A stretch of 56,452 bases of DNA, counting the filler, from Squatina squatina (lineage: Eukaryota), in the NCBI GenBank assembly GCA_031763465.1. It is 3 parts of 3 records of this genome, joined end to end, with 100 filler letters (N's around TTAATTAATTAA, not from the genome) between each part and the next. Parts side by side here need not be neighbours in the genome. Positions count along the whole stretch, not along the records: positions 15,283 to 30,252 come from JARFOE010000016.1; 2 more parts are not named here. One strand, 5' to 3'. The position numbers and the translations under genes were made by a program. The notes beneath the pieces were generated by a model. That model made no database searches, was not told the origin of the DNA, and worked only from the letters and a program-made list of their open reading frames with translations. Position 1 is the stretch's first letter; the number at the start of each line of letters is the position of its first letter. This document shows, piece after piece, positions 1-56,452 of this stretch.

Positions 1-59
1 TTGAAGCAGTGCATTCCAGACTGTAATATAACTCCATTCCACACAACAAGATGCAGCAC

Positions 60-540
60 TGCCTCCTACCTTGATGGGCTGGAAGCACCCTGATCAATAT
101 CGTTCATTGTGCAAATGTCAGCACTGTCTCCCGTCACCCCGACTCTGTGCTTTACAATGTTAATTTCCTGGTATGTATTAGGATAATTGAAGTCCCTCCT
201 TATCAAGATGTCAAGGCTGTTGCATGTCCTTGCAATTTTTTTGCAAATTTGTTCCTCTCCATTTTTCTCAGTATTGGGTGACATATTTATACATCCAGCG
301 GGGTACCAACTCATCTATTGTTCCTTAATTCTAACCAAATCGATTCAATCTTTGAACCCTCAAATATATGTTCCCTTTCGTTGACTGATACTGTCACCCC
401 ATCTCTCTTCCTTTCCACCCCTAACTTTCCTGAATGCCTTAAAGCCGGGAATGTTCAGTGTCTTATTCTCCCCTTGTTTAAATGAAGTGTTCCATCCTGC
501 CATTGTATCATAATTCCACGTGACTACATATGTCCAGTCC
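60..540 (-). mobile_element. Degenerate CR1-type LINE fragment (ORF2 endonuclease region)
   Basis: Minus-strand translation has EEQICKKIARTC...IRRDFNYPN, resembling the CR1 APE motif GDFNYP; many stops and frameshifts. Confidence 0.6.
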
Positions 541-629
541 CATCAGAATTGTATGAGTTTCAATGAGGTCCCCTCCCATTCTTCTAAACTCTAACTACTT
601 TATGCCTTAACGTATCACGCTTGTCCTGT

Positions 630-1450
630 TCATAGTGAGCCGTACTCTCTCACCCGGTGCCATACTGAACCCCACAGGTAAAGCAGAAAGGTAGTTGGCT
701 CCATCCCCGACTTGTGCCAATTGATCTGCTGTCTCACCCGATGTGGTACTGAGTCCCACACACAGACCAGGATTATCTTAATCTCCCTGCCCAGCCTCTG
801 CCCAGCGATCTGCCCTCTCTTACCCAACGTGGTGCTGAGTCTCACACACTGTGCAGGGTGACTTCATGCTCCATGCCCATCCTGTGTGCAGTGAGCTGTC
901 TGCTCTCACCCCGGTTTTTACTGAGCCCTCAGAGAGAACAGAACGATCACAAGGTCCACACCTGATCTGTCCACATTGAGTTGCCTTCGCTCACACAGTG
1001 TGGTAGTGATCCACACACACAGCACAAAGTTCGCAGCGTCCATGACTGTTCTGTGCCCAGTGAGCTGCTCTCTCACCACGTGTGGTACTGAGCGACACGC
1101 ACAGAGCAGGAAAATCTAAGGCTCCATGGCCAGCCTCTGCCCAGTGAACTGCCCTCTCTCACCTGATGTGTTACTGTGACAATCATAGAGACCAGAAAAT
1201 CTAAGAGTTTATGCCCTGCCTGTTCCCAGTCTCTTGGCCGGGTGTAAAACTGATCCCACATATGGAGCAGGAAGCTTGCAGTCTCCATGCCGCTATTTGC
1301 CCAGTAAGTTGCCCTCTTTCACCGAGTGTGGTACTATGCCTCACACAGAGAGTAGGAAGACCCAGGCTCCATCACTGGCCTTTGCCCACTGAGCTGCCCT
1401 CTGTGACCCGCTGTGCTACTGAGCACCACACAAACAGGAAGATACAAGGC
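630..1450 (+). repeat. Diverged ~86-bp satellite array, block 1
   Basis: Recurring unit approx. cccagtgagctgccctctctcacccggtgtggtactgagccccacacacagagcaggaagatcccaggctccatgcccggcctgtg, spaced about 85-86 bp. Confidence 0.85.
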
Positions 1451-1451
1451 A

Positions 1452-1882
1452 GTGTCCTGGAACCATAGGGCTGGGCAGCAATCGTGTTTCTTCTCTACAT
1501 TCTAAATCCGGGTTCTCATTTGGCCTTATTCTGCTGATCAATATTTTAACCAGCAGACTCATGTTGGTAGCTAGCAGAGTATTCAGTAGACCCAACGATG
1601 GAGAGCTGAATTAAATGCATCATTTTCATTTTTCTTGTCTCTGGGAATGTCATGCTGACATGGACTGTGTTTCTCGTGTTCCTTATAAGTGAAGGAATGA
1701 GGCTTTTGTGCTATTATTCTGTATCTCAATAATATGTTGTGCAAGAAATGGACTTCATGCTCCAGCTCCTGAGTTGCTGCAGAAACACTTGCAAATATGC
1801 GCTTACCCAGTCGAAGTTCAGAGAGCAGCTGCACAATATGGAGTAACATCACATTACTGTTATTGTAAAATTCATTAAATGA
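1452..1882 (+). pseudogene. GPR139-like rhodopsin-family GPCR pseudogene, TM5 to C-terminus only (copy A)
   Basis: Broken frames read LILLINILTSRLMLVASRV (TM5), DPTMES*IKCII, SGNVMLTWTVFLV (TM6) and MDFMLQLLSCCRNTCKYALTQSKFREQLHNME*HHITVIVKFIK* (TM7/helix 8, 1748-1882). These parallel ILVASRA, DPEMENRRKSII and MLKFLSCFQNPCIYAATQRKFREEL in the gene at 51668-52533. Confidence 0.8.
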
Positions 1883-2374
1883 TGAGGACAACTGAAAACT
1901 CAGAACTCAATTCCACCTCATAAGCTCACTGCCCTGCTCTATGACGCCGACCCAGTGATGTAGTGTAATATTAACGTTCTCATTGACACACTGTTTACAT
2001 CATAAACGGACACCTGAGTCTTGCTGTCTCCATTAAAACACTCTCACTGAGCTCAGGAATATTAGCACTCTAACCACAGCTTAAGATTAACTGACTCATT
2101 GAGACACTCTACCCGGATGACTCGACAACCAAAGGCTTACAGCAACCAATAAAATTTTCCCACATACACATAGATGATCGAAACACCGTTTGAATATTAA
2201 CCCACACACGTGTAATATTAACTGAATCGTAGAACACTCAGAACATAATAGAATAACATCAGATACATTGTGTTTGAAATACAATTCTCCCACAATCAAC
2301 AATACTTATTAACACACATATAGAGAAAAAATTTTCATAGTATCAAACTGTAATTTGTTCCTTTGGGCAAATCA

Positions 2375-2715
2375 TACTCTCTCCTTCTCTCCCTCAGAGA
2401 CACCCTCATTCTCTCACCAGGCCTGCCTCACCTCCCACTCTCATCTCTCGAACTCACGCTCTCTTTTGCACTCAGTCTCTCAAATAATCTTTATTAATAC
2501 TGGCCAGCCTCAGCTCTCTCGCACACTTTTCTTCACTCATGCTTTCACTCACTATCTCGCTCCTGCCCTGCCTCACCACAGTCTCTCTCTCGCTCTCTTT
2601 CACTCTCTCGCCTGGTCTGCCTCACCTCCCCAACTCTCATACTAACTCTCATGGCTGGCCTGGCTCACCTCTTTCTCTCCATCTCACATATGCTCAGTCT
2701 CACGTCTGGCCTGCA
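2375..2715. repeat. CT-rich low-complexity tract (second copy at about 14250-14625)
   Basis: Pyrimidine-rich ctct/ctca/cgcctg runs. Confidence 0.7.
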
Positions 2716-3525
2716 TGGAATAATGAAATGGCAGCGAAAGTAAACAATTACTTTGTTTCTGTCTTCACGTAAGAAGTCAAATAAACGCCCAGACATACTG
2801 AAGAAACAAGCACCTGGTGCGTAGGAGGAATGGAATGAAATTAGTGCCACAGAAATTAATGGGACTGAAAGCGCAAAAATCCCAAGGACCTCATAATCTG
2901 CATCCAGGGCATTTGAAAGAGGTAGCTATCCAAATAGTAGATGCATTGCTTACCAACTTCCAGATCACTATAGATTTTAGAACGGTTCCTTCAGATTGGA
3001 GGGTAGCAAATGTAACCCCACTATTTAAGACAGGAGGGAGAAAGCAAACAAGGAAGGGCAAACATATTCGCCTAACATCAGTAGTCGGGAAAATGCTGGA
3101 ATCTATCATAAGGGATGTGATAGAATATATATTGGATGTGGTGTATTTGGATTTTTAGAATGCTTTTGATAAGGTGCGTCACAGGAGTTTGGTGAACAAC
3201 TTTAGAACACATGGAATTCATAGTAATATACTGGCATCAAATGAAAACTGGTTCATAGAGAGTAGGAGTAGACGGATCATTTTCAGGTTGGCAGGCTGTA
3301 AATGTGGGTTGCCACAGCGTTCGGTGTTTGTGTGACAGCTATTCACAATCTAATTCAAAGATTTGGATGAGGGGACCAAATGTAATATTTCCAAGTTTGC
3401 TGATGACACAAAACTTGGTCAGACGTGAGGAAAATGCAAAGAGGTTTCATGAGGCAATATAAAGGCGATGCGACTATGCAATTATATGGCAGATGGAATA
3501 TAATGTGGGAAGATGTGAAGTTAGA
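2715..3525 (+). mobile_element. CR1 LINE ORF2 (RT) fragment, degenerate
   Basis: VPSDWRVANVTPLFK, LTSVVGKMLESII, DVVYLDF*NAFDKV and KFADDTKL are CR1 RT motifs. Confidence 0.9.
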
Positions 3526-3529
3526 AACA

Positions 3530-5390
3530 TCGTTCACAGATCCACCTTCCCTCTGAGTGAAGAAATTTCTCCTCATCTCGGTCCTAAATCGCCTATCCCG
3601 TACTCTCAGACTGTGACCCCAGGTTCCAGACATCACAGCTAAGGGAAATATCCTCCATGCATCTAGTCTGTCGAGCCCTGTCAGAATTCTATGAATTTTA
3701 ATGAGATTTCCCTCTCATTCTTCTAAACCCTAGTGAATATAGGCCTAGCTGAGCCAATCTCCCCTCATACGACAGTGTTGCCATCCCTGGAATCATCCCG
3801 GTTAAACATCACTGCACTCCCTCAAAGACAAGTACATTCTTTCTTCGGTAATGGAGAGCAAAACCGTACACAATACTCCAGCTGTGGTCTCTCCAAGTCC
3901 CTGTACAACTGCAGTCAGACATTCTTGCTCCTGTACTCAAATCCTCTTGCAATGAAGGACAACTTACCATTTGCCTTTCTAACAGCTTGCTGCACCTGCA
4001 TGTTTGCTTTCAGTGACTGCTCTACAAGGACACCCAGGTCCCTTTTGCACATCAACATTTCCCAATCTATCACCATTTAAAAATACCCTGACTTTCTGTT
4101 TCTCATACCGAACTTCACATTTATCCACGTTTTACTGCATCTGCCATGCTTTTGCCCACTCACTCAACATGTCTAAATCGCCTTGAAGCCTCTTTCCATC
4201 CTCATCTCCACTCACAATCCCACCTGGTTTTGTGTTGTCAGCAAACTTGGAAATATTACATTTGGTTCCACCATCCAAATCATTGGAATAGATTGTGAAT
4301 AGCTGGGGCCCAAGCATTTATCCCTGCTGTACCCTGCAAGTTACTGCCTGCCACCCCGAAAAAGCCCCATTGATTCCTACTCGCTGTTTCCTGTCTGTTT
4401 ACCAATTCTCATTCCACGCCAGCATATTACCCCCAATCCCATGTGTTCTAATGTTGCACAGAGAGCTCTTGTGTTGGACCTTATCGAAAGCCTTCGGAAA
4501 ATCCAAATACACCACATCGACTCATTCTCCCTTGTCTATTCTGCTAGGTACATCCTCAAAAAACTCGATCGGTTTGTGAAACATGATTTCCCTTTCATAA
4601 ATCTAAGTTGACTTTGTATAATCACAGCTATATTTTCCAAGTGCCCTGTAATCACATCCTTTATAATAGATTCCATCATTTTCCCCATGACTGTTGTCAC
4701 GCTAACCGGTCTCTAACCCTCTGTTTTCTTTCTCCCTTCTGTTTTAAACAGTGTTATTACATTTGCTCCCCTCCAATCGGGAGGATCTGTTCCAGGGTCT
4801 ACAGAAACATGTAATATGATAAGCAATACATCAACTATTTCCATGGCCCCCTCTTTTAGTACCCTGGGATGTGGAATATCAGGGACTTGTAAATTTTCTG
4901 CTTTCCTTCCCTTTAAGTTAACCAGAACTATTTTTTTAACTAACACTGATTTCCTTCAGTACCGTCTTCTGACTAGATCCCCGGTTTCCAAGCATTTCTG
5001 CAAGGTTATTACTGTCCTCTTCTGTGAAGACAGTACCATAATATTGAATTATTTGTCTGCAATTTCCTTGTTCCCCATTATAATTTCGCCCATTTCTGAC
5101 TAAAAGTGACCGACATTGATCCTCAAATATATTTTTCTTTTTACATACTTATAGAGGCTTTTACTGTCCGTTTTTATGTTTCTTGCAAATTTACTCTCAT
5201 GCTCTATTTCCCCTTCTCAATCAGTTTCTTAATCCTCATTTGCTGAATTCTAAACTGCTGCCAATCCTCAGGGTTGCTGCTTTTTCTGGCAAATGTTATG
5301 ATTCCACTTTAGACCTTCCACTATTATCCCTTTTTTTCCTTTTTCAGCCATGACTTGGCCACTTTTCCTGTGGTGTTTTTGCACCAGAAA
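3530..5390 (-). mobile_element. CR1 LINE ORF2 fragment toward the 3' end, degenerate
   Basis: MLGPQLFTIYSNDLDGGTKCNISKFADNTK, HPRVLKE...DWRGANVITLFK and FRTEMRRNFFTQR. Confidence 0.9.
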
Positions 5391-6505
5391 CAGAACACAT
5401 AGGTCCCAGCTCTATGCCTGTTCTGGGCACAGTCAGCTGCCCTCACTCACCCGGTGTGTTATAGAGCACCACATATAAAACAGAAAGATACTAGGCTCAC
5501 AATGCCTGGCACTTGGCCACTGAGTTACCCTCTGCCCGTCGTGTTACTGACCCCCAAACATTGGCAAGGAAAATCCCAGGCCTCACATTCCGCCTGTGAC
5601 CAGTGACCTAACTATTCTTGCCCGATGTGGAACTGAGCACTATGAAGAGAGCAGGAAGATCCCGGTTCCACGCCTGGCCGGTGGCCAGTGAACTGCCCTC
5701 TCTCCCCAGATGTGGAGCTGAGCCCCACACACAGAGCAGGAACATCCCAGACTCCATGCCCGACATGTGCCAAGTGAGCTGCAATTCCCCGGTGTGGTAC
5801 TGAGGCTCACACACAGACAGCATGAAGATCCCATGTTCTACGTGCAGCCAGTGCCGATTATGATGCACTCACTCACCCGATTTGGTACTGACTCCCACAC
5901 ACGTGGAGCACTAAGTTCCCAGGGTCCATGCCCATCATTTGCCCAGTGAACTGCCCTCACTTACCTGGTGTACCACTGAGACCTGCAGACAGAGCAGGAA
6001 GATCCGAGCCTGCACGCCCGGACTGTGCCCAGTGGGCTGTTCTCTCTCATGTGGGTTGATAGTGAGCCCCACAGAAAGAGCAGGATGATTGGAGACTCCA
6101 ATCCCGGCATATGACCCGTGATCTATCCTATCTCACACTGTGCGATCTGAGAGCCACACATTTGCCTGCAAGATACCAGCTCCATTCCACGGCCTGTGCC
6201 CAGTGAGCTGCTCTCTATCACCCGGTTGTGGAACTGTGCCACAAACACACTGCAGAAAGATCTCAGGCTCCATGCCTGGATTATGCCACGTGAGCAGCAC
6301 TCTTTTACCTGAAGTGGGACTGAGCCCAACACACAGTGCAGTAAGATCCCAGACACCATGCCCGGCATTTCTCCAGTGATCTGCCCTCACCAGGTTTGGT
6401 CTTGTACCCCAGACACCAGGCAGGAGGGTCCGTGGCCCTGCGCACTGCTGGTGCTCAGAGAGCTGCCATCTCTCATCGGTTGTGGTACTGAGGCGACACA
6501 CCGAG
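5390..6505 (+). repeat. Diverged ~86-bp satellite array, block 2
   Basis: Same monomer as block 1; ccagtga-type cores near 5600, 5685, 5771, 5943 and 6029. Confidence 0.85.
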
Positions 6506-6806
6506 AAGGAATTGGACTTCAAGAGAAAGGGTAGTGTGTCAGAGAGTTTAGTGAAGGTTTGGGTGATGGACCTGCCATGGTTCAATGACGGTCAGTATGT
6601 CTGTGATGTGGGTGTGAGGCTCACAGCCTTGCTAATGATGTGAGAGCAAGGTGAAGCTATGATTTTGAAGTTTGTGCGGTGAAAGTTAGAGATGTTGGTG
6701 GTGAGTGATGGGGCTCTGGTGCATTGATCATTCTGTGAGGTTTGTTGTGCCGAAGCGGATAAATGGCAGATGGAGGGATGTGGCATTAGCTGAAGCCATC
6801 GCTCAC

Positions 6807-7060
6807 CTTCACCTGCAGTGTCACGTCATTAACCTTCTTGCAGCAGTGGATCCACGTCCGAGGTATAACCCCGTTGTCCAAGACAAAATATGTGTGGCCA
6901 TGACATACACAGCTATCTCCTGCCATAACTGTCTGGATGTGTGAGCTGATGGTTTCCTGCCACCCTGCGGGAACAGGACAGCCGACATCCTCTACACTGC
7001 CTCATCCTATATCTCCAGAGATGCTTCGGAGAAACCGCCGGCTCGTTCTCTTTGCTGCTG
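6807..7060 (-). mobile_element. Degenerate Myb/SANT-like exon of a PIF/Harbinger DNA transposon (remnant probably spans ~6510-7390)
   Basis: Minus strand reads QRERAGGFSEASLEI*DEAV*RMSAVLFPQGGRKPSAHTSRQLWQEIAVYV...PRTWIHCCKKVNDVTLQVK followed by a gtgag donor. This fits the Harbinger Myb pattern RAPRFS...W.EIA...RTW.QCRKKFND. Confidence 0.7.
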
Positions 7061-7399
7061 CTGAGTCTTTTGTTCCAACTGCAATTCGAGCTCCTACTCA
7101 AATGGCAATGAAGTGCTGTGGTAGCAAATCACCTCAACTGTGAGCAGTGGAGAAACACTAAGCCAGGCATTACTGCCCATTATCCTGCACCCGATGTTGG
7201 CCCATCTGTTGAAAGCTAAGCCAATCAACAGCGGGTTTGTCACTGAGATCAGCACTAGAATCAGCAGGTTGCATGAATTTTGCGTGCTGCCTGGACCACT
7301 TTGAACAGCGTAGCCAAATGGCACTGTGCCATAACACCACCTGGTCTTTGGCCGAATCGAGTTTCTAGGTCTAGTTTTCATGGGTTAAATGTCCTGTAA

Positions 7400-7530
7400 A
7401 GGACATAAGAATTAGGAAGACGAGGAGGACATATCGCCCTTTGCGCCTGCTCCAACACTCATAAAGATCAAGGTTCATCTTGACCTCAACTCCACTTTCT
7501 TGCCTGATCCCGATAATGCTTGTGTACCTG
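7400..7530 (-). mobile_element. Old CR1/HE1-type retroposon 3' tail
   Basis: acataagaattagga...gcctgctcc...gacctcaactccacttt is a diverged version of the tail seen at 15055-15182. Confidence 0.6.
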
Positions 7531-7799
7531 TCGCATCATGCCAGCTGAGCTCATGTGTTAAGACCTGGGATTGGGCACAAACGCATAACCTCATCTTCCG
7601 AAAGATAGAGAACTGCCAACTGGGTCCAGCTGCCAAAGACTCCACATTACACAGAAAGGAAACGCCTTTTCATGGGATATTGTCAGAGAGCAGATCCACT
7701 CCCCGTCTGCATGATTATCAATGCAGCAGCCTCTCAGTGAGTATTCAGAACATTGCCACTCCAGCCGCCTGAATCTGAGTCTGAGAATCTCAACAAAAG

Positions 7800-7863
7800 A
7801 TGATGAAAACTCTGTTCTTCATTCTTGGATTGTTGGTGCTGCCTCAGCACAGCCATTCTCGAG
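7800..7863 (+). CDS. Candidate beta-defensin-like gene, exon 1 (signal peptide)
   Basis: ATG at 7800 gives MMKTLFFILGLLVLPQHSHSR-G (basic residue followed by a hydrophobic core). Two phase-1 donors: GAG|gttttg after 7863 and CAAG|gtagga after 7887. Confidence 0.6.
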
Positions 7864-8881
7864 GTTTTGTTGTGTATTATTTCCAAGGTAGGATTGTCTG
7901 ATTTCTCATGTTCAGATCATTTAATTTCTAAAAACCTGTTTATTCTCTGCTTGATTGTCAGGTTGAGTGAAGGTGAAGGTGTGATTGTAAGAAAGTATGA
8001 AGAATTTACACTGATCCAGTTCCACAGTAAATCCAATAATTGTTCAGCGGGTACCCGAGCGGGTAGAGGGAACGGACACTGTTGTTTGCTGAGCCAAACA
8101 GACCAGTAATAAAAAGACAAAATACTGGCCGGTGCTGAGTGGGCGGATCTCAGCCGAAGCATTGATCTGGTTGGCAGACTCTGTAATTGGCCTCAGTACC
8201 TATGTATTATGGAGCGGATAGTAAGTCTTGTTGCTCCCTATCACTGCTACCTGCTGCAAAGTGGGAATGTGTGGACTCTCTGTGAGGAAAGAATCAGGAG
8301 CTCCTTCAGTCCATCTGTCCAGTCTCACAGATGACGAATGTTGAATTGGGAGCGATGCTGCAGCTGTGCTTGGAACTAGTCCCCAGGCATAAGTTAGCTT
8401 TTCATATATTGAGTGCAGGGAATTGGCTTAATGGGTTCAAATATGGTTAGTTAATTTAAATAGTCCTGTAGACATCATAGAGATCAGGATGTGAGAATTT
8501 GCACTCAGTGTAGGAGGGAAGCGGTGAAATGATTCAGTCAATGTGGCTCAGTTGGGAGTTGACTGAACAATTTCTGCAGGGGACGTGGACCGACATCACG
8601 CTCTCATGTCACGTGACCAAAAGATAACTATCCTGCGAAATCACATTTGCTGTTTGTGAGTCTTTTCTCTGAGCAAATTGGCGGCCCCGTTTCCGACAAA
8701 ACAGTATCGGCACGTGAGAAGCAATCCGCTGCCTGGGTAACGCTTTGGGGCATCTGGCACCGGGAATGGTTCCACATCAATATCTCCTCTGTGTCTCTGG
8801 CCTGAGATAGCAGTTGTGGGGAGCTCCATTCTGAGAGAAACATCTTGGCTACCCTTCAGGGCAAAGAGTCTATCTGTACAG

Positions 8882-8925
8882 GTCGGGGGAGGGGAGCGGT
8901 GGGGGCTTCCATTAACTACAAAGAG
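8882..8925 (+). CDS. Candidate beta-defensin-like gene, exon 2 (pro-segment)
   Basis: tctgtacag|GT...GAG|gtaagt; 44 nt, phase 1 to phase 0; encodes (G)RGRGAVGASINYKE and links exons 1 and 3 in frame. Confidence 0.45.
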
Positions 8926-9017
8926 GTAAGTTTCGTGTGTTGTCCAGATTCAGTCCGACTTACAGTGCAACAGTCAGCTTCATTTTTTCTCCCTGTTCTC
9001 CCTTCCACTCTGTAAAG

Positions 9018-9209
9018 AATCATCAACCAATTCATTCTTCATTCTGGATTAAAAGGAAATGCGAGTTGTATCGAGGGATGTGTCGCAATATCTGTAGAGC
9101 AAACGAGGAGTCTCCTAATTACCTAATCTGTGAAGGTGAATTCCAATGTTGGAAACAAAAGATCCAGAGATGGATTCCCACCAGCCCGAGCTCTCCACGT
9201 TCTCATTGA
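9018..9209 (+). CDS. Candidate beta-defensin-like gene, exon 3 (mature peptide, 5 Cys)
   Basis: Long polypyrimidine tract plus aag acceptor; encodes NHQPIHSSFWIKRK-CELYRGMCRNICRANEESPNYLICEGEFQCW-KQKIQRWIPTSPSSPRSH*. Spacing is C-x6-C-x3-C-x11-C-x5-C-W, with a GxC motif at the second Cys. Confidence 0.6.
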   Translation, partial: NHQPIHSSFWIKRKCELYRGMCRNICRANEESPNYLICEGEFQCWKQKIQRWIPTSPSSPRSH

Positions 9210-9624
9210 ATGAAACACCTGTTCACGGGAAGCAGCCTCTTTTTCATTCGGTAAATCCCGTAACCCCCGACCCTGTATTAATAATGTTAGAATAATTGTC
9301 TGTACACAAAAGGAAAACTTCCTGCATTGATCACCGCTTCATTTCCATGTCTGTTTTTCCCTGTTGTAGCACTGTGCCTGCGGGCAAGGTGATCGGGGGT
9401 GGAATGAGGCTGGGAGATGGTGTGGGAATCGCAGGAAATGGAAAGAGGCACCACTGCCGGGAATCTCTGCAATTGCAGAATGTTACATTTAGAAATGTAC
9501 TGAGATAAGCCCAGTGTCCCAGTGTGTCAGCAATCTCACCGTTCGGGGTTCAGGGTATCTCAGTTGAAAGGGTTTGTTTTGGCAGGCAGGAAGCAGACAT
9601 ATTTTGCATCAGACCCACAGTCTG

Positions 9625-10040
9625 TTTGGTGGGACAGCGCAGAGAATGGTTCAAACTGTATCTCAGCCATACTATCTCTGCCTCTCAGACTCGTTGGTGT
9701 GACAGTACAGAGGGAGCTTTACACTGTATCTAAACCGTGCTGTACCTGTCCTGGGAGTGTTTCTTGGAACAGTGTAGAGGGAGCTTTTCACTATATAAAA
9801 CCTGTGAGTTTTTGGTGGGATACTGAAGAGGGAGCTTTACACTATCCAGCCCATGCTCTATGTACCCGTGTGAATCTGTGTTAAGACACTGCAGAGGGAG
9901 CTGTACACTGTTTCTAACGCATAATTTATCCACCCTTGGGAGTGTTTGGTGGGTCAGTGCAGATTGAGCTTTGCACAAACGTACCCGTACTGTATCTACC
10001 CTTTGGAGTGTATGTTGGGACTGTGCAGAGCAGAGAGGGC
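9625..10040 (+). repeat. Degenerate ~60-65-bp tandem repeat (gggacagtgtagagggagctttacactgtatcta type)
   Basis: agagggagctt(t)acact recurs near 9709, 9776, 9828 and 9893. Confidence 0.7.
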
Positions 10041-10164
10041 TAGTTTTTGGGGTAGAGGGCCAGGTAACATGTTTTGGTGAACTGTTGAGGGCCGCACCAC
10101 AATGTACCTGCTGAAGTCTGTGAGCAGTCAGGGGGAAACACGTCCTCAAGTGCAGGCAGCACAA

Positions 10165-10640
10165 AATGACCCAATATCCGAGGGAATCTAAACCCCTCTC
10201 TCCTGCACCATCTCCAGCCACTCACGAGCACGAGGCACTGGAAGTAATCCTGAGACTACATCCTTTGAGATCCTGCTTTTTAATTTATCTCCTAACTCCT
10301 TAAATTCCGCTTGGAGGAACTCAACCTTTTTTTATTTTTGTTACCCGTATATACCACGACCAGTGGCTGTTCACCCTCCCCCTCCAGAATGCCCTGCAGC
10401 CACTCGCAGCCATCTTTCACCCTTCTCCTATTCATCTGTCCCACTTGTATCTGCTCCATAATGCTTCATCCTGGTGACCCTCCCCCTGCAAGCTTAGTTG
10501 AAACCATCTCCCACAACGCTCGCTGAAGTGCCAGCGAGGAGCCTAGTCCCAGCACTTTTGAGATGCAACCTGTCCGTCTTTTATCGATCTCTCCTGATAC
10601 AGGAAACTGAAAAGTGACCAGTTCCCTGGACTTAACAGAT
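10165..10640 (-). mobile_element. CR1 ORF1 (SGNH esterase) fragment
   Basis: Minus strand has VVSGLLP and WCRREGFRF, like the ORF1 remnant at 41500-41950. Confidence 0.6.
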
Positions 10641-10689
10641 TGCATCCCAACTTTTCCAAGGGATTAACTGAGAAACATTACAGGGAACA

Positions 10690-11290
10690 TCAATCCAAGT
10701 TACGGACAGATGGGCAGCCACGTTTTGAATTATCTCCAGTTTATGGAGGATAGAGCTGGGGAGGTTGGCAGGAGGCGATAAAGGCGCGGATCATGGTTTC
10801 AGACGCAGATACGTTGATGTCAGATCTGAGACTGGCAAAATTATGAAGGTGGAAATGGGCTGTTGATTTCAATCTTTTATGAAGTAAAAAGCTCAATCAT
10901 TGATCAAATTTAAACCAAAGTTGTGAAGCGACTGGCTCAGCCTTCGACATGTGCTCGGTGGAGAGATTGAATCTATGCAAACAGAACGGAGTTTGTGATG
11001 TGATTGAAGACATTGGCTTCATTCATCAAAGTATTTAATTGGAGAAAATTTTTAGTCACCGAGTGCTGGATGGTGGACAATCAGCCTGATAGTTTTGAGA
11101 TGTTGGAGCTTTTGATAAATTGGAGGAGAGATAGGCTTAATTTATCCTTAGTGGACATGTGAAAACTCACTTTGTGTTGCCAGAAGATGTCAGCGAGGGG
11201 TAGAAAGCAGATTAGAAATAGGAGGGGTGAAATAAAAATCACTGGGGGAGACTAAAGGACACAGTGTGGGATCGGGAAGCAAAGACATTG
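10690..11290 (-). mobile_element. Degenerate L2-type LINE fragment
   Basis: Purine-rich stretch with motifs like the L2 remnant at 42805-44040 (gactggctcag; agaaataggagggg). Confidence 0.5.
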
Positions 11291-11304
11291 CTGGTGATTT
11301 TATG

Positions 11305-13258
11305 GGCTTCACCTAGTGTGGTACTGAGCACAAAACAAACAAAAGGAAGATACCAGTATTCATGCCCAGTCAGCTGCCCCCTCTCACCCAGTGTGAAGAT
11401 CCATGGCTGCAGGTGAACATTGTGCCCAGTGAGCTGCCCACTCTCTCCTGGTGTGGGGCTGATCTCCACACAAAGGGCAGGAAAATCCCAGGCTCTATGC
11501 CCGGCCTGTGCTGAGTGAGCAACACTCTGACACCCGGTATGGCACTCAGCCCCAAAAACAGAGATCAGAGTCTCCATGGGGCACATGTGTGCCGTGAGCT
11601 GCCCTCTCTCCGCTGTGCAGTACTGAGCCCCACTCAGGAGCAGGAAGTTCACTGTCTCCATGCTCAGCCTGTGGCCAAGGAGCCAGTTATTCTCACCCGG
11701 TGCGATAGTGAGCACTACAAAGGGAATAGGAAGATCCGGGCTGCAAAGTGGGTTGCCCTCTCTCATTTGGTGTGGTACTGAGCTCCTTAAAAGAGAAGGA
11801 AGATCCCAGCCTCCATGCCTGGCCTGTGCTAGTGAGCTGCTCTCCATCAGCCAGTGTGGCACTGTGCCTCGCACACAGAACAGGAGGATCCCAGTCTCCA
11901 TGTCCGGTGTGTGCCAAGTGAGCTTCCCTTTCTCAGTCTGTGTGGTACTGAGCCCCAGAGACAAGCAGGAAGATCCCGGGCTCCATGCCTGGCCTTTGCC
12001 AAGTGAGCAGCGCTCTCTCTAATCGTATGGTATTGATTCCGATACACAGAGCTGGAAGATCCCGTGCTGCACGACGGGACTCTGCCCAGTACACTGCACT
12101 GTCTCAACTCGGCTGATGCTGAGCCCCTCAAAAAGAGCAGAAAGAGAGATGCAATGCCTCGTAATCTCTCCTCTCTCACACTGTGTGATCTAAGGCCCAC
12201 AGAATTGACTACAAGATACCAGCTCCGTTACAGGGCCTATGCCCATTGAGCTTCTCTCCATCACACGGTGTGGCACAGTGGCACAACCACAGAGCAGGGA
12301 GATCTCAGGCTCCATCCCTGGCCTATGCCGAGTGAGCAACCCTCTTTCACCCGAAGTGGGACTGAGACCAACACACAGAGCAGCAAAATCCTCGATTCCA
12401 TGCACGGCTTCTGACCAGTAACCTGCCCTCACCAGGTTTGGTGTGAACCCCAGACACTGGGCAGAAAGATCTTCAGGTCCATGCGTGGCAAATTCCCAGT
12501 GAGCGGCGCTCTCTCATCTGCTGTACAGAACCCCACACACGGGGCTGGAAGAAACAAATGCTCCATGCCAGTCCTGGGTCCTTCCACTCTCACTCTGTGC
12601 GGCAAGTGCCCAGTGAGATGCTGTCTCTCATCCTGTGTGGTACTGAACCCGACACACGTGGCAGAACGATCCCAGGCTCAATACCTAGCCTGTGTCCAGT
12701 GAATTGCCGTCCCTCACCCGGTGTGTTGCCCCACAACATAGATGTGCAAAACCCCAGGCTACAAGCCTGGCCTATGCTCAGTGAGCTGCCGTCTCTCACA
12801 CATTGTGCGGCTCAGCCACACACTTAGAGCGCAGGAAGATCCCAGGCTTAAGCCGGTCTTTACCCAGAGTGCTGCCCTCTCTCCTGCTGTGGTACTGTGC
12901 CCAAAACACAGTCCAGGAGGATCCCAATTCCATGCCCCGCCGTGTGCATTGAGAATCGCTCCATCAGTGTGGCACACATACAGAGCAGAAAGTTCCCAGA
13001 CTCCATAGCTGGCATGTGCCAAATGTTTGGACTCTGTCAACCAGTTTGTTACTGAGCACAACACACAGAGCACAGCAATGTACCAGGCTCAATGTCCGGC
13101 CAGAACCCAGTGAGCTTCACACTCTCACTTGTTGTGGTACTGAGACGAACAAAGGGTTCCAAAAAATCACAGATTCCATGCCCATCCATTGCGCAGTGAG
13201 CAGCTCTCACTGACCCAGTGTGGTACTAAGCCCCGTTCGGAGCACAAAGATAACAGGC
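11305..13258 (+). repeat. Diverged ~86-bp satellite array, block 3 (over 20 monomers)
   Basis: Same monomer; runs directly into GPCR pseudogene copy B. Confidence 0.85.
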
Positions 13259-13755
13259 GGTGTTCTGGAATCAAAAGTCTGGGTAGCAATCATGTTTCTT
13301 CATTACATTATAAATCCGGGGGTCCATTTTTTATTATTCTGCTGCTCAATTTTTAAACAAACAGTCACATGTTGCTGCTAGCTGAGTCTGAAGGAGACAC
13401 CCGGATCACAACAGTGGGGAAATTTCCAGACACCCACCGATGGAGAGCTGAATTAAATCTATCTTTTTCCTTTTTCTTGTCTCTGGGAATGACATACTGT
13501 AATGAACCGTGTCTATCGTGTTTCTCATACTGTTATGAACTGTGTTTGTTGTTTTTCCTATTAGTGAATGAATGAGACAATTGTGGTCTGAGTCTGAATC
13601 TCTGCTTTATTTTGTGCAAGAAATGGACTTCATGCTCCAGCTCCTGAGTTGCTGCAGAAACACTTGCATTTCTGCCCTTCCCCAGTCTGATTCCAGAGAG
13701 CAGTTAGACTATGGTGAAATATCACTTTACTGTAACTGTAATGTACAGGAAGTGA
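13259..13755 (+). pseudogene. GPR139-like GPCR pseudogene, TM5 to C-terminus (copy B)
   Basis: VLESKVWVAIMFLHYIINPG, FFIILLLNF*TNSHMLL, PPMES*IKSI and FVQEMDFMLQLLSCCRNTCISALPQSDSREQL, with stops and frameshifts. Confidence 0.8.
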
Positions 13756-14624
13756 TGAGAAGAAGAGAAGAGTTTTCAGCATCAGAAATCAATTCCGCCT
13801 CATAGTCTCACCGACCCGCTCTCCGCCCCCGGCTCGGTGATGTAGATTATTATTAACGCACCCACTGACACACTGTGTACTTCATAATCCGCCACCAGGA
13901 ACACGCTGTCTTCTTTAAAACACTTCCACTGAGCTCAGGAATATGGACACTCTGTCAGAGACCACAGGTTAAGATTAACTGAGTCACTGAGACACTCTGT
14001 CTGTCCCACTTGACGACCAAACTCTGAGAACAACCACTAAAACACCCGCACAGACACTTGGCTGATCGATGCACCCTGTGATTATTGACTGAATCGCAGT
14101 ACACACTGAACACAATAGAACACCAGGAGATACATTCTTTGTGAAATCAATTTATCCTACAAATCCACAATAAATATTAACATACACATAGAGAAACATT
14201 TTTCACAGTAACACACTGTCATGTGTTCCTGTGGACAAATCGCACTTACTCTGTTGCCTCCCCCTCTCTCGCTCGGTCTTTCACACCCACACACTCACTC
14301 TCTCGCCTGGCCCGCCTCAACTCACATACTCATCTCATTAACACACACTCTGTTTTGCACTCTTGTTCTCAGATAATATTTATTATGGCTGGCTGGACAC
14401 ACCTCAATCTCTCTCGTTTTTTCCACACTCATGCTCTCACTCACTAGCTCTCTACTGCCCTCTTTCACTCTCTCACCTGTCTGCCCCATCTCTCTCTCAT
14501 ACTTACTCTTCCGACTGGCCTGCCTCACATGCCTTTTTCCCTTTCTTTCTCTCACTCACATTCTCGCCTCGCCTGCCTTACATCATTCTTGGCCTCTTAC
14601 ATGAGCTCACTCTCTCACCTGGCA

Positions 14625-15052
14625 TACATGAAATAAGGAAATGGCAGAGAACTTAAACAAATCCTTTGTGTCTGTCTTGGAAGAAGAAGACACAAAACAG
14701 CCCAGAAATACTGAAGAACCAAGGGTCTGGCAAGGATGAGGAACTGGATGAAATTAGTACCAGCTAGAAAATAGTACTCGAGAAATTAATGGGAATGAAA
14801 GTCAGTAAATCCCAAGGAGCTGATCATCTACATACAGGGGTTCTGAAAGTGGTAGCGATACAGATAGTGGATGCACTGGTAGTCATCTTCCAAACCTCTA
14901 TACATTCTAGAAGGGAACCTGCAGTTTGGAGGGTAGCAAATGTGATCCCACTAATAAAGAAAGAAGGGAGAGAGAAAACCGGGAACAACAAACCTGTTAG
15001 CCTGATAGCATCAGTGGGGAAATGCTACAATCTATCATAAAGGATGTGATGA
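14625..15052 (+). mobile_element. CR1 ORF2 fragment, paralogous to 2715-3125
   Basis: KSQGADHLHTGVLK...WRVANVIPLIKKEGREKTGNNKPVSL. Confidence 0.85.
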
Positions 15053-15054
15053 GA

Positions 15055-15182
15055 CTTAGAAATATAGCAACATAAAAAATAGGTGCAGGAGTAGGCCATT
15101 CGGCACTTCGAGCCTGCACCGCCATTCAATATGATCATGGCTGATCATGCAACTCAGTACCCCGTACCTGCTTTCTCTCCAT
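15055..15182 (-). mobile_element. Young CR1/HE1-type 3' tail at a contig end
   Basis: aaaataggtgcaggagtaggccattcgg...ttcgagcctgcaccgccattcaatatgatcatggctgatc is near-identical to 32500-32612 and 56352-56452. Confidence 0.85.
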
Positions 15183-15282
15183 NNNNNNNNNNNNNNNNNN
15201 NNNNNNNNNNNNNNNNNNNNNNNNNNTTAATTAATTAANNNNNNNNNNNNNNNNNNNNNNNNNNNNNNNNNNNNNNNNNNNN
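15183..15282. other. Artificial scaffold-joining spacer (N44 + TTAATTAATTAA + N44)
   Basis: Palindromic six-frame-stop 12-mer at 15227-15238, centred in a 100-nt N run. Confidence 0.97.
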
Positions 15283-16439
15283 AGCTCATATTCCAGATTG
15301 CCGCGATGAGGAAATCAGAGACTATCCTGAGTGGTTAATTCTACCTAAAGCTATTTCAACAAAATCCTCTTTCCTACTTATGCATTAAGGTGCCCTAGAA
15401 TTCCCATGGTTTCATGCCTCCAAGTCGGGTGGGCTTTAGACTTTCCCAGGAAGATAAGGCGGGCTTGCTAATTAATCGCAGCTTGCAAAAAGCGGTAATC
15501 CGCATTAAAGTTTTCACAGTCATTAGTGAGTGCAGAAATTAAGTCTAGACAGATTTATGGCATTATTTCTGATAAAAGGTCTCACAGCCTTTCTTTGTAG
15601 CTGGAGATTTAATGGCATGAAATACCTTTTTCAGGTCAATGGATTAATTACGTTATTCTTTTCTCACACTTCTTTCTGACGAATACCCATCAAGTCTGGT
15701 GCCTTTAATTTTCCCTTGTTGACACATACAACCTGGGGGATTTTTGCTTTATTCAATTAGAAATAGCAAGTAAATTGCAGCATTTAATGCAATCACAAGA
15801 GACTCCTTACAAGGCTCACATATTTCTCTTTTTGCTGTCGTCCCTTGTCGCACAAGATGGATGTAAGTAGTATTGTATTGCAAATTGCAATCAGCATCGC
15901 AAATAATGAAGAGCTGTCCTCAACCAAACCTTGTACATGAATCAGTGATGGGGAGCTGGATATCTAAAGCGGACGTATGGACCCAAATGGTGCATCATGC
16001 GTTATGTGAACCTATATTCAATGCTAGTTATATCAGATATTACTGAGCAAAAGGAGAAAGATCATGAAAGCTCTTCAGACCATTCATATAATGTGAACTT
16101 AATGCAGGTATGCTTAACATCACAGACTATACACATTGAATAAATGTTTTTATGCTATTTTACGCTCATTGAGCAGGAAGAAGCTAAAGGAAATTATTGG
16201 CCCGGAATTTGTGGTCATCAGCAAAGCAAAGGCGCTGGCCCCGAAGTGTGTTTCGCACAAGATTCTCGTGATCCCCATGTTGAGAATTTCGGGTTTTCTG
16301 ACCTTCAATTCAATTCAACGGAACTTCATGCAGATCCCCTTGTGCGAAGTGTTGTGATGTCAACAGACTGTCTAAGCAGCCAATCAAAAAGCAAAATTCT
16401 CAGACAGTGATCCAGGAAGTGGAAAAGCTCTTAGTGGGG

Positions 16440-17072
16440 TACAAAGTGGGGTAATTTGCGCCTCCCGTTAGCGATTTTGCGACCGGGCGCTGTGCCACTA
16501 ACCACTCCTGCTAAATGTGGCGTGAGTTCAGTGACTACGCTACGGCATTGTGCCCCGATCTTCTGCGCCCCGAGATTGTGACATCATAGCTGTGCGCAGC
16601 GCCCTGTTAGCACGCCGGACCCTAAATTGAGTATCGACCCCTGAAGCTGAGCCGGGCGATCACGGCAACATTGTCAGGGGGCAGCTGGCTGCTCGCGGGG
16701 CGAAAGTTAAAGGGGAGGTGGGCCGCTGTTCATAAAAAAAAATGGCCGATTTCCTTGGCACTTTGAACGCGGGGTCTGTGCCGCAGTCAGTCAGGGATGC
16801 TGGCACGGTACCCCCGATCTCTGGCGGTCCAGGTAGGACCCTTTTAATCCTGCTGAGTTTACAGCCTGGGCCCTTCCATTTAATTCAGGGAAGAGCCCCT
16901 CCTACGCAGCAGCCGCTCCCAGTGCGTAGCACTCCCGAGCTACTGCCGTAGAAAGGAAGTGGACGCTTGAGTTAGCGCCTCCTTCCTTGTGGGGGCGGTA
17001 ACCCCAATTTCTTGAGAGAGAGAGAGAGAGGCGAGGTGTCACGCCTCGCGAGTGTGACCGAATTTCTAGCTC
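16440..17072. mobile_element. GC/CpG-rich non-autonomous DNA transposon-like element (possibly Harbinger-derived)
   Basis: Abrupt GC-rich island in AT-rich DNA with no credible ORF. Ends (ggggtaatttgcg...cgaatttctagc) resemble termini at 16199, 21287 and 23795-23805. Confidence 0.4.
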
Positions 17073-17510
17073 TAGGTCTCTATGCAGCTGCACAAGCAAA
17101 TTGAGCTCTGCATTTCATTCCCATTTGTTTCTCCAGGAATGAGAGTGATGAAGTGAGAAACAAACTCGAGAATGGAGTCGGGAACCTGCTCGCTGTAAGT
17201 GGGTCAGCGTCCGCCGCTGAAACAGCAGAGACAGGAAGTTGATATCCATGGGTTCAACACCAGAAGGAATTTCTCCCCCTGTATGTGAGACTTAGGCCAA
17301 AATATTAACAACTGGCATTAAAAGGAAGGCAATGGGAGACGATTCAGCGCTGGTATCCAGGGTCAAAAAAAAGCATCCAGGCTGCTGGTTGGTGAATAGC
17401 TACGCTCATTAGATAGGAGCTGGGACACTGAGAAATGTCCAGTGTCAGAGAGTGAGCTGGAAACCCACCAGTTCTTTAACCTCACTCTGTTCCCCAGTAA
17501 CTCCGTGGAG

Positions 17511-17610
17511 NNNNNNNNNNNNNNNNNNNNNNNNNNNNNNNNNNNNNNNNNNNNNNNNNNNNNNNNNNNNNNNNNNNNNNNNNNNNNNNNNNNNNNNNNN
17601 NNNNNNNNNN
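17511..17610. other. 100-N assembly gap (others: 18524-18623, 20693-20792, 21494-21593, 23509-23608, 24785-24884, 26089-26188, 32613-32712)
   Basis: Runs of exactly 100 N, which denote gaps of unknown size. Confidence 0.98.
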
Positions 17611-20600
17611 TTGATTCTTTTATGAAGATTGTTTTGCATTTGTAACAAAATGAGACAAATGTGGCGCCTGAAGTGTGACAAACGTGTTAGATACAAAACC
17701 TTTATATATAAATACCAAGTGGACACTGAAACCAAACGACACCATGCAGGGTTCAGGCTACTGAGCTCGGTTACAAAATTTAATTTTTTTTTAAAAAAAG
17801 CACTAACAGGATGTTTGCGAGAAGAATTAAAGGATGTGGGCAGGATGTTGCATAAAATGGTTTTTTTACAGCTATTGAATAGCTCTGTGTAGAAGGATTG
17901 TTCAGGAAACTAGTTGAAACAACTAAATAAGATCAGGTTAGGTTTATTATTTGGGAAGTGTCCATGTCAGGGAAATCCAACACTGCTAAAAAAGCAGCAA
18001 AATAAGGAAAGACATAATATTAATTGGATTCCCCAAAGACGGGATTTGCTTATCCAGACCACCCACGTGAAATGTAAGAAAGAGTTATTGTTCTGTGTAT
18101 AACTTTGGGGTGGGTGGAAATTACCTTTACCCTACATTCCTGGTTTATGACCTGTGATTGCCAAAAACTACCTCTTGAATGTGGCTTCGGGCTCCATGGT
18201 CACTCAGTTGATTTAGGAAATGAGGCAGATGTTTGAGGAGTGTCCCAGGCTGGATTCCCAGTCTGTGCTGTGTGAGTTTGTTTCAGCTGGCTACTACAAT
18301 TGGCCTCAGTACCCCGTGGTTCAAATTGGACAAGCTCCCACTCGATATATTTCCAAGTCAGGATAGTGTGTGACTCGGAGAGGTACTTGGAGATGGTGGT
18401 GCTCTCATGTGCCTGCTGCCCTTGTCTTTCTTGGTGGTAGCGGTCGCGGATTTGGACTAGTCCTCTGTGCAACCTTTATTCCATCTCCCCGCCATTTCCC
18501 CCATTCCCCCCCCCATTCTGAACNNNNNNNNNNNNNNNNNNNNNNNNNNNNNNNNNNNNNNNNNNNNNNNNNNNNNNNNNNNNNNNNNNNNNNNNNNNNN
18601 NNNNNNNNNNNNNNNNNNNNNNNAAGTCTTCACCCTCTAGGTGATGGGCTGCCTTCAGTTTTTCTTTCTTTTTTGAGTTCACCCTAGGAAGGATTGGCCA
18701 AATCCAAATCTCTTTGGGGTGTGTCATTTTATTTGGTGAAATGTTTTTTTGGTTTGAAGGAAGCCATAGCACCTACAACATATGCTAGGACAATATCAAA
18801 GAGCTTCATAATGTTTATCCATGGAGGTTACTTTTCTTAAAAACCCCACCCATTGTGGATGGACTATCCAATAAATCCAGCCTTGAGGAAATCATCTTTG
18901 CCATAATTTTATAGCAAGAACTAATGAGTAAATTGGAACAGTAATTACTACATTCCAAAGAATCTTTTCCTTTGGCAATGTTGTTCTCAGCATTTCAGGT
19001 AATTGATTTTTCCTAGTCTGGTATTAAACACCCACACCCTTGCACCACTTACAATTCCCCACCCAAGACATTAGCTAACTAAGCTTGTTCTAGGCATATG
19101 CATTTCTGTAACAAAGCACTTGGAGCAGAGTGAGAGAACATGGAAAAACTGCAGAGGAATCCCAGGCCTTTCCTTGATGGCTCCCACTGATGGCCTGTCT
19201 GAGATTGGCAACTTGCGGTTCCTACCGCTCCAAAGCAAAATATGTTCATACACCAATGAGCTATACTACTAAATTTCTCAGCTTAGATAGCGCCCATGGA
19301 CAGCTGATGAGACAGCACCATTGATAACAGTCATAAAGAACTCTCCCCTGTTGAAAGGAAAATGCATGAAGGTAAGCTGCACCATTAGAAAACAAATAAA
19401 GAAGGAGCGAGGTTGATTAAAATGCATTCTTTTAGTCCTTCGCTACAGTTTACCTAAACAAGTTTGGGTTGAATCGAGGCTTCACCTGCTTCACCGCTGT
19501 AACTTTGGCAGAAGTTTGGTGGAAGCCCCATTTATGGACTCATTTTGGATTTAGTTTAGCAATAAATACAAGCTTCGTCATTCTTTTCAGGATGATGATA
19601 GACTTCTAAAACTTGTTCGGTGGTTGGCATTTTTGCTGCATGTTTTTTTAAATGTTGCTACAGACTGAAAATTTATGTTACAGTGTACAATGATAATTAA
19701 ACTGCTAAATGGTGCTGAATTTAACTGCACTTGCATCTCCACAGTAAGAAAACATTATGCAAAACCACCAACATGGAAGGTAATGTGAGACGATGCTGCT
19801 CATGAGGATTATTGGCAATGATGGACAACATTGTAAAGCAGGCTACTGGGGAAACATCACAAATGCAGCTATGTTTACTGACCTAACCAGTGAAACCAAT
19901 CTGAGGAAGTGGCATGTTAATGGTTTGACATATCCAGTTCAAATATTTTCTAATGATAGAAATAGAATCACATCCATCAAGGGTGAAGTTTAACATCACC
20001 TCAAGTACAAGAGACACAGGCCTGCTGCACAGCCACTGTAATGCTCACCCGGACACATGTTCACTGTTGACGTACAGTGTAGATTCTGACTACTTAGCAT
20101 CTTTTGATCTACTTCTGAGGAATTGCAGCACCCCACCCTCCTTAGAAAAATAAGCAAGCTGATGCTCCATAGAGTAATGCAAAACCCGTGAATTCACTTA
20201 AACCACAGAGGTAGGATGTGAGATGGGCTTAATCTGTTATTGGTAAAATATGCACCGTGGATAGCAGGTGAAAGGAAAGACCTGCGTTTATTGTCAAACC
20301 GCAGCTGCCAACCACATAAGCTTTGCAGAAAACCGGATTTCCTCATTGCAAAGCTAACAGCAACTACATGGCTTAATCAATGGGGTCCATCAGTGAAAGC
20401 ATGTTTATCAATCACAATTTTGTAGATTCAAATCTTTTGTTTCTTTTTGTAAGGGTCATAGATTTTATCTCTGACAGTTCAAAAGAATTGGTTTGGAACA
20501 ATGGAACTTTATGACCAAGGAAAGTTTTCCCAGGTGAGTTTCTGATCTTGGCAGTGCTGCCTTGAAAGAGGGTAACAGTAATCTAAGAGCAAATCAGCCT

Positions 20601-23144
20601 GGAATGCTCTTGTACACCCACAGGAAGCTGTTGTAAAGGGATGCCCAGTGTGGTCTAAATGCAAAGCAACTTATTTTATTTATTTATTTTTANNNNNNNN
20701 NNNNNNNNNNNNNNNNNNNNNNNNNNNNNNNNNNNNNNNNNNNNNNNNNNNNNNNNNNNNNNNNNNNNNNNNNNNNNNNNNNNNNNNNNNNNGAACACTG
20801 TAATCTTGTAAACAGATTGCAACGTTTTTGAATGACTCATACTTCATTTACAGTACAACCCATAGAGTGCACAACACAGCATTAGAGATTATCATCTGAA
20901 AAACAAAGGTTATCAGATGGATTCGAACCTCAGTTTCCATCAATTACGCAAACAAGGCTAGTCTTCAGATTGCATATTCATATAAATTCAAAGGGAGTGC
21001 TGTTGAACCCAGACACAAATAGACCAAGATTAATGTTATTTGCATTTTGCTGCCGGGTAATACTCCAAATGGAGTTTTAGGCCTGAGATTTCTTCTGAGG
21101 GGTAATGTTAACACTGCTGTTAAGAGTGTGTTGTCACTAATGCTGGTGGTGATCAGTTGCAGCTGATGGCGTGCAATAGGATAGGTATGGGTTGGCAAAA
21201 CCTGACAATTTAACATTTTTAAACATAGGTAGAGATAAGGCCTGTTTTGGCGTAAGGTTCATCACATTTCCAATCAGCTGAAATCATGGGGCTAGAATTT
21301 CTGTTTTGGGCACAACTGTCAATCTGGGTGCAAATTACATTGGTTTTCTGAACTGAAGTTATGGTTCAAGTTTCCGCTGAAACTTATTTGCATAAATCAC
21401 AAACATAGGCCATGATTTTCCCTACCGAGGCAGGTCCGCGGTGGGCGACGTCGGTGGGGGTCTCAGCCCGGCTGTTGGCTCAATCCTGGCTTGNNNNNNN
21501 NNNNNNNNNNNNNNNNNNNNNNNNNNNNNNNNNNNNNNNNNNNNNNNNNNNNNNNNNNNNNNNNNNNNNNNNNNNNNNNNNNNNNNNNNNNNNAATTGTA
21601 AAGTGGCTAATTGGGGGCTTCACTGAAAATTTTCAAAGAGTCCCATTTCCAGCACTAAATTCAGCACTTAACGCTAGAAACTTTAAAAACCCGAATTGGC
21701 CGCCCTGAATCCACCTCCCCCACAACCCTCTTCAGCCCGTGCTGGGGAGGGGGTGAGCGGTTAACATCGAGACCTATGATTCTATAAGCTGTACTCAAAA
21801 CCTCTGCATAATCACAACCAAAGGGCTGAAGAGTAGAAATCCTCCGAGTCACTGGTGGTTATCAGTGCTTTGACGTTGTAATTAGCTGGGCGCTTCACCC
21901 ACCAGAACTAAATAAAACACTAAGTGCTGGACATCTTTTTCAAAGATTAGGTACAAAAACAGTGATTTAACAGAGGGCAGAAGTGCAGGAACAACTAGTT
22001 AAGTAATGATGGGTTCCTGTGTTCCTGTGAGCCAGTAATGCTGGAATGGTAAAGCTGAATTTAAAGCCATGTTACTATCTGGCATGACCTGTGGTTCTGA
22101 GTGCCAATCTGATTAAAATATAACAGCCCTTGTAACCACTAATGATATAATGGAAGATATCCTACCCTTTAATCTGCAGTAAAATACCCTCACTTCCTGA
22201 GGTTACCCTAATTTCAGTCATTTTAATGAAAGCTTTTCTGAAGTGCACAACTGGCCGGCCTGTGGCAAGTGAGCTGAGCGGCCACTTAATGAGATGGAAA
22301 ATACCCATGACTCCATCGTTTTCAACTTAAAATTATCTCTACGGTGAAATCTGTTTTTTTTTATCCTTGTTGTGCTAAATAAACAGAACTTGTTCTTCAT
22401 ATGTTCAACACATTTAGAAACCGTGGCAGGGACTTAAACAGGATTTCCTGATAAAGAACAGGAAGGGCCTCCTACTGCCTGGTGCCTACCAGCTTGCAGG
22501 CAAGTGGGAAACACATCTTCTTAAAGCAGAGCGCGTCTATTGTTTTCTTTTTACCGTCGGCACTATTAAAACTCTGCAGAACAAACGCAGTCTGGGAGTA
22601 GAGTTAACATCAGGGCTATCGCAGTCCTCCACACAACTAATCCTCTGGAGCAACTTTATATTTAAATAAATGCACTCCGAATCTGTTTATCAAATCAATG
22701 AAAAAGCGCGTAAAAGCTGAGCCTCGTACAAGCCAGCATGTTGTTGACGCCCAAGGAAAACTTGATAGAATGGGAGTCGCTGCCTGTGTTACCCAAAGCT
22801 TCTTTGTTTGATTGTGATTTGGAGCTAAACTCATCTTCAAAGGCATCAGCAAGTCTACAGTATCTTTACTTTGGCCATTTGATCTTATTTGAAAACAATG
22901 AAAATGAGAACAATTCAACCCTTAGTCTGTCAACGTGTCCCTTTAGGAAAAATGTGGAACTGTACTGGGAACAATTGCTGCTTCTGATGAGGAAATCCAC
23001 CCTGAAGGACAATCAATCAACGTGGTTTCATTTGGTGTAATAATATCGCTCAGCCTGCCGGCATTGCAAGGGATAGCAGATCTATTCTGTGCTGCTGGGT
23101 TACCAGGATCAACGCCCTAACCCCAGCCCCACACCCTGCTCTAC

Positions 23145-23265
23145 CCCCACAGCAAAGTTCCAAAAACAGCAGTGAGATAAGTGACAAGATAATCTGTTTA
23201 GTGGAGTTGGTTGAGGGATAAATGTTGGCCAGGACACCGGGAGAACTTCCCTTCTCTTCATTGAA
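23145..23265 (-). mobile_element. Deu-domain SINE fragment (SacSINE1/AmnSINE-like)
   Basis: Reverse complement reads ggtgtcctggccaacatttatccctcaaccaac...aaacagattatcttgtcacttatctcactgctgttt, matching the recalled Deu core. Confidence 0.7.
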
Positions 23266-25335
23266 CAATGCGGCTCTGCGTTAGTTGGACATGTTTGGGG
23301 TCTGGTCGAAGACTCACAAGTCTCTTTCAGCTTCACTCTGAGCTGTTCCAACACCATTGATGGATATGAAAACTAGCTCGGGTAGAGGCCCTGGACTTAG
23401 TTGATGTTTCCCTCAATAGAGCCTCATATCTGACATACTGCTGACTTGCTGCAAAAGGCAATACAACCCACTATCCAGAACAGGAGGTGTTATTTTGTGG
23501 CCAAGGAANNNNNNNNNNNNNNNNNNNNNNNNNNNNNNNNNNNNNNNNNNNNNNNNNNNNNNNNNNNNNNNNNNNNNNNNNNNNNNNNNNNNNNNNNNNN
23601 NNNNNNNNGGTTTTGCGCCTCCACTAACTTCCGCGCAATCTCGAACCACATGCGCCCCTCGGATATGTGGGCCTCTACGCAGGCCTACACGTAGAGGCCC
23701 AGGAGCGCAAGTCTCCATGGATCCAGGACCATCGAGTAGGTGCGTACTTTTATGGTGGTTCGGAGGCACCGTTCGCAGGAAGCCTTCAACCACAAATTCA
23801 GGCCCCATATAATTGAAGCAGACAATGAAGAGCGCAAGGTGCTGTAACCTTGTGTTAAGATTAAACTCATAATGCAACATCTGCTCCAGTGGTAGATTTT
23901 CTAACAGTGCGCAATTTGCATATGATGCAGATAAGCTTGTTGCTGCTCTTAGTTGCTAACAGAATTCTCCATCATGCTTCTCTGCAGACTCTGTGGTAAG
24001 CTTAATGAAATCAAAGAAACAGCAGGTGATACTTCCTGTAAGTATTTATGTATCAGATCAACTAAGCACTTATTCATCTGGAACTGTATATTCTAGATTT
24101 TGGGTGATGAGATTTAAGATGACATGACACTCAAGCATAATATAACAGCAATATTCCTCTGGTGTAAAGGTGTAAAGTTCAAATTGTTCCTTTTTGTTGT
24201 ATTTCAGCAATCAGCTAAAATGCCATTGATCCTCGAGCTTTGTTGGTTTTCTACCAGGTCATTGCACTTTGTGCCTGAATTTTCAAATGGTTCACTCCTT
24301 GCTCCCACCCCCACCCGTTGACTTATTTTCAGGAGCAGCTGGAAATAATCAATGTTACCCGCAAGCTTGTTGCAACAGTATGACGTCCCATTAGTGTCAT
24401 ATCAGGTGGTGACAGTAAAGTCAGGGACTGACAGGCAAGCATAAGTTTTCCATTTGCTCTGAGGCCACGTGCAAGAGTTGAGACATTTGGGATGGAGCTG
24501 TCTGGGAACAAGAATTCAGGGCTGGAATCTCCATAAGTTGTGAAAAGGAGCGAGACTAAACTAATGGCTGAGAATTGATCTTAGTCAGAACTGGAATATC
24601 AGGACTTCCCAGCTGGATGTTACCCTTAAATAGAAGGTGCATGGTGTCAAATTGAGCAGTTTCTGTCGATGTCTCTACTGTCTATCAGTCATCTCATTGT
24701 CTCAGGTGGGGTTTATCACTTCAAGCATGATGGGGGCCTGGTGCTGACAGTGATTCTGATTGGCTTACTATAGTTCAAGCTGAANNNNNNNNNNNNNNNN
24801 NNNNNNNNNNNNNNNNNNNNNNNNNNNNNNNNNNNNNNNNNNNNNNNNNNNNNNNNNNNNNNNNNNNNNNNNNNNNNNNNNNNNACCGAGATATTTTACA
24901 AGTAACCCACACTTTTTGGCCTTTGACAATCAGTCGACACCAATTATGGAAAAGTCTATGACCAGCCCAATTATGACAACGGACTGACATGCAAACACCA
25001 CAAGGTCTGAGAAAGGTCTTTAGATGTCTGCCTATTGTCAATTTTCTGTTCAGGTCCTGCCCAGTTTTAGCCTCTCTCACACATCACCACCGCCCTATTA
25101 TGTGACTATCTCACCACATCACTCTCTAACATATTCGCTGGCTCACCGTCAACAATGCCCTAGTTTTATCAAATTTTCTTCCAAAGTGCAGTGAAATTCT
25201 ACTTCAATGCATAAACCACAGATCTGCATCTCATAACTAGATCACATTCTTCACAGCCTGGTACTGGTCGGCATCGTACACATAGTTAATGGGCAAATTC
25301 CAGAGTACTGTGTGCGCTACATTAAGCTTACTTAC

Positions 25336-25572
25336 TTGCTACAGTATCTTGATATGAAGGTGGTTGTCCAGAATATGGAGTTGGATATGGTGGTGGATAG
25401 GGGCCACTTCCAGGATAGGGACCACTTGCAGGATAGGGACCTATAGGTGGTGCTGGCTGAATCGGCATAGGAGTATATCCTTGGTACGGAACAAAACCTT
25501 GTGCTGGTACTTGAGGTTGTTGTGGATATGCAGACTGTACCACTGTAGTTGTAGTTGAACTTGTAACAACAG
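25336..25572 (-). CDS. SHISA5: SHISA5 (scotin) internal exon, proline-rich cytoplasmic tail
   Basis: ttctctttag|CT...GCA A|gtaagt; 237 nt, phase 1/1; VVTSSTTTTVVQSAYPQQPQ...YQGYTPMPIQP...YPPPYP...PPSYQDTVA. Matches recalled human SHISA5 (VVTTTTSTTVVHAPYPQPP...YQGYHTMPPQP...YPPPYP...PPAYHETLA). Confidence 0.8.
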
Positions 25573-25734
25573 CTAAAGAGAATGAGGAGACAAAATCATC
25601 AGTTAGTTCATTAAAACTAAAATTAAGCTTTTTTCATCAAATTTGTAAAGAAATCATCACTATGGGATAAAGAATAGTACTCTGAATGTAAAATACTCCT
25701 CCCAAAAATAAAGACAGCGAGGCTGGGACATAGG

Positions 25735-25944
25735 CTGCTGATGACACTGATCGCCAAAGAGATCAATCTGGTCGGTTCTTTCCGTTTCACCCACGACTTC
25801 AACACGGCGGTTGACTGGCTGGCACGCGGCGTGGTCAATCCGCTGCCGCTGTTCATCGGGGAGTATGACTTACAGGATATCGACGCGGCGCTGCAGTTTG
25901 CCGGTGATAAAACCCGGGCGGCGAAAGTCCAGTTAACGTTTTAA
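25735..25944 (+). CDS. idnD: Bacterial L-idonate 5-dehydrogenase-like C-terminal fragment (contaminant chimera or horizontal insert)
   Basis: MTLIAKEINLVGSFRFTHDFNTAVDWLARGVVNPLPLFIGEYDLQDIDAALQFAGDKTRAAKVQLTF* aligns without gaps to the recalled E. coli IdnD C-terminus (MTLIGKEISLRGSFRFTSEFNTAVSWLANGVINPLPLL...ALRFAGDKTQAAKVQLVF). Enterobacterial codon usage and about 21 CpGs in 204 nt. Confidence 0.85.
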   Translation: MLMTLIAKEINLVGSFRFTHDFNTAVDWLARGVVNPLPLFIGEYDLQDIDAALQFAGDKTRAAKVQLTF

Positions 25945-25957
25945 GGAGTCAGTTATG
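25944..25957 (+). promoter_or_regulatory. Bacterial Shine-Dalgarno site and start codon of the next operon gene
   Basis: Stop TAA (25942-25944) overlaps AGGAG (25944-25948), then 6 nt, then ATG (25955-25957). Confidence 0.7.
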
Positions 25958-28134
25958 ATGTTGTAGAAGCAGCTGTCAATGGAACAGTAAGTTCTGGTTG
26001 GTGCAAAGTTACCTTCGAGTATTGGTTTTATTAATTATTATTTTATAGTTGGACATCAATCGGTTCACACCCACTTTATTCACAGAATNNNNNNNNNNNN
26101 NNNNNNNNNNNNNNNNNNNNNNNNNNNNNNNNNNNNNNNNNNNNNNNNNNNNNNNNNNNNNNNNNNNNNNNNNNNNNNNNNNNNNNNNTGATGTGTGGGG
26201 GTGGGGGGGTGGGGGGAATCCAACTCACGGAGTAGGGAAGCAAAGAGACAACGTTCCAGATTTCTACTACCCTTTTTGTGAAAAGGTGCTTCCTGATTTT
26301 GCTCCTGAATAGCCTAGCTATTAAGTTTCTGTCCCTTGTTCTTGAAGTAGCTTCTCCCTATCAAATCCTTTAACATTTTTAAATACCTCAGAGCAGTCAC
26401 CTCTTAATCTTCTATATTCAAGGATTACAAACTGCAATCTTCCCTCTCGATTTAACCCTCTAAACCCCACTAGTATTCTGATGGCTTTCTTTTTGCCAAA
26501 TTGATGGTTTTAATTTAATGTTGTTTATTGTACTTGACACTCCTTTAGAAAGGAGTTATTAAATGTGAAGCATCATGAAACTTGGTAGCTTAAATAGATT
26601 GTACATTGCACAGACGAAGAACTGCACTTCCTGTTAATGCCAGGCCTTCCTTGCTGCTGTTGCTGACTAAGTGCAGTATCAACCAGTGCCTGTTTCTGCA
26701 ATAGTAACTGCAGGCCACCAACTCGAGAGTTGAATTGCCATTATTGAAATTAGATAGAGCTAGGTTCTGACCTGTGTTTTGATGTAAGTTAACTGACTTA
26801 TTATTATATAATGTTTCTAAGGATATCATTTCTCAGTTGCCACACCTCTGTTTTCCTTTTTATTTCCTGATATGCGCCAGCTGTTGGCAGCAGGTGGATT
26901 ATCTGCTCTCAAACTGCCTTTTAATTCTGCTTTGAACTAGTTGCTAGGAGGTGCAAAGAGGAGCTCGGGATTGCTTTCCCTTTAGCTTGGTAAATTCCCC
27001 ACAGTAACAAAACTGACATTCGGAGCTCATATGGTGTAAAATCAAACCTGTTGTCTTATCTGCAGATATGGGCATCATTTTATTTTTAAAATGAGTAGTT
27101 GTAAACTTTGTCAATGTTTTCCCAACATTAAGTCATGCAGTGTGCCAGTAATTTTTTTTAGTTTGTATTTTGGAGACTGATGGGATATTTCTGCCAGCCT
27201 AATTCTTCTAACAGAAGCCTTTGCAAAACCTCTTTGCACCATTGTCTCCGTGCATGAAGAGATGTTGATGTCAGAACCAGCTGTCCCATTCCGGAGCCTT
27301 ATTTAGAAGCTCTGGGCAGTAGCCATTTCAGGTTATAGCATGCATACCCGAGCTTAAAGCTACGCATTTTCTTTTTTTGTGAGGAGCTTATTCGGAGAAC
27401 AATAACCATGAACTTTTTGAGGTGTGGGTTTGCTGGTCAGTATCTGAAATACCAGTCGAACACTTTGTTCAGGTGGGTTTACTTTTGAGAACTATTCAGT
27501 TTTATTTGAGTTTTTGCATTTATTTTGGGTTGAGCAACCTACAGTGCCACTTATTTCTTCATTTAAAAAAAAACATTTTTGTGCATGCATTTCTCCTTTT
27601 TATACAGCAGCTAGGTTTGTGTCCTGTATTTCAGGAAATTCAGTCGTATCAGTTTGAAACTAGAGTTTCAAGACTTAATTTGGGGGTGGTGGGGGAGATT
27701 TGATACTCTGTCTAATATGGGTTGATTGGCACATGCATTAACTCTACAGGTAGCTCAGTGAAAACAAATTTCTATAAATGCAACTTGTAGAAAGTAATAC
27801 TGTATGTTGTAAAAGGCTATGATCAGATTGTTCCAAAGAGCAGACATTAATGCATAAAGTCTGGATCCTTTGAACATGATGGAGCAGAGCATCTCAGTAT
27901 ATGCCGTTTGTTAGATTTTCTCCCGCACACCTCAATGCAAAAACACTTTTTTGTGCGGTTACTTGCTGGAAGTGGAAGAAGATAACGATGAGGGGAACGG
28001 AGCATCTTGGACCTTTAGTGAACGAAGGGGCAAACCGTACATCTCCTTATCGATCTTGCTCAGTAGACCATTCCACGTATTAACCTTAGTATGACGTGCT
28101 TGCTAATATTGGTTCCAAACTTGCAGTTTTGATC

Positions 28135-28520
28135 AACTTTTTAATCTAGAGCAACGTAGAAAAGTGTCCCAATCCGCTTCCCAGGATTTGACACCGAGTT
28201 ACAGGAGGCGATATTAGGGCAGATGGTCAAAAAGGTAGGTTTTAAGGAGCATCTTAAAGGAGGCAGAAAGGTTTAGGGAGGGTATTTCTGAGCTTGATGC
28301 CTTGGCAGCTGAAGGCACGGCCACAAATAGTGGAGCGATTAAAATTGGGGATGTGCAAGAGGGCAGAATTGGAGAAGTGCAGATATCTTGAAGGTTGTGG
28401 GGCAAGGCCAGGTGAGAATTTTAAAATCGAGGTATTTCTTCACTGGGAGCCAACGTAGGTCAGCGAGCACAGGTGACTGGGGGAATGGGACTTCTGGATG
28501 ACCAAGTTTATGGAGGGTTT
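28135..28520 (-). mobile_element. L2-type LINE 3' fragment
   Basis: Minus strand reads ...PLNLSASFKMLLKTYLFD, a typical L2 ORF2 C-terminus, followed by the tail. Confidence 0.65.
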
Positions 28521-30082
28521 ATTTTCTAATCTTTTCCTTATTGCCCTGTAATGAGAAATCTAGCCTGTTTCCATATCTAGATTCAGGCCCTCAAGTTGAT
28601 TTTAAAGCACAAGGTACAATTCCTGTGCTTTAATTTCTTCCTTTCTCTTTCCCATTCCTATGTGTGATTTTTATCTTTGGTTATGATGAGTAATAGTTTG
28701 TGTTCCTCTCTGTAATATATTAAAGTAAGTCAACTTCAGGTTTACATTGGGTCCTAATCTGCTGCAGGAGTGAATCTCCTGGTGTCTGCCATTAGTTAGA
28801 CTTGCCCCTCACTCAGCTGTATGAGCATGTTTAAAATAACAGACTTCAATGTGATTCCAGTTCAAACCTTGTGACTTGGTTCTAAAAGGCATAGCTGCAG
28901 CAAACCGAATCACTATAGCTCAGTAATAAGAGGTGGAGATAATTTTTGTTTTGAATGGGTTCATTTTGGGCAACACATGGGGTGGGGGGAAATATAATTC
29001 TCAAGACTATGCCATAATGTTTTAAATCTGTTTTGCTATGAACACTACAATATTTGTCATTCATATTTGGCATAGTTCCTAAAGCATTTCATTTGGTTTA
29101 CATAATTACTTCAAATATTAAGATTAGATTTTTAATTTTTTTTTGTGGCAAATTGCTGAAAGTGCAAACTGATAATGTCACAGCGAGGGAAACCGGACAT
29201 CTGGGACCTGAGTGAACAGGGGAAGTAACTGTGTATCTCCTTAACTAATCAGATTGAAGAACTGTGAAATTAACAGCACAAGGACTGAGAAGGAAGTAAA
29301 AATTAGAGTGGTTGAATTCAATGCCAAATCAGAATGCCAGAAGGACAAATGGATGAAAGAAAAATTGGATTGGGAGAGAAAAGGCACAATGGAAAAATAA
29401 TTTTAAAAATGTTTTTAAAATCTCCAACAATTGAAACCTGAAGGAATGAGATGCCACACTTGTAATAGTTAATTTTCAATGTCCGAAAGTTTGTTTAGTA
29501 GTAATTAACACTTATCACGTTGTTGTTAAAAGGGTACTTGGACTGAAATGAACCAGACTTAACTTCTGTGGTGAGTTCAGTTCCTATCTACCATGCAAAT
29601 ACAGCAACTTCAGACCATTCAATGGTGAACCAGACAACAAGGTGCAGATTTCAGGGAGCGAACAACAACTTTTAGGTTTCCGCACATCTGCCCTTGTTGG
29701 ACGTTGCTGTGTAACATTTGCACATAAATAACAGCAAACGCCATTAGTGTCACCATTATTTTGACAGCAAGTTATGGGCCAAGGTGTATGCACAGCATTT
29801 TCAGAAACACTTGAATGTTTTAAACTACAAAAGTAATTTTTACATCCTAAATAAATTTGTAAACTGTTGCCATAATGATTGTGAATTTTACTTGGACAGG
29901 AGGAGTGAAGTATAATCTTCTTGGTCGATGTATTTAAAACCCGAAGTGTTGCAATTGTGCGACTTTTCCATGAATCTAATACCATGTGGGTGTTTCCTAT
30001 CCAGGATGACTAGTTAACCTTTGTTTCATTGAACACGACTTCATACCAAACAATTTTCTTTCCCTATAGTTTAAGAACTACA

Positions 30083-30252
30083 ATGGAGGCTGTTGTTCGT
30101 CGCTGCCCATTCCTTTCACGTGTATCTCAGACTTTTCTTCAGAAGGCTGGCAAGTCCCTGATCTATTATGCACAACACTGCCCTGTTATGATGATGAAGG
30201 CAGGAGCCAAGCCTGTAGTGCGTACTGTAACCACCTCTGCTGCTCGCTGTCA
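30083..30252 (+). CDS. ALAS1: 5-aminolevulinate synthase 1, first coding exon (mitochondrial presequence), cut by the scaffold end
   Basis: Acceptor ttttctttccctatag| at 30069; acaATGg; [37 protein letters not shown] versus recalled human [37 protein letters not shown]; two Cys-Pro heme-regulatory motifs. Confidence 0.93.
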
Positions 30253-30352
30253 NNNNNNNNNNNNNNNNNNNNNNNNNNNNNNNNNNNNNNNNNNNNTTAA
30301 TTAATTAANNNNNNNNNNNNNNNNNNNNNNNNNNNNNNNNNNNNNNNNNNNN
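30253..30352. other. Artificial scaffold-joining spacer (N44 + TTAATTAATTAA + N44)
   Basis: Identical to the spacer at 15183; 12-mer at 30297-30308. Confidence 0.97.
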
Positions 30353-30885
30353 ACATTCCCGCACCTCACCATCCAAGAGTTTGTAGCTGCACTCGCACAA
30401 TTCCTGACTCCAGATCCCGGGGACATCCGAAAACTCCTCAGTGAAGCCCACAGTGAGGAAGATGGGCGATTTGAGATATTTCTCCGTTTTGTTGCTGGTC
30501 TCACCTCCCCACAGGCAGCTCGGCCCCTGGGGGAGTTTCTGGGTCCATTTCTTCATCAAACCACCTGCCGAGTGATTGACTGGGTGAAGGAGAAGGTTGA
30601 AGGACAGATTAGAAACACGTCCAGTGAAACTGGGAAAAGGAAACTTCTGAACACTTTGCATTACCTGTTTGAGTCTCAGAATAACCTACTGGTACAGAAG
30701 ACAGTTGGGTCTGTGGAAAAACTTAGCTTAATTGGTTTGCGACTGACCCCGATTGACTGTGCGGTCCTATCTCATGCCATTGGACTCTGCGATACAATAA
30801 AACATCTCGATTTACGGGAGTGCTACATTCAGTGCGAAGGACTCCAGCGGCTGGGACCCATACTGCACAAATGCCAGGAGTTGAG
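30353..30885 (+). CDS. NLR (NACHT-LRR, NLRP3-like) large exon, 3' part: winged helix, HD2 and start of LRR
   Basis: Open frame TFPHLTIQEFVAAL...GRFEIFLRFVAGL...LLNTLHYLFESQN...LTPIDCAVLSHAI...HKCQELR, ending AG|gtaac. FxHLTIQEF and FLRFxxGL are NACHT-associated motifs. Confidence 0.92.
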
Positions 30886-32351
30886 GTAACAGTTTATTTG
30901 TATTTAATGTTGGGCAAATTTAGAACAGGCACGGATTGTGTTGTTGCTCCGTAATAGAGGGAAAAAATCAAATTATTCAAACCACCCAGAAGCATTCAAC
31001 ACAAATATGGCAATAACATGAGGATCAGTTTGTAAGGACTGCAGTATCTCTGCTTCTTCTGATTAAGTGAAGAATTTTCAGTCTTTATTGGATCAGCAAA
31101 TGCTGGTCACTGAAAGTATCTGGCAATTTAATACAAATACATCATATTTGTTGCTGTATTTTTCACTGCCTTAGCAGCGTCCCTTGAGAAGGCTCGATCT
31201 GCAGCAGTCTGTGTGTAGGAGCATCCTACCCTCTTCCCGAGATGTAGGGGCAAGCGACAGTCACAGGGCTGTCCACATGTGTAGGAGAGAGAAGCAGAAA
31301 TACCAAACGTTGAGTAACCCAGAGAAACACAGCTTTCGTGCAGTGAACCACCAGTGGGCGAGCTGAGCTTTCCCCACAGGGCGCCGTTACATTATCTTAA
31401 CTCATCAATGAGACAGCCTGTCACACTCTCCAATGCATCCACCACCTCTTCGCCCAGCTGGCACCACTCGCACCTCTGAGTCAGAAGGTTATAGATTCAG
31501 GCCTTTTGCTCGTAATCAAGGCCAACACGTCAGTGAGATTTGGGGAGCTAAAATCTGCCGGTATAAACGTTCCAATTTAACAGGTTGTGGGGTATTAGCC
31601 CCAGAGTACAGACAAACACCGGTCTGCGGTGGGGCCTCGGTAAACCGGGGCAGTGAACCCAGGAGTTCCCATAATTCGCCCCATGTGAGGCTCCGCTCAG
31701 GGAGGGAACTTCCTAAAATTCCCCAAAAACTGTCGGGCCAGTAACTCCTCAAATAAATGTAGAGCCAATTTAATGGGGAATAAAGTGAGAGACTCCACTC
31801 CTGTATAAACTAGGAGCACAGGGACATTTAAAACTTGTAACGGGACAGAATAAACTCTCCTTGTTACATAAAATCCTGGAGGATGGATTTCAGAGCAGCA
31901 GTTAGCGCCATTTCACAATATAAGTCACCCAAGATATACAGATTAATATAACGCACAGAGTATAAAACACAGGGAAACACCGCTTTATCATTTCCTTCTG
32001 TGAAAATCGCCCCATTCCCATAAAATCTGGAATATACGGAGCAGCAGAAATAATGACGTGTCTGGTCACTGAGCTCCAGTAGGGTAATTCTGATCATCAC
32101 AGAATGAGACCGAACTGAGGGACATTTAAAGGCTTCACACAGGCAGCACTTTATTTAACAAATATATTTACTGACCATCCTTGAATATATGGGGAATTGG
32201 CCAGAGTGACTTTCATTGCCAGTGACTTGAAAACCTGTTCATTAATTTCCTAAAGTATTTTTCAGTGTTTCCTGTAATATCCAAGAGAAAATTGTATCAG
32301 ATCCGGGGTTTGATTCAGTTTGTTTCTCACTCTCTGTTTGTTTGTGTTCAG

Positions 32352-32438
32352 ACTGGGGAGCAATAAACTGGGAAATTCAGGAATGAAACTACTGTCTGCG
32401 GCTCTGAGTAACCCGGACTGTAAAATACAGGAACTGGA
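32352..32438 (+). CDS. NLR ribonuclease-inhibitor-type LRR exon (87 nt)
   Basis: tttgtgttcag|A CTG...CTG GA|gtaagt; phase 2/2, compatible with the previous exon; LGSNKLGNSGMKLLSAALSNPDCKIQEL. Confidence 0.9.
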
Positions 32439-32499
32439 GTAAGTACCAGATTGTGAGAGATTGTGTTTATAATAACTGGCTGTCTAACACTGCATATTA

Positions 32500-32612
32500 T
32501 TAGAATCATAGGAACATAGAAACATCGATAATAGGAGGAGGAGTAGGCCATTTGGCCCTTCGAGCCTGCTCCGCCATTCAATATGATCATGGCTGATCAT
32601 CCAAATTCAGTA
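32500..32612 (-). mobile_element. Young CR1/HE1-type 3' tail at a contig end
   Basis: Same sequence family as 15055-15182. Confidence 0.85.
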
Positions 32613-32712
32613 NNNNNNNNNNNNNNNNNNNNNNNNNNNNNNNNNNNNNNNNNNNNNNNNNNNNNNNNNNNNNNNNNNNNNNNNNNNNNNNNNNNNNNNN
32701 NNNNNNNNNNNN

Positions 32713-35700
32713 CACACCCCACAGACAAAGCCCTGCACACCACTGACACAGCCCCACATCACACTGTCACAGCCTCACATCACACAGACCCAGCCCCGCA
32801 TCACACTGACACAGCCCCACATCAGCCTGTCACAGCCTCACATCACACTGTCACAGCCTCACATCACACTGACACAGCCGCACATCACACTGACACAGCC
32901 CCACACACCCACACCCCACAGACTGAGCCCTGCACAGCACTGACACAGCCTCACATCACACTGACACAGCCCCACATCACACTGACACAGCCCCACATCA
33001 CACTGTCACAGCCTCACATCACACTGACACAGCCGCACATCACACTGACCCAGCCCCGCACCCACACCCCAGTGACACAGCCCCGCATCACACTGACCCA
33101 ACCCCGCATCCCACTGATGCAACCCTGCAACAACACCCGACTAAACTGTGCCGGCACCTTACTGATCCCGCACTGCACCAACACACCACTGAAACTATCA
33201 ACACGGATTCCCAACTGACCCAGCCCCACACCTCACTGATGCAGTCCACATCAAAACGACCCAGCCTCACACCCCACTGATCCCGACCTGCACCGAGACA
33301 CCACTCAACCGCTCGACACAGACACCAAACTGATCCAGCCCCAAACCCCAATGTCCCAAACAAAAAGCCCACTGACCCAGCCCCACACTAACTGACCCAG
33401 GCCTGAACCACACTTACCCAGCCTCACACCCCTCTGACACATCCACACACAGCACTGACCCAGCCCCACACCCACTGACCCAGCACCACACCCAGTGTCT
33501 CATCCCCCACCCCACTGATCCAACCCCACACCAACTGGCCCAGCCCCACACCCCACTCACACTGTGCTACACAGATACGCCATTGATCCACCTCCACGCA
33601 GCACTGATCCAGCTCCACAACGCACTGACCCTGTCCTACACACCACTGATCCAGCCCCACACCCACTGTCCCATCCCCACACCCACTGGCCATGCCCCAC
33701 ACCTCACTGTCCCATCCCCACACAGCACTGACCCAGTCCCACACCCCACTGACCCTGTTCTACACAGATACCCCACTGATCCAACCCCGTACCCCACTGA
33801 CACAGCCTTACACAGACTCCCCACTGACCCAACCCCACAACCCACTGACCCTGCCCTACACAGGTACCCCACAGATCCAGCCCCACACCCCACTGACCCT
33901 GTCCTACACAGATACCCCACTGATACAGCCCCACACCCCACTGTCCCATCCTCACACAGCACTGACCCAACCCCACATCCCACTGACCCTGCCCTACACA
34001 GGTAACCCACTGATCCAACCCCACACCCCACGGACCCTCTCCTACAGAGATACCCCACTGATCCAACCCCACACTCCACTGACACTGCTTTACACAGACT
34101 GCTCACTGATCCCACCCCACACCCCACTGACCCTGTCATACAGAGGTACCCCACTGATCCAACGCCACACCGCACTGACCCGTCCTACACAGACTCCCCA
34201 CTGATCCAACCCCACACCCCACTGAACCTGTCCTACACAGACTCCCCACTGATCCAACCCTACACCCCGCTGAACCTGTCCTACACAGATACCCCACTGA
34301 TCCAACACTACACTCCACTGAACCTGTCCTACACAGATACCCCACTGATCCAAAACCACACCCCACTGAACCTGTCCTACACAGGTACACCACCTTTCCA
34401 ACCCCACACCCCAGTGACCCTGTCCTACACAGGTACCTCACTGACCCAACACCACACCCCACTGAACCTGTCCTACACAGGTACCCCATTGACCCAACCC
34501 CACACCCCACTGAACCTGTCCTACACAGGTATCTCACTGATCCAACCCCACACCCCACTGAACCTGTCCTACAGAGATACCTTCCTGATCCAACCCCACA
34601 ACCCACAGACACTGCCTTACACAGACTCCCCACTGACCCCACCCCAAACCACCCTGACCCTGAGCTACACAGAGTCCCCACTGACACAACCCCAGACCCT
34701 ACTGACACTGTCTTACAGAGACTTCCCACTGACCCAACCCCACACACCACTGACACTGCCTTACACAGATTCCCCACTGACCCAACCCCAGACCCTACTG
34801 ACACTGCCTTACACAGACTCCCCACTGATCCAACCCCAGACTCTACTGACACTGCCTTACACAGACTCCCCACTGACCCAACCCCACACACCACCGACAC
34901 TGCCTTACACAGATTCCCCACTGACCCAACCCCACACCCCACACCCCACAGACACTGCCTTACACAGATTCCCCACTGACCCAACCTCACACCCCACTGA
35001 CACTGCCTTACACAGATTCCCCACTGACCCAACCCCACACCCCACAGACACTGCCTTACACAGATTCCCCACTGACCCAACCCCACACCCCACCGACACT
35101 GCCTTACACAGATTCCCCACTGATCCAACCCCACACCCCACTGACACTGCCTTACACAGATTCCCCACTGACCCACCCCACACCCCACAGACACTGCCTT
35201 ACACAGGTACCCCACTGACCCACCCCACACCTCACAGACACTGCCTTACACAGATTCCCCACTGATCCAACCCCACACCCCACTGACACTGGCTTACAAA
35301 GACTCCCCACTGATCCAACCACACACCCCACTGACACTGACTTACACAGACTCCCCACTGACACTGCCTTACACAGACTCCCCACTGATCCAGCCCCACA
35401 CCCCACTGACACTGCCTTACACAGAGTCCCCACTGACCTGGCCCTACACCCACTGACACTGCCTTACAGAGACTCCCCACTGACTCCAGTCCACACCCCA
35501 CTGACACTGCCTTACACAGACTCCCCACTGACCCAAACCCACACCTCACAGACACTGCCTTGCACAGACTCCCCACTGACCCAACCCCACACCCCACTGA
35601 CACTGCCTTACACAGTCTCCCCACTGACCCAACCCCACACCCCACTGACACTGCCTTACACAGACTCCCCACTGACCCAAACCCACACCTCACAGACACT

Positions 35701-35915
35701 GCCTTACACAGACTCCCCACTGACCCAAACCCACACCCCACTGACACTGCCTTACACAGATTCCCCACTGATCCAGCCCCACACCCCAATAACAATGCAT
35801 CACAGAGACTCCCCACTGACACCAGCCCACACCCCACTGACACTGCCTGACACAGACTCCCCATTGATCCAACCCCACATCCCACTGACACTGCCTTACA
35901 CAGATTCCCCACTGA
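32713..35915. repeat. C/A-rich minisatellite with 21-bp units grading into 48-bp units
   Basis: Units cacactgacacagccccacat, then ccccactgacccaaccccacaccccactgacactgccttacacagact; 7-aa and 16-aa periodicities in the ORF track. Confidence 0.95.
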
Positions 35916-37941
35916 CGCCACCCAGCTGAGATTCCCGCTGACCGAGGTGTATGGAAACTGGTGCCTGACCTCAGGATGGTTTTACATTAAATATGTCCTG
36001 AGTTGATTCAAAATTGTGAGTGCCTTTCTGGTGAAGTCGAATCGAGCTGGTTCAACAGGGAGTAAATGTAGTTATACATTTTTCTTCTTCTCCTGTTCCA
36101 GGGAATTGAAGTAAAACAGAGATTAGCTAAATGGCCCGTGACCCTCCATGCTCTTGTTGATTTGATTCGTTCGTTATTATTAAGATCAGTCATTGGTTTC
36201 CTCCAAGCTATGAGAATGGTGCTTTCAGCCCTGAAACCGACTTAGTGCTAAAATATTCCTGGAGTTTGTTTTTTTCTAAAGGGGTCAGTCTCTCTGATAT
36301 TCTATTTAGCCAGTTTGACAATAACCACCTCATTGTCCTGAACTTATTTCAGCAAATACAGAACTCCCTGCTTCATTCTCCTACCTAATTCACATCCGTT
36401 CCTGACTGAGTTAAACTGACATTTCTCGCTTAGACAGCACTTCATCATTATAATGAACTGGGAGCAAGTTTTATCTACGAAGGTGCTCCGGTCCTATGTC
36501 TGGATCGCGCTCCGTCCGGCCTCAGGTAACCAGAGGCTGATTTTCCAGGTGCTCGGCAGAGAGTGATAATCGGCCGGAATGAATATGTTAAACCTTTACT
36601 GTGCTGAACTGTGTGTTCGGTCTGAACTGCTGATTACACCTTTGGTCAGTTGAATGGAACTGTACTTGGCACCAAACGGTTCAGTGAGTGTTACAATAAA
36701 ACATTCATACAGAGTTAGTGGGACACAGGTTTCCAGCCCTGTCTGACAACTGTGAATTCTGAACCAGGGATGAGGCGCCACCTGGTCGGGAAGGATAAAA
36801 ACCCCAGAGTTCGTGTTGCAGCTTTCTGTCCCGCAACAGTTCTTAAAATGTTTCTGTGGGGAGACTGGTGGAGACGAAGAGTGGGTTTAACCCTGAAATC
36901 GCCGGTGTGAAGCAGACTGCCCTCAGTCACGGTCTGAAGCCCACACACACAGAAGCTGCAACTCTGGCGTTCTGGAACTTAGCAGACAGCGAGAAACAGG
37001 CTTTAGAGAGGAAGAGTAAAGGGAGAAATGGCAGAAGGAAAACAGAAAAGTAAACTAGAAGCAAAATTAACCTTACCTTGGTCCCACACAGATTTTTGTC
37101 TCTCGATATCCGTGTAGATGTTGCGAGTTATACCCTTGTTACTTTAATACATCCAATCAGGTAGAAGTTCCTTGTTTGATGTCAGCAAGTCACTAATTGT
37201 GAATTTGATCCGCTCCTTGCCCTGTGAGATTAAGAGCTCTGCCCTCTGTGTGAAAGTTGCTGTCAGCCCTCAGGGTGGATTTCAGCTCAAACATTCCACA
37301 TATGCTTCAGAACAGGGAGCGGCCTTTGTGCTCAGTTCAAATCGAATCTGTTTCACAGCCTGCTGCCAATTTAATGCTGAAAAAAGTTGGTGCCACGTTT
37401 ATTTTATCTCTACTTGTTCGAGGAGAGCTCAGTAAAATGACAAATGGTTAGAAATAAATTGTGACATTTCCTCTTGGACACAGTTCACTGAAATTCCCAT
37501 CATATTTCCTGATGTTTGCACTTTGAGCCCAGGGTCCCAGAGTGAGTGACTTTCAGTGAGCTGAAGGAGGGGCTGTTTCTCTACATAGAATGAAACAATT
37601 GGTCAAGCACGGAAGAAGGCCATTCGGCCTGTCGAACCCGTGCCGTTTCTCAGAGGGTTCAACTCCCCTTGCCTATGCTCGTACCTCTGCTTTGTTCACT
37701 CTTCAGATACTGATCAACTCCCTTTTGAAAGATAAAATTAAGTCTGCCTCCACCACCCTTTCAGGCAGTGCATTCGAGATCTTAACCATTCGCTTTGTAA
37801 AAAAAGTGTTTTCTTACGTCGCCTTTGGTTCTTTAGCCAAACACAATCAATTAATATCCTCTGGTTCCGGGCACTTCTACAAATGGGAACAGTTTCTCTC
37901 TGTCCCCCCTGTCCAGGCCCCTCATGATTTTAAACACCTCT

Positions 37942-38134
37942 CAACGTCCTCTGCTCCAAGGAGAACAACCCCAGTATCTCCCGTCTACCAACGTCCTCTG
38001 CTCCAAGGAGAACAACCCCAGTATCTCCAGTCTACCAACGTCCTCTGCTCCAAGGAGAATAACCCCAGTATCTCCAGTCTACCAACGTCCTCTGCTCCAA
38101 GGAGAACAACCCCAGTATCTCCAGTCTACCAACG
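37942..38134. repeat. 47-bp tandem repeat, 4 copies, inside the CR1
   Basis: caacgtcctctgctccaaggagaacaaccccagtatctccagtctac starts at 37942, 37989, 38036 and 38083. Confidence 0.95.
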
Positions 38135-38931
38135 GAACTGAGGTCCCTCATTCCGGGAATAATTTTCCCAGTTTTTTTCTGCCTCTTCCCTAAGGCCTTC
38201 TCATCCTTCCTAAAGTGTGATGCCCGGAATTGAACACAGTACTCGGTCGGGGCCGAACCAGTGTGTTTCACAAGTTCACCATAATTCCCAAACCTTTGTA
38301 CTCTATACCTCTAATTATAAAGCCTCGGATCCCGTAAGCCTCTTTAACTGCATTCTCAGCCTGCCCTGCCACATTGAACGATTTATGCACACATACCCTC
38401 AGGTCTCTCTGCTCGTGCACTTCCTTTAGGATTGTACAATTTAGTTTATAGTTCCTCTCCTAATTTTTTCGAACAAAATGCATGACTTCACACTTTTCTG
38501 CGTTAAATTTAATCTGCCATGTGTCTTCTTCCTTCACCAGCCTATCTATATCTTCCTGAAATCTATCACTCTACTCGGCACATGTGACTATACTTCCAAT
38601 TTTGAAATTGTGCTCTGTACATTCACGGCTAATCATTAATATAAATCAAGTATAGCAGTGGTCCTGGAACCGTCTCGTGGGCAACAACACAGTGTACCTT
38701 CCACCAGTCCAAAAAACAAGCGTTCGCCACTGTCACTTAGCCAATTTCGTATCCATGCTTCCCAGTCCCTTTTATTCCATGGGCTTCAATTTTGCTTGTA
38801 TTCCTATTATCTGCCATTTTGTCAAATGCCTTTTGGAAATCCACATCGACTACGTAAACCACAGTACCCTCATCAAACCTCCCTGTTACTGCATTCAAAA
38901 AATGATCAATTTGGTTAAACACGCTTTGTCT

Positions 38932-39769
38932 TGTAAGGTAGAAACTACAAAAAGGGTTAAAACCCCTTTTCCTCAGACATAACTTAAAAATACAGAGAGA
39001 AAATGGCTGACAAGCAGGCAAAAGTGAGAGTTGGTCTCGAGATGACCTCGAGTCTTGTAGCTGCGAGGATAGACAGTAAATAACCAGAGATATGGGAACT
39101 CAGTCTTGAGGTCTAGCATAAGCACAGCAATATGTTTGGGAAGTGTCGAGTGGTGAGTAAAGGTGCATTGGTGTGATGAAATACTCAGGCTTTTGTTGTG
39201 CAGGTCATGGCCTGAAATTCTGCAGCCAGCCATGCAATTGAGATGTAACAACAATATTTCAGTTTGGGAGGGGGAGGGAGAGCAAATTTGGACAATAAAG
39301 ATAAGGTAACTGCTGGCTGAAAAAGGCACTCTTGGAGATCCTCTCTTGGAGAGCACTCGACGAGCAGGAAAGGGAGACAGAGAGAGAGAGCGAGAGAGCA
39401 CATGCCAAGACAGCAAGCTGTCAGAGACTGCTTAGGCTGCAGCCCAGAATTTCGGGAGCTCCGACTTGGTCAATGGGAAAGTAGCGCACACTCTCACCTA
39501 ACCAGTGGAGTTGTGACTGCTAATCGACATCCTGTGTTATTATCATTTATATAAACTCTGTTTTCAACCTGTCAAGGTGTGTATTAATTTAGCAATAATC
39601 TGGAACAATTAACAGTGTGTATAACCTTAACAACAGTGTATTAGTGTTAGAAATAATAAAAACCACTTAACCATAACACTGTGTAGTCAGTTATTCCTGG
39701 CACAGATAAATCTATAGAATTACCTGCAGAAACACCGCCTTGAGCCCCAGAAAAAAGGGAGAAGTTAAA
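38932..39769 (+). mobile_element. Probable solo LTR (838 bp) with a 4-bp target-site duplication
   Basis: GTCT at 38928-38931 and 39770-39773; starts TGTAA and ends TTAAA; AATAAA near 39655; the CR1 sequence is continuous once the insert is removed. Confidence 0.7.
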
Positions 39770-42349
39770 GTCTTTAACAAACTCGTGCTGACTTTCCTTA
39801 ATTAATCTAGCCCTATCCAGGTGACTGTGAATTTTATCACTGACCACTGTTTTTAAAAGCTTCCCCACTACCGAGGTTAAACTGACGGCCCTGTAGTTGT
39901 TAGTTTCTCTTTTCACCCTTTTTTGAACAATGGCGCAACAGTTGCAATTCTCTCTAGCACCTATCTATGGAGGATTTGAATATCATGGCCAGTACCTTGA
40001 TGATTTCCGCTCTCAATTCCCTCAGCATCCGAGGACGCATCCTCTCCACTCCTGGTCATGTATCTATTTTAAGTATAGCTAGCTTTTCTAATGCATATTC
40101 TTTATCAATTTTTCTCCCATCAAGTGTCTCTACCACCTCCTGCTTCACTATGTCTATGGCAGCATCCTCTTTCTTGGTGATGACAGATGCAATGTACTTA
40201 TTTAGTACCTCGGCCAATCCCACTGCCTCCATACATAGATCTCCTTTTTGGTCCCTAAGCGGCCTCACCCCTCCCCTTAATAATCTTTTACTATTTATAT
40301 GCCCATAGAAGACTTCGGGATTAACTTTTATGTTGGTTGGCATTCTATTCTGATAACTATCTTTGCCCCTCTTATATTCTTTTTCACTTCTCTGATCTTT
40401 GAATACAGTCTGACTCTAAGATGTATTTGCTACCTGACATCTGTCAAACGTGCTCTTTTTCTGCTTCATCCTATTCTCTATTACTTTCGGTTTCCAGGGA
40501 GCACTGACTTTATTTGCTCTTCCTTTCCCCTTTGTGGGAATGTACTTCGACTGGACCTGAATCATTTCCTCTTTAAATGCAACCCATTGTTCCACTAAAG
40601 GTTTGAATGTCATCCTTGGATTCCAGTTTACATGGGCCAGATCCCTTTTCACCCCACTGAAAATGGCCTTCCCCAAGTTAAACATTCTTACTCTGGATTG
40701 TTTCCTGTCATTTTCCCTCGATAATGAAAACCTCATGATAATATGATCACTGTTCCATAAATGTTCACGTACTGATGCTTGCTCCACTTGACCTGCCTCA
40801 TTCCACAGAACCAGATCCAGCATCCTTGTCGGGCCGGAAAAATGCAGATCAAGAAATTTCTCCTGAACACAGTTCAGAAATTCTTCCCCTTCTCTGCCCT
40901 TTACACTATTGCGGTCCCAGTCTAAACTAGGATGGTTGAAGTCCCCCATTATGACTACTATGTATTTCTTTCAACTCTCTGCAATTTCTCTGCAAATTTG
41001 CTCCTCAATATCTTTGCCACCATTTGTTGGCCTACAGAATACACCTAGCTGTGTAATGTCACCTCTATTATTTCATACCTCGAACCATATAGATTCTGTC
41101 CTTGACCCTCCAGAACATCCTCGCTCTCCAGCACTGTCATGTTCCCTTAACCAAAACTGCCACACCACCTCGTATCCTGCCTCCCCTATCTTTCCTGAAC
41201 ACGTTATAACCAGGAATATTTAATACAAAATCCTGCCCTTTTTTGAGCCACGTCTCAGTTATTGCCACAACATCATTTTCCCATGTCGCTATTTTTGCTT
41301 GCAGCTCACTTACCTACGCTTCATGCCTTGACAAACATATACTGTAATCCTACCACAGACCATCCAGTATTCTCTCTTAATTGGACCCCGCTTAATTCCT
41401 AATATTTCTTACTCTGATATTGTCAATCTTTTTAACACTTTATTCCCACTTTCTAAAGTTACGTCCTGGTGCCCATTCCCCTGCCAAATTAGGTTAGACC
41501 TTGCCCAACAGCACGAGTTCACATTCCCTTGAGAATATTTGTTCCAGCCCTGTTGAGGTGCAACCCGTCCGGCCTGTACAGGCCACACCTCCGGCAGAAC
41601 CATCCCAACCGCACCAGGAAACTGAAGCCCTCCTCTCAGCACCATCTCTCCAGCCACACAGTCATGAGCTCCATCATCCTATTTCTATATTCACTCGCCT
41701 GTGTCACTGGAAGTAATCCGGAGATTACTATCATTGTCGTCCTGCTTTTTAATTGCTGCCCGAGCTCCCTAAAACCTTCTGCAGGATCTCATCCCTCAAT
41801 CGACCTAATTGGTACTAATATGGACCAGGACCTCTGGCTGTTCATCCTCCCCACTCAGAAGGTTCTGCAGCCACACTGTGTCATCCTTTAACCTGACAGC
41901 AGGGAGGCAACATACCATCCTGGAGTCATGCCTGTGGCCGCAGAAATGCTGCCCTGCTCTCCTAATGATAGAATACCCTACCAATATTGCTCTCCCACTA
42001 TTTTTATTTCAGTGCTCTACAGCGGTGCCACCCTTGCTGCTGCACAATTGCCCCGGCTCGTTTCCCAAGTGAAACTATCGCCCTCACCAGTACTCAGAGC
42101 AGATTACTGGTTGGAGAGCGAGAAGCACTCAGGGACCTCCTGCACCACCCGCCTGCTCCTCCTTTTCTGTATGGCAAACATGCATACCCTCTCTGCCTAC
42201 ACACTACTTATCTGCCAGGTGAGCAACTTCAGACAAGGGCATTCCACTAACCTCTCAGGCTCGCGAATTCCCCGCAGTATCTCCAGCTTCTGCTCAAGGT
42301 ACGAGTGCCGGAGCTCGAGCTCCCCTGCTGTTTTACAAAATAAAGCTAT

Positions 42350-42490
42350 GCGATCTTTTGCATGCAGCTGACAGGGCAGCTGGGTCCTGGGTTTATCGCC
42401 TCATCTGAAAGACAGCGTATCCGACAGTTCAGCACTCCTTCAGTGCTGCCTTCGAATGTCAGGTTAGATTTGATGCTCAAGTCCCCCCAA
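42350..42490 (-). mobile_element. Deu-SINE 5' fragment
   Basis: Reverse complement gcagcactgaaggagtgctgaactgtcgga...gtctttcagatgaggcgataaacc resembles 54870-54950. Confidence 0.55.
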
Positions 42491-42804
42491 AAAAAAGGAA
42501 ATGAATACACAACATTTGGAATCAGAGACGAGAGGGCTACCGATGCGCATGGAGAGGAGTGGATAAGGAAAAGCTTAGCTCGCATGTAAAAGTGCCTTAA
42601 ACTTAATAGAATAAACAGAATATTGGGCCTACATTTGCGCTCAGAACTGGCAATTTCCCCTCTATTTTCTGTGCACTTTTGCACTGTAAGTTCGTGTCAG
42701 CCAAATATCCGAAAGGCATGACGCCTCTGGGCACTGCATGAACAGGACAAGCAACTGTGATTCTCATCAACCAATAATTCTCTTCAATCAATATTGAAGA
42801 TTCA

Positions 42805-44040
42805 GCAACAACAACTTGCATTTAAGTAGTACCAATAATATAATGGAATGTTGCAAAGTGCTTCGCAAGAGCTTTAGCAAAAACAATTTGACACATAAGC
42901 ATATATTTGTTCAGGTAACCAAATGTTTGTCAAAGAAGTAGATTGCAAAGAGCGTCTTAAAGAAGTAGAGAGAGGTAGAGAGAGGAAAGGCTTTTGACAG
43001 TAGTCCGGAGCTTAGGGCACAGTCAGCTGATCGGGAATGGGCAGGGGGCGAGAATTGAAGCAAAGCTGGTCTCTCGGAGGGTTGTAGGGCTGGAGAAATT
43101 TACATAGATAAGGAAGGACGATACCATGGAGAGACTTGAAAAAAAGATGATGAGAATTTTGAAACCGTGGTGTTTCCAGAGCAGGAGCCAATGTTGGTCA
43201 ATTAGCACAGTTCGTGCACTGGATGAACAGGGATTGTTGCGAGTTAAGCCACAGGCAGCAGGATTTTGGAAATGTTCATGTGTATGCAGGGTGGAAGTTT
43301 GCAGGCGAGCTCGGGGAGTATTGGAATCATCAAATCTAGGGGTAGGAAAGCTATGCATGAGGTTTTCAGCAGTGGAAAATGTACGTCAGGCGCGGAGACG
43401 ACCAATGCCACAGAGGTGATAGTGGGCAGTCCTAATGTTAAAGTGGAAGCTCATTTCTTGATCAAATGGGACGCCAAGGTTGTGCACTGACTGGCTCAGA
43501 CTCGGAAAGTGATCAGCGAGCAGGGGAACGTTGGTGTCAAGGGAACAAAAGACAGCTGCTTTGCCCTTCCCTTTATTTAGTTGGAGGAAGTCTATCCTCG
43601 TCCATTACTGCATGTCGGACAGACAATGTTCAGATCAGAGACACTAGAGAGTTTGCGAGTAGTGGTAGTGGCGTCGAGCTGGGTGTGCCAGTGTGCACGG
43701 GGAATTTGATATGTTTTCAGATGATTTCACCAATGGGCAGTATATAGATGAGAAACAGGAGGTGCTGGCAGGGATAAATCCTTGGCAGACTCGAGAGGTA
43801 AATGCGTGTGAGCAGAATTAGAAACTATTGCAGGTCTTTTCCTGACTACAAATGGACCATTATGAATGATCATGTGAGGGAAGGCCCACCGCAGTGAACA
43901 ATGGAGTAAAGGCGTTGGAGGAGGTGGTGTGCTCAACCATGGCAAAGACTCCCGACACACCGAGAAGGGTGAGGAGGGGTCGCTTACCATAGTCCCAGTC
44001 ACGCAGGGCATAGTTTGTGACTCGTTAAACGGCAGAGCAG
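42805..44040 (-). mobile_element. L2-type LINE 3' portion
   Basis: Begins with the reverse complement of an aaatgcaagttgttgttg tail. Minus-strand remnants include RFDDSN, FQNPAACGLTR and FKILII. Confidence 0.7.
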
Positions 44041-44074
44041 AATTTCAAGCAGTATTCAGTTGGAATACTGAATT

Positions 44075-45960
44075 AGAACCAGAAAATAGAATCCGAGAAA
44101 TGTTAACTTACACAAGAGTACTTCAGCTCCTCCCGCTAACCCGCCCTACACCGCCGTACTGCAAAGGTTTGTCCTTCAGGTTCATATCCAATTCCCTGTT
44201 GGAAGCTGCGATTGAATCTGCCTCCATCGCTCTTTCAGTCAGTTCATTCTAGATCCTAACCACTCGCTGCATAAAACAGTTTTCCCTCATTTTGCCTTTA
44301 GTTCTTCTGCCAAACACCTTAAATTTATTTCCACTGGTCCTTGACCCTTGGGAGCAGTTTCTCTCTTTATACTCTGTCTAATCTTCATGATTGTGAACAG
44401 CTCAAACAAATCTCAGCTCAAATTTTGCTGCCATAAGGTGAAAACTCAATTTTCTTCAGTCTATCCAGGTAAGTGAAGCCCATCACCCTTCGGCACTTTC
44501 TTGTCAATCTTTTCTGCACTCTGAGGCTTTCACATCCTTCGTAAGATGCGGTGCACATAATTGTACATAATAATCTATTTGAGGCCAAACCAGTATTTTT
44601 CAAAACGAAGTTTCATCATCACCTCCTTGCTTTTGTAATCTATGCTTCTACTTAAGAAGCACATGATTCTGTATGTCTTTTTAACTGCTTTCTCAATCAG
44701 CCCAGCGACCATTAATGACTTGTGCACATATACCAACAGGTCTCTCTGTTGCTGCAACCCCTTTAGAATTGTATCCTTTAGTTTATGTTGCCTCTCCTCG
44801 GTCTTCTGACCAAAATGTATCATTTCCCACTTTGCTGCGTTAAATTTCATCTGCCACGTGTCCACCCATTCTACCAGCCAGCCTCTGTCCACTTGAAGTC
44901 TATCACTTCCCTCCTCGATGTCCACTGTGCTCCCAAGATTGGTGTCAGCTGCAACCTTTGAAATAGGGCACTGTACACCTAAGTTCAAATCATTAATGTA
45001 TATCAAGAAAATAAGTAGCCCTACTACCGACCCTTGGGGAACACAACTCCCTGCATTCCAAAAAAAACAACCATTCACCACAACTCTCTGTTTCCTGTCA
45101 CTTATCAATTACGTATCAATGCTGTTTCAACTTTGCTGGCAAGCCTATTACGTAGCACCTTTTACTCGCCCTTTGGAGTCCATGTAAATCATATCAACCG
45201 ATTCTCCCTCTGTTAGCTCACCAAAAAATCAATCAAGTTAGTTTAACGCATTTTGCATTGAACAAATCCGCACTGCCTTTCCTTTCCACACCAATTGTCA
45301 GTTATTTTTTTACAGGATTATTGTTTCTAAATGCTTCCCACTACCGAGGTTAAACTAACTGGCCTGTAGTTGCTGGGTTTATGCTTACACCTTATTTAGA
45401 ACAAAGGTGTAACTTTTTCAATTCTCCAGTCCTCTGTATTTCAGGGGGATTGGAATATTATGGGTGGAACCATCAATATGCACTTTTACATCCCTCAGCA
45501 TCCTAGTGTGTACCCAACCCGGCTCCGTGACTTCTCTACCTTAAGTACAGCCAGCCTTTCTTTTACCTCATCATTATCAATTTTTACCACATCCAGTATC
45601 CGAACTAACTCCTCTTTTACTAGGAATTTGACGACACCTTCTTCCTTGTCAAAAACAGATGCACATTGCTCCTTTAATACTTGAGCTGCGCCCTCTGCCT
45701 CCATGTGTATGTGTATTTTTTGGTCCCAGTTCGTTCCCACAGCTCTAACTGCACGTTTACAATGTATGTGCCAGTAGGAAAATTCTTGTTCTCTTTTATA
45801 TTAGCTTCCACTCTGTTCTCTTACTCTTTGTTTGCCCCTGTTATTTCCTTTGTCACTTCCCCTCTGAACTTTCTATATTCAGTCTGGTTCTCATTGGATT
45901 CTTAACCTCACATCTCTCATAAGCCCACTTGATTCTGCTTCATCTTACTCTCTATCTCTA
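44075..45960 (-). mobile_element. 5'-truncated CR1 LINE
   Basis: KQRVVVNG, VPQGSVVGLLIFLIYINDL and WQMKFNAAK; 3' end toward 44075. Confidence 0.9.
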
Positions 45961-47164
45961 AAGTAGAACTTCTACAATGGGAGAGGGCTAACTTCAATGC
46001 GATGGGAGGGGATCTAGCCAGAGTAAAACAATTGACAGGGAAAACTGTAACGGAGGAATGGCTGATCTTTAGGGAAGAAATGTTTCAGGTACAGGCTGGG
46101 TACCTTCCAACAAGGGGCAAAGTTAGGGGAACCAAAGCCAGGGCTTCTTGGGTAACGAGGGAGATAGGGAATATGATGGAACGAAAAAGGAGGCTGTATG
46201 ATGCATGTCAGGTGAATTCTTCAAGCGAGAACTGGCCCAAATTAAATAAGTTGAATGGGGAAGTGAACAGGAAAATAAGACTGGCGAAGAGGGAATAGGG
46301 GAATAGAATGACAGCTAACATAAAATCGAACCCCAAAATAGGAAATGGATATTGAGAGGTGGGGTGCAACCTATTAGGGACAAAGAAGATGAGCTATACT
46401 TAGAGGCAGAGAGGAAGTCTAGGATTCTTCATGGGTACTTTGTATCAGTGTTTACTAAGGAAGAGGATGCTGGCAAAATATCGGTAGAACTCGAGATGTC
46501 AGAGATAATGGATGGAGTGAAAATTGACAGGCGGGATGGAGTACTGGCTATGCTTAGAGTGGGTAACTCACCTTGTCCGGATAGCTTGTATCCCAGCTTG
46601 CTAAGGGAAGTGCAGGGTGGAGATAGCAGAAGGACTTTCCATCATCTTCAAATTTTCCACAGATATGGGGGAGATGTTAGAGAATTGTAAAGTGGCTAAC
46701 GTGACGTCCTTTTTCAAAAAGGATGTAAAAACATTGCTCGTCACTCCTGGTCAGTCAGTTTAACATCAGTGATGGGTAAGGTTTCAGAAACAATAATCAC
46801 GGAGAAAAATAACAGGCATTTGGAGAGGATTGAGCTAATTAAAGAGGGCCACAACAGATTTGTAAAAGACAGAACGTGTTTGACTAATCTAATTGAATTT
46901 GTTGATGAAGTAACAGAAAAGGTTGATGATAGGAATAGAATGAATATTGTCCAAACAGATTTTAAGAAAGCGTTTGACATTTTTCCACATAAATGGCTGG
47001 TTAACAAAATCAGGCTCATGGAATAGGACGGTCAGTGTCAGTTTGGATAAAATAAATGGCTTAAGGACAGAAATCAGTGAGATGTGATAACTGGTTGTTT
47101 TTTAGACATTAAGGAAAGTAGACAGTGGTCATTTCTGGGACCACGACTTTCTTGCTATTCTATA

Positions 47165-47200
<36 letters not shown>

Positions 47201-48180
47201 CATATATGACTTGGATATTAGAATAGAGACCAAAATGTGGAAAATTGACGATGATACCAAACTTGGAGGTGAGGCAAACAGTGAAGATGATGCCAATCGA
47301 ATACATAATAGGACAGAGATAGGCTAGTAGAACGGTTGGAAAAGTTGCAGATGGATTTTAATTTAGAGAAGTGTGAAGTGTTGCATTTTAGTAGAAGTGA
47401 TGGTGAGTGGCAATATACACTGAATGGCACAGTTCCAATGAGTGTGCAGGGAAAGAGGGACCGGGGGGTTCATGTGCAGAGATCTATGAAGATGCCAGGA
47501 CATATTGAGAGAGTAGTTAGCAAAGCAAATGGGATCTTGGGCTTCAAAAATCAGGTATTGTCTACAAAAGCATGGAAGTTATGCTGAACCGTTATAAAGA
47601 TCTGGTCAGATCACAACTACAGTATTGCATCCAGTTCTGTTCATCACGCTTTAGGAGGGACATGGGGGGCCTTGAGAGCATGCAGAGGAGATTTATCAGA
47701 ACGGTTGCAGGGATGAGGGGTTTTCAGCTAATAGTTTGTGCCACCGCCTCAAAGCAGACAAGACCTGCATTCCCTCGAGTTTAGAAGAATGAGAGGTGAA
47801 CTCATTGAAACGTATTTCAGTCTTATGGTACTCGACAAGGTAGTTGATGGGAAGAAGTTTGCGCTGGCTGGGTAGCCTATTTTTCTAGGTGTCACAGTCT
47901 CAGAATATATGCCCCACCATTTAGGATTGAGAGGTACTAAAGATTTCTTCACTCAAAGTGTTGCGAACCTTTGCTAGTGTCTACCATGACGTCTGTGGAT
48001 GCTCAGTCTTTGAGTATATTCAAGACAGAGATCAATAGATTTTTGGACACGAAGGGAACCAAAGAATATTGGGATACTGTGGGAAAGTGGAGTTTAGGTA
48101 GAAGATCGGCCATTATTGAACAGCGGACCAGGCTCGAAGGTCGAATGGCCGACTCGTGCTATTATATCTTATGTTCTTAC
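45961..48180 (+). mobile_element. 5'-truncated CR1 LINE
   Basis: YFVSVFTKEE, CLTNLIEF, DFKKAFD, FNLEKCEVLHF and QLQYCIQF; ends in a tcttatgttctta tail at about 48170-48180. Confidence 0.9.
47161..47207. repeat. (TA)n microsatellite inside the CR1
   Basis: tatatata...tacatatata run. Confidence 0.95.
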
Positions 48181-48379
48181 TTGTGTCCCAGCATTACCTG
48201 TACCAGTCATTTACAAAACTGGTCAGCACCGCAAGCACCAGTACTGTAAAAGTAGAGCCTTTGCCAAAATGCAGTGGTTGGGTCACCATCAATACAATAA
48301 AAGTGCTGCCTTGAATGTGAATAGAATCAGCTGTAGCAGAGGAAGAGCATTGTCACATCTGGTACCGTAGAAGTAGGAT

Positions 48380-50695
48380 CACCGCTGGTGTCGGTGTAGG
48401 GAATCACTGGTACCAGAAGATCACGCTCAACATTAGTGTCAGTGTAGTTCAGCAGTAATACCGAAGGAGCACGGTCCTGTCTAATATAATTATGGGATTA
48501 CTACTTGTACAGGAGCTGCATAGCTAGCTCTCGTGTAAGTCTATGGATACTATTCGACCCGGGGAGTATGGTCACTTCTAAAGCAAGAATATAATTACCA
48601 CTATTACAGGACGAGTATGGCCACATGTAATTTAAGTGTAGGTGCACCACTAGCACCAGGTGAGACCTTGTTTAATTTCAGGTTGTCACTCATACCAAAA
48701 GAGCACAGTCACTACTACAGTAAATGTGGTGTAACACTACTACAGGAGGAGCACAATCGCCTCTTTGTATGGTAAGGGTACCACTAGTATTGCAAAAGCA
48801 GGGTCACCACCAGTGTAAGTGTAGGGACCCAATATTGTGGCATGATCAATGCCACCACTTGTTTGAGTTCAGAGATACCGGTAGTACAGGAGGAGAAATG
48901 TGATCACTAGCACTCGTATAGTGTACCAATAGTACCGAGGAACACGCTCATCTCTAGCACTAGTGTAGTGTTCCACTAGTACCAGAGAAGCATGGTCATC
49001 TCCAGTATACATGCAGTGTACCACCAGTACCGGAGGAACACGCTCACCTGGAGCATACATGCAGTTTACCACGAGTACCGAGGAACACGCTCACCTCCAG
49101 CATACATGTATTGCACCACTAGTACCGAGGAAAACATTCACCTCCAGCATACATGTAGTGTACCACTAATACCGAGGAACACACCCACCTCCAGACTACA
49201 TGTAGTGCACCACTAGTACCGAGGAACACGCTCACCTCCAGCATACATATATTGCACCACTAGTACCGAGGAACACACCCACCTCCAGCATACATGTAGT
49301 GCAACACCAGTACCGGAGGAACACGCTCACCTCCAGCATACATCGAGTGCAACACTAGTACCAAGGAAAACGCTCATCTCTAGCGTACATGTAGTGCACC
49401 ACTAGTAGCGAGGAACACACTCACCCCCAGCATACATGTAGTGCACCATTGGTACCGAGGAACACGCTCACCTCCAGCATACATGTAGTGTACCACTACT
49501 ACCGAGGAACACGCTCACCTCCAGCAGACATGTAGTGCACCACTAGTACCGAGGAACATGCAAACCTCTGGCATACATGTAGTGCACCACTAGTACCGAG
49601 GAACACACCCACCTCTAGCATACATGTAGTGTACCACCAGTACCAGAGGAACACGCACACATCTAGCATACATGCAGTGTACCACCAGTACCAGAGGAAC
49701 ACACACACCTCAAGCATACATGTAGTGCACCACTAGTACCGAAGGAACATGCACACCTCCAGCATACATATAGTGTATCACCAGTACCGGAGGAACAAGC
49801 TCACTTCTAGCATACATGTAGAATACCACCATTACTGGAGGAACATAGCATACATGTGGTACACCACTAATACTGAGGAACACGCACACCTCCAGCATAC
49901 ATGTAGTGCAACACTAGTACGGGAGGAACACGCACACGTCTAGCATGCAAGTAGAGTACTATCAGTTCCAAGTAACATGCTCACCGCTAGCATGCATGCA
50001 GTGTACCACTGGTACTGGTGGAACATGGTCACATCTAGCATAAATGTAGTGTACCACTAGTACCAGATGAACACACTCACCTCTAGCATACATGTAGTGT
50101 ACCAACAGTACTGGAGGAACATGCTCACATCTAACATACATGTAGTGTACCACTATTACCGAGGAACACGCTCACCTCTAGCATACATGTAGTGTACCAC
50201 CAGTACCAGAAGAACACACTCACCTCTAGCATACATGTAGTGTACCACCAGTACCGGAGGAACACACTCACCTCTAGCATACATGTAGTGTACCACCAGT
50301 ACCAGAGGAACACACTCACCTCTAGCATACATGTAGTGTACCACCAGTACCGGAGGAACGTGCTCAGCTCTAACATACATATAGTGTACCACCAGTACTG
50401 GAGGAACGTGCTCAGCTCTAACATATATGTAGTGTACCACCAGTACCGGAGGAACGTGCTCACCTCTAACATATATGTAGTGTACCACCAGTACCGGAGG
50501 AACACGCTCACCTCTAACATACATGTAGTGTACCACTAGTCCCGGAGGAACATGGTCTCTTCTACAATACATGTAGTACAACTTTAGTACCGAGGTACAT
50601 GGTCACTTCTAGCATACATGTAGTGTACCACTAGTACTGAGGAACACGCTCACTTCTAGCATACATACAGTGTTCCACTAATACCAGAGGAACAG
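48380..50695. repeat. 47/48-bp minisatellite, degenerate at the left and homogeneous from about 48900
   Basis: Unit gaggaacacgctcacctctagcatacatgtagtgtaccactagtacc; starts at 49080, 49127 and 49174, for example. Confidence 0.95.
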
Positions 50696-51098
50696 TGTTA
50701 TCTTTCGTGATGCAAGAATGTGGTCCTCACCAATAATGAAAGCTTGGTTCACTGCCTGTTCTAGAGGATTTGGACCACTAAGACCAAGTCAAGTACAGGA
50801 TCAGGGTATGTATGATAAGGGGAGCTGCCTTCACTACTGCTGTAGGAATTGGGTTTGAACTCATAATAAAAGCAGCAGTTTCTAATTATATAGAATGTTT
50901 TAATTTTGTATGTTTTTCAAAAACTTTCCATTAACAATTTCAAATATTTCTCTTAATCTGAGATAACAGGCAACAAAATAACTTGCCTGACTTTATTTGT
51001 TAAATGATTGTAACTAATGCTAATTATGATTTAGCCTGATTGACTCCCTGGAGGATTCATGTGTTAATACATATAGGTTCTCCTCCATTGCATCAGTA

Positions 51099-51222
51099 AT
51101 GCGCCAGTCAGAGGCTCTCATCTCCGACAGAATTCATCCATTCTCACAGAATATTGGGCAACAAATTATTTCGCTGATCAAAGAGATTTACTACCCTGTT
51201 CTGGCTATGGTCGCTGTCCCCG
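51099..51222 (+). CDS. GPR139-like GPCR exon 1
   Basis: gtaATG gives MRQSEALISDRIHPFSQNIGQQIISLIKEIYYPVLAMVAVP, then G|gtgag (phase 1). IYYP.LA...VP is the TM1 start typical of this family. Confidence 0.8.
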
Positions 51223-51667
51223 GTGAGCCATTGTAACCTGTTCATTGTTAATAGCGATTAACTGTATCCCTATTCTTGCAGCCTGTTTGATAAGATAACG
51301 TGCTTTCTAGATGTCAGCATTACACAGTTGGTAGTGACTGGAACACCTCATGAACCGTGTGTCTGCACTTTCTATTGTCCCCTTAATCCGATAACAATAA
51401 TGAAGGTACAATGTTCTCTGAAGTTACAACACAAGCATTGTCGCGGATTTCCGGGCCGTCTTGTCACCCGGTGCAGAGTGAGCGCTGCAGCAGCTCATTA
51501 AAATGTGTGGGTGGGCTTCCCAGGTAACGGCTCCAATACTAATCCTATTCTCACACTGCTCCGTGTTGATAATCACACTGAATAGAGTAAAATGCTCTCA
51601 ACAGGGATCTACATAGATATTCAATCAGACACTGGAATATTATTACTCTCCTCGTTCTTTCTTACAG

Positions 51668-52533
51668 CAAACGTGATGACAATTGTGATTCTCTCCCGAG
51701 GAAACTGCAGCCTTTCCAAGTGTATCTCGGTCTACATGGTGGCCATGGCAACAGCAGACCTACTGGTTGTGATCATTAATGTAATAGTGTATCATATTTT
51801 CAGTTATCACTTTCCACTTTCCTTCCTGTCCCAGACTGCAATCTGTAAGTTCATTCTGTACATGACTGCTGTCAATCTCGATATCTCTTTTTGGTTCAAC
51901 GTCTGCTTCACATTTGACCGATTTGTAGTGATCAGCTGTCAGAAGTTTAAAACAAGGTATTGCACCGCGAGAACTGCGGCGGCGGTTATAACAGTTTTCA
52001 CTGTTCCAAACTTTTTAAAGAGCATCCCTATTTTGTTTGCACTTGAACCTGAACAAATGATTGGTAAAGTGCAGTGGGGCTGCCTGCCCAGTGTGGACTT
52101 TGTTTCCCCACCTCAAGGTTTAGCATACGTCTGGTTTCACAGTGCCTGGGGCGTCTGGCTTCCTTTTATTTTAGTGGCCAGCAGAGCTCGCAGGGAACTC
52201 CGGGGTCACAGGAGTGAGAATCAGTGTGATCCAGAGATGGAGAACCGAAGGAAATCCATCATTTTACTCTTCACTATATCGGGCAGTTTTATATTGTTGT
52301 GGCTGACAACTGCCGTGAGTTTGGTAACTACCAGACTGACAAGTATCAATTATTACCGAGGTGACCGCACAGATCCTGGATATATCGCCACTGAAATTGG
52401 AACAATGTTGAAGTTTCTGAGTTGCTTTCAAAACCCCTGCATTTATGCAGCGACCCAAAGGAAATTCAGAGAAGAGCTGAAGACCGTAGTTAAATCTCCC
52501 TGGACACTGATTTTGAGATTAGTTAGAAAATAA
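51668..52533 (+). CDS. GPR139-like GPCR exon 2 (spliced product about 329 aa; TM5 looks partly deleted)
   Basis: ttctttcttacag|CA acceptor; ANVMTIVILSRG, MATADLLV (TM2), FTFDRF (DRY-like), DPEMENRRKSIILLF and NPCIY (NPxxY). Confidence 0.88.
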
Positions 52534-53389
52534 GAACAACATGAATCAAATTAAAAACAAATCTCCCTCCAAACTGAAGCTCAATTTCAAGTCCGTTTCC
52601 GCCGTAGAGCTACCTTTGTTCTGGTAATGTGCAAAATGGGCGAATCCTTGTGTGACGTTTTCTTCCATTTTGTAGCATGTGTTCGGTTTCTGCATTAAGT
52701 GAGTTTTTATCGCGTCTTTCGCTGAGTAATCATGACCTTTTCCTGCAAATTTAGCACATTTTCAGTTCCAGGATCAAAGATAACAAAGATAAGGTTCAGC
52801 AGAGGAGTCGGATGTGGATAGCAGAGGAATCCACCTTTCCCTGCAGATACTGGGATCCGATGCCCCAGTTTAAAATCAGCAATAAAGTTTCATTCAGTGC
52901 CGCAAATATCAAAGGTCCTATGATCGCTGATATTGTTAAATTTACTGGAGCTGTGGTGTGAATATTGCAATTAAAACAGTCACAAATGGAATGTGCAGAG
53001 AGTGTAGCAGAAATGTCCTCATTCAATGTTTTGCCTCAGAGAATAGTTAAGGGAAAATTAGATAAGTATCTGAAACAGAGGACAATAAATTGGTGTGGGG
53101 AGGGAGGAGGACAGTGCAGATCGTTTCTGAATGCTGTATCAAACAATTGAGTACCGATAGAATGGGTCAATTTACCTACTCCAGCCCAGTATTTCTGGTT
53201 TAATGATGACATAATTTTAATTTTTATTTGTATCTAAGCTAACCGCATCCGCGTTGAGATTCTGTTCAATAATAGATTAAAATAAACTGGTGCAAAGAAA
53301 AGTCCCAAAGGTTCAATAGTCTCCGTCCCTTACAGGTTCCCATTTGTTGATAATTTACTTCCATTTTATAACTAGCTGTCTGTGCAGTG

Positions 53390-53640
53390 TCAGATCTCCC
53401 ACCCCATCACATAATACCTCACCGTGTGTCTATGTGGAACCTTGTCCACTGCTTCAAGAAAATCCGGCTGGGTCATTCCAACAGCATTTCCTCCACCCGA
53501 CAGGGCAGTGATGTGTGACAGAAACTCCAGCAGGTTAGCTAAGGAGGACACATCGTCCCACCAACCAACACAATTCCATTTTACATTGCTCCTTTCCCAG
53601 GTGCTCGCCCAGTCAATCTTTCCTAACTTTATTTTAAACA
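53390..53640 (-). mobile_element. Old CR1 RT fragment
   Basis: SSLANLLEFL...DFLEAVDKVPHR. Confidence 0.65.
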
Positions 53641-54849
53641 CGGGGATTATTTCAGCCGCTGTCGGATCCTCAGGAGTTTTCTCTAATCGTCACTTCTGTC
53701 AGTCTCTATTTCCTTGTGTCGCAGTGTCTGTGAAGCTGGAATCCAGATTCCGATTTAAAGTGGCTGAACAAGGTAACTACTTTTAAAAGCCGTTCTTCCA
53801 AGCTCTCCTTCAATGATTCCTTTGTTCACCAAACGGCCTTTGTTGGTCCTGCTGGACTACCTACCTGCTGGATTTGTAGGATAATTAAAAAGTTTTTAAG
53901 TTAATTCTTAATACTGCTCCATACATAATGACGCTGACATTGCGATCGGAGCGTTCTTCAATGCAGCAGGCTCCGATCGCAAATAGCTAAGAAATTAACT
54001 GACAGTTCTCGGTCCACCGGAACTTGCAATTTTAATACCACACAGATGTCCATGTGCATCGGAGCTCTATAGTTTCGTGGGGAAGCCTGTGTAGATGTCA
54101 CATGGGAGGCCCTGAACAATCAGGTGGAAGTATCTTTCATTCAAGTTTTGACAGTTCTGGCAGTTCTGTCAGAGCTTGAATGAGAGATGTAAAACAACAG
54201 AAGCACATCGAAAAACATTTCAAAACTATTCTAACATTAAAATTTAATTAAAAGGAGATAAATATGACATACATTTGTTTTTGAATTTAAAGAAAAACTT
54301 TTAAACTATTTAAAAACTTACTTTCCTTAATAGGAATTGTTTTATAGTAATGTACCATTATTTATTTTGCTTTACAAGTTTTTTTTACAAATCTTATGCT
54401 GGTAACACCAAGCATATATGGCAGGTTTTCCCATGCGTAAAATGTTTAAGAGATTCCCAGCGCAAGCTTTGCAAAAATCTCACAAAGCTCAGCGCAGAAC
54501 ATCACTTTGCTCGCCTAAGCATTGGATCTGTTAAAATAAAGCTGGCATTGATATCCACTCCTGCCATCCTCACAGCCTGCAGGGCAATTTCCCTTGTGCT
54601 GGTTGTGCAGCAGCCCAGCTGCGCTAACCACGGGGTGTGGCGCTGCAATGGAAGCACCTCTACAAGCAATTTCTACAGGCAATTTCCCAGGAGCCGGTAC
54701 CCACTGCCACGCTGAAAGTTTCCTCTGTCCCGTTAGCACCTCCCCCACTATTTTTACAAAGATGTCAATAGTCGCTCTGTGATAGCTCTCTCGCTGATAA
54801 ATCATATAGGGTATTCAGTTAAATAACGCTCCAGCGAGCTGATCACAAA

Positions 54850-55567
54850 ATCAATGCTGACAACATGGTGCAGTGCTGAATGTGTGCTGCACTGGCCGAG
54901 TGCTGTCTTTCAGGTGTGAAGCCAAACTGAGGCACCATCTCCCTCTCAGGACAGAAATGATCTCACAGAACTTCTCGAAATGGAGTAATGGGGGTCCCCA
55001 CAAGGTCCTGGAAAATCGTCATCCCTCCATCAACATCAGTGGAACAGATTAGCTGGTCATAACCTCATTGTTATTAGTGAGACCTCGATCAACATCACTG
55101 GAACAGATTAGCTGGTTATTACCTCATTGTTATTAGTGAGACCTCGATCAACATCACTGGAACAGATTAGCTGGTCATTACCTCATTGTTATTAGTCATC
55201 CCTCGATCAACATCACTGGAACAGATTAGCTGGTTATTACCTCATTGTTATTAGTCATCCCTCGATCAACATCACTTGAACAGATTAGCTGGTTATTACC
55301 TCATTGTTAATAGTCATCCCGAGATTCAACATCACTGAAACAGATTAGCTGGTCATTACCTCATTGTTATTCGTGAAACCTTGCTTTGTACAAATTGGCT
55401 GTATCGCTTCCGACAGTGCAATGCTGGCTACATTTCAAAAGTATTTCATTCGATTACATCGAGATAATGATGTTGTCAAAGGTACTGTATGTCCCATAAT
55501 GCTCCTGTGAAGCACCTTCGGTCATTTTACTTCTTTAAAGGTCCTATTTAAATGCAAGTTATTGTTG
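54850..55567 (+). mobile_element. Deu-domain SINE with an internal tandem expansion and an L2-like tail
   Basis: SINE body ggtcctgg...atccctc..tcaacatcac..aacagattagctggtcatt; ends aaatgcaagttattgttg. Confidence 0.7.
55018..55380 (+). repeat. 59-bp tandem repeat, 6 copies
   Basis: caacatca starts at 55031, 55090, 55149, 55208, 55267 and 55327. Confidence 0.95.
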
Positions 55568-56351
55568 CTTTGCAGATGCAATTCTGACTTATTATTGTTG
55601 AATCTGCTCCCACGTCCATTTCTGGCATGGCATTCCAAATTATAACGCCTCGTTATGTAAAAAAAAATGATTCTCCATTCTGTATCATATCAAAATTAGT
55701 TTAAATCTGTTTCTTCTGATTGCCGACACTCCTGTCAATGGAGGCAATCTCTACTTATTTAATTAAAACCCATATTATTTTTCAACAGCACCCCTAAAAA
55801 TACTCTGACGTATGGAGAACTATCCCAGATTCCAGCCAGGTCATTCACTTCCAATGGGCAAGGCTCCAACCGGGAGCTCGAAAATCAGAGGGCGAGAGTT
55901 CAAGTTGTTGCAGGAAGTGCTGGGCACGCACAATTTGGACTGCATATACATTTCTGGTAGCATCACCTTGGAAACAATATTTCTGCACATTGTAGATTAC
56001 ACAGCTCAGCAACAGAGCTTCCAGGGATTCACAAATCCAGTTTTGAAAAATATCAGGAAATCCTGCTTTCCATCTTTAGAAAAGCGGATACCTCCAGGTG
56101 ATCTAATATCTGTTTTAATGTTAGGCAGAGAATGGGCATAGATCTTTCCTCGAACACATCACTGTAGCAAAGTGATTAGGGAACTGGGCCTCACAAATCT
56201 CATTGCTCCTCAACAGTTAATATGTTGCCATCAATTAGAAAATAGTCCGAATGATCTTACTTGGATTCAAAGAGGATCATGTCAAACTTGTGCAAAATAA
56301 ACTCCTTTTTTCCATAATTTTCCGACTCACTTCATCTGTCTTTATCCCTTT

Positions 56352-56452
56352 GAACATAGAACATAGAAAAATAGGTGCAGGCGTAGGCCATTCGGCCCTT
56401 CGAGCCTGCACCGCCATTCAATATGATCATGGCTGATCAGTACCCCGTACCT
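56352..56452 (-). mobile_element. Young CR1/HE1-type 3' tail at the window end
   Basis: gaacatagaacatagaaaaataggtgcagg...gatcatggctgatc. Confidence 0.85.

Follow-up and report, generated by a model that had tools for sequence, protein, structure and literature searches.

Does the plus-strand interval 7800-9209 of this DNA from the shark Squatina squatina hold a genuine beta-defensin gene, and what would that gene make if the codon expected for its sixth cysteine reads TGG? The original prediction had drawn three exons here, encoding a signal peptide, a pro-segment and a five-cysteine core. We followed it up across the whole stretch of DNA analysed, 56,452 nucleotides, which we call the window.

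RESULTS

Three exons join in one open frame

We found that the three-exon layout at 7800-9209 (+) has GT-AG introns, of phase 1 and then phase 0. The exon coordinates and matching phases of the original prediction were reproduced, and our translation was identical to the one it gave. The coding part of exon 1 begins at 7800 and encodes a signal-peptide-like N terminus, with a Lys, a hydrophobic core and small residues. It ends either at 7887 (88 nt) or, in a shorter alternative, at 7863 (64 nt). Intron 1 (7888-8881, 994 nt, GT-AG) is in phase 1. Exon 2 (8882-8925, 44 nt) encodes a predicted pro-segment without cysteine and turns phase 1 into phase 0. It is followed by a phase-0 intron of 92 nt with a clear pyrimidine tract (8926-9017). 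Exon 3, counted from its start to the stop (9018-9209, 192 nt), encodes the rest of the pro-segment, a basic KRK, the cysteine core and a cationic Pro/Ser tail, and is closed by TGA at 9207-9209. The spliced frame is open for 99 aa with the exon 1 end at 7863 and for 107 aa with the end at 7887.

We scored splice sites with a simple matrix, whose base frequencies are approximate, and ranked them against the 6,656 GT and 7,533 AG sites of the window. Donor 7887 is good, with 85 of the 6,656 GT sites equalling or beating it. Donor 7863 is weak and falls at the median (3,593 of 6,656). Both ends had been allowed for and both fit the phase, but the peptide originally put forward as the main version uses the weaker donor. 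On these matrix scores the 107-aa form is the likelier product, and we consider 7887 more likely than 7863 as the end of exon 1. The longer exon adds eight residues, mostly hydrophobic. We take 7863 to be the position at which beta-defensin signal exons usually end.

Downstream, no AATAAA or ATTAAA poly(A) signal occurs within 1.5 kb 3' of the stop. The only near-variants in the 1.5 kb scanned are AATGAA at 9209 and TATAAA at 9794. Within intron 1, the stretches 8080-8330 and 8600-8790, the second ending about 90 nt before exon 2, resemble what we presume to be old SINE remnants.

Exon 2 is probably a real pro-segment exon

Exon 2 is the top-scoring in-phase, stop-free internal exon candidate of its interval. 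Its donor, 8925, is near-perfect (equalled or beaten by 5 of 6,656 GT sites), and the exon 3 acceptor, 9018, ranks 315th among the 7,533 AG sites. The exon 2 acceptor, 8882, is middling at rank 666, and a better one lies 22 nt upstream at 8860 (rank 174), out of phase. We asked how often chance does as well. A total score at least equal to that of exon 2 was found in 11 of 400 resamples and in 6 of 75 real window tiles, whereas a donor equal to 8925 together with a usable in-phase acceptor turned up in only 2 of the 400 resamples and 1 of the 75 tiles.

These figures bear on a reading in which the gene has two exons and was frameshifted near the start of exon 3, so that exon 2 is a chance cryptic exon and the locus a pseudogene. 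Skipping exon 2 does shift the frame: a direct splice from exon 1 to exon 3 meets a stop within 11 codons, after about 10. The middling acceptor with its stronger out-of-phase rival, and the equally good candidate exons in 6 tiles, also speak for that reading. The rarity of so good a donor paired with a usable in-phase acceptor argues against it, as does the position of that donor, 92 nt upstream of the acceptor of exon 3, and the three-exon model requires no indel. We regard the frameshifted two-exon gene as distinctly improbable. Exon 2 is thus a probable pro-segment exon and the least secure part of the gene model.

The signal exon and the cysteine motif are each unique in the window

We asked of every ATG in the window whether a basic residue, then a hydrophobic stretch without charge and finally a good phase-1 donor came after it. 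Only 2 of 1,932 ATGs passed, the tandem pair at 7800 and 7803, a figure that is optimistic because the scan criteria were chosen after the exon had been seen. By the same hydropathy and donor scan, which is heuristic, the signal peptide sits on its own exon and is followed by a phase-1 intron.

Across all six frames of the 56-kb window, the five-cysteine spacing is found a single time. It arose in 5 of 100 order-3 Markov resamples, and in none of the 100 when a Gly before Cys2 was also required. The signal exon and the cysteine motif share a strand, are separated by 1.26 kb and fall in the interval 6512-9700, which showed no repeat match in other parts of the window. On this comparison within the window we rejected the possibility, named at the outset as one that would undo the gene, that exon 3 is part of a repeat. 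No second defensin was found in the window by motif, tblastn or Pfam. Given a unique motif and a unique signal exon, close together on one strand and in sequence free of such matches, we take the unannotated beta-defensin-related gene at 7800-9209 as real.

A five-cysteine core ends in tryptophan

The core, C-x6-C-x3-C-x11-C-x5-C-W, spans 9060-9152 (+), with cysteine codons starting at 9060, 9081, 9093, 9129 and 9147. The TGG codon at 9150-9152 directly follows the fifth cysteine and encodes Trp where Cys6 is expected. It lies one base away from a cysteine codon, as originally claimed. There is thus no six-cysteine motif ending in CC, but five cysteines and then Trp. A Gly stands two residues before Cys2 (G-x-C) and none stands before Cys4, where Leu-Ile occupies the place of the beta-bulge glycine. 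That glycine is largely conserved in beta-defensins (PMC3978490, in the portion available).

The spacing of 6-3-11-5 fits the avian motif C-X4-8-C-X3-5-C-X9-13-C-X4-7-CC given in the accessible part of PMC3978490, except for Cys6. Its Cys3-Cys4 gap of 11 exceeds the 8-10 given in the corresponding part of PMC6716921. The latter source also gives the beta-defensin pairing as C1-C5, C2-C4 and C3-C6, so with Trp at Cys6 the C3-C6 bond is impossible as encoded.

The core alone carries a net charge of about -2. Most of the positive charge, about +4, resides in an 18-residue basic Pro/Ser-rich tail (9153-9206, +). Counted from the Lys that precedes Cys1 to the C terminus, the net charge is about +3, so the predicted mature form is net cationic. 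The pro-segment had been described as ending in a basic KRK site. The basic cluster is present, but KRK falls short of the furin consensus and is not a full furin site.

Could the TGG be an error in the consensus of an ordinary six-cysteine beta-defensin, or one of two alleles where such a gene is heterozygous? The single base that separates it from a cysteine codon, and an assembly fragmented by 12 N runs, would fit this. Substitution errors are rare in unique sequence, however, and the 9150 site lies outside homopolymers and repeats. We think this explanation improbable.

Three kinds of search name the beta-defensin family

We searched exon 3 against Pfam, whose two beta-defensin profiles had been suggested as a check. 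Defensin_beta_2 (PF13841) was named weakly, with an E value of 0.018 for exon 3 and of 0.0072 and 0.0019 for two trimmed parts. Its score of 15.9-19 bits, over profile positions 1-19 of 30, does not reach the curated cutoff of 22.2, and PF00711 was not among the Pfam matches of exon 3. On the whole of exon 3, DUF1153 outscores PF13841 (E 0.0033). We rejected it, as its match ignores the cysteine pattern and leaves the signal exon unexplained.

As a control we used 54 frames with at least 5 cysteines in 40 residues, taken from 748 frames of at least 40 aa with two large tandem arrays excluded. Only the exon 3 frame matched a defensin family (0 of the 53 other cysteine-rich frames did). With the NLR frame set aside, 6 of the 52 other control frames gave unrelated Pfam matches at E up to 0.1.

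In a search of PDB sequences, the best of 4 matches to exon 3 was human beta-defensin 106 (DEFB106, 2lwl; E 0.051). Cys1-3 fall in register in this alignment, and the Trp stands opposite Cys6, the second Cys of the human CC. The Gly before Cys4 is also absent there, and the feature is therefore not strict. The fourth of the 4 matches was the sea anemone peptide helianthamide (4x0n; E 1). In the helianthamide alignment our fifth cysteine stands opposite Cys6, so the identity of the missing cysteine is less certain, although loss of Cys5 is less likely than loss of Cys6 in that it needs three base changes rather than one. Searching PDB with the 40-aa core put a snake venom serine protease first of 3 matches, all non-significant. 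We rejected it because it ignores the cysteine pattern and leaves the signal exon unexplained.

In the ESM Atlas, all matches listed were beta-defensin clusters, with scores of 0.82 and 0.79 and 177 and 174 shared features. Scores below 0.9 are rated as leads only. Other searches added no relatives. Protein searches with exon 3 gave no candidate homologue at 34-111 aa or 112-2000 aa, and an exhaustive phmmer search gave 2 matches at E up to 0.001, both tandem-repeat proteins that lack the cysteine pattern and that we rejected as repeat-inflated chance matches. Rfam gave 0 matches. AlphaFold2 run on the single sequence produced a helical hairpin for 63 aa (pLDDT 63) and a helix with a beta-hairpin for 40 aa (pLDDT 68), in models too weak to judge the fold (pTM 0.37-0.38). 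With these weak models, Foldseek gave no match at E up to 0.001, and VIA-align found nothing at Z of at least 5 among 48,161 chains and no defensin among the 50 matches listed.

Might exon-like pieces instead have come together here by chance, or might the locus encode an unrelated protein that is small, secreted and cysteine-rich? Every match stayed below its curated threshold and no homologue was found, as this reading would have it. Against it, neither the motif nor the signal exon recurs in the 56 kb, the two lie close together, and Pfam, PDB and the Atlas, three different kinds of search, name one family. We regard it as very improbable. Taken together, three weak lines that agree on a family which also explains the signal exon suggest that the gene very probably descends from beta-defensins, and the beta-defensin-like assignment originally made is supported, each line being weak. 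The gene has the anatomy of a beta-defensin. Since the core lacks the six-cysteine motif and the Pfam score lies below the cutoff, we file it as beta-defensin-related.

The gene lies between satellite arrays and duplicated blocks

The window is stitched from separate pieces. The joints at 15183-15282 and 30253-30352 each consist of N44, a 12-base linker with stops in all frames, and N44, and eight 100-N gaps are also present in the window. We found no recognisable neighbour gene on the defensin piece.

The gene is flanked by a diverged satellite with a unit of about 85 bp, in three arrays at about 620-1450, 5400-6500 and 11420-13230. A 1.8-kb block is duplicated at 1379-3121 and 13186-15050, 11.8 kb apart, with the gene between the copies, which are 70% identical. 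Within the block a core of 57 nt is perfectly identical (about 1737-1793 and 13612-13668), possibly through gene conversion or as a constrained element, and a leader-like hydrophobic stretch lies upstream of it. We considered the blocks as antigen-receptor V pseudogenes and rejected this, having found no Pfam or PDB support. The flanking arrays and the 70%-identical copies suggest that the surroundings of the gene are an old tandemly duplicated region. One repeat is common to the defensin piece and another piece (10236-10403 with 41705-41874); this, with the common assembly, suggests that the defensin piece comes from a shark, like the receptor described below.

Three other coding features were seen in the window, and as the window is stitched from pieces, none of them is a neighbour of the gene. 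At 30353-30889 (+) lies an NLR exon fragment with an NLRC4_HD2 domain (E 7.5e-17), cut by the piece boundary. At 25328-25633 (-) lies a proline/tyrosine-rich exon without a Pfam match, which we take to resemble the cytoplasmic tail of SHISA5 (scotin). At 51586-52533 (+) lies a single-exon GPR139-like receptor of a shark-expanded family. The 120 best listed of its 1,003 relatives are shark proteins in 120 of 120 cases, with 64-76% identity to the best, and Pristiophorus is closest among the matches listed (74-76%). Its frame of 315 aa covers 91-94% of relatives that are 324-328 aa long and, judged by this alignment, may carry an internal deletion. Tandem arrays occur at 32700-35900 (21/48-bp units), 48919-50694 (48-bp), 55018-55371 (59-bp) and 37942-38134 (47-bp).

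DISCUSSION

The gene departs from its family in two respects: Trp stands in the place of Cys6, and the pro-peptide probably has an exon of its own. As in vertebrate beta-defensins, a signal exon is followed by a phase-1 intron and the peptide is cationic with a tail, and as in those of tetrapods, all cysteines lie in one exon. Unlike them, it has a long pro-segment with its own exon, and its Pfam score lies below the cutoff. Human DEFB106 shares Cys1-x6-Cys2-x3-Cys3 with Gly before Cys2 and five residues between Cys4 and Cys5, but it has 9 residues between Cys3 and Cys4 where we found 11, and Cys6 where we found Trp. Helianthamide, which we take to have a beta-defensin fold, matches weakly along the entire core (E 0.5-1), and the residues that follow Cys4 are part of the match. 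The match is non-significant, and helianthamide differs in its Cys1-Cys2 spacing and in having six cysteines.

In mouse Defr1 a Tyr at residue 5 takes the position of Cys1. Defr1 is a five-cysteine allele of the six-cysteine Defb8; it must form a covalent dimer to be antimicrobial, and it is also chemotactic, according to the available part of PMC2883079. Like Defr1, the shark gene keeps five of the six canonical cysteines after a point change that put an aromatic residue in the place of the other, and it has an open frame and a predicted free thiol. It differs in that Cys1 is replaced in Defr1 and most likely Cys6 here, and the dimer and the activity are data on Defr1 only.

The pro-peptide exon also has parallels. 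Teleost beta-defensin genes, as described in the accessible portion of PMC3978493, share three exons, two introns and a prepropeptide, but their six cysteines are spread over two exons and their precursors are 60-77 aa long. We did not find this split over exons 2 and 3; all cysteines are in exon 3 and none is in exon 2. Anole beta-defensin genes have extra non-defensin exons (PMC6716921, in part), and in chicken the majority of the genes have three or four exons, with long C-terminal tails in AvBD3 and AvBD13 (PMC3978490, in part). These squamate and avian clusters share with our gene variable spacing and cysteine number, extra exons (in anoles) and long tails; as far as the same portions go, cysteines were gained there, whereas Cys6 was lost here. 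With a five-cysteine form in tetrapods and extra exons in anoles and chicken, neither oddity is without precedent. The rarity attributed to the gene at first was overstated, given the covalently dimerising Defr1 (PMC2883079, in part), and a separate pro-peptide exon is less unusual than supposed, given the extra exons reported for anoles in the available part of PMC6716921.

Our best explanation, held at about even confidence, is an intact beta-defensin-derived gene for a secreted five-cysteine host-defence peptide in which the unpaired cysteine may link two copies. According to this model, splicing from 7887 to 8882 and from 8925 to 9018 would give a 107-aa precursor. The signal peptide would be removed near residue 20, and cleavage at the basic cluster immediately ahead of Cys1 would release a pro-segment of 30-40 residues. 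The predicted mature peptide of about 50 residues would have a net charge near +3, with -2 in its acidic core and +4 in its basic tail. If the family pairing applies minus Cys6, two bonds would still form, and Cys3 would be left free because its partner is lost. In the secretory pathway the free thiol would favour disulfide-linked dimers, and by analogy with Defr1 the dimer might act on microbial membranes or as a chemoattractant. The Cys-to-Trp change, a single base, is likely recent and may be confined to one copy or allele of a fast-turning-over family.

The same locus may, though we think it on the unlikely side, be a decaying copy: a real beta-defensin gene recently out of selection, in which the loss of Cys6 is inactivating and any peptide misfolds or is idle. 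Both Cys6 and the Gly before Cys4 are missing, the donor at the usual position is weak, and a canonical poly(A) signal is lacking. The gene sits among satellites and 70%-identical duplicates, and beta-defensin genes evolve by birth and death (PMC4255768, in the part available). Yet 99-107 codons are free of stops and frameshifts, and donor 8925 is near-perfect. Odd-cysteine alleles can be active (PMC2883079, in part), and acidic, atypically spaced beta-defensins are on record in the accessible portions of PMC3978493 and PMC6716921.

A bolder form of the intact-gene explanation, which we regard as doubtful, is that squalomorph-type sharks have a beta-defensin subfamily with a pro-peptide exon, a fixed Trp for Cys6, a secreted dimer linked through Cys3, an acidic core and a cationic tail. 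If true, such a subfamily would have reached the Defr1 design by a second, independent route, and its gene layout would be the third for beta-defensins in jawed vertebrates.

Our searches of the open-access literature brought up no paper on beta-defensins in chondrichthyans; supplementary gene tables of shark genomes could list some. In its available text, the review PMC6795676 names transferrin, squalamine and kenojeinin I as shark antimicrobial peptides and no defensin, and the accessible parts of PMC10423725, PMC10707392, PMC13337447 and PMC9363672 likewise yielded no shark defensin. With a shark gene of this layout, cartilaginous fish would be among the groups whose beta-defensin genes keep all cysteines in a single exon, and this placement would suggest that the split-cysteine layout of teleosts is derived. 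A damaged copy would add a further marker of turnover in the beta-defensin family. Should the Trp be fixed and the gene expressed, it would let the origin of odd-cysteine, dimer-forming defensins be tested in a natural case.

Follow-up and report, generated by a model that had tools for sequence, protein, structure and literature searches.

The closest bacterial counterpart of the DNA described here is the idnD-idnO junction of Pantoea dispersa DSM 30073, with which it shares 212 of 217 bases, the same stop codon, the same Shine-Dalgarno sequence and the same spacer. Unlike that operon, it comprises only the last fifth of idnD, has two missense changes at invariant residues, includes at most four bases of idnO and no promoter, and lies antisense in a vertebrate intron, in an assembly of the shark Squatina squatina (GCA_031763465.1). 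Contamination of assemblies has been described by Steinegger and Salzberg, who regard cross-kingdom matches of at least 100 nt and at least 90% identity as contaminants when they lie in contigs shorter than 20 kb (PMC7218494). The insert matches foreign DNA over 217 nt at 97.7–99.1% identity, its own contig is 1204 bp long and the foreign sequence, at 339,468 bp, is longer than 20 kb; as in their cases, a short contig stands between Ns in a longer scaffold. The contaminants in that paper mostly make up an entire short contig, the flank of one or a region between Ns, whereas the insert is bordered by host-like DNA on either side within its contig.

The insert also resembles library chimeras that simulate the integration of bacterial DNA (PMC3688693) and chimeric reads induced by microhomology through mis-annealing (PMC8674242), in being a short join of foreign and host DNA over few shared bases, for which independent read coverage is needed. 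The chimeras in the accessible parts of these two reports are single reads or read pairs from human data, whereas the insert is an assembled contig with two junctions. Bacterial coding DNA has also been reported from a fish genome (Sun et al. 2015; PMC4687049). The gene described there is old and complete, it is expressed and purifying selection acts on it; the insert, by contrast, is an intronic fragment of 217 bp that shares 99% identity with living strains and shows no sign of having resided in a host. The literature searched, which covered few subscription papers, contained no account of Pantoea DNA in a shark genome.

The stretch of DNA analysed (56,452 nucleotides, hereafter the window) had been given a first-pass annotation in which a fragment of a bacterial operon was proposed to lie in an intron of SHISA5. 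In our reading, to which we assign a probability of about 0.8, the locus is a contaminant–host chimera present at very low depth; the insert is most likely an artefact and no feature of the animal.

The foreign segment and its donor

The foreign segment, P. dispersa-like DNA of 217 bp, occupies positions 25737–25953 (plus strand) within a contig of 1204 bp (24885–26088) that lies between two gaps of 100 Ns. These limits come from the ungapped match to the locus of P. dispersa DSM 30073 (L001; NZ_SCKT01000005.1, a contig of 339,468 bp), and from contigs of three sequencing runs (X1, X4 and X6; four of the 24 listed runs were compared), which cover exactly this interval and continue into bacterial sequence at both ends. 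The interval first proposed, 25735–25957, does contain a bacterial piece but misses its exact ends. As had been described, a GC- and CpG-rich patch is present in AT-rich intron: the insert has a GC content of 0.55 and 21 CpGs (CpG observed/expected 1.26, vs 0.40 for the window), its flanks have GC contents of 0.32 and 0.35 with 1 and 2 CpGs, and other 223-bp intervals hold 4.4 CpGs on average (sd 2.6, maximum 20). A scan compared fourth-order Markov models of bacterial and host DNA, trained on 51 bacterial loci minus the idnD part and on the window minus the insert, respectively; the insert was its top 200-bp segment (40.0 bits; runner-up 22.8).

Elsewhere, a second CpG-rich segment is found at 16467–16702 (20 CpGs in 223 bp, GC 0.61, Markov score 22.8). 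It was rejected as another foreign piece, having no match in two Pantoea genomes or in plasmids, and probably represents a GC-rich repeat of the host that is still young. Another CpG-rich segment, of smaller size, lies at 23616–23838.

A scan of a genome collection returned 51 loci with L001 in first place (97% amino-acid identity). The insert agrees with L001 at 212 of 217 bases without gaps and with each of the X1, X4 and X6 contigs at 215 of 217, two letters differing in each case. The bacterial BLAST match by which the first-pass annotation had proposed to check the region was thus found, and its enterobacterial-type donor can be narrowed to a P. dispersa-like one (212–215 of 217); E. coli was rejected as the donor, since idnD of that species is only 68–70% identical. 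Weaker matches were also returned from plasmids (67–73%, seven records) and from a phage collection (70–72%, three records), and neither was retained as a source. A contemporary donor is indicated because no synonymous difference separates the insert from the X1, X4 and X6 contigs; the donor is, by its sequence, P. dispersa-like and present-day. With two donor genomes, no second Pantoea match was obtained over 1–15182, 15283–32612 (the insert only), 32713–52700 and 52600–56452. When the insert and its flanks were compared with 75 genomes of the donor genus, the insert was matched in 35 and no match extended beyond positions 178–399 of the query, so that a bacterial origin of the flanks was rejected.

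In L001, idnD (NF007375, 596.6 bits) is followed by a gluconate 5-dehydrogenase gene (NF005983, 466.3 bits), which we take to be idnO, and by a gene for a GntP-family permease. Both dehydrogenase genes exceed their NCBIfam cut-offs, in agreement with the order idnD then idnO on which the annotation had relied. Beside this operon, the frame at 1302–2003 of L001 presumably resembles a LuxR-type response regulator and that at 5409–6119 presumably a polyphenol-oxidase-like (YfiH-type) protein.

The insert reproduces the 3' end of idnD at 25737–25944 (+), that is the last ~68 codons and the TAA, and with neither start nor promoter it constitutes no gene. Its frame is open throughout and matches the NCBIfam family NF007375 (L-idonate 5-dehydrogenase) at positions 276–343 of 344 (E = 4.8e-27); together with the bacterial match, this bears out the uninterrupted IdnD-like C-terminus of the earlier annotation. 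The score of 94.6 bits, obtained over 68 of the 344 positions, is below the complete-gene cut-off of 469. Although derived from idnD, the fragment does not qualify as an idnD gene. No Pfam family was returned for this fragment or for the SHISA5 exon.

The idnD stop overlaps the Shine-Dalgarno sequence of idnO (TAAGGAG), which together with a 5-nt spacer spans 25942–25953 (+) and is identical in L001 and three further loci of the scan (L002, L003 and L026). Beyond it the right junction is ambiguous: positions 25954–25958 (+) are either host DNA or an extra T followed by the donor ATGA, and gapped BLAST reaches 25958. The string TAAGGAG-6 nt-ATG, noted earlier as a ribosome-binding site and the start of the next gene, is indeed present in the window, but its ATG is doubtful as an idnO start. 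The spacer is 5 nt in all seven near-identical donors (L001, L002, L003 and L026; X1, X4 and X6), none of which has the extra T, and the frame from the ATG of the window reads M-M-L-stop, unlike IdnO. It may belong to the host, or else be the donor ATG displaced by a slip of 1 nt.

Host context and junctions

An internal exon of SHISA5 is located at 25336–25572 (−). It is 237 nt long, is bounded by AG and GT and encodes a proline-rich cytoplasmic part that is 71–75% identical to three proteins, two of which are named shisa-5 or shisa-5-like in rays. The SHISA5 call is thereby upheld, and since the exon matches ray proteins the host is chondrichthyan-like. No convincing match to other SHISA5 exons was found within the window, 25336–25572 being the sole one. 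The adjoining host intron (25573–25736, −) comprises the acceptor AG, a pyrimidine tract and the left flank of the insert (GC 0.32). Between the acceptor AG and the insert there are 162 intron bases, and 135 bases separate the insert from the nearest gap, close to the ~165 and ~130 bp estimated at first. These 135 bp (25954–26088, GC 0.35) form the right flank, which is host-like, ends at a gap of 100 Ns and is a candidate for the same locus as the left one. Host-like DNA is therefore seen on both sides of the insert within one contig, and the insert is antisense to SHISA5 within the intron.

The window is a fragmented draft with 12 gaps. Two of these, at 15183–15282 and 30253–30352, contain the same 12-base AT-only spacer, which reads as stop codons, between runs of 44 Ns; they are filler joins between parts, across which adjacency in the animal cannot be assumed. 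An open frame at 30353–30886 (+), which starts at a spacer join, contains NLRC4-HD2 (PF17776, E = 7.5e-17) and is a fragment of an NLR-family gene; by window coordinates it is ~4 kb from the SHISA5 exon, across a part join. An intronless frame of 315 codons at 51586–52530 (+) encodes a rhodopsin-family receptor (7tm_1, PF00001, E = 6.6e-21) that seems, by eye, to be missing some of the stretch from helix 5 to loop 3, and a remnant of an endonuclease-reverse-transcriptase is present elsewhere in the window. A repeat of ~100 bp, 86–90% identical among its copies, occurs at 15057–15169, 32509–32612 and 56352–56452. Two contig ends and the end of the window thus coincide with these copies or lie close to them, as expected of a short-read assembly that breaks at repeats. 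Degenerate long tandem arrays extend over 32713–35923, 48883–50704 and 55014–55381; the first has long open frames with repeated Pro/Thr/His peptides in several frames and is most likely non-coding. Two exact 18-base matches to a 17-kb contig of X6, at 25259–25276 and 25958–25975, are 3.4 kb apart in that record vs 0.7 kb in the window and were taken as chance.

At the junctions, the direct repeat TGATG (5 bp) has its left copy at 25739–25743 (+), inside the donor-matching part, and its right copy 217 bases later, at 25956–25960 (+); it could represent microhomology or a target duplication. The earlier statement that no target-site duplication is evident has to be qualified to that extent, since a 5-bp repeat does lie in register at the junctions, but the repeat is within chance (~0.064 in register; 0.21 anywhere in 20 × 20 bases). 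Neither terminal inverted repeats pairing the ends of the insert nor other mobile-element ends were found. Insertion by a transposon or an IS was rejected on the absence of paired inverted repeats, the content (idnD only) and a 5-bp repeat within chance.

The same repeat has to be weighed for a real and very recent integration, heterozygous in the germline or clonal in somatic tissue, in which a double-strand break in the SHISA5 intron would have taken up a scrap of P. dispersa DNA through microhomology-dependent end joining of the polymerase-theta type. Theta-mediated joining typically leaves a small insertion beside a junction and a few shared bases. Such a capture agrees with the host-like DNA that borders the insert on either side in one contig, and with TGATG in register at both junctions, its right copy overlapping the donor ATGA if one T is allowed. 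However, the repeat is not significant at the chance levels given above, the origin of both flanks from the same locus is only supposed, neither junction occurs in any of the 24 listed runs and insertions from bacteria into vertebrates have rarely been validated. Library chimeras, moreover, give the same microhomologies in the accessible part of PMC8674242. We consider a recent integration unlikely, although it deserves to be taken seriously.

Private changes and the age of the insert

The insert differs from L001 at five positions (25746, 25797, 25856, 25860 and 25863). The states at 25860 and 25863 are synonymous and are also present in L003 and L002. At 25745–25746 a change of CpG to CpA, plausible as deamination in the host when L001, L002, L003 and L026 are compared, was rejected as such on finding that X1, X4 and X6 share the base of the window; to judge from these contigs, the difference at 25746 is a strain allele. 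Two private changes are left, one at 25797 (+; A>C, Glu>Asp) and the other at 25856 (+; G>T, Ser>Ile). The Glu and the Ser are each conserved in 51 of 51 relatives, and X1, X4 and X6 have A and G, respectively, at the two positions. Compared with these three contigs, all 21 CpGs of the insert are intact and there are neither transitions nor synonymous differences; the ~21 intact CpGs counted in the first-pass annotation were thus confirmed, with no CpG decay.

Over the same 68 codons the nearest named genomes (L001, L002 and L026) differ mutually by 2–4 synonymous codons, and across idnD pairs synonymous and non-synonymous differences stand at 16–54 : 1–14. The private changes are unlike ordinary strain variation because the residues are invariant in 51 of 51 relatives. 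They appear free of selection and would therefore have arisen in the host or in sequencing. The donor, whether it entered a chimera or an insertion, could also have been a P. dispersa strain that truly carried both changes, for example one with a decaying idnD, which would alter the origin of the two changes and not the question of a chimera. Very close strains may differ by non-synonymous changes that have not been purged, and alleles were compared in the contigs of only 3 of the 20 runs that share words with the contig. Against such a strain, the best word share among these 20 runs (16 studies) was 0.10, an approximate value as words were sampled, which is nearer to the 0.106 expected of strains without both changes than to the 0.159 expected of an exact copy. 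A 22-mer with the private allele at 25797 gave no exact match in a metagenome collection, a weak result without a wild-type control. We see only a very slim chance that a strain carried both changes. The small word shares of these 20 runs carry no habitat information, and a 26-mer of the right flank, also without a match in metagenome contigs, is uninformative for a vertebrate intron.

PMC2532726 names both A>C and G>T as some of the commonest errors of Illumina sequencing. Under the tables given there, which are of 2008 chemistry and may differ from the platform used for the window, the probability that both changes fall in the A/C-G/T class is 0.23–0.31, and the same class has P = 0.0035–0.033 under CpG-rich germline models in which the CpG fold (5–15) and the transition ratio (2–4) were both assumed. 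Two errors in 217 bases, however, have a probability of only 0.02–0.14 at 0.1–0.3% error, which counts against a chimera. For the epaulette shark, the accessible part of PMC10587355 gives four confirmed de novo mutations, all of them transitions, and a mutation rate of 7e-10 per base per generation. At that rate, two changes in 217 bp correspond to 1.3e7 generations (95% 1.6e6–4.8e7), and at 1e-8 to ~9e5 (1e5–3e6); in an insert aged 1e5 generations, at least two changes would be present with P = 1e-4.

These values bear most directly on an old, fixed insertion whose two changes would have accumulated by neutral drift in the shark germline. Non-synonymous changes at invariant residues are what is expected without selection (the probability that both are non-synonymous if random is 0.58), and to that extent the old insertion agrees with the data. 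Nevertheless, host drift fits badly because the generations needed (about 1e6–5e7 at the measured shark rate, 1e5–3e6 at 1e-8) conflict with the lack of any synonymous difference from living strains. CpG decay is likewise absent, and the transversion class is improbable under germline-like models (P = 0.0035–0.033). We regard an old insertion as scarcely credible. Signs of residence in a host, whether as CpG decay, as a bias towards transitions or as drift from the donor, were not found, and a very recent insertion would also lack them. In a recent integration, error-prone fill-in or oxidised donor DNA would have given both transversions and the 1-nt slip at once; the changes would then have been made at capture, and the dating conflict would be escaped. 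G>T and A>C are also changes of oxidative damage.

Origin and meaning of the insert

A chimera with contaminant DNA was already favoured in the first-pass annotation, and that reading stands on the error class and the dating conflict, although one ground offered for it, the intact CpGs, proved weak by itself: with only two substitutions, the probability of no CpG transition is 0.10–0.42. The error-class spectrum and the dating conflict are stronger arguments for a chimera than the CpGs. The context was also counted in its favour (a short contig, 12 gaps, a lone SHISA5 exon and a contig end 135 bp past the insert). In the proposed course of events, P. dispersa DNA would have contaminated the sample or the reagents, and a fragment of it would have been joined to host DNA in library making, by ligation, by mis-annealing during end repair or by template switching over a few shared bases; local gap filling may have been the joining step instead. 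The chimeric molecule, represented in very few reads, would then have been built into the contig. Uncorrected base-call or DNA-damage errors of those reads would account for the two private changes and perhaps for the extra T; the piece would be functionless and the site in the animal most likely empty.

Counted against a chimera are that an internal insert needs two junctions, that the TGATG repeat stands in register at them and that the window yielded no further Pantoea match with two donor genomes, contamination of the whole sample being a supposition. The left junction lies 352 bp from the end of the contig, more than one short read, and chimeras of single molecules are usually dropped by assemblers when the true allele has normal depth. 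Half of the words of the contig were found in none of the 24 listed runs (best share 0.10), which represent part of the existing runs and include no RNA run, and the raw-read run X21 had no reads on the contig, which is no test of the junctions.

If the locus is a chimera, it warns that contaminant DNA may be embedded in a host contig next to a genuine exon; lying at a distance from N gaps, such a piece would be missed by a gap-based check and counted by a screen for horizontal gene transfer. Where reads cannot be had, private changes relative to near-identical strains then offer an inexpensive test. If the insertion is true, it would still be an antisense, start-less intronic scrap without likely function. 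It would also be a rare and datable entry of bacterial DNA into a vertebrate genome, caught before any decay and with a donor known to species, and its route of entry, end joining at a break, would be directly testable.
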